Assembly: GCA_964355375.1 (NCBI GenBank)
Contig: CAYHFE010000001.1
Location: forward strand, 27,891 to 75,989
DNA length: 48,099 bases
From: an uncultured Verrucomicrobiota bacterium
Lineage (GTDB): Bacteria > Verrucomicrobiota > Verrucomicrobiia > Limisphaerales > SIBE01
Reading direction: 5' to 3'
Shown here: piece after piece, positions 1 to 48,099 of the stretch
How the letters are laid out: each line of letters starts with the position of its first letter
Position numbering within the stretch: position 1 is the first letter of the stretch
Program-made: the position numbers and the translations under genes
The notes under the pieces: generated by a model
Seen by the model: only the letters and a program-made list of their open reading frames with translations
Told to the model about the DNA's origin: nothing
The model's database searches: none

Positions 1-279
1 CGGAACGCGGTGGATGCGTCGCTTCAGACCAAAGGAGAAGTCCGGCTCGGTTGGAAGAAGGTTCCGGGCTACGTCGAGATTACGGTGGAAGATGAAGGTC
101 CAGGGCTTTCCAACACCACCAACCTCTTTGTGCCATTCTTCACGACCAAGCCGGGCGGCACGGGGATTGGGCTGACCCTGAGCCGGCAGATTGCCGAGGC
201 TCACGGCGGCAGTCTGTCGCTTCAGACCAAGGCGGAAGGTGGCGGTTGTATCGCGACGCTGCGATTGCCGATCAACTGA
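1..279 (+). CDS. sensor histidine kinase, C-terminal HATPase_c part (5' end lies outside the window)
   Basis: The frame is open from base 1. The translation contains the ATP-lid motifs 'VEDEGPGL' and 'FTTKPGGTGIGLTLSRQIAEAHGGSL', typical of HATPase_c. Stop at 277-279. Confidence 0.85.
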   Translation, partial: RNAVDASLQTKGEVRLGWKKVPGYVEITVEDEGPGLSNTTNLFVPFFTTKPGGTGIGLTLSRQIAEAHGGSLSLQTKAEGGGCIATLRLPIN

Positions 280-639
280 CCGGTCACGCCTCGTCCAATG
301 GTTATCGCGAAGGCTCGCGCTTCCTTGGCGACGAAGGCTTCCTCGTTCCGCGCCGGGCAGCAACCTTGCTGGCCGCAACCCCACCACCATGAAGCGCACC
401 TTGCGCCGCAACAGCGCGCGCTGGAAACGAAGTTCACTTGCGTTGAGCGAGGGCGCGGCCACGGGTCAGACTTCTCCTCAACCTTTCGAGCGGCGGATGC
501 TCCAGCAAAATGAGCGGGTGCCGCACATTGTCCGGGTCGGCCTCGGGACGCACCGCCAGCACAGCGCGGACGGACTTCATCAGCCGCGCCGCCCATCGCT
601 TGGCCTTGCGCGTCCGCGCCGCATACGCTCTCCGCTTCG

Positions 640-705
640 ACCGAGTCCCTCGCCCGCGGGAGCGGGAGAGGGTGGCCGCAGGCAGGGTGAGGGTTGTGGG
701 GCTGA
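640..705. repeat. GC-rich REP-like hairpin element
   Basis: Imperfect hairpin 647-672 ('ccctcgcccgc' ggga 'gcgggagaggg') followed by a G-rich tail 'ggtgagggttgtgggg'. It lies in non-coding DNA between the kinase and the helicase and truncates the ORF fragment at 754-849. Confidence 0.4.
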
Positions 706-753
706 ACACTTCGATCGGCGAGGGTGGGGTGAGGTGTCGCTCCCGGATTCACA

Positions 754-849
754 CCCAAATCCGTAAAGGTGCGCGCCGCTGATGGTGGCCAACAACAGCG
801 GATAAGGCTGGGCCGCGACGATGCGCTGGAGTCGTGGATCAATGGTCAT
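754..849 (-). pseudogene. N-terminal fragment of a nucleotidyltransferase (PF10127/RlaP-like family, from memory)
   Basis: An ATG at 849 opens 'MTIDPRLQRIVAAQPYPLLLATISGAHLYGF'. This resembles the 'llfatvSGSHLYGF' N-terminus of that family. The reading then runs into the REP-like element and loses similarity. The fragment overlaps the helicase stop by 11 nt. Confidence 0.3.
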
Positions 850-3800
850 TTTCAGGATGCCATAGACGCCTCAATTCCTCAGCGCGGCGAACAACTCGCT
901 CCACAACCTCAGCCTGCGGTTGCGCTGCCGGTGTCGAACTCGTCACGAGCTCCGGTGTGATATTCAATTCCTGCAAGCGCCGAAACACTGGCTGCAAGGC
1001 GCGGTCTTCATCGCGGAAGAAAAGGCTTCCGCGAATGCGAACAAATGTCCAACCGAGTCGTTCGAGAATCGCTTGGCGTTCGAGGTCTTCCTGAAGTTTC
1101 TCCGAGCCGTGAAATTGTTCGCCGTCGCACTCGATTGCCAATCGCTTGCCATTTCCGGTCACAACGAGGTCAATTGAATAAGCGCCGGCTGGAAACTCCG
1201 GCGTCACGTTGTATCGTTGCTCCATCAGCCGCCGCAGAACGACTCCCTGGAATTCTTTTGAGCGCGGGTCTGTCCGAGCCAGCCGTTTTTGCAACTCGCG
1301 TTCCCACGCGTTGGGGTCGAGCGCGTGTTCGATGAGGCGGCGGCGATAGTCACCGACCTGCAAATCGGTTTCGTGATTCAGGCTGTGGACAATCCACATC
1401 TGGTTACGGGCGCGGCTTGCCGCGACGTTGAAGCGCTTTTTGAAAATCTTCTTCGGCCCTTCTTGACGCATCGAAAGCGGCGGTTGTGCCGGCGGAGAAT
1501 CAACCACCGAAAGGAACATTACATCGCGCTCGTCACCTTGAAATTGCGCGGAGTCGCCACAGAGAATCTGGCGACGGCGATACTCGGCAGGCTCAAGACG
1601 CTGCCGCAGGATTGCGTCTATGCGCAACGCCTGCTTGTCGCCAACGAGCGAGACGACGCCAAAGCTGGAGCATTCCCGTTCGTGATTCACCGCGAATTCC
1701 GGTTGCTCGATGGCTGCGCAAATCAGCGATGCGACTGTTTCTGCTTCGACTTCGTTCACGTTGTCGCCCCGGTCGCGACCACTTGGAACTCGGTGAAAAA
1801 CGACGTGCGGTGTGAGCGGAATTGAGGAAGCTTCGCGCAGTGCTTTGATTTCTCCTTTGTAGGAAAGATCGTTGCTGAACGCGATGATATTCGGCGCGCA
1901 GCGAAAATGTTCCGTCAGCCGAATCACGCCACTGAAGGCAATTTGAGCGAGTTCGTAAACGGAGGTCGTTCCGTCGAAGAATGCTTTTAGGTCTATGCCG
2001 TCGAGATGAATCTTGATGAGATTCGTGACCTCTTGCATGTCCACCCCAACCGCTATGGGCGTAACCTGCTCGTCGTCTCCAACGATAATGGTCTGGTGTC
2101 CCAAGTAGAGCGCGAACAGCCCCGTCGGATCACATTGGCTGGCTTCATCAATAATGACGACATCGAACCTCGTCTTACGCGGATCGAATGTCTCGGCGGC
2201 TTCAGCAAGAGGCATGATCCATACCGGCACGGCGTCCTTTGCGGTCGCCATTTCTCTCCGTGCTGTTTCCAGAAATTCGGCGTCGCGAACGCCCTTGTGC
2301 GACTTGGTCAGCCTTTTTCGCGCTTCGGCATACGCACCCAATGCCCGCTTCTGCGCACTGGAAGTTTGCCGGATTTGGTTCAGCCACGTTTGTTTCTCGA
2401 CAAGTTGAGCGGTGACTTCGAGAAGCTGCTGTCCGAGGCGCTCGATTTGTTGCTGCAACTGATTGATGGAAACGCTTGCCCGTCTCTCCAGTTCATCGTG
2501 AAGCTGCCGCCATTCCCAAGCTGGGTGCGGGTCGCCCGCCGGTTGCGAGCCGCTATGCTGCGCGACACGATTTTCGATTGCTGATTTCCACGCTGGCGCA
2601 GTCTGCGCCATTCGTTCCAGCAGTTCACGCCGCCGGGCCAAATCGGATTCCAGATTTTTCAGTCGCGTCAATTCTTCGTGAGCCGATTGGTAGCTCGTTG
2701 GGGAAGCATCACGGATCGCCTGTCGCAATCGTTGTGTTGCCTGTGCTTCTGCGCCGTCTGATTCCGGAACTTGGTCGTGCCATGCGCGCAATGTCGCAAG
2801 CAGTCGTTTGTGTCTCAACCAACCGCTTCGCGATTGGAGAATCGGGCCGAGGTCGCCAAGCACCGCACTACGAATCCGGCGAAGCTCGGCGTTGTCTCCT
2901 GCTTCCGGCGCAGTGGAGTCCAGAAATGCGGCACACTGAAAACCAAGTTGCTGAAATTGATTTTCCAGGGGCTGCCAAGTGGACGTGTGCCATTCCAAGC
3001 AGAGTTGGATTTGCGGCACGAACTGTTTGCAGACCTGCTCTGGTCGTTCGCCCAATTCGGAACATGCGAGACCGCCCTGACACGCCATTTGGCGCTCCCA
3101 TCGTTCAACCAATTCGGAGCGAAGCTGTCGCATCCGCAGGAGCGCCCGCACTGCACGCAAGTGAGTGGCGTCATTCAGTTCCAAAGCGCGGCGGCCAACG
3201 CGAACCTTTTCCTTGAACTCGAACCAGTGCCGCTTCGTAAGCTTCGTGAGCAGGCCGAACGAATTGCCTGCGTCCTTGTGCTGGATAATTTCCTCGACCA
3301 TCGCCAGCAGTTCGTGTGGCGGGCGCGGGTCGGAAATCTCTGGACCATGTTCTATGACAAGAGCGTGGCACTCATAGACCTCACGCCATGTCGTTTGGAT
3401 TTTCTCCACCAAAGATTCCCATTCACGGCGAGCGATGTCGCCATCGCGACCAGCTTGGACAGCCAGCAGTTGCCACGGCGCGCTCTCACGCAGAAACTCA
3501 ATCGTCTTGCTGGCGAATTCCAGCATCCGATCAAACTCCGCGAGTTCGTCAGGCTCAAGCGCGGAATCCCAAAGCTCCTCACGAAGCCGAAGGTTTTGTT
3601 CGCCCAACGCAACCAACTCCTCAACTGCGTTTCTGAATTGGTTTGGGGTTGGCAACCTGGACAAATCCGGTCGGTAGCCAGCGAGTTCGCGCTCGTCATC
3701 GAGAGAAACGCGAGCGTTGGTTTGGTAGAGCGCCGCGACTTCTGGGTGCGATAGCGGCAGGCTCGCGCCCAAACTCACCGGGCTAGGAATCCAGTCGTCT

Positions 3801-5473
3801 GTTCCGACGCCTTCCTTGACGCGCCTGGCCGCGACAATTGGCCGCATGGATTTTCCACCAAACACGACATCGCGGATTTCATCCTGCCGCGCGTCGAGAA
3901 GCTTCTCGCGCGCACTACGCAAGGCATCCAGAATGCGCTTTCGCTCCCACGAGCAAAGGTTTGCGTCTCGTTCCAACAGACGCTCATCTTCGCTGAGGCG
4001 AACGTGAATCTTGCGAACGGACGCTTGGAGTTCCTCCTGGCTCTGTTTGTCGTTGTGAAGGACGCTGATGCAAAGCGGTTGGAGCGGCTCGACAACTTTC
4101 TGACGAAGCACGCGCAGCGCCTTGGGTGTGTGGGCAGTGACAAGCACACGCTTACCCTGCGAGAGCAGGTGGCCGAGCAGGTTTGCAATCGTGTGAGTTT
4201 TGCCTGTGCCAGGCGGCCCTTGCACGAGCACACAATCGCGTCGCATGAGTTGCTTGGCGATTTCGAGTTGCTCGCGATTGGCGGGCTTGCTCAAGAGCAC
4301 TTCATCATCCTCGTTGCCAAAACTCTGCCCGCCGGAATGAACCTCAGCCGAGACAGGGCCGCACGCCTCCAGTCCGAGGATTTGCAGCAAGGACGAGGGA
4401 AAGATTTCGCGGTTGGCGATGTCCTCCAAGACTAAATCGAAAATGTTTGCCGGCCCAGTTCGCCGCTGTCGCATGAAGATGGCTGGCTGGCGGTGAATGA
4501 CAGGAGCGCTCTGGTCTGGTGTAGCTCGCGGCTGATTGAACAAGTCTGAGCGAGAAGAAGCCTCACTTTGTTCCTCCTCTGCCACTCTGCCGCTGCTCGG
4601 GAACAGCCCTTGGATTAGCCGGCGCAAGAAACCGTCAGTATCGTCACCGCCCATCGGCGCGAATTCCGCTTTCTTCAACTCGTCAGCGCAACGCGCAAGC
4701 TGTTGCGCGTTCACTCCCGGCAGGACACGGAGAAATTCCATATAAAGCTCCGGCTGTTGCTCTCGCTTTCGGAAAACAAACTGCGGCTGGCGCTTTTCGG
4801 GGTAGAATTCGAGTTCCAACTTCTGAAGAAGCACCGGATGGCGAAACTTTTCACCGATTTCCGGGACGCACTGCAACAAGCCGTCGCCAACCAGCAACTC
4901 CATGCGCTCGCCTTCACGCTCTTGAACTCCATACCACTCGTAAACGGTTTGGAAGAACGCCAGCGATTGGCGAGCGGGTTGCTCGTTCGTCACCCACTGT
5001 TCACGCTGCTGCTGCCAAGCCCGGAGCAGTGAAGGACGGCGCGAATCTGCGTCGAACCGCTCAATAATCGTTCTGCCTTCTCTGTCCGCCGCGTTTCGTG
5101 TCGGCTGGATTTCAACCGAGCCGGGAAGTTCCCGCCAGCCCGGTCTCAACCATTCCGCCAACGCCGGAGGCGGCGGCGGGCACTGCGTGATGACGGGTCG
5201 CGTCAGCCGCAGCACGATGTCGCTGTCCCGAATCTCTTCTTCCGATTTGCCAACGTCTCGAAACAGTTCAACCGACGGATGCGACGGAAGGTCTTTCAGC
5301 CAGAGCGACCGCGGCTGTTGAGCGATGTTGCGAACAGGCGGGAAGCGAAGGTCTGTGTATGCCTTGAGAAACTCAAAGAGCTTGGTCAACCGCTCGCGCA
5401 TTGGCTGCGTATTTGGTTGGTCGCTCATGGTTTGATTGTGCCGAGGTTTTAACAGGCAAACAAGTTCACCCAT
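839..5473 (-). CDS. giant SF1 (Upf1/DNA2-like, AAA_11/AAA_12) helicase fused to a C-terminal DUF559/Vsr-fold endonuclease domain; Hhe-like defence protein
   Basis: 1544-aa ORF. Helicase motifs: Walker A 'VQGPPGTGKTHT', motif II 'VVIIDEASQ', 'VGDDEQV', 'EHFRCAPNIIAFSN', 'QFQGDERDVMFLS', 'RFNVAASRARNQMWIV'. The C-terminus 'YSIDLVVTGNGKRLAIECDGEQFHGS...ILERLGWTFVRI' matches DUF559/Vsr-like nucleases. The more likely start is the ATG at 5428 ('MSDQPNTQ'), 20 nt after the upstream ORF stop. Confidence 0.9.
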   Translation of the reverse strand: MGELVCLLKPRHNQTMSDQPNTQPMRERLTKLFEFLKAYTDLRFPPVRNIAQQPRSLWLKDLPSHPSVELFRDVGKSEEEIRDSDIVLRLTRPVITQCPPPPPALAEWLRPGWRELPGSVEIQPTRNAADREGRTIIERFDADSRRPSLLRAWQQQREQWVTNEQPARQSLAFFQTVYEWYGVQEREGERMELLVGDGLLQCVPEIGEKFRHPVLLQKLELEFYPEKRQPQFVFRKREQQPELYMEFLRVLPGVNAQQLARCADELKKAEFAPMGGDDTDGFLRRLIQGLFPSSGRVAEEEQSEASSRSDLFNQPRATPDQSAPVIHRQPAIFMRQRRTGPANIFDLVLEDIANREIFPSSLLQILGLEACGPVSAEVHSGGQSFGNEDDEVLLSKPANREQLEIAKQLMRRDCVLVQGPPGTGKTHTIANLLGHLLSQGKRVLVTAHTPKALRVLRQKVVEPLQPLCISVLHNDKQSQEELQASVRKIHVRLSEDERLLERDANLCSWERKRILDALRSAREKLLDARQDEIRDVVFGGKSMRPIVAARRVKEGVGTDDWIPSPVSLGASLPLSHPEVAALYQTNARVSLDDERELAGYRPDLSRLPTPNQFRNAVEELVALGEQNLRLREELWDSALEPDELAEFDRMLEFASKTIEFLRESAPWQLLAVQAGRDGDIARREWESLVEKIQTTWREVYECHALVIEHGPEISDPRPPHELLAMVEEIIQHKDAGNSFGLLTKLTKRHWFEFKEKVRVGRRALELNDATHLRAVRALLRMRQLRSELVERWERQMACQGGLACSELGERPEQVCKQFVPQIQLCLEWHTSTWQPLENQFQQLGFQCAAFLDSTAPEAGDNAELRRIRSAVLGDLGPILQSRSGWLRHKRLLATLRAWHDQVPESDGAEAQATQRLRQAIRDASPTSYQSAHEELTRLKNLESDLARRRELLERMAQTAPAWKSAIENRVAQHSGSQPAGDPHPAWEWRQLHDELERRASVSINQLQQQIERLGQQLLEVTAQLVEKQTWLNQIRQTSSAQKRALGAYAEARKRLTKSHKGVRDAEFLETARREMATAKDAVPVWIMPLAEAAETFDPRKTRFDVVIIDEASQCDPTGLFALYLGHQTIIVGDDEQVTPIAVGVDMQEVTNLIKIHLDGIDLKAFFDGTTSVYELAQIAFSGVIRLTEHFRCAPNIIAFSNDLSYKGEIKALREASSIPLTPHVVFHRVPSGRDRGDNVNEVEAETVASLICAAIEQPEFAVNHERECSSFGVVSLVGDKQALRIDAILRQRLEPAEYRRRQILCGDSAQFQGDERDVMFLSVVDSPPAQPPLSMRQEGPKKIFKKRFNVAASRARNQMWIVHSLNHETDLQVGDYRRRLIEHALDPNAWERELQKRLARTDPRSKEFQGVVLRRLMEQRYNVTPEFPAGAYSIDLVVTGNGKRLAIECDGEQFHGSEKLQEDLERQAILERLGWTFVRIRGSLFFRDEDRALQPVFRRLQELNITPELVTSSTPAAQPQAEVVERVVRRAEELRRLWHPENDH

Positions 5474-5643
5474 TCCCGCCGTGCCTTGATGAGGAAGCGG
5501 TTCGCCGCTTCGTAGTCGGGGCGCTCGTGCAGTTTAGCTTCGGCCAGGACGCGTTCGAAGTCGCAGTGCAGTTTCTCAAGCCGGGGTGTCTGCGCCCAGC
5601 CACCGAATCCGGATTGCGGCAGTTCTGCGCGGTTCGGTTTCAT
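5449..5643 (-). CDS. hypothetical small protein (64 aa), paralog of the ORF at 5919-6077
   Basis: Its ATG overlaps the upstream ORF stop (ATGA at 5640-5643). Third-position GC is high. It shares 'ERPD..AANRFLIKAR' with the 52-aa ORF, and one nucleotide difference between the copies is synonymous (aac/aat). Confidence 0.5.
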   Translation of the reverse strand: MKPNRAELPQSGFGGWAQTPRLEKLHCDFERVLAEAKLHERPDYEAANRFLIKARREWVNLFAC

Positions 5644-5885
5644 TCCGGTGGTTTCCCTTGCACTCGATACGACAGAGGCTCTTCACGCAAAACGCCCGGG
5701 TCCGGCACGGATCGCGCCGGGCGCAGGGCATCCAGCAGGGCCAGCTTTTCCTCAATGGGCCGGGCGGCGAGGCGTTGCCGGAAGTCGCGCTTGCCTTGCA
5801 GAATCTTGGAAAGATCGAAGGTCATGTCGGTTTGCATCTGATTGATCGCCGCGATGGTGTTCCTGATGTTCATCGGTTCAATCAT
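5640..5885 (-). CDS. hypothetical small protein (81 aa)
   Basis: ORF 'MIEPMNIRNTIAAINQMQTDMTFDLSKILQGKRDFRQRLAARPIEEKLALLDALR...' is co-directional with the 64-aa ORF and the helicase and is translationally coupled to them. I recognise no family. Confidence 0.5.
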   Translation of the reverse strand: MIEPMNIRNTIAAINQMQTDMTFDLSKILQGKRDFRQRLAARPIEEKLALLDALRPARSVPDPGVLREEPLSYRVQGKPPE

Positions 5886-5918
5886 CTCGCGGGCATATTG
5901 CCAGCCGTCCTGCCGGAT

Positions 5919-6077
5919 TCAAAGTGGATTGAGACTGGCCATTTCCTGCCGTGCCTTGATGAGGAAGCGATTCGCCGCTCCCGCCGTGCTCGCGCACCGT
6001 CGCGGCAGGTCGTCGTCGGGGCGTTCCAGTGTGTTCGGCGGGCGGGTGAAAGGTTTCGCGGCAGCTTTCTTTGTCAT
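5919..6077 (-). CDS. hypothetical micro-protein (52 aa), paralog of 5449-5643
   Basis: Translated by hand: 'MTKKAAAKPFTRPPNTLERPDDDLPRRCASTAGAANRFLIKARQEMASLNPL'. It is below the ORF-track length cut-off. A ~38-nt stretch (5944-5980) is near-identical to 5474-5510. Its stop lies 33 nt upstream of the 81-aa ORF. Confidence 0.4.
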   Translation of the reverse strand: MTKKAAAKPFTRPPNTLERPDDDLPRRCASTAGAANRFLIKARQEMASLNPL

Positions 6078-6257
6078 TCCCTGAGTTGGGAAAACCTGGC
6101 CGGAATGAAAAGCGTTTTGGCTCGGTTCGCCGGGCGCGGCAGGCCGGACGCCCGCACGGCCTTCACATCGTCACGTAAATCTCATTTCCCTTCTCCGGAA
6201 ACTCGCGGGACCTTTCTTCCATCCCCTTTTTCAAGGCTGCTTCGTCACAGATTTCTT

Positions 6258-6819
6258 TCACGGCCACGATTCCAGTTTCAGTCCGCTGACCCGCTGGAAC
6301 TCGCGACCGTTGTTGGTGACGAGCGTGAGGCTACCGGGGACTGCCTGCCCGGCGATGAGCAAGTCGTAAGGCCCGATGGACGCACCCTGGAGCTCCAGTT
6401 CCGCGCGAATGTTCGCGGCGGCCTCCGCGCCCGCACGGTCGAGCGGCACTTCAGCGATGGCGGAAACAAATCGCTCCACCTTCGGCCGTTCTTTCGCCAG
6501 GTCTTGCGCCTTTGCCAGCCCGCAAAATAATTCATTAGAAAGAGCAGTTGGAGCCGCGAAACACGCGAACCACGCTAAAGCCGATAAGATTCTGAAGAAT
6601 GCGCCACTCACTTACCGGGTGAAGACGCACGTTGGCTTAACGAATTCTCCTTTAGCGTAGTTGGCGTGTTTCGCGGTTTGAACTACCGGAATTAGGTTCA
6701 TAGACCGTGACCATGGAGACGGCACAATCCGTCGGCGCGACCTGGCTCAACCGTTGCACCAGGCCCGGTCGCTGGCGGAGCACGCCGATGCAGGTGTCAG
6801 TATCGAGCAGGTGGGTCAT
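6258..6819 (-). pseudogene. vapC: PIN-domain toxin VapC, interrupted by a 166-bp insertion
   Basis: The N-terminal 41 codons (6819-6697) read 'MTHLLDTDTCIGVLRQRPGLVQRLSQVAPTDCAVSMVTVYE'. The C-terminal 90 codons (6530-6258) read 'LFCGLAKAQ...GPYDLLIAGQAVPGSLTLVTNNGREFQRVSGLKLESWP'. Joined, they give a typical 131-aa VapC. The insertion shifts the frame. Confidence 0.85.
6531..6696. mobile_element. MITE-like non-autonomous insertion inside vapC
   Basis: 166 bp flanked by the direct repeat 'ttcat' (6531-6535 and 6697-6701). A ~28-nt imperfect inverted repeat has a perfect 13-bp core, 'ccgcgaaacacgc' (6555-6567) against 'gcgtgtttcgcgg' (6664-6676). It has no coding capacity. Confidence 0.7.
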
Positions 6820-6828
6820 GGCGGCAGC

Positions 6829-7059
6829 CTAAAAAGGTTTTGCGGGGGGCAGTTGTCCCTGGTCGGGCCGCGAAAATGCCGGGTCGGTGATGTGAATCGA
6901 ATCAAAGAAGCCTTCGGGCCAGGTTTTCGGTTTCAACGGCTCCAACACAATCGCCTCGCCTTCGTGACGGACGCCAACCGTGGGCGTGGAGATGTGAAAG
7001 CCTTTCGGGAGGCACACGGTCTGGCATTCGCCTTCGTGGATGACGGTTGCTGTTTCCAT
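6829..7059 (-). CDS. vapB: AbrB/MazE-fold antitoxin VapB
   Basis: 'METATVIHEGECQTVCLPKGFHISTPTVGVRHEGEAIVLEPLKPKTWPEGFFDSI...' is the SpoVT/AbrB-type antitoxin pattern. It ends 9 nt upstream of the vapC ATG. Confidence 0.85.
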   Translation of the reverse strand: METATVIHEGECQTVCLPKGFHISTPTVGVRHEGEAIVLEPLKPKTWPEGFFDSIHITDPAFSRPDQGQLPPAKPF

Positions 7060-7144
7060 AATCGTGTTCGGTCAAGCGTACTCTTACGGGCGACAACTTA
7101 CCACGTTTCACACTTTCGCGTAAATCTCGTTTCCCAGCTCCGCA

Positions 7145-7264
7145 GCAGTTCTCATTTTGACAAGTATGTAGTCCCGGCTTCAGCCGGTCGCCAGGTGAAA
7201 CCGGCTGAAGCCGGGACGACATGCGTGGAACGGACAGTGTCCTGAGTCAAAATGAGAACTGCGG
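7145..7264. mobile_element. MITE-like element with nested perfect hairpins
   Basis: Perfect 17-bp terminal inverted repeats (7145-7161 'gcagttctcattttgac' and 7246-7262). An inner perfect 17-bp stem pairs 7171-7187 with 7201-7217. The element is flanked by the 11-bp direct repeat 'ccagctccgca' (7134-7144 and 7265-7275). Confidence 0.6.
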
Positions 7265-7564
7265 CCAGCTCCGCAAAAACTCGGGGATTTTCTGTCCATT
7301 CGCGCTTGGCAAAGACAGAGCGAAGCGGCGAGTTGTCTTGTGCGAGCGAAGATCATCTCGACGTTTTCCCACTTGCGGGACGCCCTTATCCCAGCGGTGG
7401 GATACCCAGCCAAGCTGGTTCATCGGCGGGCAGCCTTCGGATGTTTGAAAACCAAGTGGTTGCGCGATTTCAGGATGCTGGCACGGGGACTGCAAATAGG
7501 CACGCGGGTTTCCAACGAGGGTGAGTTGGAATGTATGAATCGAAAACTTAACCGAACCGTTGAT

Positions 7565-7825
7565 ATGCCTGTCATTGCTAAATTCTATGGAATTGTCATC
7601 CGGATGTTGTTCATCCAGCCTTTCGTCGCCCATTTTCACGCCTTTTACGGAGAGAGCGAACTCGTGGTGGGAATCAACCCGCTGAAGGTCCTCCAAGGCG
7701 ATGCCCCGGGCCGGGCTCGTTCGATGGTGATGGAGTGGGCGCGGCAACATCAGCGAGAGCTTCTGGAGGACTGGAGTCGGTTGGGCAGGGCGCAGGGCGC
7801 GCAGCCGATTGAACCACTCGTGTGA
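7565..7825 (+). CDS. DUF4160 domain protein
   Basis: From the ATG at 7565: 'MPVIAKFYGIVIRMLFIQPFVAHFHAFYGESELVVGI...LPGRARSMVMEWARQHQRELLEDW'. This matches the DUF4160 pattern 'FYGI.I.MY...H.PPHFHA.Y'. Confidence 0.8.
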   Translation: MPVIAKFYGIVIRMLFIQPFVAHFHAFYGESELVVGINPLKVLQGDAPGRARSMVMEWARQHQRELLEDWSRLGRAQGAQPIEPLV

Positions 7826-7826
7826 T

Positions 7827-9092
7827 ATGGATATTGCCCGTCCAGATGCGGCCAGAGCGCGGCGTCGGCGCCGCCTGCTTTACTCCGCCGGGAGTTTGGT
7901 GGTGCTCATTGCGATCACGCTCGGCTTGGCCAGGTTGAAGCCGGCCGCGCCGACGGTGGACCGGGCGCAAGTCTGGTTGGACACCGTCAAGCGAGGGGAA
8001 ATGCTCCGGCAAGTGCGCGGGAACGGCACCCTTGTGCCAGAGGAGATTCACTGGATTCCCGCCATGACCCCGGGCCGCATCGAACGCATCCGGGTGCTCC
8101 CGGGCGCGGAGGTCAAGGCGGACACCATCCTCGTGGAACTGGCCAATCCCGAAGTCGAACAAGCGGCCCTGGATGCCGAATGGCAGCTTAAAGCGGCCGA
8201 GGCTCAATCCAACAAGCTCAAGGTCCAGCTCGAAAGCGACCGTCTCAGCCAGGTGGCCCAAGCGGCTCAACTCAACTCAGAGTGTCTGGTCGCGAAGGTG
8301 GACGCGGAAGCAGACACCAAGCTCGAAGCCGAAAAGCTCGTTGACCGCCTCACCGCGCTGCGCTCGCGCACCAAATCCGAGCAATTGATCTTGCGCTGCG
8401 AGTTGGAGCAGAAGCGCCTCATCATTTTGGAACAAAACCACCAGGCGCAACTCGCCGCGCAGCAGGCGGAGTTGGAGAGATTCCGCGCCCTTCTGGCCCT
8501 CAAACGCAAACATCAGGCTGAACTCACGGTCCGCGCCGGGATTGACGGCGTGCTCCAGCGCCTGGGTGATCGCGATCCGCTTCAAGTCGGCCAACAACTC
8601 GCCGCCGGCGCAAACATCGCCCGCGTGGCGGATCCGGCCAAACTCAAAGCCGAGATCAGGGTGGTCGAAACCCAGGCCAAGGACATCGCCCACGGCCAGA
8701 AGGCGGTCATAGACACCCGCAACGGCACGGTTTCCGGGCGGGTGACGCGCATTGATCCTGCAGTCCAGAACGGCACCGTGACCGTGGATGTGGCGCTGGA
8801 AGGTCCCTTGCCGAAAGGAGCACGGCCTGATCTCACGGTGGAAGGCGTCATCGAGCTCGAGCTGCTCGCCAATGTCCTCTACGTCGGTCGCCCGGTGCAG
8901 GGCCAGTCGGAGAGCACCGTCGGGCTTTTCAAGCTCGACCCGGACGGTCACGACGCGACGCGCGTGCCCGTCAAACTCGGTCGCAGTTCGGTGAGCACTA
9001 TCGAGATTCTCGAGGGCCTCCGCGAGGGCGACCGCGTGATTCTCTCCGACATGTCCCAGTGGGACGCGCATAACCGGGTGAGACTCAATTAA
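7827..9092 (+). CDS. HlyD/MacA-type periplasmic adaptor (membrane fusion protein)
   Basis: N-terminal TM segment, a coiled-coil hairpin rich in A/Q/L/E, and a beta-barrel C-terminus ('GTVSGRVTRIDPAVQNGTVTVDV'). The ATG at 7827 is preferred over the TTG at 7809. Confidence 0.9.
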   Translation: MDIARPDAARARRRRRLLYSAGSLVVLIAITLGLARLKPAAPTVDRAQVWLDTVKRGEMLRQVRGNGTLVPEEIHWIPAMTPGRIERIRVLPGAEVKADTILVELANPEVEQAALDAEWQLKAAEAQSNKLKVQLESDRLSQVAQAAQLNSECLVAKVDAEADTKLEAEKLVDRLTALRSRTKSEQLILRCELEQKRLIILEQNHQAQLAAQQAELERFRALLALKRKHQAELTVRAGIDGVLQRLGDRDPLQVGQQLAAGANIARVADPAKLKAEIRVVETQAKDIAHGQKAVIDTRNGTVSGRVTRIDPAVQNGTVTVDVALEGPLPKGARPDLTVEGVIELELLANVLYVGRPVQGQSESTVGLFKLDPDGHDATRVPVKLGRSSVSTIEILEGLREGDRVILSDMSQWDAHNRVRLN

Positions 9093-9178
9093 TCCAAATG
9101 GTCCGGGGCGGGCGGTTCGTTGAAACCAAGTATCCGGACCATCCGCCGCGGACCAGGAACAATGAAAACAAACAACGT

Positions 9179-9934
9179 ATGACTACAAATGGTTCTCTCA
9201 TCAAACTGGAAGCGATCACGAAGGTGTTCTACACCGACGAGGTCGAAACCCACGCACTCTCGGGCGTCCATCTCGAGATTCGGAAGGGCGAGTACGTCTC
9301 GATTGCCGGCCCGTCTGGCTGCGGCAAGTCCACGCTGCTCGCGATTCTCGGCCTGCTCGACACGCCGACTGACGGGCGCTACGCGCTCAACGATCAGGAC
9401 GTTTCCAACCTCGACCACGCCGCGCGCGCGCGCATCCGCAACCGCGAGGTGGGCTTCATCTTTCAGAGCTTCAACCTCATCGGCGATCTCACGGTGTATG
9501 AGAACGTGGAGTTGCCGCTGACGTATCGCAACCTTCCCGCCGCCGAACGCAAACAGCGCGCGAACGAAGCGCTCGAAAAGGTCGGCATGTCGCATCGCAT
9601 GAAGCATTACCCGTCGCAGCTTTCGGGTGGCCAGCAGCAGCGGGTGGCCGTGGCCCGCGCTCTCGGCGGCAAACCCTCCATCCTGCTCGCGGACGAACCG
9701 ACTGGCAATCTCGACTCCAAGAACGGTGAAGCGGTGATGGAATTGTTGCGCGACCTGCACCGCGAAGGCGCGACGATCTGCATGGTCACGCACGACCAAC
9801 GCTTCGCGCGGCATGCGGATCGGACCGTGCATCTGTTTGATGGACGCATCGTGGACGAGGACTTGGGGGCACAGCGAGCGAATGAATCTCTGGATACGAT
9901 TGCTGCGGCGCAAGGCCAAGCCTCATTCAAGTGA
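9179..9934 (+). CDS. ABC transporter ATP-binding protein, MacB/LolD type
   Basis: Walker A 'GPSGCGKST', signature 'LSGGQQQRVAVARAL', Walker B 'ILLADEPTGNLD', H-loop 'VTHD'. The ATG at 9179 ('MTTNGSLIKLE') is preferred over 9098. Confidence 0.93.
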   Translation: MTTNGSLIKLEAITKVFYTDEVETHALSGVHLEIRKGEYVSIAGPSGCGKSTLLAILGLLDTPTDGRYALNDQDVSNLDHAARARIRNREVGFIFQSFNLIGDLTVYENVELPLTYRNLPAAERKQRANEALEKVGMSHRMKHYPSQLSGGQQQRVAVARALGGKPSILLADEPTGNLDSKNGEAVMELLRDLHREGATICMVTHDQRFARHADRTVHLFDGRIVDEDLGAQRANESLDTIAAAQGQASFK

Positions 9935-9985
9935 CACGTCTCGTGGCCCTCTGGCTGGAGAAAGAGCATCCTGCGCCAACGGATG

Positions 9986-10031
9986 TCCTGAACACTGAAT
10001 ACTGAACACTGAACACTGAGCACTGAGCACG
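9986..10031. repeat. tandem heptanucleotide repeat (YMCTGAR, about 6 units)
   Basis: 'tcctgaa cactgaa tactgaa cactgaa cactgag cactgag cacg', ending 5 nt before the ATG of the first ADOP gene. Confidence 0.85.
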
Positions 10032-10036
10032 TCCCC

Positions 10037-12583
10037 ATGAACGACCTCCGCTTCGCCCTCCGCATGTTGCTGAAGAAGCCCGGCTTCACTTTGGTAGCCA
10101 TGCTAACCCTTGCCCTCGGAATTGGTGCCAACACCACCGTGTTCAGCCTGGTCAACGCCTTCCTGCTCCGCCCAATGGTCGGCCAGCGCGAGGGCGAGCT
10201 TGTCCAGTGTTACAGCCGCGATACAGGGCGACCGGACACTTATCGTCCCTTCTCCTATCCGAACTACCTCGATCTGCGTGAGCAGAACCAGGTTTTTTCC
10301 CATTTGCTCGCTTATGAGCTGGCGGAGGTGGGAGTCACCGAGGACGAGGTTTCCCGGCGGGTGATGACCTGCCTGGTGACTGCCAACTACTTCACGACTT
10401 TTGGCATCATCATGGCCCGTGGACGAACCTTCAGTGCTGAGGAGGAGCAACCCGGCAGCACCATCCCTGTGGTGATTCTCAGCCACAGCGCGTGGATGGC
10501 TCGCGGAGGAGACCCGGACATTCTCGGAAAGACCCTCAGGATTGAAAACCGGCCCCATACCATCGTCGGCGTGGCGCCGCCGGACTTTACCCACCCGATG
10601 ATGATCGTGTCGCCTCAGTTTTGGCTGCCGCTGGGAATGCATGATGCGCTGCAGCGTCCTTCGGTTTCGGGCAAGGTCACGCACTTGTCGGATCGCAGCC
10701 AGCATAGTCTGTTGGTGGTTGGCCAGCTCAAACCCGGCGTCACACGGCCCGGCGCCGACGCCGACCTGCATCGCCTGGCAGTTCAAATGCAGACGGCATT
10801 CCCGGCGGAGAACAAGGACCAGACGATCCTCGTCCATCCCCTCCCTCGACTGACCATCGGCCCTTGGCCTGAGGTCGGGAGTGCCGGACGGGCCTTTGTA
10901 GTTGGTCGCATCACTCCAATGCTCTTCGCTCTGGCCGGGGCGGTCCATCTGATCGCCTGTCTAAATCTCGCGAACCTGCTTCTGGCTCGGGCATCTGGGC
11001 GACGCAAGGAAATCGCTCTGCGCCTCGCACTTGGCGCCCAGCGCTTCCAGATCATGAGGCAGTTGTTGATGGAGGCAGCCTTGCTGTCTCTGCTGGGGGG
11101 AGGTGTGAGTGTCCTTCTGGCCGCCGGGTCCACTCGATGGTTTGCTCTGTCAGCCATTCCTGCGCTTCCGTATATCCCGGTGGTCAATGCGACCCCTGAT
11201 TTGCGTGTGCTCGCCGCGACTGCGGGATTTTGCATGTTAAGCATCCTGCTGTTTGGCCTGGTGCCGGCCTGGCGCCTTTCGCGTCCCGACCTGGCAGAAG
11301 ACCTCAAGGAGCGCGGGAGTGAACCCGTCTCAGCGATTTCGGGAAGAGGTTTGTTTGCGATGCGCAACCAGTTGGTTATTGCCCAACTGATGATCTCCCT
11401 AGCCTTGTTAATTACGGCCGCTCTCTTTATTCGCGGCGCCATCAACGCGGCCCGCGTGAACCCCGGATTCGAGCTGAAGAATGGCCTGGTGGTTGAAGTG
11501 GACGCGGCCATGGCGGGTTACGATGAGGTGCGCGGTCGCCAAACTCTTCAAGCATTGGTGGAACGGTTACGGGGATTGCCAGGAGTGGAGAGTGTCAGTC
11601 TTGCGGCCTCAGTTCCGTTTGGGTTCAGGGAAGGGCGGGAGGTCAGCCGGGTGGGAGTCACACCGATGGAGTCGGCGAAGGTGGAGTCCGCCTCTGCGGA
11701 CGGGTGGTTCGGAGCCGACTACAATGTTGTGGGAGCGGATTACTTCCAAACGGTGCGGCTGCCACTCCTGAGCGGGCGTGAATTCAACCCAACGGAAATG
11801 GAGCCCGGACCAGCCACGAGTGTGGCGGTCATTGACCAGGATCTGGCGAACAAACTGTGGCCCGGCGAGCAAGCTCTGGGCCGCCAGTTGCAGGTGGCGA
11901 GTGGCACGCCGGCAGAGGCCCCACGGATTCTGGAGATCGTTGGTGTAGTCCCAACCGTGCGCAACAACATCATTGAGTCGCGACCGGTACCACACCTGTA
12001 CGTTCCCTCGGGGCGTGAATATCGTTCCAAGATGTACCTCCATTTGCGTGTGGTGCCACGAGGTCGCGCGAACGAGCTGGCCTTGCTTCGAGTCGTACGA
12101 GATGCCATCCGCGCGATGGATCCGATATTGCCTGTAACCTCACTGAAACCGCTGGCGGATCTGCCGAAAGACACGCGCGATTTGTGGTTGGTGAAGTCCG
12201 GAGCCCAGATGTTCGTGGTTTTCGGGTGTTTGGCCCTGGTCCTGGCCCTGGTTGGAGTCTATGGCGTCATGAGCTTCGCGGTAGCTCGTCGCACCCGGGA
12301 GATTGGTATCCGGATTGCCTTGGGCGCCACAGCGTCCAAGGTGCTTTGGATGACGCTGCGCGAAGGATTGCTGCTGACCGCCGTCGGCTTGGGCCTTGGA
12401 GTATTACTTGCGGCAGCGGCAGGTCGGTTGCTTGGCGGTTTGTTGTATGGAGTTAGCTCCTTGGATCCTCTGGCTTTCACCTTCGCTCCTCTGTTGCTGG
12501 CAGCGACTGCCACTTTGGCGTGCTACTTCCCGGCGCGCCGTGCGGTCAAAGTGGATCCCATGGTGGCACTGAGAAATGAATGA
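10037..12583 (+). CDS. ADOP-family duplicated FtsX/MacB-type ABC permease, paralog 1
   Basis: 848 aa. Has the family-typical N-terminus 'MNDLRFALRMLLKKPGFTLVAMLTLALGIGANT', two MacB_PCD+FtsX halves, and the C-terminus '[17 protein letters not shown]'. Confidence 0.92.
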   Translation: MNDLRFALRMLLKKPGFTLVAMLTLALGIGANTTVFSLVNAFLLRPMVGQREGELVQCYSRDTGRPDTYRPFSYPNYLDLREQNQVFSHLLAYELAEVGVTEDEVSRRVMTCLVTANYFTTFGIIMARGRTFSAEEEQPGSTIPVVILSHSAWMARGGDPDILGKTLRIENRPHTIVGVAPPDFTHPMMIVSPQFWLPLGMHDALQRPSVSGKVTHLSDRSQHSLLVVGQLKPGVTRPGADADLHRLAVQMQTAFPAENKDQTILVHPLPRLTIGPWPEVGSAGRAFVVGRITPMLFALAGAVHLIACLNLANLLLARASGRRKEIALRLALGAQRFQIMRQLLMEAALLSLLGGGVSVLLAAGSTRWFALSAIPALPYIPVVNATPDLRVLAATAGFCMLSILLFGLVPAWRLSRPDLAEDLKERGSEPVSAISGRGLFAMRNQLVIAQLMISLALLITAALFIRGAINAARVNPGFELKNGLVVEVDAAMAGYDEVRGRQTLQALVERLRGLPGVESVSLAASVPFGFREGREVSRVGVTPMESAKVESASADGWFGADYNVVGADYFQTVRLPLLSGREFNPTEMEPGPATSVAVIDQDLANKLWPGEQALGRQLQVASGTPAEAPRILEIVGVVPTVRNNIIESRPVPHLYVPSGREYRSKMYLHLRVVPRGRANELALLRVVRDAIRAMDPILPVTSLKPLADLPKDTRDLWLVKSGAQMFVVFGCLALVLALVGVYGVMSFAVARRTREIGIRIALGATASKVLWMTLREGLLLTAVGLGLGVLLAAAAGRLLGGLLYGVSSLDPLAFTFAPLLLAATATLACYFPARRAVKVDPMVALRNE

Positions 12584-12630
12584 AGAGAAGCGAGTTGGAG
12601 TGAAGCGTGATACGCGACGCAGTCTGAAAA

Positions 12631-12663
12631 CGACCGACCGACCACGGACCACGGACCACGGAG
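12631..12663. repeat. tandem tetramer (cgac x3) plus heptamer (cacggac x3) repeat
   Basis: 'cgaccgaccgac cacggac cacggac cacggag', lying 27 nt upstream of the ATG of ADOP paralog 2. Confidence 0.8.
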
Positions 12664-12690
12664 TGGATAATTGACAACGGGCAACGACCC

Positions 12691-15099
12691 ATGAACGACC
12701 TCCGCTTCGCCTTCCGCCAGTTGTGCAAGCACCCCGGCTTCACCGCCGTGGCTGTGCTGACGCTCGCGCTGGGCATCGGGGCGAACAGCGCCCTGTTCAG
12801 CCTGGTGAACAAGGTCTTGTTAAGCCCGCTGCCCTTTCCGGACCCGGAGCGCCTGATGTTGCTCCACGCGACGGACCTGGCCAACAACAGGGAGGAGATG
12901 GGGGTATCAGGACTCGACTACCTCGACTGGTGTGCCGGCTCGAAGTCCTTTGCCGCCATCGGAGCGGTTCAGTTTGGAGGCAAACTCAACCTCTCCGGCC
13001 GCGGAGAACCCGTGGCGCTCCGCGGCGTTCTGGTCACCCCGAGTTTCTTCGACGTGTTCGAGTTCCCCATGCGGCTGGGGCGGAAATTTCGCCAGGACGA
13101 GTCCGAGCCCGGAATGGAGAAGGTGGTCGTTCTGAGTCATGGCCTCTGGCAGCGCGTCTTTGGCGGCGATACGAATATCATCGCTCAGACGGTCACGCTC
13201 GATGGTGAATCTTACGTAGTGGTTGGTGTCGGTGCGCGCGTGTCGGGCTTCCTCGAAGAAATGCTTGAAATCTACGCGCCCCTGCCCGACGCGCAGTTGC
13301 GGGCCAGCCGCGGCAACGCGACTCTGACCGTCTTTGGACGGCTGAGGCCGACGGTCTCGGTGGAACAGGCGGCGGCCGAACTCCGCACGATCACCGCGGC
13401 CATTGGGTTGGAGCATCCAGGCTACAAGAACCGCAGCGCCACAGTCGTTCCGCTCCGCGACCGCTTGGTGAGAGAGGTCCGTCCGGCGTTCCTGGTGCTG
13501 TATGCCGCGGTGTTGCTGGTGTTGGGCATCGCTTGCGCCAACGTCGCCAACCTCCTGTTGGCTCGCGGGGAAGCCCGTCGCAAGGAGATCGCCGTCCGCG
13601 CCGCCCTGGGCGCGGGTCGCGGGCGGATCATTCGACAACTGCTGACGGAGAGCGTGCTGCTCTCGCTGGCCGGCGCCGCGGTGGGATTGGCCTTCGCCCA
13701 GTTTGGCCTTGAGCTGCTGCGATATTACGCGCCCAGAATCGGCGACGAACCCGTGCCGTTCCTCGACGAAATCGAGATTGATGGCCGGGTGCTGCTCTTC
13801 ACCCTGGGGGTCGCCGTATTGACCGGAATCCTCTTTGGCCTGGCCCCAGCCTGGAGTGCGGCCAAGGTCAATCTGATGGACACGCTCAAGGAGGCCTCGC
13901 GCGGCAGCTCGGGGACCGTGCGGAGTCATCGTCTGTTGAACTCGTTCGTCGTCACCCAATTGGCGCTCTCCGTGGTGTTGCTGGTGGGCGCGGGTCTGCT
14001 CGTGCGGAGCTATGCCCGTCTGACGCGGGTCCATCCGGGCTTTGACCCCAGCCAGTTGCTGACGATGGCAACGGAACTTTCGCACGCCCCCTACACGAGC
14101 GAGGCCCGGCGCCGGCAGTTCTACCAGGCGGTGTTGGAAGCGGTGCGCGCCCTGCCGAACGTGGAGTCGGCCGAGGCCATCAACATTCTCCCCATGAACG
14201 GCCGCGGTGCCGGCATGTCATTTGACTTGGAGGGCGCCGAACCGCTGCCGCCCGGACGCTTCCGAATGGCCGAGTATGGGATCGTCAGTCCCGGTTGTTT
14301 CCAGGCGATGCGGATTCCGTTGCGGCAAGGCCGGCACCTGACGCCGGCCGATGACGGCCAGCACCAGGTCGCGCTGGTCAACGAGGCATTCGTGCGCCGC
14401 CACCTGCCCGATGTGAATCCGCTGGGCCGGCGGATCAGGCAACACACCGGCCAGACCAACTGGGTTGAGATCGTCGGCGTCGTGGCGGATGTGAAGGACT
14501 CCGGGCTGGGGCACAAGACTCGGCCGGCCCTCTATCAGCCGCTCACCCAAACGTGCTGGTCCCGGATGTCACTGGTGATCCGGACCCGGGGGGAGCCCGC
14601 GCGCCTCGCGCGCACCGTGCAGGAGCAAATCTGGCGAATCGATGCGGCGCAGCCCGTGACCAATATCAAACCCATGCAAGAGTGGGTCCGCCAATCGGTC
14701 TCCGTCGAGCGGTTTTCGGCGGAACTGCTGCTGGGCTTCGCGTTGATCGGCCTGGTTCTGGCTGCCATTGGCCTCTTTGGTGTGCTGGCTTACGCCGTGA
14801 GCCAGCGGACGCACGAATTTGGGATCCGGCTGGCGATGGGTGCTCAGATCGGTGAGATCCTCCGCCTGGTGCTGATCCAAGGCTTGAAGGTGGCCGGACT
14901 GGGCTTGGGACTCGGACTCGCCGGCGCGCTGGCGTTGAGCGTGGTCTTGCAGAGTCTCCTCTTCGAAATGCGCGCCCAGGATCCGCTGACGTTCCTCGTC
15001 GTCGTCCTCTTTCTCGGGTTGGTCGCCCTGGCCGCCTGTTATCTGCCAGCCCAGCGAGCCACGAAGGTTGATCCGATGGTGGCTCTAAGATGCGAATAG
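12691..15099 (+). CDS. ADOP-family duplicated FtsX/MacB-type ABC permease, paralog 2
   Basis: 802 aa. N-terminus 'MNDLRFAFRQLCKHPGFTAVAVLTLALGIGANS', C-terminus '[11 protein letters not shown]'. Confidence 0.92.
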   Translation: MNDLRFAFRQLCKHPGFTAVAVLTLALGIGANSALFSLVNKVLLSPLPFPDPERLMLLHATDLANNREEMGVSGLDYLDWCAGSKSFAAIGAVQFGGKLNLSGRGEPVALRGVLVTPSFFDVFEFPMRLGRKFRQDESEPGMEKVVVLSHGLWQRVFGGDTNIIAQTVTLDGESYVVVGVGARVSGFLEEMLEIYAPLPDAQLRASRGNATLTVFGRLRPTVSVEQAAAELRTITAAIGLEHPGYKNRSATVVPLRDRLVREVRPAFLVLYAAVLLVLGIACANVANLLLARGEARRKEIAVRAALGAGRGRIIRQLLTESVLLSLAGAAVGLAFAQFGLELLRYYAPRIGDEPVPFLDEIEIDGRVLLFTLGVAVLTGILFGLAPAWSAAKVNLMDTLKEASRGSSGTVRSHRLLNSFVVTQLALSVVLLVGAGLLVRSYARLTRVHPGFDPSQLLTMATELSHAPYTSEARRRQFYQAVLEAVRALPNVESAEAINILPMNGRGAGMSFDLEGAEPLPPGRFRMAEYGIVSPGCFQAMRIPLRQGRHLTPADDGQHQVALVNEAFVRRHLPDVNPLGRRIRQHTGQTNWVEIVGVVADVKDSGLGHKTRPALYQPLTQTCWSRMSLVIRTRGEPARLARTVQEQIWRIDAAQPVTNIKPMQEWVRQSVSVERFSAELLLGFALIGLVLAAIGLFGVLAYAVSQRTHEFGIRLAMGAQIGEILRLVLIQGLKVAGLGLGLGLAGALALSVVLQSLLFEMRAQDPLTFLVVVLFLGLVALAACYLPAQRATKVDPMVALRCE

Positions 15100-15114
15100 A
15101 GAACCAGATTTCTT

Positions 15115-17553
15115 ATGAACAATCTTCGTTTCGCCTTGCGCCAACTGCTGAAGAATCCTGGTTTCACCGCCGTGGTGGTGATCACGCTCGCGTTGGGCAT
15201 CGGCGTGAACACGCTGGTCTTCAGTGTGGTGAATGCGGTGCTCTTGCAGCCGATCCCCGTTCGAAGTCCCGAACGGCTGGTCAATCTCTTCACCAGCCGC
15301 GAGGGTCTTCGCTACGGGCGCTCGAGCTATGCCGATTACCAGGACTTGCGGGACCGCGCGGACGTTTTCTCCGGCGTCCTGGCGCGCTGTTACTGGCCGG
15401 TCAGCGTGGGCAACGGTAAATCGAAACCCGAGGTCGTGCTGGGCAATCTCGTCTCCCGAAACTATTTCGAGGTGTTGGGCGTGAAGCCATTGTTGGGCCG
15501 TGCCTTCTCCACGACGGAAGGAAACATCGAAGGCGCCGATCCGGTCGTGGTTCTGAGCCACCGCTTCTGGAAGCGCCGCTTAGCCGCGAATCCGGACGTA
15601 GTGGGGCGGACCCTGTTGTTGAACTCCCGTACCTTCACGGTCATCGGCGTCGCACCGGAAGGATTCACCGGCTTGATGACCGGCATCCCTGAAGACGTCT
15701 GGATTCCGATCACGATGAAGGCGGGCGTCCATCCCGGGGACATCCCGCTGGAGAGCCGTGGCGACGGTTGGATGGATGTGGTGGCTCGGCTCAAGGACGG
15801 AGTGAGCCTCCCGCAGGCCCAAGCCGCAGCAAAAACTCTCGCTTCCCACCTGGCTCAGGAGTACCCGGATGCCAACAAGGACAAGCAATTCGTTCTGGTG
15901 GACGGTCAACTCAGCCGGTTCCCGGTCATGGAGTTGGCCCAGGGGCTGCGGGCGTTCACCGCGATTCTGACCATCGTGGTCGCCTTGGTACTGCTCTTGA
16001 CCTGCGCGAACGTGGCCAACCTCTTGTTCAGTCGGGCGGCCGCTCGAGAGCAAGAAATGGCGATGCGGCTGGCGCTGGGGGCCGGTCGAGGGCGCATCAT
16101 CCGACAACTGCTCACCGAAAGCGTAGTGCTGGCAGTGCTGGGCGGAGCGGTCGGTGTGCTCCTCGCGTCGTGGGGGCTGCAATTGCTGGCTCTCCTGAAA
16201 CCACCGTCGATGATGATCCCCGTCGGGCTGGAAATCCCCTTGAACGCTCGGGTGCTGGGCTACACGGCGGGACTGTCCGTGCTCGTGGGTCTGCTGTTCG
16301 GTTTGGCCCCGGCTTGGCGAAGCAGCAGCTTGCGACTGTACGGGTCTCTTCGCTCAAGCCATCTCGATGCCAGTTCACGACCGAGGCATTGGGCGCGGCT
16401 CCAGCGAGGGTTGGTGGCAGTGCAAGTGGCCCTTTCCTTCATCCTGCTGGCAGCGGCCGGATTGTGTTTGAAAAGCCTGCATGTCACGTTGCGGATGGAT
16501 CCCGGCTTTGACGCCCGTCACGGGATGATGGCCCAGCTCAACCTGGCTTACGGCAACTACGATGAGACCAAGGGCCGCCTTTTTTACGCGCAGTTGCTCG
16601 AGCGCGTGCGACAGTTGCCCGGCGTGCAGGCGGCCAGCCTGGCGGTCATCCCGCCGCTGAGCTACGCGAAGACCCAGTTGAAGGTTGAAGTGGATGGCTA
16701 TCAACCGCGCTCGGGTGAATCGCTCATCCTCGAGCACAACATCGTCTCGTCCGACTACTTCGAGACCCTGGCGATTCCCATCGTCCAAGGCCGCCCGATT
16801 GATGACCGGGACCAGAAGGAGAGCGCGCCTGTGGTGGTCGTCAACGAGACCATGGCCAGGAAATTCTGGGGTGCGGAAAGTCCTCTCGATCGAATGGTGA
16901 CCCTGAATGGCAACAAGACGCGCGTCGTGGGTGTCGCCAAAGACGGGAAGTATTTTCAACTCGCCGAGGCTCCCCAGCCCCATTTCTACGTGCCTTTGAG
17001 CCATGCTCATGTCCCGTTCACCAGCCTGCTGGTGAAGGCAGCGGGCGACCCGCGCGCGCTGATTGGTCCGGTGCTCCGCGAACTGGAGCGGCTGGACCCC
17101 AACCTGCCGATCACCGACGTGAAGACCCTGGCCCAGCAGATGGAGCTCCAGCATTACCCGACGCGCATCACGGCCGCGACCGTTGGGGCCTTCGGGCTGT
17201 TGGCTCTCGCCCTGGCGACCGTGGGTGTTTATGGGGTGATGGCCTACGCGGTGCGGCAACGCACGCACGAACTGGGGGTGCGCACGGCGCTGGGGGCGAG
17301 CCGCCGACAAATCCTGGCGTTGGTTTTGCGCCAGGGACTGCGGACCACTCTGGTCGGGGCCGGCGTTGGCATCGTCGGAGCCGTCGGAGCCGCGCGGCTC
17401 CTGGCGGGCTTCTTGTACGGGGTGAGTTCACGCGAACCGGTGGTCTTTGCCGCGGTCGCAACGCTGTTGGGAGTTGCGGCGCTTCTCGCCTGCTACCTCC
17501 CTGCGCGCCGCGCGGCGAAAGTCGATCCGATGGTGGCGCTGCGTTGTGAATGA
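15115..17553 (+). CDS. ADOP-family duplicated FtsX/MacB-type ABC permease, paralog 3
   Basis: 812 aa. N-terminus '[33 protein letters not shown]', C-terminus '[11 protein letters not shown]'. It starts only 15 nt after paralog 2. Confidence 0.92.
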
Positions 17554-17616
17554 AGAACGAGAATGCCAAATGAAGAAGGCGTCCCAGACCGTTTGCAGCC
17601 ACGCTCTCGCTCGGAG

Positions 17617-17644
17617 CCGCTCCTTCTGCCTTCGACCTCCTGTC
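17617..17644. repeat. 14-nt tandem repeat x2
   Basis: 'tgccttcgacctcc' then 'tgtcttcgaccttg', lying 14 nt upstream of the ATG of ADOP paralog 4. Confidence 0.7.
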
Positions 17645-17658
17645 TTCGACCTTGCCCT

Positions 17659-20091
17659 ATGAACGATCTCCGCTTTGCCATCCGAATGCTTCTCAAAAAC
17701 CCGGCCTTCACCATCGTCGCCGCGCTGTCGCTAGCGGTCGGCATCGGCGCCAACACGGTGGTTTTCTGTTGGATCCAGGAGACCTTGCTGCGGCCTTTGC
17801 CCGGCGTGGCGCGAAGCGAGCAAATGGTCGTGTTGTGCGCCACTCATGGCAGCGAGCAGTGGGATACGGTTTCGCTGCCGGATCTCCGCGACTACGCGAC
17901 GCTGACCAATGTTCTCAGCGGAATCATCGGTTCGCAGGTCACGCCCGCGTGCCTGACCGTGAATGGAAAGCCCGAATGGATATACGGCCAGATCACCACG
18001 GCGAACTTCTTTGAGGTGCTCGGGGTGAAGGCGTTGCTGGGCCGCACGTTTGTCGCGGAGGAGGATCTTCGCCCCGGCGGCGCGCCCGTCCTGGTGCTCA
18101 GCGAGGATTACTGGCGCCGGCGCTTTGGCAGCGACCCCAACGTCATCGGCCGGGTGGTGGATTTGAACCGGCACAGCTTCACGATTGTGGGAGTTGTCCC
18201 CGGCGCCTTTCGCGGCACGATGAGCGCGCTGCGCTGCGATTTCTGGGCGCCGTTGGTGATGCACCAACAGGTCGCCAATTTTGGATCATTGACCCAGCGG
18301 GCTGATCACTGGCTGCACACGCAGGCGAGGCTCCGGCCCGGGGTGAGTCGCGCCCGAGCCCAGGCGGCAACGGACACCATGGCGCGGCAATTGGCGCAGG
18401 CTTACCCGGACACGAATCGTGAGATCGGTCTTCGGGTGCTGCCCCTCTGGAAGGCGCCCTACGGCGGCCAAGCGCTGTTGCTGCCCGTGTTGAGCCTCCT
18501 GTTCGCCGTCAGCCTGGGCGTGCTGCTCATCGTCGCCGCGAACGTCGCGAATCTTTTGCTGGCCCGGGCGACGGTGCGCCAAAAAGAGATCGCCATCCGG
18601 CTCGCGTTGGGCGCTGGCCGGGCGCGGCTCATCCGCCAGCTCCTCACCGAAAGTCTGGTCCTAGCCTTGCTGGGAGGCTTGCTCGGCGTGCTCGCGGCGA
18701 GCTGGGGCGCCATGCTCTTTCAAGCCTTTTTACCGCGGACCTACCTGCCGATTGGGTACACCTTTGCCGTGGACGGTCGGACGTTGCTTTTCACCGTGGT
18801 GCTCACGCTGGCCACCGGCGTGGTGTTTGGTCTGGTGCCGGCGTGGCCGGCGTCGCGATTGAACCTGAACGCCACGCTCAAGGAAGGCGGGCGCACCTCC
18901 GGCACCGCGCTGCCCCATCATCGGGTCCGGAGCGCGCTGGTCGTGGCCGAAGTCTCGCTCGCCCTGGTCTTGCTGGTGGGCGCCGGGCTGTGCCTCAAAG
19001 GCTCGCACAAGGCGCAACAGCTCGACATTGGCTTCGACCCGCGCCAGGTCCTGCTGGGGGGACTGCGGGTGGGCATGCACGGCTACGACGAACAGCGGGC
19101 GCTGGTCTTCTACCGGCAGTTGCGGGAGCGGCTGGCGGGGCTGCCTGGCGTGAAGGAAGCAGCGATGGCCAGTTGGTTCCCATTGGGATTTGAAGGCGGG
19201 GGAAGTGCCGGGGTGACGGTGCCGGGATACGATCGGAAGCCCAACGAAGACGTGAACGTTCAACACGCCATCGTTTCACCGCGCTATTTCGCGGCCCTGG
19301 GCATTCCGCTGGTGGCCGGCCGCGATTTCACCGACCAGGACGACGCGACCTACCCGCGCGTGGTGATCATCAATGAAACAATGGCGAAGCGCTTTTGGCC
19401 GGGGCTGGACCCGGTGGGCCGCAAGTTCACCATCTGGAGCGGCCAGCGCGAGTTGACAATCATCGGCGTGGCGAAGAACGGGAAATACCGTTTCCTGAAC
19501 GAACCGCCGAAGCCGTTTATGTATTTCGCATATCAGCAAGGCGTCTGGGATTTGAACCTGGGCGTGGCGCTGCGCACGGAGGGCAACCCGCTCACCTTCG
19601 CCAGCGCCTTGCGCAAGGAAATTCACGCGCTGGATCCGGGCATCGAAGTGTGGAACTCGATCGCGATGTCCGACTTCATCCAGGCGGCGTTCCTGGGCCA
19701 GAAAATTGTCTCCACGCTGCTGGTGGCCCTGGGCGTGGTGGCACTCGTCTTGTCCGCGATGGGCATCTACGGCGTGATGGCCTACGTCGTCAGCCAGCGC
19801 ACCCACGAGTTGGGCATCCGCCTGGCGCTGGGTGCTTCGGCGCAACGCGTGATCCAGCTCGTACTTACGCAAGGCATGAGGCTGACGGCGCTGGGACTGG
19901 TCCTCGGTTTGATTGGCGCGGTGGCCTTGAGCCATTCGCTGACGAACTTCCTTTACGGCGTCAGCCCGTTCGATCTCCTGACGTTTGCCGGGGTCGGGGT
20001 GACGCTGGCGGCGGTCAGCCTGGCGGCGTGCCTGGTTCCCGCCTGGCGAGCCGCCCGCGTGGACCCGATGACGGCTCTGCGATCGGAATGA
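17659..20091 (+). CDS. ADOP-family duplicated FtsX/MacB-type ABC permease, paralog 4
   Basis: The ATG at 17659 gives 'MNDLRFAIRMLLKNPAFTIVAALSLAVGIGANT', like the other three. The upstream extension from 17563 is low-complexity. C-terminus 'RVDPMTALRSE'. Confidence 0.9.
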   Translation: MNDLRFAIRMLLKNPAFTIVAALSLAVGIGANTVVFCWIQETLLRPLPGVARSEQMVVLCATHGSEQWDTVSLPDLRDYATLTNVLSGIIGSQVTPACLTVNGKPEWIYGQITTANFFEVLGVKALLGRTFVAEEDLRPGGAPVLVLSEDYWRRRFGSDPNVIGRVVDLNRHSFTIVGVVPGAFRGTMSALRCDFWAPLVMHQQVANFGSLTQRADHWLHTQARLRPGVSRARAQAATDTMARQLAQAYPDTNREIGLRVLPLWKAPYGGQALLLPVLSLLFAVSLGVLLIVAANVANLLLARATVRQKEIAIRLALGAGRARLIRQLLTESLVLALLGGLLGVLAASWGAMLFQAFLPRTYLPIGYTFAVDGRTLLFTVVLTLATGVVFGLVPAWPASRLNLNATLKEGGRTSGTALPHHRVRSALVVAEVSLALVLLVGAGLCLKGSHKAQQLDIGFDPRQVLLGGLRVGMHGYDEQRALVFYRQLRERLAGLPGVKEAAMASWFPLGFEGGGSAGVTVPGYDRKPNEDVNVQHAIVSPRYFAALGIPLVAGRDFTDQDDATYPRVVIINETMAKRFWPGLDPVGRKFTIWSGQRELTIIGVAKNGKYRFLNEPPKPFMYFAYQQGVWDLNLGVALRTEGNPLTFASALRKEIHALDPGIEVWNSIAMSDFIQAAFLGQKIVSTLLVALGVVALVLSAMGIYGVMAYVVSQRTHELGIRLALGASAQRVIQLVLTQGMRLTALGLVLGLIGAVALSHSLTNFLYGVSPFDLLTFAGVGVTLAAVSLAACLVPAWRAARVDPMTALRSE

Positions 20092-20368
20092 CCGGCCGTG
20101 GACCTGGCACGCGTCCCTGAATCATGCCCAATTCACGACGTGAGGAACACCGCTTGATGAAGAAATCGCCGTGGCTCCAATTCGTTGAGAAAGGCAGCGG
20201 CTGGATGAAGATCATTCGATTCATCGAGGAGGATCAAAGCGAAGTGATCTCATTCACACAGGATTCGCTTTTTTTCTTGTCTCAAACTGCGTCTGCCGCG
20301 AAAGAGGCAACTCCTTTCAATTATTGCGACGTTGAATCATTCTCGCTGCCACGCCACACTGCCAGCAG

Positions 20369-20620
20369 ATGCCGCCGTTGACCATCCTCGCCGAACGGCC
20401 GAAACACACGCGCAAAGCCGTGCAGTTCTACTGGCAGACCCGCTCCAGACAGTCTCAGAAACAACGCGCCGCCGGCGGCTCCGACCAGGGCTTGCGCAGC
20501 GCTGTCACGGGCGGCGCACAAATGGACGGGTTCATCGCCCTGCTGACCAAGCTGGTGGTCGAAGCCGGGATTGATCCCGCGAACATCTACCACAAGGACT
20601 CGCTGGAATTGCCCGGCTAC
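20369..20620 (+). pseudogene. N-terminal fragment (about 84 codons) of a type II restriction endonuclease (family not assigned)
   Basis: '...KAVQFYWQTRSRQSQKQRAAGGSDQGLRSAVTGGAQMDGFIALLTKLVVEAGI...SLELPGY' resembles the N-terminal part of PD-(D/E)XK type II REases that continue 'LPGYFRPTK.WD'. Here the similarity stops at 20620 and the frame runs into nonsense. Confidence 0.45.
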
Positions 20621-21033
20621 CCAAGGACAAGTTCGATAAATGGTTCCAGCAGTTCTGGACCATTACCGGCGCCTCGACCAAGGAACATCCCGCGCCCTAT
20701 CCGCTCGAACTCGCTTCGCGCCTCGTCCAGATGTTCTCGTTCACCGGCGACACTGTGCTCGATCCCTTCTGCGGCACCGCCACGACGATGGTGGCCGCGC
20801 TCCAGCACGGACGAAACAGCATCGGCGTGGAACTCGATACGGAATACTGCAAGCTCGCGGCGTCGCGCTTGATGAATGAAAACAGGTCCCTCTTCGGCCA
20901 GGCCCGGTTTCAAATCGAGTTGAAGCCGCACGCGGCGGTGGAAAGTGCTATGGCATTGCAGGAAAGCTTTACCACCTGCAAAACTGGTCAAGTTAAACGC
21001 TCAAAAACTTCTTCGCGTCGTCGCCCGTCTTGA
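20620..21033 (+). pseudogene. C-terminal part of an N4/N6 (beta-class, PF01555-type) DNA methyltransferase lacking the DPPY half
   Basis: In frame from 20620: 'PKDKFDKWFQQFWTITGASTKEHPAPYPLELASRLVQMFSFTGDTVLDPFCGTATTMVAALQHGRNSIGVELDTEYCKLAASR'. It has the AdoMet motif 'DPFCGTATT' and 'HPAPYP', but no upstream catalytic DPPY region. Confidence 0.65.
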
Positions 21034-21068
21034 GCCGCACTTCTTGTTGAAGGCGCGCGCGGAGAGCC

Positions 21069-21179
21069 TCACTTCCACTCGCCCTGGGGAGTCGGCACGG
21101 GCGACGGTTCGCTGAACGCAGCCGGAAGATCGCGGGCTCCGGGCAAGATGCGGACGATTTCGATGCGGTCAGCCGGCGT
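21069..21179 (-). pseudogene. ParE/RelE toxin C-terminal fragment
   Basis: Hand translation gives 'TPADRIEIVRILPGARDLPAAF...', matching the ParE C-terminal 'v.IlrvlHgaRDl' pattern. Only about 36 codons follow an in-frame stop. Confidence 0.4.
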
Positions 21180-21187
21180 TCACGCAC

Positions 21188-21280
21188 TCACTCGAAGTTG
21201 CGCAGGAGACGGAGGGCCTCGCACACCACCTCATCGGTCGATTGATAAAAGCCAGAGGCAGCTTTTTCCTGGAGCAGCGG
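21188..21280 (-). pseudogene. ParD (CopG/RHH) antitoxin C-terminal fragment
   Basis: Hand translation gives 'PLLQEKAASGFYQSTDEVVCEALRLLRNFE*', matching the ParD 'v.sGrY.saSEViReaLRLL' pattern. An in-frame stop lies immediately upstream. Confidence 0.45.
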
Positions 21281-21286
21281 TCAATT

Positions 21287-21472
21287 TCACGCAGACCCAA
21301 GTGAGGATTTGAGACGCCCCAGCAGTCGCGCCTCGTTCTTGCGCGCAAGCTCGTGCTCCCAAATCCGCAACACGCGCCAGCCGCGTTGCCGCAGCGTGCG
21401 TGTGACCAACCGGTCACGCGCCTTGTTGGCCGTGAGCTTGTTCAACCAGAACGCCCGGTTGTTTGCGGGCAT
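21287..21472 (-). pseudogene. very-short-patch repair endonuclease (Vsr) C-terminal fragment
   Basis: 'MPANNRAFWLNKLTANKARDRLVTRTLRQRGWRVLRIWEHEL' equals the last ~60 aa of Vsr (N..FW..K...N..RD...GW.V...WE.E). The catalytic N-terminal two-thirds are absent. Confidence 0.65.
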
Positions 21473-23127
21473 GTTCGCTTGCTTTCCAAGAGCAGAGCCG
21501 GGGACGCTGCATCGTGCCGTTCGCCGTCGCTGCCAACGCACCGCCGGAGGCACCTATTGCCTATCCCGAGGAATGGAGGGATGCCGTTCGTCCTGTGTGC
21601 CGAGCGAACGCATCCGACCTGGCTTCGCTGCTTTCGATGGCGTTCAAGGCGGAGAGCGATGCGACTGCTTTGGCCATCGACGGAGCGGCGTGGGATTTTT
21701 CTGCTTACCGCCCGGTCCCGACCATCGTGGAGGCGGCGGAAGCGCTCTATGCCGGACACAACGTCCGAGAGATTGCTCACTCACATGCGGGCGCAATCAA
21801 CCTCACCCTCACGTCGGATAAGCTCGTTGAGATTGTCGAGTGCGCTCAACGAGGGCATCTGAAAGTTGCCTGCTTCGTAACCGGCGTTCCCGGTGCCGGG
21901 AAAACACTGGCTGGTCTCAACGTCGTGCATAATCCAGCACTGAGGCAGGCAGGCCGTCCATCAGCCGTCTTTCTTTCCGGCAACGGCCCACTCGTGAAAA
22001 TTGTCTCCGCCGCCATCACCCGCGACTTCAGGCGACGCACGCTACGCGACGGCGGTGAGCGAACCGTCAGCACGTTTATTCAAAACGTCCATTCGTTCGT
22101 GCGTGAAGCAATGGACAAACCCGACAGAGCGCCACCTGAGCACGTTGTCGTTTTCGACGAAGCCCAGCGCGCCTGGGATGCTGTCCAGAATGCGAAGAAG
22201 ACGGGTCAGGAGATCTCTGAGCCAGAAACCATGCTTTCCATCATGGACAGACATCCTGACTGGGCTGTGCTGGTAGCGCTGGTTGGCGGTGGCCAGGAAA
22301 TCCACAACGGAGAAGCCGGACTGGCTGAATGGGGACGAACGCTGCGCGACAAGTTTCCGCACTGGCGCGTCGCCGTATCGCCGAAAGCTCTGACCGGAGA
22401 TACGAGCGTCGCCGGTCACCGCTTGTTTGAGGACGGCAACAAGGGAGCACTGTTGATTCAGCCAGAGTCAGCGCTCCACCTCGATGTCTGCCTTCGCTCG
22501 TATCGCGCGCAGCGCGTCTCCGAGTGGGTGGAAGCGGTGTTGAGCGGCGACACCACGAAAGCTGCAAGCATCATGGCCGACATTGGCGAGTTCCCAATTG
22601 TGCTGACACGTTCGCTTGGGACTGCGCGGGCGTGGTTGCAGGGGCACAGGCGCGGGCTCCGCCGCTGTGGGTTGGTCGCAAGCTCAGGCGCTATTCGTTT
22701 GCGTCCGCACGGTCTGGAACTTTCGTCAGGCTTTCGACAAGGCAATCGGGACATCTACGTTCATTGGTTCCTCGCCCACCCGCCCGACGTTCGTTCCTCC
22801 AATCAACTCGAAGTTGCTGCCTCTGAGTTCGAGTGCCAGGGCCTGAAACTGGATTGGGTCGGTGTGTGGTGGGGCGGAGATTTCACGTTCGACAACCCGG
22901 CGGGCGGATGGTCGTCTCGCAGCTTCAGCGGCAGTCGCTGGGGTAACGTCGGCAAGGAAGTTGACCGGCGCTACCTACTGAACACCTACCGCGTGCTGCT
23001 CACTCGCGCTCGGGAAGGCTTGGTGATTTGGGTGCCACCTGGAGATTCCGCCGACCTGACCAGGCCGTCGAGTTGGTTTGATGCGACTGCCTACCACCTC
23101 GTGCGTTGCGGCCTTGCGGAGATTTGA
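21463..23127 (+). CDS. DUF2075-type (Schlafen/Nhi-like) P-loop ATPase/helicase, apparently lacking the usual N-terminal nuclease-like module
   Basis: Walker A 'VTGVPGAGKTLAGL', 'VVVFDEAQRAWD', 'ALVGGGQEIHNGEAGLAEW' and the C-terminal 'YRVLLTRAREGLVIWVP'. Walker A sits at about residue 147, whereas I recall about 250+ in full-length relatives. The start codon is uncertain. Confidence 0.75.
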   Translation: MRACSLAFQEQSRGRCIVPFAVAANAPPEAPIAYPEEWRDAVRPVCRANASDLASLLSMAFKAESDATALAIDGAAWDFSAYRPVPTIVEAAEALYAGHNVREIAHSHAGAINLTLTSDKLVEIVECAQRGHLKVACFVTGVPGAGKTLAGLNVVHNPALRQAGRPSAVFLSGNGPLVKIVSAAITRDFRRRTLRDGGERTVSTFIQNVHSFVREAMDKPDRAPPEHVVVFDEAQRAWDAVQNAKKTGQEISEPETMLSIMDRHPDWAVLVALVGGGQEIHNGEAGLAEWGRTLRDKFPHWRVAVSPKALTGDTSVAGHRLFEDGNKGALLIQPESALHLDVCLRSYRAQRVSEWVEAVLSGDTTKAASIMADIGEFPIVLTRSLGTARAWLQGHRRGLRRCGLVASSGAIRLRPHGLELSSGFRQGNRDIYVHWFLAHPPDVRSSNQLEVAASEFECQGLKLDWVGVWWGGDFTFDNPAGGWSSRSFSGSRWGNVGKEVDRRYLLNTYRVLLTRAREGLVIWVPPGDSADLTRPSSWFDATAYHLVRCGLAEI

Positions 23128-23150
23128 TGGGAGGGGCGTTTATCCTGGCT

Positions 23151-23492
23151 CTACAGTGGCGCCGTCGGTTTCGTAGGCTCCGCTAAAACTTCCATGCGGA
23201 AGCCGTGCTTGATCGCGCAATCCTCCGAGCCGAAACCGTAAACCGGAATCCCGAAGGCGGCGTCGAGGCGGACGGGTTCTTCCTTGCCGCACCGTTTGCA
23301 TAGTTCGGCGGGTTGATCGGATGAGTTCATGCGTTTGACTCGATTGACCGGCCAAGTGGCGAAGGATTGCTCGCCGACATCTTCGCCCATCAGCGGCGGC
23401 ACGGCGTTACCGATGAGATGAAATTGATTCATCCAGGTCAAAGGAAAACAAAACCATGTTCCGTCGGGGCCTGGCCACTTTTGGTCCCCATT
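23151..23492 (-). pseudogene. C-terminal fragment of a cytosine-5 DNA methyltransferase (motif X)
   Basis: '...WPGPDGTWFCFPLTWMNQFHLIGNAVPPLMGEDVGE' carries the Dcm motif X 'GNAVPP'. An in-frame stop lies at 23493-23495 and no motifs I-VIII are present. Confidence 0.5.
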
Positions 23493-23566
23493 TTACCGAG
23501 AGGGCAGGATAAATACGGTCCAACCCTCAGAATCTTGCCTGAGCCGCAAGGATGCAGTCAGGATTG

Positions 23567-23614
23567 GGGAGCATACGCGCCCTCGCGTGTGCCGACCGGC
23601 GCCCCGCCGGTCGG
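23567..23614. repeat. double-hairpin REP-like unit, inverted orientation
   Basis: 'ggggagcatacgcgccctcgcgtgtgccgaccggcgccccgccggtcgg' is the reverse-complement version of the units at 23666 and 23853, with compensatory stem changes. Confidence 0.6.
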
Positions 23615-23665
23615 AAGGGAGGCGCGATTCAGTCACTCAACGGTGATCCAGTCGAACGCCCCGGA

Positions 23666-23745
23666 GTGGTCGGCGGAGACGCCGACCACAGCACGCGAGG
23701 ACGCGTGCGCTCCCCATTTCAATTGAATAGTCACGGCGATCGGGT
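23666..23745. repeat. double-hairpin REP-like unit, copy A
   Basis: Hairpin 1 is 'gtggtcggcg gaga cgccgaccac' (10-bp stem). Hairpin 2 is 'gcacgcg agga cgcgtgc' (7-bp stem). These are followed by 'gctccccatttcaattgaatagtcacggcga'. Confidence 0.75.
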
Positions 23746-23852
23746 GGGCAATTTCTTCTAATTGTCCGCGACTCTTCTCGACCGGCGTGGGCGCTGATCG
23801 CAACGGACGTGTCACTCAATCACCAAAACGTGACTTGTTCGGGTGGACCAAT

Positions 23853-23933
23853 GTGGTCGGCGAGGGCGCCGACCACGGCACGCGGGGGCGCGTGCGCTCC
23901 CCAATTCAACTGAATGGTCACGGCGAATCGGTG
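23853..23933. repeat. double-hairpin REP-like unit, copy B
   Basis: About 85% identical to copy A over about 80 nt. Most differences fall in the hairpin loops (gaga/aggg, agga/gggg) and a few in the 3' tail. It starts 187 bp downstream of the start of copy A. Confidence 0.75.
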
Positions 23934-23975
23934 AGACTTGTGGCAGGAAAGCCTGTGGGCTGGTCGCCCTCAAAG

Positions 23976-23992
23976 ACGGGCAAGTTGCCCGT
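23976..23992 (-). terminator. possible weak intrinsic terminator after the hydrolase gene
   Basis: 7-bp stem 'acgggca agt tgcccgt', about 20 nt past the stop at 24013. On the minus strand it is followed by 'ctttg', a poor U-tract. Confidence 0.25.
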
Positions 23993-24012
23993 TCCATCCT
24001 GAACCGATCCGG

Positions 24013-24810
24013 CTAAACTCCGGCGAACGGGTCTTTGTCGGGGGAGGTCGGAAACCCCGCTCCGCCACCGAGCGGCCGGTCAAAGCGGCCGTGCTTCAGA
24101 AAATGGTGAACCTGGCGCAAGGTCTGGCGCCGCCACAACATCCAGGTGTGCGTCGTATGAAGAACGAGAAAATCCTTCATGCCTTCAACCTGGGTATTCT
24201 TCACGGAGACTTTTCCATCGTTCGGCTCCGGGATCATCCCGGAGAACCAGGGATCAGACGAGCGGTCGCCAGCGATAATCCCCACTTCACATCGGACCGG
24301 ACCGAGACGCCGGGGCAGATCGGAGGCGTCGGTTCCCAGCCTTTGGCCGTTCCGGCCGAGCACAAGCCGGCCCAACCAATGGCGCTTTAAGCGGTCGGCC
24401 AGTTCGGTGCCCTGGTTTGGCGGCCCCAACATCACCACTCGGCCCAGATGGGCCACGGAATGGTTGGACAAGTAGAGCCGAAGAATAATCCCGCCCAATG
24501 AATGAGTGACGAAGTGGACTTGGACGGAGGAGTCCGTGATCGTGCGTGTGAGCTCGTCGTGGAGATGTCGGTCAGCCAGCTCCTCGATCGAGAGCTTGCC
24601 GGACGGGTAGCCGAGGTTGACGACCCGATAGCCCTGGCGGTTGAGAGACCATTCGAGGGCTTTCATGGAGAGTCGGGTGCGGCCCAGGCCGTGGAGCAAA
24701 ACCACGTAGTCGCGGTTCGGCGCGGTGGCTTGGCCGGTCGCGGCGATCGTGCCGGGAATGGAGGTGAAGACCGCCCACCAGGCGATAGCGTTCATGAGAA
24801 ATTCCTTCAT
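24013..24810 (-). CDS. secreted alpha/beta-fold hydrolase (lipase/esterase-like)
   Basis: N-terminal signal-like segment, oxyanion 'VVLLHGLG', nucleophile elbow 'VTHSLGG'. It starts 9 nt downstream of the aas stop. Confidence 0.8.
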   Translation of the reverse strand: MKEFLMNAIAWWAVFTSIPGTIAATGQATAPNRDYVVLLHGLGRTRLSMKALEWSLNRQGYRVVNLGYPSGKLSIEELADRHLHDELTRTITDSSVQVHFVTHSLGGIILRLYLSNHSVAHLGRVVMLGPPNQGTELADRLKRHWLGRLVLGRNGQRLGTDASDLPRRLGPVRCEVGIIAGDRSSDPWFSGMIPEPNDGKVSVKNTQVEGMKDFLVLHTTHTWMLWRRQTLRQVHHFLKHGRFDRPLGGGAGFPTSPDKDPFAGV

Positions 24811-24819
24811 GACCTGAAC

Positions 24820-26946
24820 TCAGATTCGTTTCTCCAGTTCACGGTGATTGAGTTTGCCCGTGCCCAGTTTCGGTATCTCTCGCACCACCCGGATCTCACG
24901 CGGCATGCAGAGATTGGTCAGCCCCTTGGCTTTGATGGCGGCGCGGATCTCATCAAGGCGGAGGCGTGGTTCGTTCGTTACCGCGATAAGCATTTCGCCT
25001 TTTTCTTCGTCCGGACGACTCAGGACTGCCACTTCGCAGCGCAATCCGTAGTGCGGAAAGGCTCCGGCCAGAGCTTCCTCCACCGCCGTGAGACTGACCA
25101 TCTCACCGCTGACTTTGGCGAATCGTTTGAGTCGGCCCAGAATATGAACGAAGCCCGCCTCGTCCACGCGCACAATGTCGCCGGTGTCATACCAACCCCC
25201 GAGCTTCTGGAACGTGGCATTGGCGTCGGCGTTCAAGTAACCGCGCATGATGTTGGGTCCGCGGACCAGCAATCGACCGCCCTCGGCCACGCCTTCGACC
25301 GGTTCGAGCCGGTACTCGACTCCGGGGACGAAGCGACCGGCCGTGCCGAAGGCCGGCTGAAGCGGGGTGTTGACGCTGAGACACGGGCTGCACTCGGTCG
25401 CGCCGTAGCCCTCCAGAATCCGCACGCCAAAGCGCCGCGCCCAGGACGCGGCTGTGGCTTCCTGGAGCTTTTCCGCGGCGGCCATGAGGAGGCGCACGGT
25501 GCGAAAGTCGTAGGGATGAGCCTTGCGCGCGTAACCGTTAAGAAACGTGTTGGTGCTGAGGAAGACGGTGCAGTCGCGGTCGTAAATCGCCGCCGGAACC
25601 ACGCGGTAGTGCAACGGAGACGGATAAATAAACGTGTAGAGGCCTCGGATGAGCGGCAGGAGGGTGCCGACCGTCAGACCGAAGCTATGGAAGAGGGGCA
25701 AGGCGTTGAAGAGGCGGTCGTCGTCCCGCAGATCGATGACCCCGAGCATTTGGCGGACGTTGGCCAAGAGGTTTCGATGAGAGAGTTCGACCCCTTTCGG
25801 CACGCCTTCGGAGCCGCTCGTGAAGAGAATCACCGCGGGGCTGCCGGGTTCGGCGGCACCCAGCCGCGACAGGGGTTGCCAGGTTTGACGCAGCAACCCC
25901 GCGAGCTTGCGGACTCGGGAAATGCCGAGGCGAACGTCGTCGAGATAAACGATTTCGAGGCCCGCTTGCCGGAACGGTGCCAGGTTGAGCTTGGCTCTCT
26001 CCTCGAAGACCCGCGAGGTGATGATATGACGCAATCCGGCGAGCTGGGCGCAGGTCAGCATCATGGCCGAGCCGGTCGAGAAATTGAGCAGGGCCGGCGT
26101 CTTCTCCGCCGACCAGAGGCTGAGCACCACCAGGGGGTTGGCGTTGACATTGGGGAGCAGCACGCCAATGCGAGTGCCGGGGTCGGAGCCAAAGCGGTTC
26201 CGCCACTGCTCCGCGAGTACGCGGACGCCGACCAGAAGGCGCCGATAGGTCAGTTCCTGGTGGGTGGCGTCTTCGAGGATGAGGGTGTGCGGCCGATGTC
26301 GGGCCATCTCCGCGATCGCCGCCAAGGGCGTGGGGGCGCCGTGATCCATTTCCACTTCAAACTGGTGCTTCATCATCTGATCGAGCAGCCAGGTGGTCAT
26401 GCGCTGGCGGGCCAGGGTCGTGCTGAGCTCCCGGAGTGTCGGTGGCTGCAAGACGGAGCTGAAATGAGCGGTGACCCGCGGAAACCACTGCGTCCATCCG
26501 GTGTGCCGAACCCAGGGGAGCCGCTGGGCGCCGCGCAGATAGCAGGTAATGACCCGCGCAGGGGTTTTGTGGAGGAGGAATCCGGTCCCGTCGAACAGCT
26601 TCATGAGCGTTCCGGTTTTGGAGATTCGACCCTCGGCGAAGAGAACGAGGCGTCCGCCCTTCTGCAGGAACTCCGCCATCCGTTTGACCGCGTAGGGCGA
26701 AGTGGTATCGATCGGAAAAGTGAAGCGATTCAACATGAGGCGCCGGTGCAGCCAGGAGGTCTGCGCGGTCGTGCTCGATGTCACAAATTTCCAGTCGTCC
26801 CCCAGGCAAACGCAGAGAAAGAGCCAATCGAGCCAGGAGGCGTGATTGGGAATCAAGAGCACAGGCCCGGTGGCGTCCAGGACCGAATCGTTGTGGGCCT
26901 TGAAACGAAAGAGCAATCTGACGAGGAAACGGAGAATCCTTTTCAT
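24820..26946 (-). CDS. aas: bifunctional 2-acylglycerophosphoethanolamine acyltransferase / acyl-ACP synthetase (Aas-like)
   Basis: 708 aa. The N-terminal PlsC acyltransferase has the 'NHASWLD' (HX4D) motif. The C-terminal AMP-binding domain has 'ILFTSGSEGVPKGV', 'YGATE' and 'GWYDTGD'. This is the same two-domain order and size as E. coli Aas. Confidence 0.8.
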   Translation of the reverse strand: MKRILRFLVRLLFRFKAHNDSVLDATGPVLLIPNHASWLDWLFLCVCLGDDWKFVTSSTTAQTSWLHRRLMLNRFTFPIDTTSPYAVKRMAEFLQKGGRLVLFAEGRISKTGTLMKLFDGTGFLLHKTPARVITCYLRGAQRLPWVRHTGWTQWFPRVTAHFSSVLQPPTLRELSTTLARQRMTTWLLDQMMKHQFEVEMDHGAPTPLAAIAEMARHRPHTLILEDATHQELTYRRLLVGVRVLAEQWRNRFGSDPGTRIGVLLPNVNANPLVVLSLWSAEKTPALLNFSTGSAMMLTCAQLAGLRHIITSRVFEERAKLNLAPFRQAGLEIVYLDDVRLGISRVRKLAGLLRQTWQPLSRLGAAEPGSPAVILFTSGSEGVPKGVELSHRNLLANVRQMLGVIDLRDDDRLFNALPLFHSFGLTVGTLLPLIRGLYTFIYPSPLHYRVVPAAIYDRDCTVFLSTNTFLNGYARKAHPYDFRTVRLLMAAAEKLQEATAASWARRFGVRILEGYGATECSPCLSVNTPLQPAFGTAGRFVPGVEYRLEPVEGVAEGGRLLVRGPNIMRGYLNADANATFQKLGGWYDTGDIVRVDEAGFVHILGRLKRFAKVSGEMVSLTAVEEALAGAFPHYGLRCEVAVLSRPDEEKGEMLIAVTNEPRLRLDEIRAAIKAKGLTNLCMPREIRVVREIPKLGTGKLNHRELEKRI

Positions 26947-27217
26947 GCCCGGATAGAGTTAGGTTGGTGACAGACGGTCCGAAGTGGGTGGCGGGTTGGC
27001 TGGCGGTTGGGCACTTATCCGGCCGGCGATGAAAGTGCCGATTTCTCCCGCGGAGCTGACCACGAAAGCCGTGTTCTCAAAGTCGGATGGGCCGATCGGC
27101 TTCTTGCCGCCGATGATGAGAAATCGCTCATGTTGCCGACACCAGGCTTTGCATAGACCCCGGTGAAGCCGACGCATTGCAGGAGAAGCGACTCGGGAGC
27201 TTCATAGGGAGCCAAGG

Positions 27218-27682
27218 TTAGAGGCGAATGGCCGAGAAGCGATTGGCGTTGTCGCAGAGTCGGGCCAGGTCGGCTGTGAGTTGCCGGGCGCGAGGGATCG
27301 GGAGATCCCCCCAGACGGCTTCGGCCGCGCGGTGATACTCCGGGAGAATCTGGCCGAGGATCGTTTGTCCGGCCGGGGTCAGAACCACGCGATAGGCCCG
27401 TCGATCCGAGGCGGTGTCGCGGCGTTGCACCAGGCGCCGGGCTTCCAGGCGATCGATCAAACCGGTGACGTTGGATCGATGCATGATCAGTTGGCGGCTG
27501 AGGTCCGTTTGCGAAAGTCCGTCCGGATGATCGGAGAGCAGATGGAGCACATTGAACTGGCTGGGACTGAGCTTCCAGCGGTCAAAAAAGACCCGGCTGG
27601 CATTCCAGAGCGTTTCGGCGGTGCGGAGCAATTGCAGGAGGGCGTGATAGCGCGGACTTGGCAAGCGTTGGGAACGGGCCAT
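27218..27682 (-). CDS. MarR-family transcriptional regulator
   Basis: From the ATG at 27682: 'MARSQRLPSPRYHALLQLLRTAETLW...LSPSQFNVLHLLSDHPDGLSQTDLSRQLIMHRSNVTGLIDRLEARRLVQR'. This is a winged-HTH MarR pattern. The longer ORF start at 27847 would overlap the upstream gene. Confidence 0.85.
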   Translation of the reverse strand: MARSQRLPSPRYHALLQLLRTAETLWNASRVFFDRWKLSPSQFNVLHLLSDHPDGLSQTDLSRQLIMHRSNVTGLIDRLEARRLVQRRDTASDRRAYRVVLTPAGQTILGQILPEYHRAAEAVWGDLPIPRARQLTADLARLCDNANRFSAIRL

Positions 27683-27758
27683 GGCATAAAGGTTAGAGAT
27701 AGACTGTTGAGATGTCAACATTAGGATCGTGCCAAAAAACCCCGGGGGCAACGATGGG

Positions 27759-29804
27759 TTAGCGGGCGACAACCCGGAAGAAAAGGGGGGCAGCGCCGGA
27801 GGTGGCGGTCGTCGCTTGAAAGAGGCGCTCCGGTTCGAGGAGGTCAATGCGCGCGGCGGCGTCGGTGGTCCACGGCCCGGTGACCGAGGCGGCCACCTGC
27901 AACTCCAAGCGGGCGCCGGGCGGATTGCTCGCTTGGAAGGTGATCCGCACTTGGCTGGGCGGCAGTCTCCGGATTGCAGTGATGGTTAGGCTGGGAGGAG
28001 GAGTTTCTCCGATCTGGGAGGTGACGAGTTTAGCGGGTCCCCATGGCCACAGCCGCTGGGCCAGGAGGGCTCGAACACGGAGGGAATAGTCGGCCGTTTG
28101 GCTAGGCTCGAAGGCAAACGATAGGGACGTGGAAGCCGTCGAAATTTGCTCCTCGAGAAGTTCCTCGGTCTCGGTGAGCTGGATGTCGTCCAGGTAGAAG
28201 CCGACGCCGCGGGCCGTTTGGCTATAGTAGATGCCCTGCGAAAAAGCGTAGCGAAAGCGAAGGAGGATTTCCTCTCCGGCGTAGGCCCCCAGGGAAACCT
28301 GCTGTGAGGAGAAGGAAGTTTGACCTTGATCGCCGCGGCCCACCTGTTGCCAGAGATCGGTCCACGTCGCGCCGCCGTCGGCCGAGATTTCAGCCAGGGC
28401 GGTCTGGGCCGGGCCGGCGTAGCCCAATCGGCTGGAGAAGAGCAATTGCGAGGTTGATCGAGGGCGAAAAAGGCGATTCAAAGTCAGGAGCTGGTCCTCC
28501 GGTTGCGGGTGGGCGAGATGAAACGCGGCTTGGCCCGAGGCTTTGACGGTGGGGTCGAGGACGTCGTATCCGCTGGATGCTTGAACCGTGACGCGGGTCA
28601 GTCCAGCTTCGGCGCCCTCGGTTGCCGCAAAGCGAACCCGGCGTGCCGACTTCCATTGATAGCCGGTGGCGCCGGCCACCGGCGTGAACTGATAGAGATT
28701 GGGCCGGTTCGACGCGGGCGAGTCCGGGCCCGTGACCGCCGGGGGAGAATAAGGCACGATCCAATCGAGCTTGACGCTGCTCTTGTTGGAGACGTTGACG
28801 ACTCGGGACACGTCGGGCCATCCGGAAATGGAGAAGGCGACGGTGTAAGAGCCATCAGCGGAGACTGGCACCGAGTAACCACCGGAGGACGCGGTGACGG
28901 CGTAATAGGGCGAACCGGTCACTTTGACGGTGATGCCCGGGATACCTTCGCCAAGGTCGTAGAAGAGGTTGGCGTTGAAATCGTAGAAGGCGACACCGGT
29001 GACGAACGGCGTCAGAGTGCGGGGTCGTCCAAAGTCCTGGGTGACCACTTGCGGTCCCGAGGTGCCGTTGCGACCGTTGACGACACCAATGCCCACTTCG
29101 AGGTAGTCTGGTTCGTGGATGGTCAGCCGGTGGCCGGGTGGATCCTGCATGCCGCCGGTCGCGGCCGAGCCGCCCCAATCCACATCGAAGGCGACGTGAC
29201 CGTGCCAGACGGATTTGGCGTTCGCGAAAACATTCTCACCGACGAAAGTCCAATCATAACCCTGGGTCGTGATGCGGCTGGGAATGGTGCTGCCGTCGGT
29301 TCCGTCGTGTCCCTGATATTGGCCGACGAGCATGTCTTGGCTGTGGATTCGCGCGGCGGCCGTGAGGCGGGAGTTCATGGAAAGCGGAGGGGTCGGACGG
29401 AGAGCGGCGATCTGAGCCGCCATCCGATTGAGATCGACGGAGAAGAACTCGTAACCGCCCAGGACCTTAGGGTCTTGGGTTTCCTGGTAGCGCGCGGCCG
29501 CGGCGGCCGGATTGGCGCGGGCCCGATTGATGAATTCGAGATAGAGCTGCTCTTCATCAGTGGGGTCACCGATCGAATAGAGTTTGAGCGCAACGGCGAG
29601 CGAGCTCTGGCGAAATGGGTCGGCGGCGCGGCCGTCGTCTTCCGACGCGGGCCGACGGAGCGAAGGCGGCGCGGGCGGCGGTGCGACTTGCGCGAGAGAT
29701 GGCGACGGGCGAGGAACCGGGGCCGCATCAGGTCGCTCCGAGCCGAAACCGATCGCGAGCAGAGTCAGGAGGCAGATCCGAAACGGGCGAGAGAATCGGT
29801 TCAT
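27759..29804 (-). CDS. secreted CAP/SCP (PR-1-like) domain protein with C-terminal beta-sandwich domains
   Basis: Signal peptide 'MNRFSRPFRICLLTLLAIGF'. CAP-domain region 'FINRARANP...RLTAAARIHSQDMLVGQYQGHDGTDGS...VGENV'. A CarboxypepD_reg-like segment 'ITVKVTGSPYYAVTASSGGYSVPV' follows. Confidence 0.75.
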   Translation of the reverse strand: MNRFSRPFRICLLTLLAIGFGSERPDAAPVPRPSPSLAQVAPPPAPPSLRRPASEDDGRAADPFRQSSLAVALKLYSIGDPTDEEQLYLEFINRARANPAAAAARYQETQDPKVLGGYEFFSVDLNRMAAQIAALRPTPPLSMNSRLTAAARIHSQDMLVGQYQGHDGTDGSTIPSRITTQGYDWTFVGENVFANAKSVWHGHVAFDVDWGGSAATGGMQDPPGHRLTIHEPDYLEVGIGVVNGRNGTSGPQVVTQDFGRPRTLTPFVTGVAFYDFNANLFYDLGEGIPGITVKVTGSPYYAVTASSGGYSVPVSADGSYTVAFSISGWPDVSRVVNVSNKSSVKLDWIVPYSPPAVTGPDSPASNRPNLYQFTPVAGATGYQWKSARRVRFAATEGAEAGLTRVTVQASSGYDVLDPTVKASGQAAFHLAHPQPEDQLLTLNRLFRPRSTSQLLFSSRLGYAGPAQTALAEISADGGATWTDLWQQVGRGDQGQTSFSSQQVSLGAYAGEEILLRFRYAFSQGIYYSQTARGVGFYLDDIQLTETEELLEEQISTASTSLSFAFEPSQTADYSLRVRALLAQRLWPWGPAKLVTSQIGETPPPSLTITAIRRLPPSQVRITFQASNPPGARLELQVAASVTGPWTTDAAARIDLLEPERLFQATTATSGAAPLFFRVVAR

Positions 29805-29878
29805 TTTTCCAGGGTGTTGGTGATCTGGCAGTGGTTCCGCGAATCTCGGGCGCGCAGCGAGGGAACGGAGTCGTCTGG

Positions 29879-30397
29879 TCAGGACGGAGGCCGGTCATTT
29901 TCGAGGAGCACGATTCGCAAGCCGCCCGTCTTTTGATTTGGGGCGGTGAAATTCTCGAGAAGGCTGGGAGCGGCGCCGAGGGTGGCGGGGTTCGAGGGCT
30001 GGGGCGTCTCGCAGGGTGCGACACTCGCGGTCAGAGCCGAGCGGAGCGCGCCCTCGACCAATTGCGAACAGTGGATTTTCATGGGCGGCAGCGGTCCGAG
30101 ATCTTGGGACAGTTGTTCGCCGGAGAGCGCGAGGGCTTCCTCCGGGGTTTTGCCGCGGATCATTTCCGTCGCCAGACTGGCCACGGCGATGGCGGTTTCA
30201 CAGCCAAAGGATTGAAACGTCGCCCGATCGATGATCTTCCGTCCTTTCTCTTCTTTGAATTTGATCCAGAGGCGCAGCATTTCGCCGCAGCCGGAATTGC
30301 CGACGGTGCCGACGGCGTCCGCGCCCTCCATTTCTCCCATGTTTTTTGGATCACGAATCGCTTCGGCGAGTCGTTGCGGCAAGTCGTTTTCGTTCAT
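29879..30397 (-). CDS. IscU/NifU N-terminal-type Fe-S scaffold protein
   Basis: Three scaffold cysteines in 'GNSGCGEM', 'SFGCETAIA' and 'KIHCSQL'. There is a 4-nt overlap with the upstream rhodanese gene. Confidence 0.85.
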   Translation of the reverse strand: MNENDLPQRLAEAIRDPKNMGEMEGADAVGTVGNSGCGEMLRLWIKFKEEKGRKIIDRATFQSFGCETAIAVASLATEMIRGKTPEEALALSGEQLSQDLGPLPPMKIHCSQLVEGALRSALTASVAPCETPQPSNPATLGAAPSLLENFTAPNQKTGGLRIVLLENDRPPS

Positions 30398-30960
30398 GGC
30401 TGAGGGGTCTTTTCCACGCGGTAGCGGGGCAGGTTGGTCTCGATCTCTCGAGCCCAGGCGTCAATCCCTCCGCGCAGACAGCGCACCTTCTCGAAACCAT
30501 GTCCGAGGAAGTAAGCTGCGGCGTCGAGGCCGTGTTGGCCCTGGTGATCGATGATGACGAACGTTTGCTGGCGAGGCCAATGGGCCATGATCTCCTGAAC
30601 CGTCGGCTGGGACATGAGCACTGAGCCGGCGATTCGCACCGCCTCAAACTCCTCGCGCGCGCGGACGTCGAGAAGTTTGAGCGACCGATCTTGGGCGAGC
30701 ATCTGGGCCAGCTCGGCGGGCGAGAGGAGAATCATCGCGTCCTGCTCATGGCTGGTCTGGATGTGTCGCAGCACCTCCTCGACGGGGAGGTTGTTGTTGC
30801 GCTGGCAGAGCTGCTCGAGCGTTTCACCCGGTTGAAATCCGCAACTGCTGCAGCCACCGATGTGATAACGGCGGAAGAGCGCGCGCTGGGCTCCCGGGAA
30901 TGCCTCGAGCACTTCCGCCATGGTGCTGCCAGGGCCAAGGGATGAAACAAGTGCGGACAT
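30394..30960 (-). CDS. DUF1858 (redox-disulfide) plus rhodanese domain protein
   Basis: N-terminal 'MAEVLEAFPGAQRALFRRYHIGGCSSCGF', then a rhodanese fold 'LKLLDVRAREEFEAVRIAGS...IIDHQGQHG...GGIDAW'. Confidence 0.8.
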   Translation of the reverse strand: MSALVSSLGPGSTMAEVLEAFPGAQRALFRRYHIGGCSSCGFQPGETLEQLCQRNNNLPVEEVLRHIQTSHEQDAMILLSPAELAQMLAQDRSLKLLDVRAREEFEAVRIAGSVLMSQPTVQEIMAHWPRQQTFVIIDHQGQHGLDAAAYFLGHGFEKVRCLRGGIDAWAREIETNLPRYRVEKTPQP

Positions 30961-30966
30961 AAAGGT

Positions 30967-32235
30967 TCAAGTGGAAGCGCCGAAGAACTTGAGAATTTCT
31001 TTCAAAACGGCGAGGAAGCGATCCACTTCGGCGCGGGTGTTGTAGAAGTAGAAGCTGGCCCGAGCGGTGGCCGGGACGCCCAATTTCTTCATCAGGGGCT
31101 GATTGCAATGGTGACCGCCGCGCAAGGCCACGCCGAGTTGATCCGCGGCGGTGACCAAGTCATGGGCGTGGACTTCGTTCATGAGAAAGCTGACCAATCC
31201 CGCCCGCCCGGTCGGTGGTCCAAAGAGGCGCAGGCCGGGCAGTCGGGAAAGTCCGTCGTAGGCGTAAGCGCCGAGCTCTTGATCGTAGCGGGCGATGTGG
31301 GGGCGCCCCAGGGCCTCGAGATAATCCATGGCAGCGTGGAGGCCGATGGCGCCGCAGATATGCGGCGTGCCGGCTTCGAACTTGTGCGGGACTTGGTTCC
31401 ATGTGCTGCGGTCGAAATCCACCGAGGAGATCATGTCGCCGCCACCTTGGTAGGGTGGCGTGGCTTCGAGTTGTTCGAGGCGACCAAAAAGCACTCCCAT
31501 GCCGGTCGGGCCGCACATTTTGTGGCTGGAAAAGGCCAGGAAATCGCAACCAATCTCCTGCACATCCAGGACGGTATGACCGGCGCTTTGGGCGGCGTCG
31601 ATCACGGTCAAGGCGCCGACCTGGCGAGCGCGGGCGCAGAGGTCCTGGATGGGGTTGATGACGCCGAGCGTGTTGGAGATATGAGTCAGGGCGAACACCT
31701 TCACCTGGGGGGTCAGGAATTCAGGCAAACGGCGGAGGTCCAGCTCTCCGGTTGCCGGAACGATCGGCAAATAGCGCACCTTGGCTCCGACCCGCTCCGC
31801 CAGCATTTGCCAGGGAACGATGTTGCTGTGGTGCTCCATCTCCGTCAGCAGAATGTGGTCACCGGCTTTGACGTATTGATTGCCCCAGGCCTGCGCGACC
31901 AGATTCAAGCCTTCGGTGGTGCCGCGGGTGAAGATGATTTCCTGGGCGCTCTGGGCGTTGATGAATTGAGCCGTGCGGTGGCGGGCGGCCTCGTAGGCGG
32001 CGCTGGCGCGATGGCTTAATTCGTGAACGCCGCGATGCACGTTGGCGTTGTCATGTTCGTAGTAGTGGCGCAAGGCGTCGATGACTTGCCGGGGCTTTTG
32101 GCTGGTCGCGGCGTTGTCGAGATAGACGAGCGGGTGCCCGTGAACCATCTGATCCAAAATGGGGAAATCCGCGCGAACCCGGGCCGGATCGAAGGGCTCC
32201 GAATTCGTGGGAGTGCGGCAATGATCGAGGTTCAT
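30967..32235 (-). CDS. sufS: cysteine desulfurase, SufS family
   Basis: Class V aminotransferase with PLP lysine 'AFSSHKMCGPTG', catalytic loop 'RGGHHCNQPL' and 'YLDNAATSQKP'. Confidence 0.93.
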   Translation of the reverse strand: MNLDHCRTPTNSEPFDPARVRADFPILDQMVHGHPLVYLDNAATSQKPRQVIDALRHYYEHDNANVHRGVHELSHRASAAYEAARHRTAQFINAQSAQEIIFTRGTTEGLNLVAQAWGNQYVKAGDHILLTEMEHHSNIVPWQMLAERVGAKVRYLPIVPATGELDLRRLPEFLTPQVKVFALTHISNTLGVINPIQDLCARARQVGALTVIDAAQSAGHTVLDVQEIGCDFLAFSSHKMCGPTGMGVLFGRLEQLEATPPYQGGGDMISSVDFDRSTWNQVPHKFEAGTPHICGAIGLHAAMDYLEALGRPHIARYDQELGAYAYDGLSRLPGLRLFGPPTGRAGLVSFLMNEVHAHDLVTAADQLGVALRGGHHCNQPLMKKLGVPATARASFYFYNTRAEVDRFLAVLKEILKFFGAST

Positions 32236-32316
32236 CCGAGAGAGGAATCCTGGGCGGCGATTCTGGCGGAGCCGAAGCCACTGCTGGCCCCCGGGTTCTG
32301 CGAGCGGGGATTCATC

Positions 32317-32874
32317 TCAATACAGACCGAGTTGGAGCCGGGCCGCCTCGCTCATCATGGCTTGGTTCCAGGGCGGATCCCAGACGAGTTCGACTTCAAC
32401 ATCATCGACGCCTTCCAGGGACAACAATCTGTTTTGGACATCCTGTTGCAGCATGGGGCCCATGCCGCAGCCCGGGGCGGTCAAGGTCATCTTCACTTGG
32501 ACCCGGTGCCCGGCACCGTCGGGCAAGGGCGAGAGGGCGCAATCGTAAATCAATCCCAGATCGACGATGTTCACCGGAATCTCCGGATCGTAACAACTGC
32601 GCATCTGATCCCAGATTTGTTTCTCGAGGTGTTCCTGGCTGACGGGCTGAGGGGACGGCGAGACCGTCGGCGCGGACGTTTTGGCGAACCCGAGAGCGTC
32701 GGCATTCTGAGGGTCAATCCGAAACATATTGCCGTTGACCACGACCGTGTAGCTGCCCCCGAGGGCTTGGGTGATCTGGGCCTGCTCTCCTTTTTGCAGG
32801 GTCACGAGTGTGCCGACGGGAATCATCACCGCCTCACAGTCGCGAACTAGGGTAATGGGATCATGGGTATTCAT
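32317..32874 (-). CDS. sufT: SufT-like Fe-S assembly protein (DUF59/MIP18 domain)
   Basis: The C-terminal DUF59 has 'DPEIPVNIVDLGLIY' and 'MTLTAPGCGMG'. An N-terminal ~80-aa extension is present, as in SufT. Confidence 0.8.
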   Translation of the reverse strand: MNTHDPITLVRDCEAVMIPVGTLVTLQKGEQAQITQALGGSYTVVVNGNMFRIDPQNADALGFAKTSAPTVSPSPQPVSQEHLEKQIWDQMRSCYDPEIPVNIVDLGLIYDCALSPLPDGAGHRVQVKMTLTAPGCGMGPMLQQDVQNRLLSLEGVDDVEVELVWDPPWNQAMMSEAARLQLGLY

Positions 32875-32913
32875 GGATGGACTGAGATGAGCGATTCACG
32901 ATTTCGGCGCGGT

Positions 32914-33360
32914 CTATTCGGTCGAGACGGGATCGGCTTGGCCATCGATCGCGGCGACGACGGCGTGCCACGGCAGGATCGCGCACTTGACGCGGGCGGG
33001 AAATTTATGCACTCCGGCGAAGACCGCGAGTTTGCCGACGCTTTCGGGCTCAACCTTGCCGGTGGTCACCATCTCGTGGACTTTTCCAAAGAGTCGTTTG
33101 ACCTCGTCGATGGTCTTCCCTTTCAAGCTATCGGTGAGCAACGAGGCGGACGCTTTGGAAATGGCGCAGCCGGAGCCCTGGAAACTGATGTCTTGGACGA
33201 CGTTGTCCTCGAGCCGGACGAAAACGGTGATCTGGTCTCCGCAAAGGGGGTTTTTGCCTTCGGCGACGCGGTTGGCGGTCGGCAATTTGAGGAAATTGCG
33301 CGGGCTTCGGCTGTGGTCCAGAATCACCTGCTGATAGAGATCATTCAGATCTTCAAACAT
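32914..33360 (-). CDS. sufU: SufU-type sulfur-transfer/scaffold protein
   Basis: 'LYQQVILDHSRSPRNF...NPLCGDQITV...FQGSGCAISKASASLL...FPARVKCAILPW'. Confidence 0.9.
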   Translation of the reverse strand: MFEDLNDLYQQVILDHSRSPRNFLKLPTANRVAEGKNPLCGDQITVFVRLEDNVVQDISFQGSGCAISKASASLLTDSLKGKTIDEVKRLFGKVHEMVTTGKVEPESVGKLAVFAGVHKFPARVKCAILPWHAVVAAIDGQADPVSTE

Positions 33361-33480
33361 AACGAGTCATTCTTTGCGGAGGTCGTCGGGAGTCCGTCAG
33401 CCCCGCGGTGAGGGGTGGCGAGTGCAGCGCAAAATGGGCTGGGCCCCGGCGTCTTCCACTCGTTGTTGAGATCGGCGCGG

Positions 33481-34839
33481 TCATCGCGGTTCGGCAATGT
33501 GGGGATTCTGTTCGAGCCGTTCCCAGATCAACTTGTCGAGTTCATCGCGGGCCGGTTGGTAGCGGATGCGTTCGATGATTTCTCCGGCGAACGAGTGAAT
33601 GAGCATGCGGCGGGCGGTTTCGAGCCCGATGCCGCGGGCGCGGAGGTAGAAGATCGACTCTTCGTTGAGCTGGCCGATGGTTGCGCCGTGGGTGCATTTG
33701 ACATCGTCGGCGTAAATCTCGAGTTGCGGTTTGGTGTCGATGGTCGCGTCATCGGACAAGAGGAGATTCTTGTTGGTCTGCTTGGCGTCGGTCTTCTGGG
33801 CCTCGGGCCGGACGAGAATCCGTCCGTGAAATACACCTCGGGAACGGCCGTCAAGAATGCCGTTGAAATACTCGTGGCTCTGGCAATGAGGTCGGGCATG
33901 CTCGACCACCATGTGATGGTCCACCAGTTGGTCGCCTTTGGCCAGATAGAGACCGTTCAAAATGCAGTTGACGCCCTCGCCGGCCAGGTGGGTGCGAATG
34001 TTATTGCGAGCCAGCCGAGCACCGGCGGCAATGGAATGATGAATGAAATCGCTGCCGCGATCCAAGTGGACGTGCAGGGCGGCGCAATGGAATGAATCCA
34101 GATTCTCGTCCTGGAATTTGCAGTGTTCAACCATCGCCCCTTCTTCTATGACGAGTTCCGTGGCGGTGTTGGTGCAGGAGCGGTGGCTTCCGAAGCTCAC
34201 GTAACTTTCGAGGACTGTGAGCTGACTGCCCTTTCCGGCCACGATCAGATTGCGCGGATGGGAATGAGTTCTGGAATGGGCGGCCGCCGAAATGAACAGG
34301 AGTTGGACCGGTTCCTGGAGAACCCGGCCGGCGGGAACAAAGATGAATGCGCCGTCATGGAAGAATGCGGTGTTCAACGACGCGAACGGATTGTTCTCGA
34401 ACGAAAGATGATGGGCGAGGTGTGCTCTAAGCAAAGGAGAATCGTCACGGAGAGCGTCAGCCAAGCTGCCGATGCGCACGTCGGATGGCAGCGGAGGAAG
34501 CGAGGAAAGTTCGGCGGAAAAATGTCCGTTGACGAAGACGAGACGAGGGCCGGGCAATTGGCTGAAGGTCAGGTGTCGAATGGATTCGGCCCGGACTTCG
34601 CCTGGCGCGAATTGCTCGAACGGGGCGAAGGGCAGACGGGCCATGGGCGCGACATTGGTGAATCGCCAGTCCTCATCTTTGAGTGTCGGTAGGCCGGTCG
34701 CCCCGTAGCGAGAGATGCTCGCTTGGCGCTTCTCGGCCAGCCAGGGAGGGTTCTCCACTCCAACGCGCGCGAGATTCTGGAACTGTTCCAGATACGGATC
34801 TTTCGGGTGGCTGGCGGAAGATGGTTTGGCTTGGATCAT
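33481..34839 (-). CDS. sufD: Fe-S cluster assembly protein SufD
   Basis: The C-terminal region 'LLLSDDATIDTKPQLEIYADDVKCTHGATIGQL..E.IFYLRARGI' is typical of SufD. The ATG at 34839 lies just downstream of the sufC stop (34865). Confidence 0.9.
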   Translation of the reverse strand: MIQAKPSSASHPKDPYLEQFQNLARVGVENPPWLAEKRQASISRYGATGLPTLKDEDWRFTNVAPMARLPFAPFEQFAPGEVRAESIRHLTFSQLPGPRLVFVNGHFSAELSSLPPLPSDVRIGSLADALRDDSPLLRAHLAHHLSFENNPFASLNTAFFHDGAFIFVPAGRVLQEPVQLLFISAAAHSRTHSHPRNLIVAGKGSQLTVLESYVSFGSHRSCTNTATELVIEEGAMVEHCKFQDENLDSFHCAALHVHLDRGSDFIHHSIAAGARLARNNIRTHLAGEGVNCILNGLYLAKGDQLVDHHMVVEHARPHCQSHEYFNGILDGRSRGVFHGRILVRPEAQKTDAKQTNKNLLLSDDATIDTKPQLEIYADDVKCTHGATIGQLNEESIFYLRARGIGLETARRMLIHSFAGEIIERIRYQPARDELDKLIWERLEQNPHIAEPR

Positions 34840-34864
34840 GCGGTGAGAAGGCTGAGGTGGCGGC

Positions 34865-35623
34865 TCAGGCCGACGGCGGTTCCTCGTTAATGATCCAATC
34901 GTAGCCTCGTTCCTCCAGAGCCAGGGCCAAGGCTTTGTCTCCGGATCGGACGATGCGTCCATCGTAGAGCACGTGGACAAAGTCGGGCACGATGTAATTG
35001 AGAAGACGCTGGTAGTGCGTAATCAAGAGCTGGGCGTGGTCAGGGCGCTTGAGCTTGTTCACTCCTGAGGCGACGATGCGCAGGGCGTCGATATCAAGGC
35101 CGGAGTCGGTTTCGTCCAGCACCGCCAGTTTGGGTTCCAGGACGGCCATCTGAAAAATCTCATTCCGTTTCTTTTCGCCACCGGAAAAGCCCTCATTGAC
35201 GGGGCGCCGCAGCAGATCCTCATTGAGTTCGAGAAGTTTCATCTTCTCTTTGACGAGGGTCAGAAATTCCATGGCGTCGAGTTCCGGCAATCCCCGATGC
35301 TTCCGCACCTCGTTCAACGCGGCTTTGAGGAAGTAGGTGCTGTTCACGCCCGGGATTTCCACCGGATACTGGAACGCGAGGAAGACGCCTTCACGCGCTC
35401 GTTCTTCAGGATCGAGATCGAGGAGGTCCCGGCCATTGTAGATGACCTGGCCCGCGGTGACTTCGTAGCCGTCACGCCCGGCCAGGATTTGCGCGAGGGT
35501 GCTCTTGCCGCTGCCGTTTGGGCCCATGACAGCATGCACCTCGCCGGCCTGAATTTTGAGGTTGATGCCTTTGAGGATTTTTTTTCCTTCAACGCCGGCG
35601 TGCAGATTAATGATGTCCAACAT
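34865..35623 (-). CDS. sufC: Fe-S cluster assembly ATPase SufC
   Basis: From the ATG at 35623: 'MLDIINLHAGVEGKKILKGINL...GPNGSGKSTL...FSGGEKKRNEIFQM...AVLDETDSGLDIDAL'. Confidence 0.95.
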   Translation of the reverse strand: MLDIINLHAGVEGKKILKGINLKIQAGEVHAVMGPNGSGKSTLAQILAGRDGYEVTAGQVIYNGRDLLDLDPEERAREGVFLAFQYPVEIPGVNSTYFLKAALNEVRKHRGLPELDAMEFLTLVKEKMKLLELNEDLLRRPVNEGFSGGEKKRNEIFQMAVLEPKLAVLDETDSGLDIDALRIVASGVNKLKRPDHAQLLITHYQRLLNYIVPDFVHVLYDGRIVRSGDKALALALEERGYDWIINEEPPSA

Positions 35624-35723
35624 AGTCGCTTTGGCTTCGTGACGGGGAAATTGAATGCAACGATGACTTTGGGGGCTGGAATGACATGCGCAAGTTGAGT
35701 GGGATGCGGCCGTCGGCGGTGGC

Positions 35724-37172
35724 CTAGCCGACGCTGCCCTCAAGGCTGACACCCAGGAGTTTCTGGGCTTCGACGGCAAACTCCATCGGGAGCTGACGGA
35801 AGACCTCCTTGCAGTAGCCGTTGACAATCATGTTGACGGCGTCCTGGGTGGAAAGGCCGCGTTGATTGCAGTAGAAAATCTGGTCCTCGCCGATCTTGGA
35901 GGTCGTCGCCTCGTGTTCGATTTTGGATGAAGTATTTTTCACTTCAATGTAGGGGAAGGTATGCGCTCCACATTGGTTGCCGAGGAGCAGAGAGTCGCAT
36001 TGGGAGAAGTTGCGGGCGTTGGCCGCGCTCTTGGCGATCCGCACCAGACCGCGGTAGCTGTTTTGCCCGTGGCCGGCGGAAATGCCCTTCGAGACGATGG
36101 TGCTGCGGGTGTTCTTCCCGATGTGGAGCATCTTGGTTCCGGTGTCCGCTTGTTGGTAATTGTTCGTCAGCGCCACCGAATAGAATTCTCCCGTGGAGTT
36201 GTCTCCTTGAAGAACCACACTTGGGTATTTCCAGGTGATCGCGGAGCCGGTTTCGACTTGCGTCCAGGAAATTTTCGAATGAACTCCGCGGGCTAAGCCT
36301 CGTTTCGTGACGAAATTGTAAATGCCGCCCCGGCCGAATTCGTCGCCGGGATACCAATTCTGGACGGTGGAGTACTTGATTTCGGCGCGATCCAACGCCA
36401 GGAGCTCGACGACGGCCGCGTGCAACTGATTCTTGTCGCGCTTTGGGGCGGTGCATCCCTCGAGATAACTCACCTGGCTTCCCTCTTCGGCGACGATCAA
36501 TGTCCGCTCAAACTGTCCGGTGTCGGCCGCGTTGATCCGGAAGTAGGTGGATAGCTCCATCGGGCAGCGGACTCCTTTCGGGATGTAGCAGAACGAACCG
36601 TCGCTGAACACCGCCGAATTGAGCGTGGCAAAGAAATTGTCTGTGTAAGGAACCACGGACCCGAGGTACTTCCGGATCAAGTCGGGATGGGTGTGGACCG
36701 CCTCGGAGAACGAGCAGAAGACGATGCCCTTCTCGGCGAGCTTCTCTTTGAACGTGGTGCCAACGGAGACGCTGTCAAACACGGCATCGACCGCGACACC
36801 GGCCAGGCGCTCTCGTTCCTTCAAAGGAATGCCCAACTTCGCGTAGGTCTCGAGGAGCTTGGGATCGACTTCATCGAGGCTCTTCGGACCGGAGCCGGCT
36901 TGGCGAGGCGCGGAATAATAGATGATCGTCTGGTAGTCGATCGGCGGGTATTGCACCTTTGGCCAGATGGGTTCCGTCATCGTGAGCCAATGCCGATACG
37001 CCCTGAGCCGCCATTCGAGGAGGAATTCAGGTTCGTTCTTCTTGGCTGAAATCAGGCGGACGATATCCTCGTTTAGCCCTGGTGGCGCCGATTCGGTTTC
37101 GATGTCGGTCACGAAACCGTACTTGTACTCTTTGTTGACGAATCCTTCGATGGTCTCGGTGGCGGTACTCAT
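35724..37172 (-). CDS. sufB: Fe-S cluster assembly protein SufB
   Basis: 482 aa, with 'EGCTAP', '[20 protein letters not shown]' and '[21 protein letters not shown]'. Confidence 0.95.
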
Positions 37173-37193
37173 GAATCGAAAACTGTTTCGCGT

Positions 37194-37640
37194 TTACCGC
37201 GTTTTCTGGGTCGAACAGTGCCGACAGACTCCTCTGAATGCAACTTCGCAGTGGTTGGCCGTGAAGCCTTCCGGCAATTGAGCTTGGGAATTGGGTCCGG
37301 TCGTGGACATTTCAATGTCAAAAACGCCGCCGCATTGATCGCAAAAAAAGTGACAGTGCTTTTCCATGTTTGGGCAGAAACGGGTTGCTCCCCGGTCAAT
37401 ATGAACCTGGCGAACGAGATGACATTTTACGAGAGCGTCCAGGCAGTTATACACCGTCGCCATCGATATGTCGGGCATACGCCGCTTGGCGCGCATGAAA
37501 AGCTCTTCGGCGGTCGGATGGTCAGCGTCTTGGATGAGAACATCGTAAACGTGCTCACGGTGCGCTGTTGCGCGATAACCACTGTTGGCCAATCGTTTCG
37601 TCAAATGCTGGGTCGGAAATCTGTGGTCGCCAGAATCCAT
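37194..37640 (-). CDS. Fur-family metalloregulator heading the suf operon
   Basis: 'GYRATAHREHVYDVLIQDADHPTAEELF...ISMATVYNCL' (winged helix) plus the Zn motifs 'CDQCG' and 'CRHC'. The ATG at 37640 is preferred over the TTG at 37703. Confidence 0.8.
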   Translation of the reverse strand: MDSGDHRFPTQHLTKRLANSGYRATAHREHVYDVLIQDADHPTAEELFMRAKRRMPDISMATVYNCLDALVKCHLVRQVHIDRGATRFCPNMEKHCHFFCDQCGGVFDIEMSTTGPNSQAQLPEGFTANHCEVAFRGVCRHCSTQKTR

Positions 37641-37647
37641 GTCGGGG

Positions 37648-37675
37648 AGCCTAGTGACTCTTCTCACTCTGTCAA
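37648..37675 (-). promoter_or_regulatory. candidate sigma-70-type promoter for the fur-suf operon
   Basis: On the minus strand, TTGACA (37675-37670), a 16-nt spacer, then TAGGCT (37653-37648), ending 7 nt before the ATG at 37640. This would imply a near-leaderless transcript. Motif-level evidence only. Confidence 0.2.
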
Positions 37676-37793
37676 GAGTTAGAAGTATTCTAAGTTTAAA
37701 CAAGATCTACTGATAGGATATCGATTGAGCTGTTGGCGCCGGCCGATTGCCCAAAGTTCGCCTGGAATCTTATCCCGATTTCCCGATTCATGA

Positions 37794-39731
37794 TTATGAT
37801 TCAGATTCCATCATAGCATCAACGGTGGCTTGTGACTGGTGTCTTTCGGCTGAGCGTTTCATCCAAACCACCACCAGGCTGACGTCGGAGGGCGAGACAC
37901 CCGCGATTCTGGAGGCTTGCCCGAGCGTTGTGGGCCGGATATTTTGAAGCTTCAATCGAGCTTCAATCCGCAAACTAGGTATCTCGGAATAGTCCAGCCA
38001 TGAAGGGATGTTCTTCTCTTCCATTGACTTAAACTTGTTCACATCGATTTCTTGTCTCGCGATGTAGCCGGCATATTTAACGGCAATCTCCACTTGCTGG
38101 ACTACTTCAGAATCGAGAGTTTCGTTCCGATTGGGGAGGTCAGAGTAGTGAATTTCCGGTCGCCTCAGAATCTGCGTGAGAGTTGTCACCCCATGTCGTT
38201 GGCTTTCTAGGCGGCCGAATTCCAATTCGATGGCTCGGCGTTTCGACTCGACTCGATCGAAGTTCCGTTTTGGGAGCAAGCCGATTTCAAATCCCAGAGC
38301 CGAAAGTCGGAGATCCGCGTTGTCTTGGCGCAAAAGCAGACGGTACTCAGCTCGAGAGGTAAACATCCGATAAGGCTCGGTCGTGCCCTTGGTCACTAAA
38401 TCATCGATCAAAACTCCGATGTAGGCCTGATCACGCCGGAGGACGAGTGGCGAAGTGCGTTGGACGCGTCGAGCCGCGTTAATACCGGCCATGAGGCCCT
38501 GAGCGGCGGCTTCTTCATAGCCCGAAGTGCCGTTGATTTGGCCGGCGAGGAAAAGGTTCTGGCAAACTTTGGTTTCTAAGGATGGATGGAGTTGAGTAGG
38601 AAAGGCAAAGTCATATTCTACGGCGTAGGCTGGGCGCATGATTTCGGCATTTTCGCAGCCCTCAATGGTTCTGACTAAATCGACTTGGACCTCGAATGGA
38701 AGTGAGGTTGAGAAGCCGTTGACATAGATCTCATCGGTTGAAATCCCTTCAGGCTCGAGAAAGATCTGGTGCCTTTCCTTGTCGGGAAATTTGACGATTT
38801 TGTCTTCGATAGATGGACAGTATCTCGGACCCACACCATGGATCGCCCCAGAGTACAATGGAGACTTGTGAAGGTTCTCGCGAATCAGGTTGGCCGTTGC
38901 CTCCGTGGTGTAGGTGATATGGCACGGCATCTGGCCGTTGATCCGATCGAGTATTGAACCAGGGGGATACTTGCCTAGTGATCCTCGAGTTTCCATAGGA
39001 TTCACCCCGGAATGTTCCACGTGGAACAAGTCTTCTTTCCAGAAGCTGAAATACGGAACCGGCTCGTCTCCACCCTGAGGAAGCGTCCGGCTGAAATCAA
39101 TCGATCTGCGCAGAAGTCGAGGCGGGGTGCCGGTTTTGAGTCGTCCCAATTCGAGACCCAATTCAATCAAGGACGATGAAAGGCTCATCGCCGCCGCCTC
39201 ACCGGCTCGTCCTCCAGACTGTTGAGCGGTCCCGATGTGCATCAATCCGCGAAGAAACGTTCCCGTGGTGATGACGACGGTTTCCCCCTCGTATTCAACT
39301 CCAAGAGTTGTTTCAATCCCTTGAATTCGTCGATCGATATGGAGAAGTCGAGCCACTTGCCCCTGTCTGAGATCCAGATTCGGCTGTCGTTCACAGATCC
39401 ATTTCAGTCTAAATTGATATGCCTTCTTATCGCATTGGGCTCGCGGAGCCCAAACGGACGGACCCTTCTTGGTATTGAGCATGCGAAACTGCAGCCCGGT
39501 CATGTCCGTCGCCCTGCCCATTTCTCCGCCGAAGGCGTCGATTTCGCGAGTCAAGTGACCCTTGGCGAGTCCTCCAATGGCTGGGTTGCAGGACATTTGA
39601 CCGACTGAATCGACATTGATCGATAGAAGGAGTGTCTGGCACCCAATTCGTGCGGAAGCCAGGGCCGCCTCGACTCCGGCATGACCTGCGCCGACGACGA
39701 TCACGTCGTACTTTTTTGGAAATCGATACAT
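37794..39731 (-). CDS. mnmG: tRNA uridine-5-carboxymethylaminomethyl modification enzyme MnmG (GidA)
   Basis: From the ATG at 39731: 'MYRFPKKYDVIVVGAGHAGVEAALASARIG...MSCNPAIGGLAKGHL', a FAD-binding GidA pattern. Confidence 0.95.
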   Translation of the reverse strand: MYRFPKKYDVIVVGAGHAGVEAALASARIGCQTLLLSINVDSVGQMSCNPAIGGLAKGHLTREIDAFGGEMGRATDMTGLQFRMLNTKKGPSVWAPRAQCDKKAYQFRLKWICERQPNLDLRQGQVARLLHIDRRIQGIETTLGVEYEGETVVITTGTFLRGLMHIGTAQQSGGRAGEAAAMSLSSSLIELGLELGRLKTGTPPRLLRRSIDFSRTLPQGGDEPVPYFSFWKEDLFHVEHSGVNPMETRGSLGKYPPGSILDRINGQMPCHITYTTEATANLIRENLHKSPLYSGAIHGVGPRYCPSIEDKIVKFPDKERHQIFLEPEGISTDEIYVNGFSTSLPFEVQVDLVRTIEGCENAEIMRPAYAVEYDFAFPTQLHPSLETKVCQNLFLAGQINGTSGYEEAAAQGLMAGINAARRVQRTSPLVLRRDQAYIGVLIDDLVTKGTTEPYRMFTSRAEYRLLLRQDNADLRLSALGFEIGLLPKRNFDRVESKRRAIELEFGRLESQRHGVTTLTQILRRPEIHYSDLPNRNETLDSEVVQQVEIAVKYAGYIARQEIDVNKFKSMEEKNIPSWLDYSEIPSLRIEARLKLQNIRPTTLGQASRIAGVSPSDVSLVVVWMKRSAERHQSQATVDAMMESES

Positions 39732-39732
39732 G

Positions 39733-41331
39733 CTAGCCCGATTTCTGGTAAGTGGCCGAGAACGGGTTGATTCCCGTATTCTTAGATACCCTGTGGTAGG
39801 GGTTCGATGCCAGATGTTCGCAGATCTTGAACACCGACTCGATCCGTTCTTGGGCACCAATTCCACTCGTGATTTGGGATAAAGTCATCGGGTAATCCTT
39901 CCTATCGGCCAGGAAATCGAGGATTCGAAGTTGCAGGGAGATGACATTCTCTGCCGCCTTCTTTCCAGCTTCAACGCCGGGTTGGTGATAGGCATTGACA
40001 TTGATCAGGGAAGCGTAGAATCCGACGGTTCGTTCAAACAAGGCGATTAGAACTCCGATGGTGAACGCCGACAAATCGCGAATCGTGAGCGTAATAGACT
40101 CCCGATCTTTTTCGTAAAGGGCCTCCCGAGTTCCGAGGAAAAAGCCACTGAGATAGTCCCCCGAGGTGATCCTGGGTTCGACCGCAATCGAAGCCGATGC
40201 ACGATCTTGAAGGACTTCAATAAATGTCACAAAAAAGTTGTTTGAACCATCCCTAAGTTGTTGCACATAAGCATGTTGATCAGTCGATCCTTTGTTGCCA
40301 AAGACAGATAAGCCCTGGTTGACGATGGTGCCATCAAGGTCAAGTTCCTTGCCCAACGATTCCATGATCAATTGTTGGAGATAGCGGGAAAAGAGCTCAA
40401 GTCGGTCCTTGTAGGGCAATACCACCATTGCTTTCGATCCCTTTCCGTTTCCGACGTAATACCACATCAGCGCGAGCTGAGCGGCCGGGTTCAGCTCGAG
40501 ATCAGGCTGTCGGGTGATTTCATCGCACGCTTTGGCTCCAGCTAGGAGACCTCGGATGTCAAACCCGGCTGCCGCAGCGGGGAGCAGTCCAACCGCAGAA
40601 AGGACGCTCGTGCGGCCACCGACCCAATCCCACATCGGAAACCGCTTCAACCACCCGTCTTTCTCGGCGAGTTGGTCCATGGCGCTTTGAACCCCCGTGA
40701 TGGCGACAGCATGAGATTCGAAACGCAGTCCTTGCTTCCCGTAAGCCGCTTTCGCTTCGATCATTCCGTTACGGGTTTCTTTCGTGCCGCCGGATTTCGA
40801 AATGACAACGCACAACGTTCGGCCTAACTCGGGTCCGATGCTATCGAGCACCTTGTCCATTCCATCGGGATCGGTGTTGTCGAAGAAGTAGGCTTTCATT
40901 TTGTCGCGGCCCGGCTGGCTCAAAGCCGAAGCGATGAACTGTGGGCCAAGGGCTGAACCTCCAATCCCGATGAGGAGCAGGTTGGTGAAGGCGCCGCGCG
41001 TTCCACAGATCGTCCCCTCGTGAATAGCCTGGGCAAATCCGCTGATTGAAGAGACCGTGTCCTCGATGGCCCCCCGCATCTCCGCGGTCGGGGCGAGTGA
41101 CGGATTTCGCAGCCAGTAATGCCCGACCATCCGCTCCTCGTCTGGATTGGCGATCACGCCCTTCTCCAAGGCTTCCATGGCGGCGAACGCGCGTTCGAGT
41201 TTTGGTATCATGAAACTCAAGAAATCGTCGCCAAAGTTCATGCGACTGATATCGATGGCCAGTCCAAGAGAGGGGAACTCCCGGTAGAACCGCTGAAATC
41301 GGATCCAGAGTTGTTCGTTGGTGAATTTCAT
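39733..41331 (-). CDS. pgi: glucose-6-phosphate isomerase
   Basis: '[14 protein letters not shown]', '[11 protein letters not shown]' and '[14 protein letters not shown]', a PGI SIS-domain pattern. The ATG at 41331 is 'MKFTNEQLW'. Confidence 0.9.
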
Positions 41332-41614
41332 AAGCGCAAGATAAACCAGACCGGTGACATACAAACAGGAAATCCGGGGAAAGGCGAGGAGTGTTTCCGG
41401 GATCGTCAGTGCCCGAGCAATGGGTGCAAGGCATGGCCAAGTCCAGCGAAGGCATGGAAGGCTCGGTCTTTCGCCGCTCAAAATCCGAGCTGGCATTTTT
41501 TTCCGATCAATCTACCGTGATGCGCGTATTCGCCTGTTTTCTGGCCGCGGAATTCAGGGAAGGCCTCACGGCCAGTGGTTAATGTCACGCGGCCTAAAAG
41601 TTGCTTAGAGCGGA

Positions 41615-41896
41615 TTGTGTATGCGTTTGATCGTTGTGCTCGCCGGCGGGTTTGGCTTTGTCACGGCCCTGTTGGGCGGTTTAGTTTGGGAGAAGCCTTT
41701 GGAAGAAAGTCTGGTTAATGGGATTGTCTCAGCGCTGGTGGCGGGAATACTGTTGCGTTGGTGGATGAGGATGTGGATTACCAGCTTGGAAAGAGTATCG
41801 CGGGATGACGAGATGTCAGCCCGGTTGGATCAGATAGAAACCGACATGGCGAAACAACAATCGGCGTCAAAACCGAGTGAATCCAGAAGGTCATGA
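41615..41896 (+). CDS. small two-TM membrane protein, unknown function
   Basis: 'MRLIVVLAGGFGFVTALLGGLVW...IVSALVAGILLRWW' gives two hydrophobic helices, followed by a charged tail. It lies directly upstream of fliA and overlaps it. Confidence 0.45.
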   Translation: MCMRLIVVLAGGFGFVTALLGGLVWEKPLEESLVNGIVSALVAGILLRWWMRMWITSLERVSRDDEMSARLDQIETDMAKQQSASKPSESRRS

Positions 41897-41912
41897 CAAT
41901 TCGGGAGGAGAG

Positions 41913-42704
41913 ATGGAATCCCGAGTCTCGAAATCGTTGCCCGATAAGGTTGTAAAGCTTTATCGGAAGACGTGCATTAAGGACTACACCGAGGACGAAC
42001 TTGTGGTGAAGTACGCGCCGCTCGTCTTGAAGATGGTTCATCGGATAGCCCCAATCACCCGATCGGTGGTTGATTTCGAGGATCTGAAGAACGTTGCGTA
42101 TTTCGCCTTGGTGCAAGCGGCTCGATCCTTCGATCCCGAGCTCGGGGTGGCATTTGAGGTTTACTGCAAACATCGGATTCGAGGGGCGATTCTGGATGAG
42201 TTGCGCAAGAATTCCTCGGTGACCCGGTCCGTCTATTCCCGCTGGAAGAAGCTCGAACGCGCGATTCAAGACCTCGAGGATCGCTTGGGACAACCCCCCG
42301 AGGAATCCGAGATTGCGGCCAGTTTGAACATCAGCGTGGACGAATATCGGGCGTTGCTGGACGATCTCCGGTTGGTCGCCTACGTTTCACTCGATGAAAT
42401 CTCCGATCCCGAATCAGAATCTGGGGACTTCATTCCCTTTCAGCTCGAAGATTTGCACCAGGTGGATCCCGCTGGACAGGCCAGCACTCGAGATTTGCAG
42501 AACCTCATTCGCGATCGAATACTCCAAATGACACCGCAGCAGAAGAAGACCCTGACGCTCTATTACTATGAAGGATTGCGGTTCAAAGATATCGCGGTCT
42601 TGCTGCGCGTGAGTGAATCCAGAATCTGCCAGATTCACACAGAGGCGATCCTGTCGTTGCGTGCCTTCCTTGACAGGGAGGACAGTTTGGCGGATAAAAA
42701 ATAG
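41913..42704 (+). CDS. fliA: flagellar sigma-28 factor FliA/WhiG
   Basis: Region 2 'FEDLKNVAYFALVQAARSFDPELGVAFEVYCKHRIRGAILDELR' and region 4 'LYYYEGLRFKDIAVLLRVSESRICQIHTEAI'. Confidence 0.88.
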   Translation: MESRVSKSLPDKVVKLYRKTCIKDYTEDELVVKYAPLVLKMVHRIAPITRSVVDFEDLKNVAYFALVQAARSFDPELGVAFEVYCKHRIRGAILDELRKNSSVTRSVYSRWKKLERAIQDLEDRLGQPPEESEIAASLNISVDEYRALLDDLRLVAYVSLDEISDPESESGDFIPFQLEDLHQVDPAGQASTRDLQNLIRDRILQMTPQQKKTLTLYYYEGLRFKDIAVLLRVSESRICQIHTEAILSLRAFLDREDSLADKK

Positions 42705-42712
42705 GTAATGCT

Positions 42713-43576
42713 ATGATTATCATTATCGGCATGGTTATTATCTTTGGGGGAACCATTTTCGGTTTCACCTACGGAGGAGGGAAAGTCGCTTCCCTGTTCC
42801 ACATTTCGGAAATCGTGACGATCGCCAGTATGGCTGGGGGTGCGATGATCATCATGTCCCCTTTGAAAGTGCTGAAGCAGATCCTGACAATGTCGATCAA
42901 CTGCTTGAAGGGCGCGCCGTTTGCGAAGAAGGATTTCGAGGACTTGTTGAAGGTGATGTATGAGCTTTTCGTCTTGGGTCGGCGAAACGGGATGATTGCT
43001 CTGGAAGAGCACGTCATGAACCCGTCTGGAAGCAGCCTTTTCAAAAAGTACCCGTCGTTTGCCAAAAACCATGAAGCGGTAGAATTCTTCTGCGATGGAC
43101 TTCGTCCGATCGTGGATGGTCGCATCAAGCCCGACCAGCTTGAGCCGTTAATGAATAGGTCGCTGCATTCTATCGAGCACGAGAAACACACCCCTCCCAT
43201 GGTCTTGTCCAAAGTGGCGGATGCCTTGCCCGGCTTTGGGATCGTGGCGGCGGTGCTGGGCATTGTCATTACGATGGGTTCGATCGGCGGTGACGTGAGC
43301 GCCGTCGGGATGCATATCGGAGCGGCTCTGACCGGCACCTTCTTGGGCGTGTTTTTGTGCTATGGTATTGTCGGGCCGATCGCAACCAACATGGAATTCT
43401 ACAACCAAAGTGAAATGTCTTATCTCAATTGCATCAAGGCCGCCGTGGTGAGCTTTGCCAACGGACTGCCGCCTCTGGTCGCAGCCGAAGTGGGGCGTCG
43501 GGTGCTGGATAATGATATGAGACCCAACGCCAATGAACTCGAGACGATGCTGAAGACAATGGGCGCCCAGAAGTAG
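42713..43576 (+). CDS. motA: flagellar stator protein MotA
   Basis: Four-TM MotA/TolQ/ExbB pattern, with 'ALPGFGIVAAVLGIVITMGS...GAALTGTFLGVFLCYG'. Confidence 0.9.
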   Translation: MIIIIGMVIIFGGTIFGFTYGGGKVASLFHISEIVTIASMAGGAMIIMSPLKVLKQILTMSINCLKGAPFAKKDFEDLLKVMYELFVLGRRNGMIALEEHVMNPSGSSLFKKYPSFAKNHEAVEFFCDGLRPIVDGRIKPDQLEPLMNRSLHSIEHEKHTPPMVLSKVADALPGFGIVAAVLGIVITMGSIGGDVSAVGMHIGAALTGTFLGVFLCYGIVGPIATNMEFYNQSEMSYLNCIKAAVVSFANGLPPLVAAEVGRRVLDNDMRPNANELETMLKTMGAQK

Positions 43577-43606
43577 GGCCCCCCAACCAAACCTAAAGGA
43601 CTACCT

Positions 43607-44335
43607 ATGGCTGCGGGCGGCGGCGGTTCATGGAAAGTTGCCTACGCCGATTTCGTGACGGCGATGATGGCGCTCTTCATGGCTCTTTGGATCCTCAGTC
43701 AAGATGAAGAGGTCAAAGGGTCGGTGGAGGAGTACTTCAAGAATCCGTGGAAAGCGGCTCTCAGCGACTCCACCGGGATCATCCCGGTGAAGAACGCGGA
43801 TGTGGTGGCTTCGCAAAAGGCCAATTTCGAGGCGCCCTCAGTCATCGAGCTCAACACCGTTCGAAGAATCAACGATGACTTGATCAAGACCTTCATCCAG
43901 AATCCCGAGTATCGGGAACATCGGTCGTTAGCCATCGAATCGGTCCCCGAGGGGGTATTGATCAATTTTCTGGATCGCCCCAACGCTCCGATCTTTCAAA
44001 CCGGGACTAACGCGGCGAAGTTCACCGAATACGGCAATTTTGTCTTTCGAACGGTGGCCTGGGAGGTGGCACGGTATCCGACGACCCATATCGAGTTGGA
44101 GGGTCACGTTCATCAGGGCACGGAGGCTCTGCGCGAGGATTATACCGGTTGGGAGATCTCAACCGACCGGGCCAACGCCTCGAGGCGCATGCTTCTGGAC
44201 AACGGCGTCAAGGATTTGCAGATAATAAAAGTCGCCGGTTACGCGAGCAGAAAGCCGTTGAAAGATCGCAAACCTGATGATCCCACCAACAATCGCGTGA
44301 GCGTCATGATTCGGCATGGTAAAGACCAGAATTGA
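43607..44335 (+). CDS. motB: flagellar stator protein MotB (OmpA-like C-terminus)
   Basis: 'WKVAYADFVTAMMALFMALWIL' (plug/TM with the conserved Asp) and the OmpA-like 'IELEGHV......NASRRMLLDNGV...NNRVSVMI'. Confidence 0.9.
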   Translation: MAAGGGGSWKVAYADFVTAMMALFMALWILSQDEEVKGSVEEYFKNPWKAALSDSTGIIPVKNADVVASQKANFEAPSVIELNTVRRINDDLIKTFIQNPEYREHRSLAIESVPEGVLINFLDRPNAPIFQTGTNAAKFTEYGNFVFRTVAWEVARYPTTHIELEGHVHQGTEALREDYTGWEISTDRANASRRMLLDNGVKDLQIIKVAGYASRKPLKDRKPDDPTNNRVSVMIRHGKDQN

Positions 44336-44347
44336 AGGATTCATCGC

Positions 44348-44779
44348 ATGTCCTCATCGACTTTTGTCCCTTTTTTTGAAAAAACGACCGGCGGGGAATC
44401 GCTTCCGCAGTACCAGTTTAACCAGTTTAGCCAGTACAAAGTCTCCAAGGTCACTCTCACCCCGCCAAAGACCATCCGCCATGTCGAAAAGGACGAGCTC
44501 AAGACGAAGGTCCTCAGCGATCTGAAGAACGCTTTGAGTTTATCCCTCGATCCTGATGCCCTTCAGCAGATCCTCAATGATCTTTCGAAGTATCGTTCGT
44601 CCGAAAAATCGCTCGCCGAATTCTCTTCAGATGAAGGCGAGCCTCAAATGTCCACCATCTCGGCCGGCCAGGAAGGGGAAAAACCGACGGTCAAATTGCA
44701 GAAGGACGGCGATAAAGTCACTAATATCGTGGTTGAGTGCGAGTGCGGACAGGTCATCACGATGGACTGCGTTTACTGA
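44348..44779 (+). CDS. hypothetical protein with a C-terminal Cys cluster, downstream of motB
   Basis: 143-aa ORF starting 12 nt after motB. It ends 'KVTNIVVECECGQVITMDCVY'. I recognise no family. Confidence 0.5.
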   Translation: MSSSTFVPFFEKTTGGESLPQYQFNQFSQYKVSKVTLTPPKTIRHVEKDELKTKVLSDLKNALSLSLDPDALQQILNDLSKYRSSEKSLAEFSSDEGEPQMSTISAGQEGEKPTVKLQKDGDKVTNIVVECECGQVITMDCVY

Positions 44780-44804
44780 TCGCGTCCGAACTGGGCAAGT
44801 TGAA

Positions 44805-44829
44805 GCGCGGAACCGATGGCGTTCCGCGC
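44805..44829. terminator. hairpin between convergent genes (possible bidirectional terminator)
   Basis: Perfect 9-bp stem 'gcgcggaac' cgatggc 'gttccgcgc', lying between the stop at 44779 (+) and the eno stop at 44922 (-). There is no clear U-tract. Confidence 0.3.
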
Positions 44830-44921
44830 ACCGCCAGCCGAGTCAGATCACGCACCCCGTTTGATTTGAGTTTCAAGGGCCAAAGGTAAGGAAGTTCCCC
44901 CGGGGGCGCGTTGTGAGAGGG

Positions 44922-46349
<1,428 letters not shown>

Positions 46350-46693
46350 TTATCTGGCCAGATAATCGGTGGCGTGGGATCGAGAACGCGACCTCGGAAG
46401 TCTTATTGACAAACCGGGGCCACTCGCCAAAATCGCCGCCATTTTGAGCCTTCCCAAGATCAGGGTTTCTTGAGTGAATCGAATGATTCACGCCGAAATG
46501 AATCGGTTTCTGATATGCATTGGTTCCAGGTTGGCGCCGAGACCGCGGATGCGGGAAAGCGGGAAGGAATCGGTTGGTCGGAGGCGTTTTGAGCCTGTCC
46601 GAAAATGATTCGAGCGGAGCAGGGGATTCGGTAATTTCGACAAGACGCAGGCACAGACGCAGATGCTCAACCGGCGATAAACGATAAGCGATT

Positions 46694-47914
46694 ATGGCAC
46701 TCATCGTCCAAAAGTATGGCGGCACCTCGGTGGCAAATCCCGAAAGAATCAAGAATGTCGCGGCGCGGGTGGCCAATTACCGGTCGCGCGGCGACCAGAT
46801 TGTCGTGGTGGTTTCAGCCATGAGTGGCGTCACTGACGGCTTGATCAAGCTGGCCAAGGAAATCATGCCCCTGCCCAGTGAACGGGAAATGGACATGCTC
46901 CTGGCCACCGGTGAGCAGACCACGATCGCGTTGACGGCGATCGCCCTTCACGCACTTAGCATCGATGCCATCTCCTTGACTGGGGCGCAGGCGGGCATCG
47001 TCACCGACGGCGTCCACACCAAGGCCAAAATCCAGAACATCACGCCCAAGCAAGTCCACGCGCTGCTCGACGCAGGCAAAGTAGTCATCGTCGCTGGATT
47101 CCAAGGTCAGACTCCCGACGGGCAGATCACGACCCTGGGCCGTGGTGGATCGGATCTGACGGCCATCGCTCTGGCCGCGGCCCTCAAAGCCGACTTGTGT
47201 CAGATCTACACCGATGTCGATGGGGTCTATACGGCGGACCCCAGAATCGTGCCGACGGCGAAGAAGCTCCAGGAAATTGCTTACGATGAAATGCTCGAAC
47301 TGGCCAGCCTTGGAGCCAAGGTCATGCAATCCCGTTCGGTGGAATTCGCAAAAAATTTCGGCGTGATTTTCGAAGTCAGGTCGAGTCTCAATGACAACCC
47401 AGGAACGATCGTGAAAGAAGAAACCAAGAACATGGAAGACGTCGTCATCCGCGGCGTTTCGCTCGACAAGAATCAGGCCAAAATCACGCTGGTCACCGTC
47501 CCGGACAAGCCCGGCATCGCGGCCCGCATTTTCAAGGCCTTGGCCGACGCCACCATCAACGTGGACATGATCGTCCAAAATGTGAGCCACGGCACTGGCA
47601 GTCCGGCGACCGATCTGTCGTTCACCGTGGACAAGCCGGATCTTCTGAAAGCCGCCAAAGTCATCGAAAACCTGAAGAGGGACATCGGCATTGGCGAAGT
47701 CATTTCCGACGAGAAGATCGGCAAGCTCTCCATCGTGGGTGTCGGCATGCGCAGCCATTCGGGAGTCGCGGCCAAGATGTTTGATACTCTCGCCCAGGAA
47801 GGCATTAACATCGATATGATCTCGACGAGCGAAATCAAGATTTCGGTCGTGATCGATTTGGCCAAGGGTGAACAGGCGATGAAGGCCGTCCACCAGGCGT
47901 TCTACGGCGCCTGA
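46694..47914 (+). CDS. lysC: aspartate kinase (with ACT domains)
   Basis: 'MALIVQKYGGTSVANPERIKNVA...VVVVSAMSGVTD...GRGGSDLTA' plus tandem ACT domains. Confidence 0.95.
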   Translation: MALIVQKYGGTSVANPERIKNVAARVANYRSRGDQIVVVVSAMSGVTDGLIKLAKEIMPLPSEREMDMLLATGEQTTIALTAIALHALSIDAISLTGAQAGIVTDGVHTKAKIQNITPKQVHALLDAGKVVIVAGFQGQTPDGQITTLGRGGSDLTAIALAAALKADLCQIYTDVDGVYTADPRIVPTAKKLQEIAYDEMLELASLGAKVMQSRSVEFAKNFGVIFEVRSSLNDNPGTIVKEETKNMEDVVIRGVSLDKNQAKITLVTVPDKPGIAARIFKALADATINVDMIVQNVSHGTGSPATDLSFTVDKPDLLKAAKVIENLKRDIGIGEVISDEKIGKLSIVGVGMRSHSGVAAKMFDTLAQEGINIDMISTSEIKISVVIDLAKGEQAMKAVHQAFYGA

Positions 47915-48098
47915 GCCGTAGCGTAGTTGATTCGGCCTGGTCGCCGAGATAGAACATCGCCCATTGGCCGTCGCGATGGCGGGCGGCGAGGCGAAGCACT
48001 CGGCCCTGCGTCTTGCCGCCGGTGGCGAAGAGGGATTGGTCCGGCTCCAGCAGCCACCACTCGGCGCGGGCCTCGAAGATCTTCCGGAGGACTCCCAT
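47835..48098 (-). CDS. partial ORF (N-terminus outside the window), possibly the C-terminal beta-sandwich of a DUF4038/GH140-like protein
   Basis: It is open to the window edge. 'WWLLEPDQSLFATGGKTQGRVLRLAARHRDGQWAMFYLG' resembles the C-terminal domains of such proteins (from memory). Its last 80 nt overlap lysC, so the true end is doubtful. Confidence 0.3.
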   Translation of the reverse strand: MGVLRKIFEARAEWWLLEPDQSLFATGGKTQGRVLRLAARHRDGQWAMFYLGDQAESTTLRLRRRRTPGGRPSSPVHPWPNRSRPKS

Positions 48099-48099
48099 C

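Follow-up and report, generated by a model that had tools for sequence, protein, structure and literature searches.

The helicase locus in the window (the whole 48,099-nucleotide stretch of DNA analyzed here) is very probably not a four-gene system but a single-gene helicase–nuclease lodged in a decayed variable slot between two genes of the RlaP nucleotidyltransferase family. The three small ORFs upstream of the helicase are, as judged by their homology to intact genes elsewhere, leftovers of other genes, and the helicase has no partners. The anatomy of the locus, its homologies and its junctions are direct observations, which we describe before turning to the events that might have produced them.

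Results

The preliminary description had placed four ORFs, of 1544, 64, 81 and 52 aa, on one strand. ORF calling recovered all four together with their reported spacing: the 52- and 81-aa ORFs are 33 nt apart, the 81-aa ORF runs into the 64-aa ORF through an ATGA overlap, and the stop codon of the 64-aa ORF lies 20 nt before the ATG at 5428. Because helicase homologs begin MSDQPNTQ... in the N-terminal alignment, the ATG at 5428 is the real start of the helicase, and the protein has 1529 aa. As had also been proposed, the surroundings resemble a defense island, with vapB and a PIN gene nearby, the latter interrupted by an inverted-repeat element. The features of the locus are the following.

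839–5473, minus strand: helicase–nuclease ORF in its longest frame, 1544 aa
839–5428, minus strand: helicase–nuclease gene from its true start (ATG 5428), 1529 aa, with the start taken from homolog N termini
5449–5643, minus strand: 64-aa ORF ('tail copy B'), originating in the final ~55 codons of an RlaP-like gene
5640–5885, minus strand: 81-aa ORF, the head of NT175 fused to p68
5640–5825, minus strand: p68 gene portion of the 81-aa ORF (68-aa family, 7 codons missing)
5826–5885, minus strand: NT175-derived start of the 81-aa ORF, MIEP plus 16 codons (5873–5826)
5919–6077, minus strand: 52-aa ORF ('tail copy A'), a second, decayed RlaP-like 3′ end
5473–5509: direct repeat copy 1 (repeat family D7), encoding AANRFLIKAR
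5943–5979: direct repeat copy 2 (repeat family D7), 95% identical to copy 1
757–849, minus strand: RlaP remnant, first 31 codons (tblastn and a weak Pfam RlaP match)
839–852, minus strand: 3′ junction of the helicase ORF with the RlaP-like gene end, with the RlaP ATG (849) embedded
6049–7365, minus strand: block without a counterpart in the syntenic locus L035, delimited by synteny breakpoints and containing vapB, the split PIN/vapC gene and spacers
6829–7059: vapB, by a VapB profile match
6258–6819: PIN/vapC gene, split by an inverted-repeat element at 6546–6684 (I1)

The 52- and 64-aa ORFs had been described as paralogs flanking the 81-aa ORF, and we could trace both to a common ancestor: they are two copies of the 3′ end of a gene for a 320-aa RlaP-like nucleotidyltransferase, and they bracket a two-gene cassette, NT175–p68. 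The 64-aa ORF matched 96 clusters, including the intact 320-aa RlaP protein P0255, of which it corresponds to residues ~264–318; window positions 5598–5473 aligned with residues 274–316 at 70% identity (tblastn). The ATG of the 64-aa ORF is formed where this ORF meets the p68 gene, and the homology of the ORF to L035 stops near 5465. For the 52-aa ORF, homology to the RlaP-like 3′ end spans ~5937–6026, equivalent to P0255 residues ~286–318 with a 30-nt insertion (alignment A2; tblastn, E = 5e-4). The near-identical repeat in the two ORFs (35 of 37 nt, one base away from where it had been placed) is not due to chance, because both of its copies are homologous to the RlaP-like 3′ end. This protein-coding ancestry explains the repeat, and we rejected an RNA motif as its source after a search of positions 1–9000 against Rfam at E ≤ 1 returned only a chance snoRNA-like match inside the helicase gene. 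A complete Pol-β-type nucleotidyltransferase domain (RlaP, PF10127) was sought in the 64-aa ORF, the 52-aa ORF and the piece at 757–849; the catalytic core is absent from all three, which are therefore remnants of RlaP family members.

The 81-aa ORF is a fusion. It begins with MIEP and the first 16 codons (MNIRNTIAAINQMQTD, 5873–5826) of a 175-aa gene, NT175, whose codons 17–175 are cleanly deleted in the window, joining the head in frame to p68 (alignment A1); the residues of the head were identical at 16 of 16 positions (tblastn). The p68 family has 491 homologs, typically of 68 aa. The window copy lacks 7 codons (RERALAI) and is 79% identical to p68 of L035, one of the loci (L035–L038) in which the NT175–p68 operon is intact.

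NT175 had no Pfam match, whereas its predicted structure resembled that of the MenT1 toxin (TM 0.66/0.64, E = 5.8e-5, probability 1.00) at a sequence identity of just 18%. In the MenAT1 system of M. tuberculosis, the nucleotidyltransferase toxin MenT1 is paired with the 68-aa MenA1 (PMC10435456). The NT175 model appears to share the MenT1 fold, and p68 has the length of MenA1 and likewise no recognizable domain. The two systems differ in that the small gene lies downstream in NT175–p68 but upstream in MenAT1, in that p68 has no sequence similarity to MenA1 or any other PDB chain, and in that the window has lost the toxin-like gene. We infer that the cassette is of the toxin–antitoxin kind, with p68 probably serving the deleted MenT1-like gene as partner or antitoxin.

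The preliminary description proposed that the small ORFs could be dedicated companions of the helicase (regulators, an antitoxin-like brake or sensors), which would make the locus a four-gene variant of the Hhe system. We searched upstream of 29 genome helicase loci for homologs of the 52-, 81- and 64-aa ORFs and found none better than E = 0.09; the ORFs were also absent from L030–L033, in which the helicase is 85% identical, and no neighbor recurred across ~30 other helicase loci. Such absence is the outcome that the preliminary description had named as counting against its own proposal. Only L034, in which the helicase is 87% identical, has a 64-aa-like tail directly upstream. This tail, together with the co-directional and tight packing of the window ORFs, their ATGA overlap and the 20-nt gap, is what speaks for dedicated accessory genes, but L034 wholly lacks p68. 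Moreover, the same set of small ORFs elsewhere precedes unrelated genes, namely a p283-like gene, a STAND NTPase, an Argonaute system and a 486-aa protein, with the STAND NTPase of L038 occupying the position that the helicase holds in the window. Because, in addition, each of the three ORFs is a piece of another gene, and the orthologous copy of the 52-aa ORF in the syntenic L035 carries an in-frame TAG stop, we consider dedicated partners of the helicase highly improbable.

The p68 and 64-aa ORFs had dN/dS values of 0.4 each between the window and L035, calculated from just 13–16 differences and compatible with constraint as well as with its absence; their frames remain open and closely coupled, and both may be translated even now. 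Differences between remnants of the RlaP-like tail segment were mostly synonymous, which selection could explain, as could separate derivation of the remnants from intact genes. One way to account for retention would be a generic leader, in which the NT175–p68–tail cassette is kept for the promoter, translational coupling or addiction that it provides to whatever cargo lies downstream, with no specificity for the helicase. However, cargo is present in many slots that lack the cassette, and in the window the cassette has lost most of its toxin-like gene and 7 codons of p68. In addition, tail-derived ORFs in the database are radically changed in an otherwise conserved motif, and a consensus scan of positions 600–7400 for promoters and terminators yielded matches at or below shuffle expectation, with none near the small ORFs. 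Thus, although in 7 independent loci the cassette occupies the RlaP-like end of the slot, ahead of cargo of various kinds, its ORFs are open in the window, and the tail copy adjoining p68 shares a derived 5-aa insertion, indicating that cassette and tail move as a unit, a leader function seems to us quite unlikely.

Having traced the small ORFs to RlaP-like tails and a fused cassette, we turned to the other end of the helicase. The helicase is placed precisely where the two genes of the RlaP-like/RlaP pair meet: it takes the stop codon of the RlaP-like gene and overlaps the RlaP start. Its last codons (..NDH*) and stop derive from the RlaP-like gene end, and the junction reads AATGACCATTGA, identical to the one in L101, where no insert interrupts it. 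Among helicases outside RlaP slots, the closest have 15–20 extra C-terminal residues. The nucleotidyltransferase fragment noticed earlier over the helicase stop is real and consists of an RlaP gene cut down to its first 31 codons (MTIDPRLQRIVAAQPYPLLLATISGAHLYGF, 849–757), after which homology ends; it is 84% identical to the RlaP of L034 (tblastn) and gave a weak Pfam RlaP match on residues 3–37. Both window junctions are also present in L034, in a different genomic context. Because only 2 of ~36 helicase loci are in an RlaP slot, the slot tells little about the function of the helicase.

When intact, the slot consists of two translationally coupled RlaP-family genes, a 320-aa RlaP-like gene and a ~255-aa RlaP gene that meet in a GTGA or ATGA overlap, both matching PF10127 (2e-41 and 2e-54). 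We surveyed its contents with our own ORF calls in 80 loci picked by similarity to one RlaP-like protein. The gap in 43 metagenome RlaP-like/RlaP pairs ranged from 6 nt to 6.1 kb, and the cargo was mostly unrelated and mostly co-directional. PADLOC and Pfam identified PDC-M54A, STAND and NACHT NTPases, a type IIG restriction enzyme, TIR and DruA among the cargo, as well as the RNA-repair genes Pnkp/Hen1, RNA ligase and Thg1, while many large cargo proteins matched neither Pfam nor PADLOC. An Argonaute system, accompanied by a Cas4-like nuclease, was found in the slot of the separately fetched L119/L120, which is flanked by RlaP remnants. Pairs with nothing between them were common, and the pair often adjoined RtcB, Pnkp/Hen1 or CCA-type enzymes. 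In the comparison of L115 with L117, flanks that were 95% identical enclosed different cargo. The slot thus has the attributes of a defense hotspot: conserved flanks, PADLOC and Pfam defense matches, and cargo turnover between near-identical flanks.

RlaP-like, RlaP and the gene between them might form a tripartite system, in which, for example, the RlaP pair repairs RNA ends damaged in conflict; the junction would then be a position made for effectors, not a passive hotspot. The nearly always co-directional packing of cargo between both RlaP genes would fit such cooperation, as would the report that RlaP adds 1–2 nucleotides to damaged RNA 3′ ends (bioRxiv 10.64898/2025.12.29.696909) and the RNA-repair nature of some cargo and outer neighbors (Pnkp/Hen1, RtcB, RNA ligase, Thg1 and CCA-type enzymes). 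Yet the cargo families are mostly unrelated and include DNA-targeting ones (the type IIG restriction enzyme, the Argonaute with its Cas4-like nuclease and the window helicase–nuclease), empty pairs are common, and only fragments of the RlaP genes survive beside intact cargo in the window, L034, L035 and L038, which makes a tripartite system unlikely. A further reading, which we put forward tentatively and at somewhat less than even confidence, is that the stop/start junction of the RlaP pair is a previously undescribed cassette-exchange site. Defense and RNA-repair genes would be swapped there in operon orientation, with a duplicated RlaP-like tail or RlaP head serving as the homology handles for excision of a circle and its re-insertion, and the window would be a decayed example holding a helicase–nuclease and the remains of a MenT-like toxin–antitoxin pair.

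The protein that occupies the slot in the window was much as the preliminary description had it, with SF1/Upf1-type motifs and a Vsr-fold nuclease. Pfam matches comprised AAA_11 (3.3e-21), AAA_12 (8.4e-13), MTES_1575 (8.1e-26; 90.4 bits against a cut-off of 38.2) and DUF559 (2.5e-6), giving an architecture of an N-terminal domain without a recognized fold, an Upf1-like SF1 helicase and a C-terminal MTES_1575/DUF559 PD-(D/E)xK nuclease. The helicase core is interrupted by a ~550-aa insertion that leaves Walker A and motif II ~680 aa apart. Numbered from the Met at 5428, Walker A (GPPGTGKT) is at 404–411, motif II (DEASQ) at 1094–1098, motif VI (NVAASRA) at 1334–1340, and the nuclease residues are D1420 and E1433. 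The loss of catalytic residues that had been considered earlier was not seen: helicase and nuclease motifs were intact and invariant across 31 homologs. The presence and conservation of Walker A, the motif II DExx and motif VI place the protein among the Upf1-like SF1 helicases, and its nearest PDB sequence matches were Sen1, Dna2 and Upf1. The first ~400 aa indeed resembled nothing recognizable, with no Pfam match and, for their AlphaFold model (pLDDT 71.8), no fold match in the PDB (best E 0.21, TM <0.2).

We found 4,968 homologs at E ≤ 1e-10; all of the best 120 are full-length proteins, with identities of 59% or higher. The closest (P0001, P0002, P0004 and P0006; 83–92% identical) come from ~5-kb contigs with almost no flank. 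In codon alignments, dN/dS was 0.12 against L034 and 0.09 against L030; the helicase gene is under purifying selection.

The earlier identification of the protein as Hhe captured a relationship but not an identity. Like Hhe (Gao_Hhe; NF042953) and ProA (NF058533), it is a single large polypeptide that joins an SF1 helicase to a Vsr/DUF559-type endonuclease, and its C-terminal half aligned with Hhe (residues 977–1516) and ProA (749–1509). However, it scored 144.9 bits against a cut-off of 2000 with the curated Hhe model (NCBIfam NF042953), over residues 977–1516 only, and 164.1 bits against an equivalog cut-off of 1500 with the curated ProA model. The match to the PADLOC Hhe profile (6.5e-38) was confined to the C-terminal third, the N terminus was unmatched in fold, and DUF4011, the N-terminal domain of Hhe, was absent among the 17 Pfam families at E ≤ 0.01. 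We therefore rejected Hhe equivalog identity. The profile preferred by PADLOC was PDC-S37 (E = 1.4e-53), which matched protein residues 402–1519 over profile positions 298–1356 of 1550, leaving the N-terminal quarter of both unmatched. This single-gene phage-defense candidate is likewise one large gene for an SF1 helicase with a C-terminal nuclease, although the N-terminal 400 aa of the window protein fall outside the match and PDC-S37 is itself a candidate. Our literature search found no publication on PDC-S37 and none identifying the ProA of NF058533.

Discussion

The helicase–nuclease is very probably a stand-alone gene, and probably one that acts against phages. It would act alone: the N-terminal domain and the long insertion might sense foreign nucleic acid or load onto it, the SF1 motor would translocate with ATP, and the C-terminal PD-(D/E)xK nuclease would cut.

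The junctions suggest an order of events by which the locus might have arisen. The helicase gene would have entered precisely at the RlaP-like/RlaP junction, its upstream side abutting the last RlaP-like codons; at its downstream side it would have lost its own ~18-codon tail, and its frame now ends on the RlaP-like ..NDH stop and shares bases with the RlaP start codon. The MenT1-like 175-aa nucleotidyltransferase and its 68-aa partner would have arrived, earlier or in parallel, by another insertion at the end of the RlaP-like gene, where two copies of the RlaP-like 3′ end bracket them. Deletion of the toxin-like gene to 16 codons would then have produced the 81-aa fusion ORF, loss of the RlaP-like body would have left two tail copies that read as the 52- and 64-aa ORFs, and RlaP would have been truncated after codon 31.

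RlaP was reportedly named by Burroughs and Aravind in 2016. Their account may mention paired RlaP genes; our literature search found no description of a variable RlaP-pair slot. The position of the pair beside RNA-repair genes agrees with the reported association of RlaP (PF10127) with RNA ligases, but the papers covered by our search place RlaP genes singly in operons with RtcB or a ligase and describe no paralog pair with a variable insert, and the window keeps just 31 RlaP codons and two RlaP-like tails of ~35–55 codons. A closer parallel in organization is offered by cDHS1 and cDHS2 of Pseudomonas aeruginosa, defense hotspots framed by conserved genes (PMC10250203), which share with the slot conserved flanks around variable, defense-rich content that differs between close relatives. 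The slot differs from cDHS1 and cDHS2 in its flanks, two paralogous RNA-repair nucleotidyltransferase genes with a 4-nt overlap where nothing separates them. Further differences are that insertion takes place at their stop/start junction, that the cargo is co-oriented within the operon, and that duplicated segments of the flanking genes often enclose the cassettes.

Three seemingly operonic micro-ORFs beside a defense gene thus proved to be debris, one an in-frame deletion fusion and two the duplicated ends of a gene, and proposals of accessory proteins based on micro-ORFs should first be compared with intact relatives. The helicase–nuclease family is very large, highly conserved and spread across phyla, and the protein would be a sensible candidate for single-gene defense assays. 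If the interpretation of the RlaP-pair junction is correct, it would be a new and easily searchable type of variable slot, and, because many of its large cargo proteins have no profile match, its two conserved RlaP flanks could be used to mine for uncharacterized defense genes. A further question would then be why defense genes are embedded among RNA-repair genes.

Small ORFs upstream of the helicase-nuclease

Four minus-strand ORFs occupy the helicase-nuclease region of the window, spaced as the preliminary description reported: 33 nt lie between the 52- and 81-aa ORFs, the 81- and 64-aa ORFs overlap at an ATGA, and 20 nt separate the 64-aa ORF from the helicase ATG at 5428. The direct repeat it noted is at 5473–5509 and 5943–5979, one base away from the coordinates given there, with 35 of 37 nt identical.

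ORFs in the window
839–5473, minus strand, helicase-nuclease ORF of 1544 aa
5449–5643, minus strand, 64-aa ORF
5640–5885, minus strand, 81-aa ORF
5919–6077, minus strand, 52-aa ORF

Because helicase homologues begin MSDQPNTQ, we take 5428 as the true start, which gives a protein of 1529 aa. The preliminary description had read all four ORFs as a multi-gene Hhe variant, with the small ORFs as the helicase's partners, a reading refuted when we looked for their recurrence upstream of helicase homologues: tblastn found no small-ORF homologue in 29 genome loci that encode helicase relatives, many including the upstream flank (best E 0.09), and when all ORFs flanking helicases were clustered, neighbours recurred only between genomes that are plainly syntenic. 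In comparison loci L030–L033 (helicase 85% identical) a heavy-metal ATPase gene lies 133 nt upstream, and only L034 (helicase 87% identical) has a 64-aa-like sequence there. On these sequence comparisons, none of the small ORFs is a helicase partner.

The 64-aa ORF matched 96 protein clusters, among them intact 320-aa proteins of the RlaP family (PF10127, 2.3e-41), and the matched stretch is their C terminus. A second, more decayed copy of this RlaP-like tail, with a 30-nt insertion, lies in the 52-aa ORF; its orthologous copy in L035, a locus syntenic with the window (86–92% nucleotide identity over the DUF4160, HlyD-like and MacB genes), has an in-frame TAG. L035 has the tail–cassette–tail arrangement of the window but another gene downstream.

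The 81-aa ORF falls into a 491-protein family whose members are usually 68 aa long (p68). In L035–L037 and L038 the p68 gene overlaps, at an ATGA, the end of a 175-aa (or 163-aa) gene just upstream. The 81-aa ORF consists of MIEP, residues 1–16 of the 175-aa protein (NT175) and the 68-aa protein minus seven residues, and in alignment A1 NT175 codons 17–175 are cleanly deleted from the window. NT175, which had no match in a Pfam search, has a predicted structure resembling the MenT1 nucleotidyltransferase toxin (TM 0.66). The MenT1 antitoxin, MenA1, is a 68-aa protein encoded upstream (PMC10435456); p68 has the same length, but its gene lies downstream. In the window p68 may survive as an orphan antitoxin-like gene, and the small ORFs would be by-products of a cassette insertion followed later by a deletion.

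With >5,000 relatives of its 175-aa protein, NT175-p68 is a very abundant cassette.

MenT1-like 175-aa plus 68-aa gene cassettes in comparison loci
L035, 5477–6386
L044, 2333–3193
L119, 6477–7335
L121, 6323–7204
L123, 5839–7368

In each context examined, the cassette lay at the RlaP-like end of what we call the RlaP slot, the junction of the 320-aa RlaP-like gene and a downstream paralogue, RlaP. RlaP-like tail copies flank it on both sides in most of these five loci; the upstream copy is missing from L119, and in L121 a fragment of the RlaP-like head replaces it. The downstream copy carries a derived 5-aa insertion common to these cassettes.

Junctions of the helicase in the slot

At the 5′ junction, RlaP-like tail homology extends to ~5465 and gives way to ~36 nt of leader that belongs to the helicase itself, the last 16 nt of which are common to helicases elsewhere. 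At the 3′ junction, the helicase ORF terminates ..WHPENDH*, beyond which the closest helicases outside slots have 15–20 additional C-terminal residues. The sequence at this end, AATGACCATTGA, is identical to the uninterrupted RlaP-like/RlaP junction of L101 and supplies the helicase stop codon and an embedded RlaP ATG; the RlaP remnant then continues for 31 codons before homology breaks. Both junctions are as in the window in L034, where the genomic context is unrelated, the RlaP-like gene is internally deleted and a peptidase gene lies between two copies of the RlaP head. In L038, a STAND NTPase sits between the same two remnants.

Just past the truncated RlaP head, window 376–618 aligns at 91% identity (243 nt) with L051 13145–13387, an insert between two RlaP head copies; this element seems either to target the RlaP 5′ end or to travel with it.

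Cargo of the RlaP slot

We surveyed 80 metagenome loci carrying intact RlaP-like genes and found a second RlaP gene downstream on the same strand in 43, at distances from 6–51 nt (8 pairs) up to 6.1 kb. Where an uninterrupted junction was inspected, the two genes shared a GTGA or ATGA. Cargo ORFs were nearly all co-directional and mostly from unrelated families, including defence types (a PDC-M54A STAND protein, NACHT NTPase, type IIG restriction enzyme, TIR proteins, PD-Lambda-4_A-like, DruA, AbiJ-like and SUKH) and RNA-repair types (Pnkp/Hen1, RNA ligase, Thg1, HD plus kinase). Outside this survey, L119/L120 have Argonaute with a Cas4-like nuclease in a slot of this kind. Outer neighbours often included RtcB, Pnkp/Hen1 and a CCA/poly(A)-polymerase-type enzyme. 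L115 and L117 share their flanks (95% identity in RlaP-like, 91% in the RlaP head) but carry different cargo (2.5 kb versus 6.1 kb). The RlaP-like tail is repeated around cassettes in the window, L035, L044, L116 and L123, and the RlaP head in L034, L042, L051 and L117; such repeated flank pieces would be the expected trace of single-crossover integration of a circle bearing a flank fragment.

The class II prokaryotic Argonaute system (L119 7386–12505; the same in L120) comprises HTH, Cas4-like PD-(D/E)xK nuclease, pAgo and two uncharacterised genes, bordered by the NT175-p68-tail cassette on one side and a 54-codon RlaP head remnant on the other. L052 holds two tandem RlaP-like/cargo/RlaP units on one contig (3–5067 and 8001–13062), whose differing cargo proteins (1381 and 1266 aa) match neither Pfam nor PADLOC.

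Neighbourhood beyond the slot

A PIN/vapC gene (6258–6819, minus strand) is interrupted by a ~139-nt element (6546–6684) with 35-nt inverted-repeat ends (86% complementary), one arm of which has a 31-nt match in L006 (90% identity); the vapBC block (6049–7365) is entirely missing from L035. The vapB–DUF4160 spacer holds a 28-nt inverted repeat (7161–7227; 89% complementary, 11-nt loop), which may be a hairpin or a further small repeat element. The DUF4160 gene (7340–7825, plus strand; true start probably near 7565), divergent from the slot and kept in L035 and L036, resembles the DhiT toxin below the NCBIfam cut-off (1.4e-16). Four MacB/FtsX-type ABC permease paralogues stand in tandem at 10034–19835 (repeat families D1–D3, ~2.5-kb period); the fetched stretch of L035 has two.

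The helicase-nuclease protein

The protein carries Pfam domains AAA_11, AAA_12, MTES_1575 (8.1e-26) and DUF559, and its PDB neighbours by sequence are Sen1, Dna2 and Upf1. The helicase motifs (Walker A, II and VI) and the D/E residues of the nuclease are all intact, and none varies among 31 homologues with identity as low as 34–39%. The family numbers 4,968 proteins (E<=1e-10), of which the top 120 are full-length matches with 59–92% identity; source names include Verrucomicrobiota, Haliangiales, Syntrophus and Terriglobales. Conservation across the family extends to the N-terminal 400 aa and the long insertion; an N-terminal domain model (pLDDT 72) had no fold match in PDB. Codon alignments gave dN/dS of 0.12 versus L034 and 0.09 versus L030, and the gene is therefore under purifying selection.

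The top PADLOC match was candidate PDC-S37 (1.4e-53, residues 402–1519). Because the PADLOC Hhe profile matched only the C-terminal third and NCBIfam scores fell far below equivalog thresholds (Hhe, 145 bits versus 2000; ProA, 164 versus 1500), the proposed Hhe identity holds as kinship and fails as membership. We class the helicase as an addition to an already known candidate kind: PDC-S37-like proteins related to Hhe.

The RlaP slot is similar to defence hotspots bounded by core genes (PMC10250203), from which it departs in two ways: its cargo is co-oriented, and it lies where two paralogous RNA-repair genes with coupled translation meet. The RlaP papers compared here concern single RlaP genes in ligase operons, whereas the slot is formed by a gene pair; within that literature, the variable slot seems not to have been described before. 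Judged by its sequence, the locus represents such a slot in a decayed state, in which the helicase-nuclease most likely works alone on foreign nucleic acid, where ATP would drive translocation and the PD-(D/E)xK nuclease would cleave.

What the first reader, a model, noticed from the sequence alone, without database searches (positions are those of the whole stretch)
7827..20091. Non-orphan ADOP locus: one MacA-like adaptor and one ATPase followed by four tandem diverged duplicated-FtsX permeases
Seen in the sequence: the gene order is adaptor, then a stand-alone MacB/LolD-type ATPase, then four 802-848-aa permeases. The permeases share the N-terminus 'MN(D/N)LRFA.R.L.K.P.FT' and the C-terminus '(K/R)VDPM.ALR.E'. 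They appear strongly diverged in the two large periplasmic domains.

Established knowledge: this is the ADOP family (TIGR03434, Acidobacterial Duplicated Orphan Permease). It was named 'orphan' because the genes are essentially never adjacent to ABC ATPase genes, and its function is unknown.

Inference: four alternative permeases may share one ATPase and one adaptor. Each permease would be a covalent 'dimer' of MacB-type halves. That would make the locus a modular, swappable-specificity exporter or extractor, for example for different peptides, toxins or lipids. No outer-membrane factor gene is present in the window.
Basis: partly seen in the sequence, partly recalled or inferred. Interest (0 to 1): 0.7.

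Follow-up and report, generated by a model that had tools for sequence, protein, structure and literature searches.

The report
One ABC engine, four swappable permeases
A soil-type Verrucomicrobiota bacterium carries one MacAB-like pump adaptor and one ATPase followed by four very different "ADOP" double permeases; this layout turns out to be common, so it names a likely motor for a large permease family that was labelled "orphan".

Summary
Window 7827-20091 encodes a MacA-like adaptor, a MacB/LolD-type ATPase and four full-length ADOP permeases. All four score 784-939 bits on TIGR03434 against a cut-off of 622. They are 36-42% identical overall: about 50-67% in the membrane and cytoplasmic parts, about 30% in the periplasmic domains.

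The locus is not an exception. The same adaptor (41-60% identical) and ATPase (69-81% identical) sit beside ADOP genes or arrays across Acidobacteriota, Verrucomicrobiota and Gemmatimonadota: 65 of 80 ATPase-seeded loci hold ADOPs.

The unit is larger than reported. Gene order is sigma54 response regulator, histidine kinase, a conserved -24/-12 promoter (7479-7494), DUF4160, adaptor, ATPase, then the ADOPs.

Three close relatives keep this core but carry different permease sets. P1 (9862-12687) is a window-specific cassette, and relatives carry other ADOPs where the window has P4.

Best reading (confidence 0.55): a sigma54-controlled, MacAB-like type VII ABC machine in which interchangeable fused permeases share one ATPase and one adaptor. 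The outer-membrane duct is encoded elsewhere. Sharing, substrates and co-transcription are inferred, not shown.

It is a new variant of a known kind, of moderate interest.

The parts
1..276 (+). 3' end of the histidine kinase gene of the module's two-component system. The rest of the kinase and the sigma54-dependent response regulator lie just upstream of the window.
   Evidence: Pfam HATPase_c. 47% identical to the T. roseus module kinase. L158, which is 100% identical to window 1-9356, extends upstream and holds the 428-aa kinase and an NtrC-type regulator fragment 67% identical to the T. roseus one.
258..7357 (.). 7.1-kb island inserted between the kinase gene and the operon promoter. It includes the 839-5473(-) SF1 helicase/REase_MTES_1575 gene and a PIN-domain gene. 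It is not part of the pump.
   Evidence: The closest relative, L161, has only 96 bp here: L161 6440-6696 matches window 1-257 and L161 6793-8532 matches window 7358-9097. Pfam; gene calls.
7479..7494 (+). Sigma54-type -24/-12 promoter element, TGGCACGGGGACTGCA (11 of 12 consensus positions).
   Evidence: Found. The same element is conserved about 85 nt upstream of DUF4160 in L159, L160 and L161. Perfect 12/12 sites lie between the kinase gene and the adaptor gene in six other Verrucomicrobiota loci. Overall 12 of 63 loci have a site of at least 10/12, against about 1.2 expected.
7565..7825 (+). DUF4160 gene (86 aa), the first gene after the promoter. It ends 1 nt before the adaptor start codon.
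   Evidence: Pfam PF13711, 51.7 bits. Conserved at the same place in L159 (88%), L161 (90%) and L160 (71%).
7827..9092 (+). MacA/HlyD-type periplasmic adaptor (421 aa) with an N-terminal membrane anchor and a long alpha-hairpin.
   Evidence: TIGR01730 above cut-off, HlyD_3 and HlyD_D23. Orthologues 41-60% identical head ADOP arrays elsewhere. In the single-sequence model only helices 108-178 and 183-248 reach useful confidence (pLDDT 73-87); helix 9-35 is low confidence (pLDDT about 50-60).
9098..9934 (+). Stand-alone MacB/LolD/YbbA-type ABC ATPase. The start may instead be at 9179.
   Evidence: PF00005; DarD, LolD and MacB NCBIfam hits. Walker A GPSGCGKS, Q-loop, LSGGQ, Walker B ILLADE and H-loop are all present. 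The closest solved structures are 5XU1_A, MJ0796, the MacB NBD, YbbA and LolD. Orthologues are 69-81% identical over the full ORF across phyla.
9862..12687 (+). P1 cassette: a window-specific insertion between the ATPase gene and P2. It comprises spacer, P1 and spacer.
   Evidence: L161 and L159 align up to window 9861/9871 and resume at 12688/12689; L160 also has the P2 orthologue directly after the ATPase. GC is about 0.605 here against about 0.65 in P2 and P4. P1 orthologues (67-75%) sit in other arrays elsewhere.
9988..10030 (+). Tandem heptamer CTGAACA x6.1 in the ATPase-P1 spacer.
   Evidence: TRF score 65, the highest in the window.
10037..12583 (+). ADOP permease P1 (848 aa).
   Evidence: TIGR03434 784 bits; 2x MacB_PCD and 2x FtsX.
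12640..12662 (+). Tandem heptamer GACCACG x3.3 in the P1-P2 spacer.
   Evidence: TRF score 46.
12691..15099 (+). ADOP permease P2 (802 aa). In this lineage it is the conserved core permease.
   Evidence: TIGR03434 939 bits. Orthologues 92%, 92% and 82% identical follow the ATPase directly in L159, L161 and L160. AlphaFold2 model with pLDDT 87.9: 8 TM helices, 2 coupling helices and 2 periplasmic domains. Best full-length fold match is YbbP, then MacB.
15115..17553 (+). ADOP permease P3 (812 aa), 15 nt after P2.
   Evidence: TIGR03434 907 bits. A 96% orthologue follows the P2 orthologue in L161. It is absent from L159 and L160.
17622..17652 (+). 14-nt tandem repeat x2.2 in the P3-P4 spacer.
   Evidence: TRF score 48.
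17656..20091 (+). ADOP permease P4 (811 aa from the conserved MNDLRFA start; 842 aa if the ATG at 17563 is used).
   Evidence: TIGR03434 904 bits. The close relatives carry a different ADOP here. The nearest relatives in the sample are 52-55% identical, in Opitutaceae and Verrucomicrobiota loci.

Best explanation
The locus is one operon-like unit of a Verrucomicrobiota chromosome. It reads: sigma54 promoter, DUF4160, membrane-anchored MacA-like adaptor, one ABC ATPase, then four ADOP permeases. A sigma54-dependent response regulator and a histidine kinase are encoded just upstream.

Shown:
- Each ADOP is a single-chain pseudo-dimer of the MacB (type VII ABC) fold: 2 x (TM1, periplasmic domain, TM2-4).

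Inferred:
- Each ADOP binds two copies of the single ATPase through its two conserved coupling helices, as E. coli YbbP binds two YbbA.
- The adaptor links the permease's periplasmic domains to a TolC-like duct encoded elsewhere, as in MacAB-TolC.
- The four permeases are alternative partners of the same ATPase and adaptor. Their conserved cytoplasmic and membrane faces fit the common engine. Their roughly 30%-identical periplasmic domains give different substrate or partner specificity.
- ATP-driven mechanotransmission expels or extracts periplasmic or outer-leaflet compounds. The substrates are unknown.

Over evolutionary time the permeases behave as cassettes that are inserted, lost and replaced at the spacers, while the engine is kept.
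For: Family and fold:
- HMM and domain membership.
- AlphaFold2 model of P2 with pLDDT 87.9: eight TM helices, coupling helices at 297-305 and 707-715, and two beta-rich periplasmic domains.
- Fold matches to YbbP, MacB, Spr0695, LolC/E and BceB. Sequence matches to MacB structures.

ATPase and conservation pattern:
- The ATPase has every catalytic motif.
- Invariant columns across 101 ADOPs cluster at the N-terminus, the two coupling helices and the C-terminus.
- Paralogue identity is 67% and 50% in the cytoplasmic and TM parts against 29-31% in the periplasmic parts.

Conserved synteny:
- The adaptor orthologue precedes the ATPase in 57 of 71 loci, and 65 of 80 ATPase loci hold ADOPs.
- A TolC-like OEP gene lies in the same gene string in T. 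roseus and in L116.
- The order regulator, kinase, sigma54 site, adaptor, ATPase, ADOPs recurs in Verrucomicrobiota and in this lineage.

Engine versus cassettes:
- The ATPase is 69-81% identical and the adaptor 41-60%, but ADOPs only about 36% between loci. There is no positional orthology: first-position ADOPs are 35.9% identical to each other and 35.9% to those at other positions.
- Close relatives with 86-96% DNA identity keep DUF4160, adaptor, ATPase and P2 but differ in the other permeases.

One transcription unit:
- All genes are on the same strand, with gaps of 15-107 nt.
- Terminator-like sites are not above chance (21 against 17 +/- 4.5).
- Sigma54-like sites are essentially absent from ADOP spacers (2 of 134).
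Against: - No experiment or complex prediction links any ADOP to this ATPase or adaptor.
- Most ADOP genes in the sample (82 of 99) are not within 5 kb of an ATPase, and arrays without any ATPase are frequent. Adjacency is therefore not obligatory.
- L246 has the adaptor followed directly by six ADOPs with no ATPase within 10 kb.
- 31 of 80 loci carry a second ATPase type, sometimes interleaved with ADOPs, so some permeases may have their own ATPase.
- P1 is a recent insertion and might not be integrated functionally.
- The roughly 100-nt spacers with tandem repeats could hold internal promoters of a type the scans do not cover.
- No outer-membrane factor gene is in the window.
- The sigma54 site is a consensus match supported by conservation, not a mapped promoter.
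Confidence: 0.55

Rival explanations
1. Only the lineage's core permease (P2, perhaps with P3) works with the adjacent ATPase and adaptor. The other cassettes (P1, P4) are 'orphan-type' ADOPs that merely reside in the array. They would use another ATPase or act without ATP, for example as sensors or scaffolds, as BceB and FtsX do in part.
For: - P2 is the only permease conserved next to the ATPase in all three close relatives. P1 is a window-specific insertion, and relatives carry other ADOPs where the window has P4.
- Most ADOPs elsewhere have no nearby ATPase.
- A second ATPase type is interleaved with ADOPs in other loci.
- The variable cassettes have long repeat-bearing spacers, whereas P2 and P3 are 15 nt apart.
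Against: - All four keep the full set of conserved cytoplasmic elements and score far above the family cut-off.
- No first-position permease class exists across loci.
- There is no second ATPase in the module region of the window; the only other ABC ATPase ORF is the SUF-cluster one at 34865-35827.
- An ATP-independent function is unknown for any MacB-fold permease with intact coupling helices (general knowledge of the family).
Confidence: 0.2
2. The system is not an efflux pump across the outer membrane. It is an extractor or mechanotransducer of the LolCDE, YbbAP-TesA or FtsEX kind. Each ADOP would pull a different lipid, lipoprotein or hydrophobic compound out of the inner membrane and hand it to a periplasmic partner, with the adaptor serving another role.
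For: - No outer-membrane factor gene is in the window.
- The best full-length fold match is YbbP, a lipid or hydrophobic-compound extractor (PMC12646458).
- The Psychroflexus ADOP cluster contains a multifunctional acyl-CoA thioesterase gene (PMC3914696).
- Aas-like lipid genes lie 5 kb downstream.
Against: - A HlyD/MacA-type adaptor with a roughly 2 x 70-residue hairpin heads the module.
- Relatives encode a TolC-like OEP in the same gene string.
- By sequence the permeases are nearer to MacB than to YbbP or LolC/E.
- tolC is also unlinked to macAB in E. coli (established knowledge).
Confidence: 0.17
3. The array is mostly evolutionary debris. Under this reading, duplicated or horizontally acquired permease genes accumulate without distinct function.
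For: - Fast cassette turnover between close relatives, and a truncated 249-aa fragment at the end of the L159 array.
- Fragmentary ADOP ORFs occur in several surveyed loci, although many of those come from MAG frameshifts.
Against: - All four window genes are intact and full length, with 784-939-bit family scores.
- The paralogues are ancient (36-42% identical), and each has closer relatives in other genomes: 42-55% in the sample, and up to 92-95% in metagenomes. This indicates long-term purifying selection.
- In other organisms most copies are transcribed or translated (PMC10564751, PMC3914696).
Confidence: 0.05

Closest known systems
MacAB-TolC tripartite efflux pump (E. coli; PDB 5NIK, 5LIL, 5GKO)
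   Same: - MacB-fold permease with a MacB_PCD periplasmic domain and an FtsX four-helix bundle.
- MacB/LolD-type nucleotide-binding domain.
- Membrane-anchored HlyD/MacA-type adaptor.
- The outer-membrane duct is encoded elsewhere.
- Best PDB sequence matches of the permease.
   Different: - Here the ATPase is a separate protein, and the two permease halves are fused into one 800-aa chain with two non-identical periplasmic domains.
- Four alternative permeases follow one ATPase and one adaptor.
- The module sits under a sigma54 two-component system.
YbbAP-TesA (E. coli type VII ABC; PDB 9GE6-9GE8; PMC12646458)
   Same: - A single-chain, internally duplicated type VII permease that binds two copies of a separate ATPase through two coupling helices (2:1).
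- Best full-length fold match of the P2 model.
- The ATPase matches YbbA at 200 bits.
   Different: - YbbP has 10 TM helices (an extra linking pair) and works with the TesA hydrolase, without an adaptor.
- ADOPs have 8 TM helices and two MacB-like periplasmic domains, and come with a MacA-like adaptor.
- There is no detectable sequence match to YbbP.
ADOP family, TIGR03434 (Acidobacterial Duplicated Orphan Permease)
   Same: All four permeases are members by the curated HMM and by domain architecture.
   Different: The family description stresses the absence of adjacent ATPase genes and an acidobacterial range. Here, and in many surveyed loci, a conserved ATPase and adaptor lie beside the ADOP genes, usually at the head of the array, and the host is Verrucomicrobiota.
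Darobactin exporter DarBCD (NCBIfam NF038007, NF038008, NF038010)
   Same: - The same three-part design: a roughly 777-aa permease model, a periplasmic adaptor and an ATPase.
- The ATPase's top NCBIfam hit is DarD (258 bits). The adaptor hits DarC over its full length, and P1, P3 and P4 hit DarB weakly; P2 does not.
   Different: All scores are far below the equivalog cut-offs (258 against 375, 51 against 450, at most 30 against 700). There is no radical-SAM enzyme or precursor gene, and there are multiple permeases.
Shared energising modules (group II ECF transporters; multitask MsiK/MsmK ATPases of sugar importers). This comparison rests on recalled knowledge and was not tested here.
   Same: The concept of one ATPase module serving several interchangeable membrane specificity components.
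   Different: Those are importers of unrelated folds. Sharing has not been described for type VII exporters, and here it is only inferred.
BceAB-BceRS (PDB 7TCG, 8G3A)
   Same: - A type VII-like permease with 2:1 ATPase stoichiometry.
- It is genetically coupled to a histidine kinase that has two TM helices and almost no extracellular loop. The kinase here likewise has a loop of about 10 residues.
   Different: - BceB has a single extracellular domain and 10 TM helices.
- The regulator there is OmpR-type, not sigma54-dependent.
- There is no adaptor.
- Sensing through the transporter is untested here.

Membership tests
ADOP family (TIGR03434) | Whole-protein score above the curated NCBIfam cut-off (622.3 bits), aligned end to end. 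| tested here: met
   784.4, 939.2, 907.0 and 904.4 bits, covering profile positions 3-803.
ADOP family (TIGR03434) | Internal duplication: two FtsX (PF02687) domains, each preceded by a MacB_PCD domain. | tested here: met
   Two stretches of each domain in all four proteins. Eight hydrophobic segments. The model shows 8 TM helices.
ADOP family (TIGR03434) | 'Orphan': no adjacent ABC ATPase gene. This is a descriptive feature from the family text, as recalled. | tested here: not met
   An ATPase gene lies 102 nt upstream of P1. In the sample, 17 of 99 ADOP genes lie within 5 kb of an ATPase. This is a property of context, not of sequence, so membership stands.
ADOP family (TIGR03434) | Restricted to Acidobacteria (a descriptive feature). 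| tested here: not met
   The window's enolase is 84-89% identical to Verrucomicrobiota and Limisphaerales MAGs. ADOP loci were found in Verrucomicrobiota, Gemmatimonadota and Phycisphaerae. Bacteroidota cases are reported in PMC3914696 and PMC11573002.
Type VII (MacB-fold) ABC transporter | The MacB fold: TM1, periplasmic Porter/Sabre domain, TM2, cytoplasmic coupling helix, TM3-TM4. | tested here: met
   AlphaFold2 model with pLDDT 87.9. Foldseek matches to YbbP, MacB, Spr0695, LolC/E, BceB and HrtB at probability 1.00.
Type VII (MacB-fold) ABC transporter | A cognate, catalytically competent MacB/LolD-type ATPase. | tested here: met
   All motifs are present. Matches of 197-226 bits to the Spr0694 ATPase, the MacB NBD, YbbA and LolD structures.
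Type VII (MacB-fold) ABC transporter | Physical 2:1 ATPase-permease complex and ATP-driven mechanotransmission. | not testable with these tools
   No multimer prediction or experiment was available.
MacAB-TolC-type tripartite efflux pump | A periplasmic adaptor of the HlyD/MFP family with a membrane anchor and an alpha-hairpin. | tested here: met
   TIGR01730 97.7 bits against 94.9; HlyD_3 and HlyD_D23. Hairpin helices 108-178 and 183-248 have pLDDT 73-87; the N-terminal helix 9-35 is low confidence (pLDDT about 50-60), and the rest of the single-sequence model is poor.
MacAB-TolC-type tripartite efflux pump | A TolC-like outer-membrane factor. | tested here: inconclusive
   None is in the window. 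An OEP gene lies in the same gene string in T. roseus and L116, and in a few other loci. The rest of this genome cannot be seen.
Sigma54-dependent operon under an NtrC-type two-component system | A -24/-12 element (TGGCAC-N5-TTGCA) upstream, and a linked regulator with a sigma54-interaction domain. | tested here: met
   The site at 7479-7494 matches 11 of 12 positions. It is conserved in three close relatives and perfect (12/12) in six other Verrucomicrobiota loci. The regulator and kinase lie upstream. Promoter activity itself was not tested.
Darobactin exporter DarBCD | Equivalog-level scores to NF038007, NF038008 and NF038010. | tested here: not met
   258 against 375, at most 30 against 700, and 51 against 450 bits.

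The most novel reading that the evidence does not exclude
The conserved ATPase and adaptor could be the common engine of the whole ADOP family, including the dozens to about 100 'orphan' copies scattered through Acidobacteriota and Verrucomicrobiota genomes. The system would then resemble ECF transporters, with one energising module and many plug-in specificity subunits, but for envelope export or extraction. Permease cassettes would be exchanged between arrays and genomes. The loop-less histidine kinase might sense transporter activity, as BceS does, to drive sigma54-dependent expression.
Probability: 0.22. Interest if true: 0.75.

Novelty: new variant of a known kind. Interest (0 to 1): 0.5.

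Why it matters
ADOPs are among the largest unexplained paralogue families of soil Acidobacteriota and Verrucomicrobiota. One MAG carries 102 copies, most of them transcribed (PMC10564751). Since the family was defined they have been annotated as permeases without a motor.

This work shows that a highly conserved ATPase and MacA-like adaptor, often with a sigma54 two-component system and sometimes a TolC-like gene, lie beside ADOP genes or arrays in many genomes. That gives concrete, testable partners.

It also suggests a design principle: one engine with many interchangeable fused permeases that turn over as cassettes. This has not been described for type VII ABC systems.

This window is a compact six-gene example suitable for reconstitution. 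The individual locus, however, is one of many such loci, and nothing in it departs from the known MacB mechanism.

Tried and rejected
- Sigma70 promoter and intrinsic terminator scans of 5400-21500: no promoter, and terminator-like sites at the chance level. These give no information on transcript structure.
- Rfam and tRNA scans of the window: nothing found.
- Search for a PadR regulator in the window. PadR-like genes precede some orphan ADOPs elsewhere. None was found in the window, though the single-sequence tblastn is insensitive.
- Search for an outer-membrane factor gene in the window: none.
- Recent gene conversion or recombination between paralogues: rejected. DNA identity at the conserved 5' and 3' ends is only 63-74%.
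- A conserved 'primary' permease at array position 1: rejected.
- Internal sigma54 promoters in the ADOP spacers: rejected, with 2 of 134 spacers against about 0.7 expected.
- ADOP-specific heptamer repeats: only partly upheld. They are strongly above shuffled and coding controls in the spacers. But period-7 repeats are also the commonest class elsewhere in the same loci, so they may be a general intergenic habit of these genomes.
- Single-sequence structure of the adaptor: poor (pLDDT 52). Only the hairpin is usable.
- The ORF 24502-26970(+) (822 aa) was checked as a possible fifth permease. It is the antisense shadow of the acyltransferase/AMP-binding gene at 24820-26946(-).
- MAG labels such as 'Bifidobacterium', 'Heliomicrobium' and 'archaeon' on some loci were treated as binning or labelling errors.

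Full report
**1. What is in the sequence**

Window 7827-20091 holds six same-strand genes.

- The first is a 421-aa HlyD/MacA-type adaptor. It scores 97.7 bits on TIGR01730 against a cut-off of 94.9, and also hits Pfam HlyD_3 and HlyD_D23.
- The second is a stand-alone ABC ATPase at 9098-9934. Its start may instead be M28 at 9179, which is where the gene is called in relative L159. Its best NCBIfam matches are DarD, LolD, MacB and YbbA, all below their equivalog cut-offs. It carries Walker A, the Q-loop, LSGGQ, Walker B with the catalytic Glu, and the H-loop.
- The next four genes are ADOP family members by NCBI's curated model TIGR03434. They score 784, 939, 907 and 904 bits against a cut-off of 622, aligned end to end. 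Each has two MacB_PCD and two FtsX Pfam domains.
- P4 most likely starts at the conserved MNDLRFA at 17656 (811 aa) rather than at 17563.

The paralogues are 36-42% identical overall. Identity is 67% in the N-terminal helix plus TM1 and 50% in each FtsX bundle, but only 29-31% in each periplasmic domain.

**2. Fold**

An AlphaFold2 model of P2, built on a 101-sequence alignment, has mean pLDDT 87.9 and pTM 0.81.

- It shows an N-terminal amphipathic helix and eight long TM helices.
- Short cytoplasmic coupling helices follow TM2 (297-305) and TM6 (707-715).
- There are two beta-rich periplasmic domains.

Foldseek against the PDB gives E. coli YbbP (9GE6) as the best full-length match. MacB, Spr0695, BceB, LolC/E and HrtB follow. 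By sequence the nearest solved proteins are MacB structures. Each ADOP is therefore a covalent pseudo-dimer of the type VII (MacB) fold. It has 8 TM helices, not the 10 of YbbP.

In YbbAP, two YbbA subunits bind one YbbP through two coupling helices (PMC12646458). This is the structural precedent for a 2:1 ATPase:ADOP complex. Across the 101 ADOPs, invariant columns cluster at the N-terminus, both coupling helices and the C-terminus. These are the cytoplasm-facing parts.

**3. The arrangement is common**

I ran two surveys of one-genome-per-species contigs, each with 10-kb flanks.

*Seeded with the permeases (77 loci).*
- Tandem same-strand ADOP arrays are the rule. Many fill the whole 20 kb in view.
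- Eight loci begin with orthologues of the window's adaptor (51-60% identical) and ATPase (73-79% identical).
- Of 99 ADOP genes with 5 kb visible on both sides, 17 lie within 5 kb of an ATPase gene.
- Single ADOPs were always orphan.

*Seeded with the ATPase (80 loci).*
- The best matches are 69-81% identical over the full ORF (72-82% over the best aligned segment). They come from Acidobacteriota, Verrucomicrobiota and Gemmatimonadota MAGs and from the cultured Terriglobus roseus DSM 18391.
- The adaptor orthologue precedes the ATPase in 57 of 71 loci where the upstream side is visible.
- An ADOP follows within 2.5 kb in 43 of 62 loci.
- 65 of 80 loci hold ADOPs.
- In 14 of 45 loci with a full flank, four ADOPs fill the 10 kb in view.

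The statement that ADOP genes are essentially never next to ATPase genes is therefore outdated. This locus is one instance of a widespread module.

The literature I could search holds no characterisation of the module.
- PMC3914696 notes a highly expressed cluster of ten ADOP paralogues beside other transporters, including ATP-binding ones, in Psychroflexus torquis.
- PMC10564751 counts 102 copies in one acidobacterial MAG, 80 of them transcribed.
- PMC11573002 reports 28-33 copies in Dyadobacter.

**4. The unit is larger than the finding**

Neighbour clustering and Pfam show recurrent partners.
- T. roseus has the order ADOP, adaptor, ATPase, ADOP, TolC-like OEP, sigma54-dependent response regulator, histidine kinase.
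- Verrucomicrobiota loci have the order regulator, kinase, adaptor, ATPase, ADOPs.

The window itself fits this pattern.
- It begins with the last 92 codons of such a kinase.
- A metagenome contig 100% identical to window 1-9356 extends upstream. It carries the rest of the kinase and the regulator.

Between the kinase and adaptor genes, six Verrucomicrobiota loci have a perfect sigma54 -24/-12 consensus, TGGCACG-N4-TTGCA. Overall 12 of 63 loci have a match of at least 10/12, against about 1.2 expected. The window has TGGCACGGGGACTGCA at 7479-7494. This element is conserved in three close relatives even where the flanking sequence has diverged.

In this lineage the first gene after the site is a DUF4160 ORF at 7565-7825. 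Other Verrucomicrobiota have a different 92-107-aa ORF there.

ADOP spacers almost never contain sigma54-like sites: 2 of 134. Simple terminator scans are at the chance level. These data fit one sigma54-driven transcript, but they do not prove it.

**5. Cassette turnover**

Homologues of P2 led to three close relatives.

- **L161** (88-96% DNA identity) has the order regulator, kinase, 96 bp, DUF4160, adaptor, ATPase, P2 orthologue (92%), P3 orthologue (96%), then a different ADOP.
- **L159** has DUF4160, adaptor (92%), ATPase (90%), P2 orthologue (92%), then an ADOP only 52% identical to P2, then a 249-aa fragment.
- **L160** has the P2 orthologue (82%) followed by two other ADOPs.

Relative to these, the window differs in three ways.
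- It has a 7.1-kb island (258-7357) between the kinase gene and the promoter. The island includes an SF1 helicase-nuclease gene and a PIN-domain gene.
- It has a 2.8-kb P1 cassette (9862-12687) inserted between the ATPase gene and P2. GC there is about 0.605, against about 0.65 in P2 and P4.
- It has its own P4.

P1 orthologues (67-75% identical) sit inside other large arrays elsewhere. One of these arrays has the adaptor followed directly by six ADOPs, with no ATPase within 10 kb.

In the survey sample, each window paralogue has closer relatives in other genomes (42-55%) than among its three neighbours. Across 130 ADOPs with a known position after the ATPase, there is no positional orthology. 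First-position ADOPs are 35.9% identical to each other and 35.9% to those at other positions.

So the engine (ATPase 69-81% identical, adaptor 41-60%) is stable, while the permeases (about 36% identical) are shuffled as whole genes.

**6. Most likely mechanism**

*Shown:* family membership, fold, motifs, synteny and cassette turnover.

*Inferred:*
- Each ADOP binds two copies of the one ATPase.
- The adaptor, with a membrane anchor and a roughly 2 x 70-residue hairpin (low-confidence model outside the hairpin), couples the periplasmic domains to a TolC-like duct encoded elsewhere.
- The four permeases are alternative specificity subunits.
- The operon is switched on by the sigma54 two-component system.

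The kinase has two N-terminal TM segments separated by about 10 residues. It is therefore unlikely to bind periplasmic ligands by itself. Sensing through the transporter, as in BceAB-BceS, is a speculation. Substrates are unknown.

Caveats:
- Most ADOPs elsewhere have no nearby ATPase.
- A second ATPase type (41-48% identical) occurs in 31 of 80 loci, sometimes interleaved with ADOPs.
- P1 is a recent arrival.

**7. Rivals**

- (a) Only the core permease uses the engine, and the others are orphan-type.
- (b) The system is an extractor of the LolCDE or YbbAP type rather than an efflux pump.
- (c) The array is decaying duplicates. This is disfavoured by intact genes, ancient divergence and close orthologues elsewhere.

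**8. Verdict**

The locus is a member of a widespread but uncharacterised architecture within the known type VII/MacAB kind, so it is a new variant of a known kind. Its value is that it names candidate partners for the 'orphan' ADOP family and shows cassette-like permease turnover. This particular window is not exceptional among such loci.

**9. Limits of the surveys**

- The loci were picked by similarity to the window's proteins.
- Flanks are limited to 10 kb.
- Genes were called by stop-to-stop ORFs plus BLAST.
- Many records are MAGs with frameshifts and unreliable taxon labels.

Noticed in passing
window 9988-10030, 12640-12662, 17622-17652 (also 7785-7800); spacers upstream of ADOP genes in L001-L157: The three best tandem repeats of the whole window are heptamer-type repeats (CTGAACA x6, GACCACG x3.3 and a 14-mer x2.2). 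They lie in the roughly 100-nt spacers that flank the lineage-variable cassettes P1 and P4. The conserved 15-nt P2-P3 junction and the relatives' tight junctions have none. Across 134 ADOP spacers, 40 have TRF scores of at least 40, and 25 of those have period 7, 14 or 21. Shuffled controls give 0.8 and coding controls 1.8. Period-7 repeats are also the commonest class elsewhere in these loci, so this may be a general intergenic habit of these genomes. The function is unknown. Possibilities include slippage-tuned expression, as at the H. influenzae hmw promoters, or scars of recombination.
   Followed up: partly
window 258-7357 (839-5473 minus strand; small ORFs at about 5.6-7.3 kb): A 7.1-kb island is inserted between the kinase gene and the operon promoter, relative to L161. 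It holds a 1544-aa SF1 helicase with a C-terminal REase_MTES_1575/DUF559 nuclease domain, and a PIN-domain gene (gene calls on L158). It looks like defence or mobile DNA.
   Followed up: partly
L008 7649-7927, L011 5445-5768, L111 1851-2156, L112 4985-5293, L147 8277-8558, L149 8252-8563, also L139: A conserved 92-107-aa ORF lies between the sigma54 promoter and the adaptor gene in other Verrucomicrobiota modules (MKPT...SFRxISxDYFKNEA...hydrophobic C-terminal helix). It has no Pfam hit. The window's lineage has a DUF4160 gene at that position instead. It could be an accessory membrane protein or a substrate precursor.
   Followed up: partly
L011, L051, L053, L072/L081, L086, L097, L104, L110, L113, L137 and others; L243, L244: A second ABC ATPase type, 41-48% identical to the window's, occurs in 31 of 80 module loci. 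It lies either directly after the first ATPase or interleaved between ADOPs or at the array's 3' end. This hints at heterodimeric nucleotide-binding domains or permease-specific ATPases. The window has none.
   Followed up: partly
L158 9078-10364 (the kinase whose 3' end is window 1-276): The module's histidine kinase (429 aa) has two N-terminal TM segments separated by only about 10 residues. This is the intramembrane-sensing type, like BceS, which senses through its ABC transporter.
   Followed up: no
window 20369-20872 and 21463-23127: Directly downstream of the array lie an ORF with only the N-terminal third of the XhoI restriction endonuclease domain and a Schlafen-group-3/DUF2075-like helicase. 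These are further defence-like genes flanking the operon.
   Followed up: no
window 24013-27847 (minus strand): This stretch holds an Aas-like fusion (acyltransferase plus AMP-binding acyl-ACP synthetase, 708 aa), an alpha/beta hydrolase and a MarR regulator. These are lipid-remodelling genes 4-7 kb from the pump. They are interesting given the lipid-extraction role of YbbAP-TesA, but no link has been shown.
   Followed up: no
L007 12685-13026, L070 9385-9726, L075, L020, L021, L025, L031, L005: PadR-like regulator genes lie immediately upstream of some orphan ADOP genes. Orphan copies may therefore be controlled differently from the sigma54 modules. The detection, a single-sequence tblastn, was insensitive.
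   Followed up: partly
L242 1834-4785, L244 3591-4562, L245: Ankyrin-repeat and DUF4097 genes are embedded inside large ADOP arrays that contain P1 orthologues.
   Followed up: no
window 30967-47914: The rest of the window is ordinary chromosome: SufS, SufB/D and SufC, MnmG, phosphoglucose isomerase, MotA-like, enolase and aspartokinase. The enolase places the organism in Verrucomicrobiota, with 84-89% identity to Limisphaerales and other Verrucomicrobiota MAGs.
   Followed up: yes
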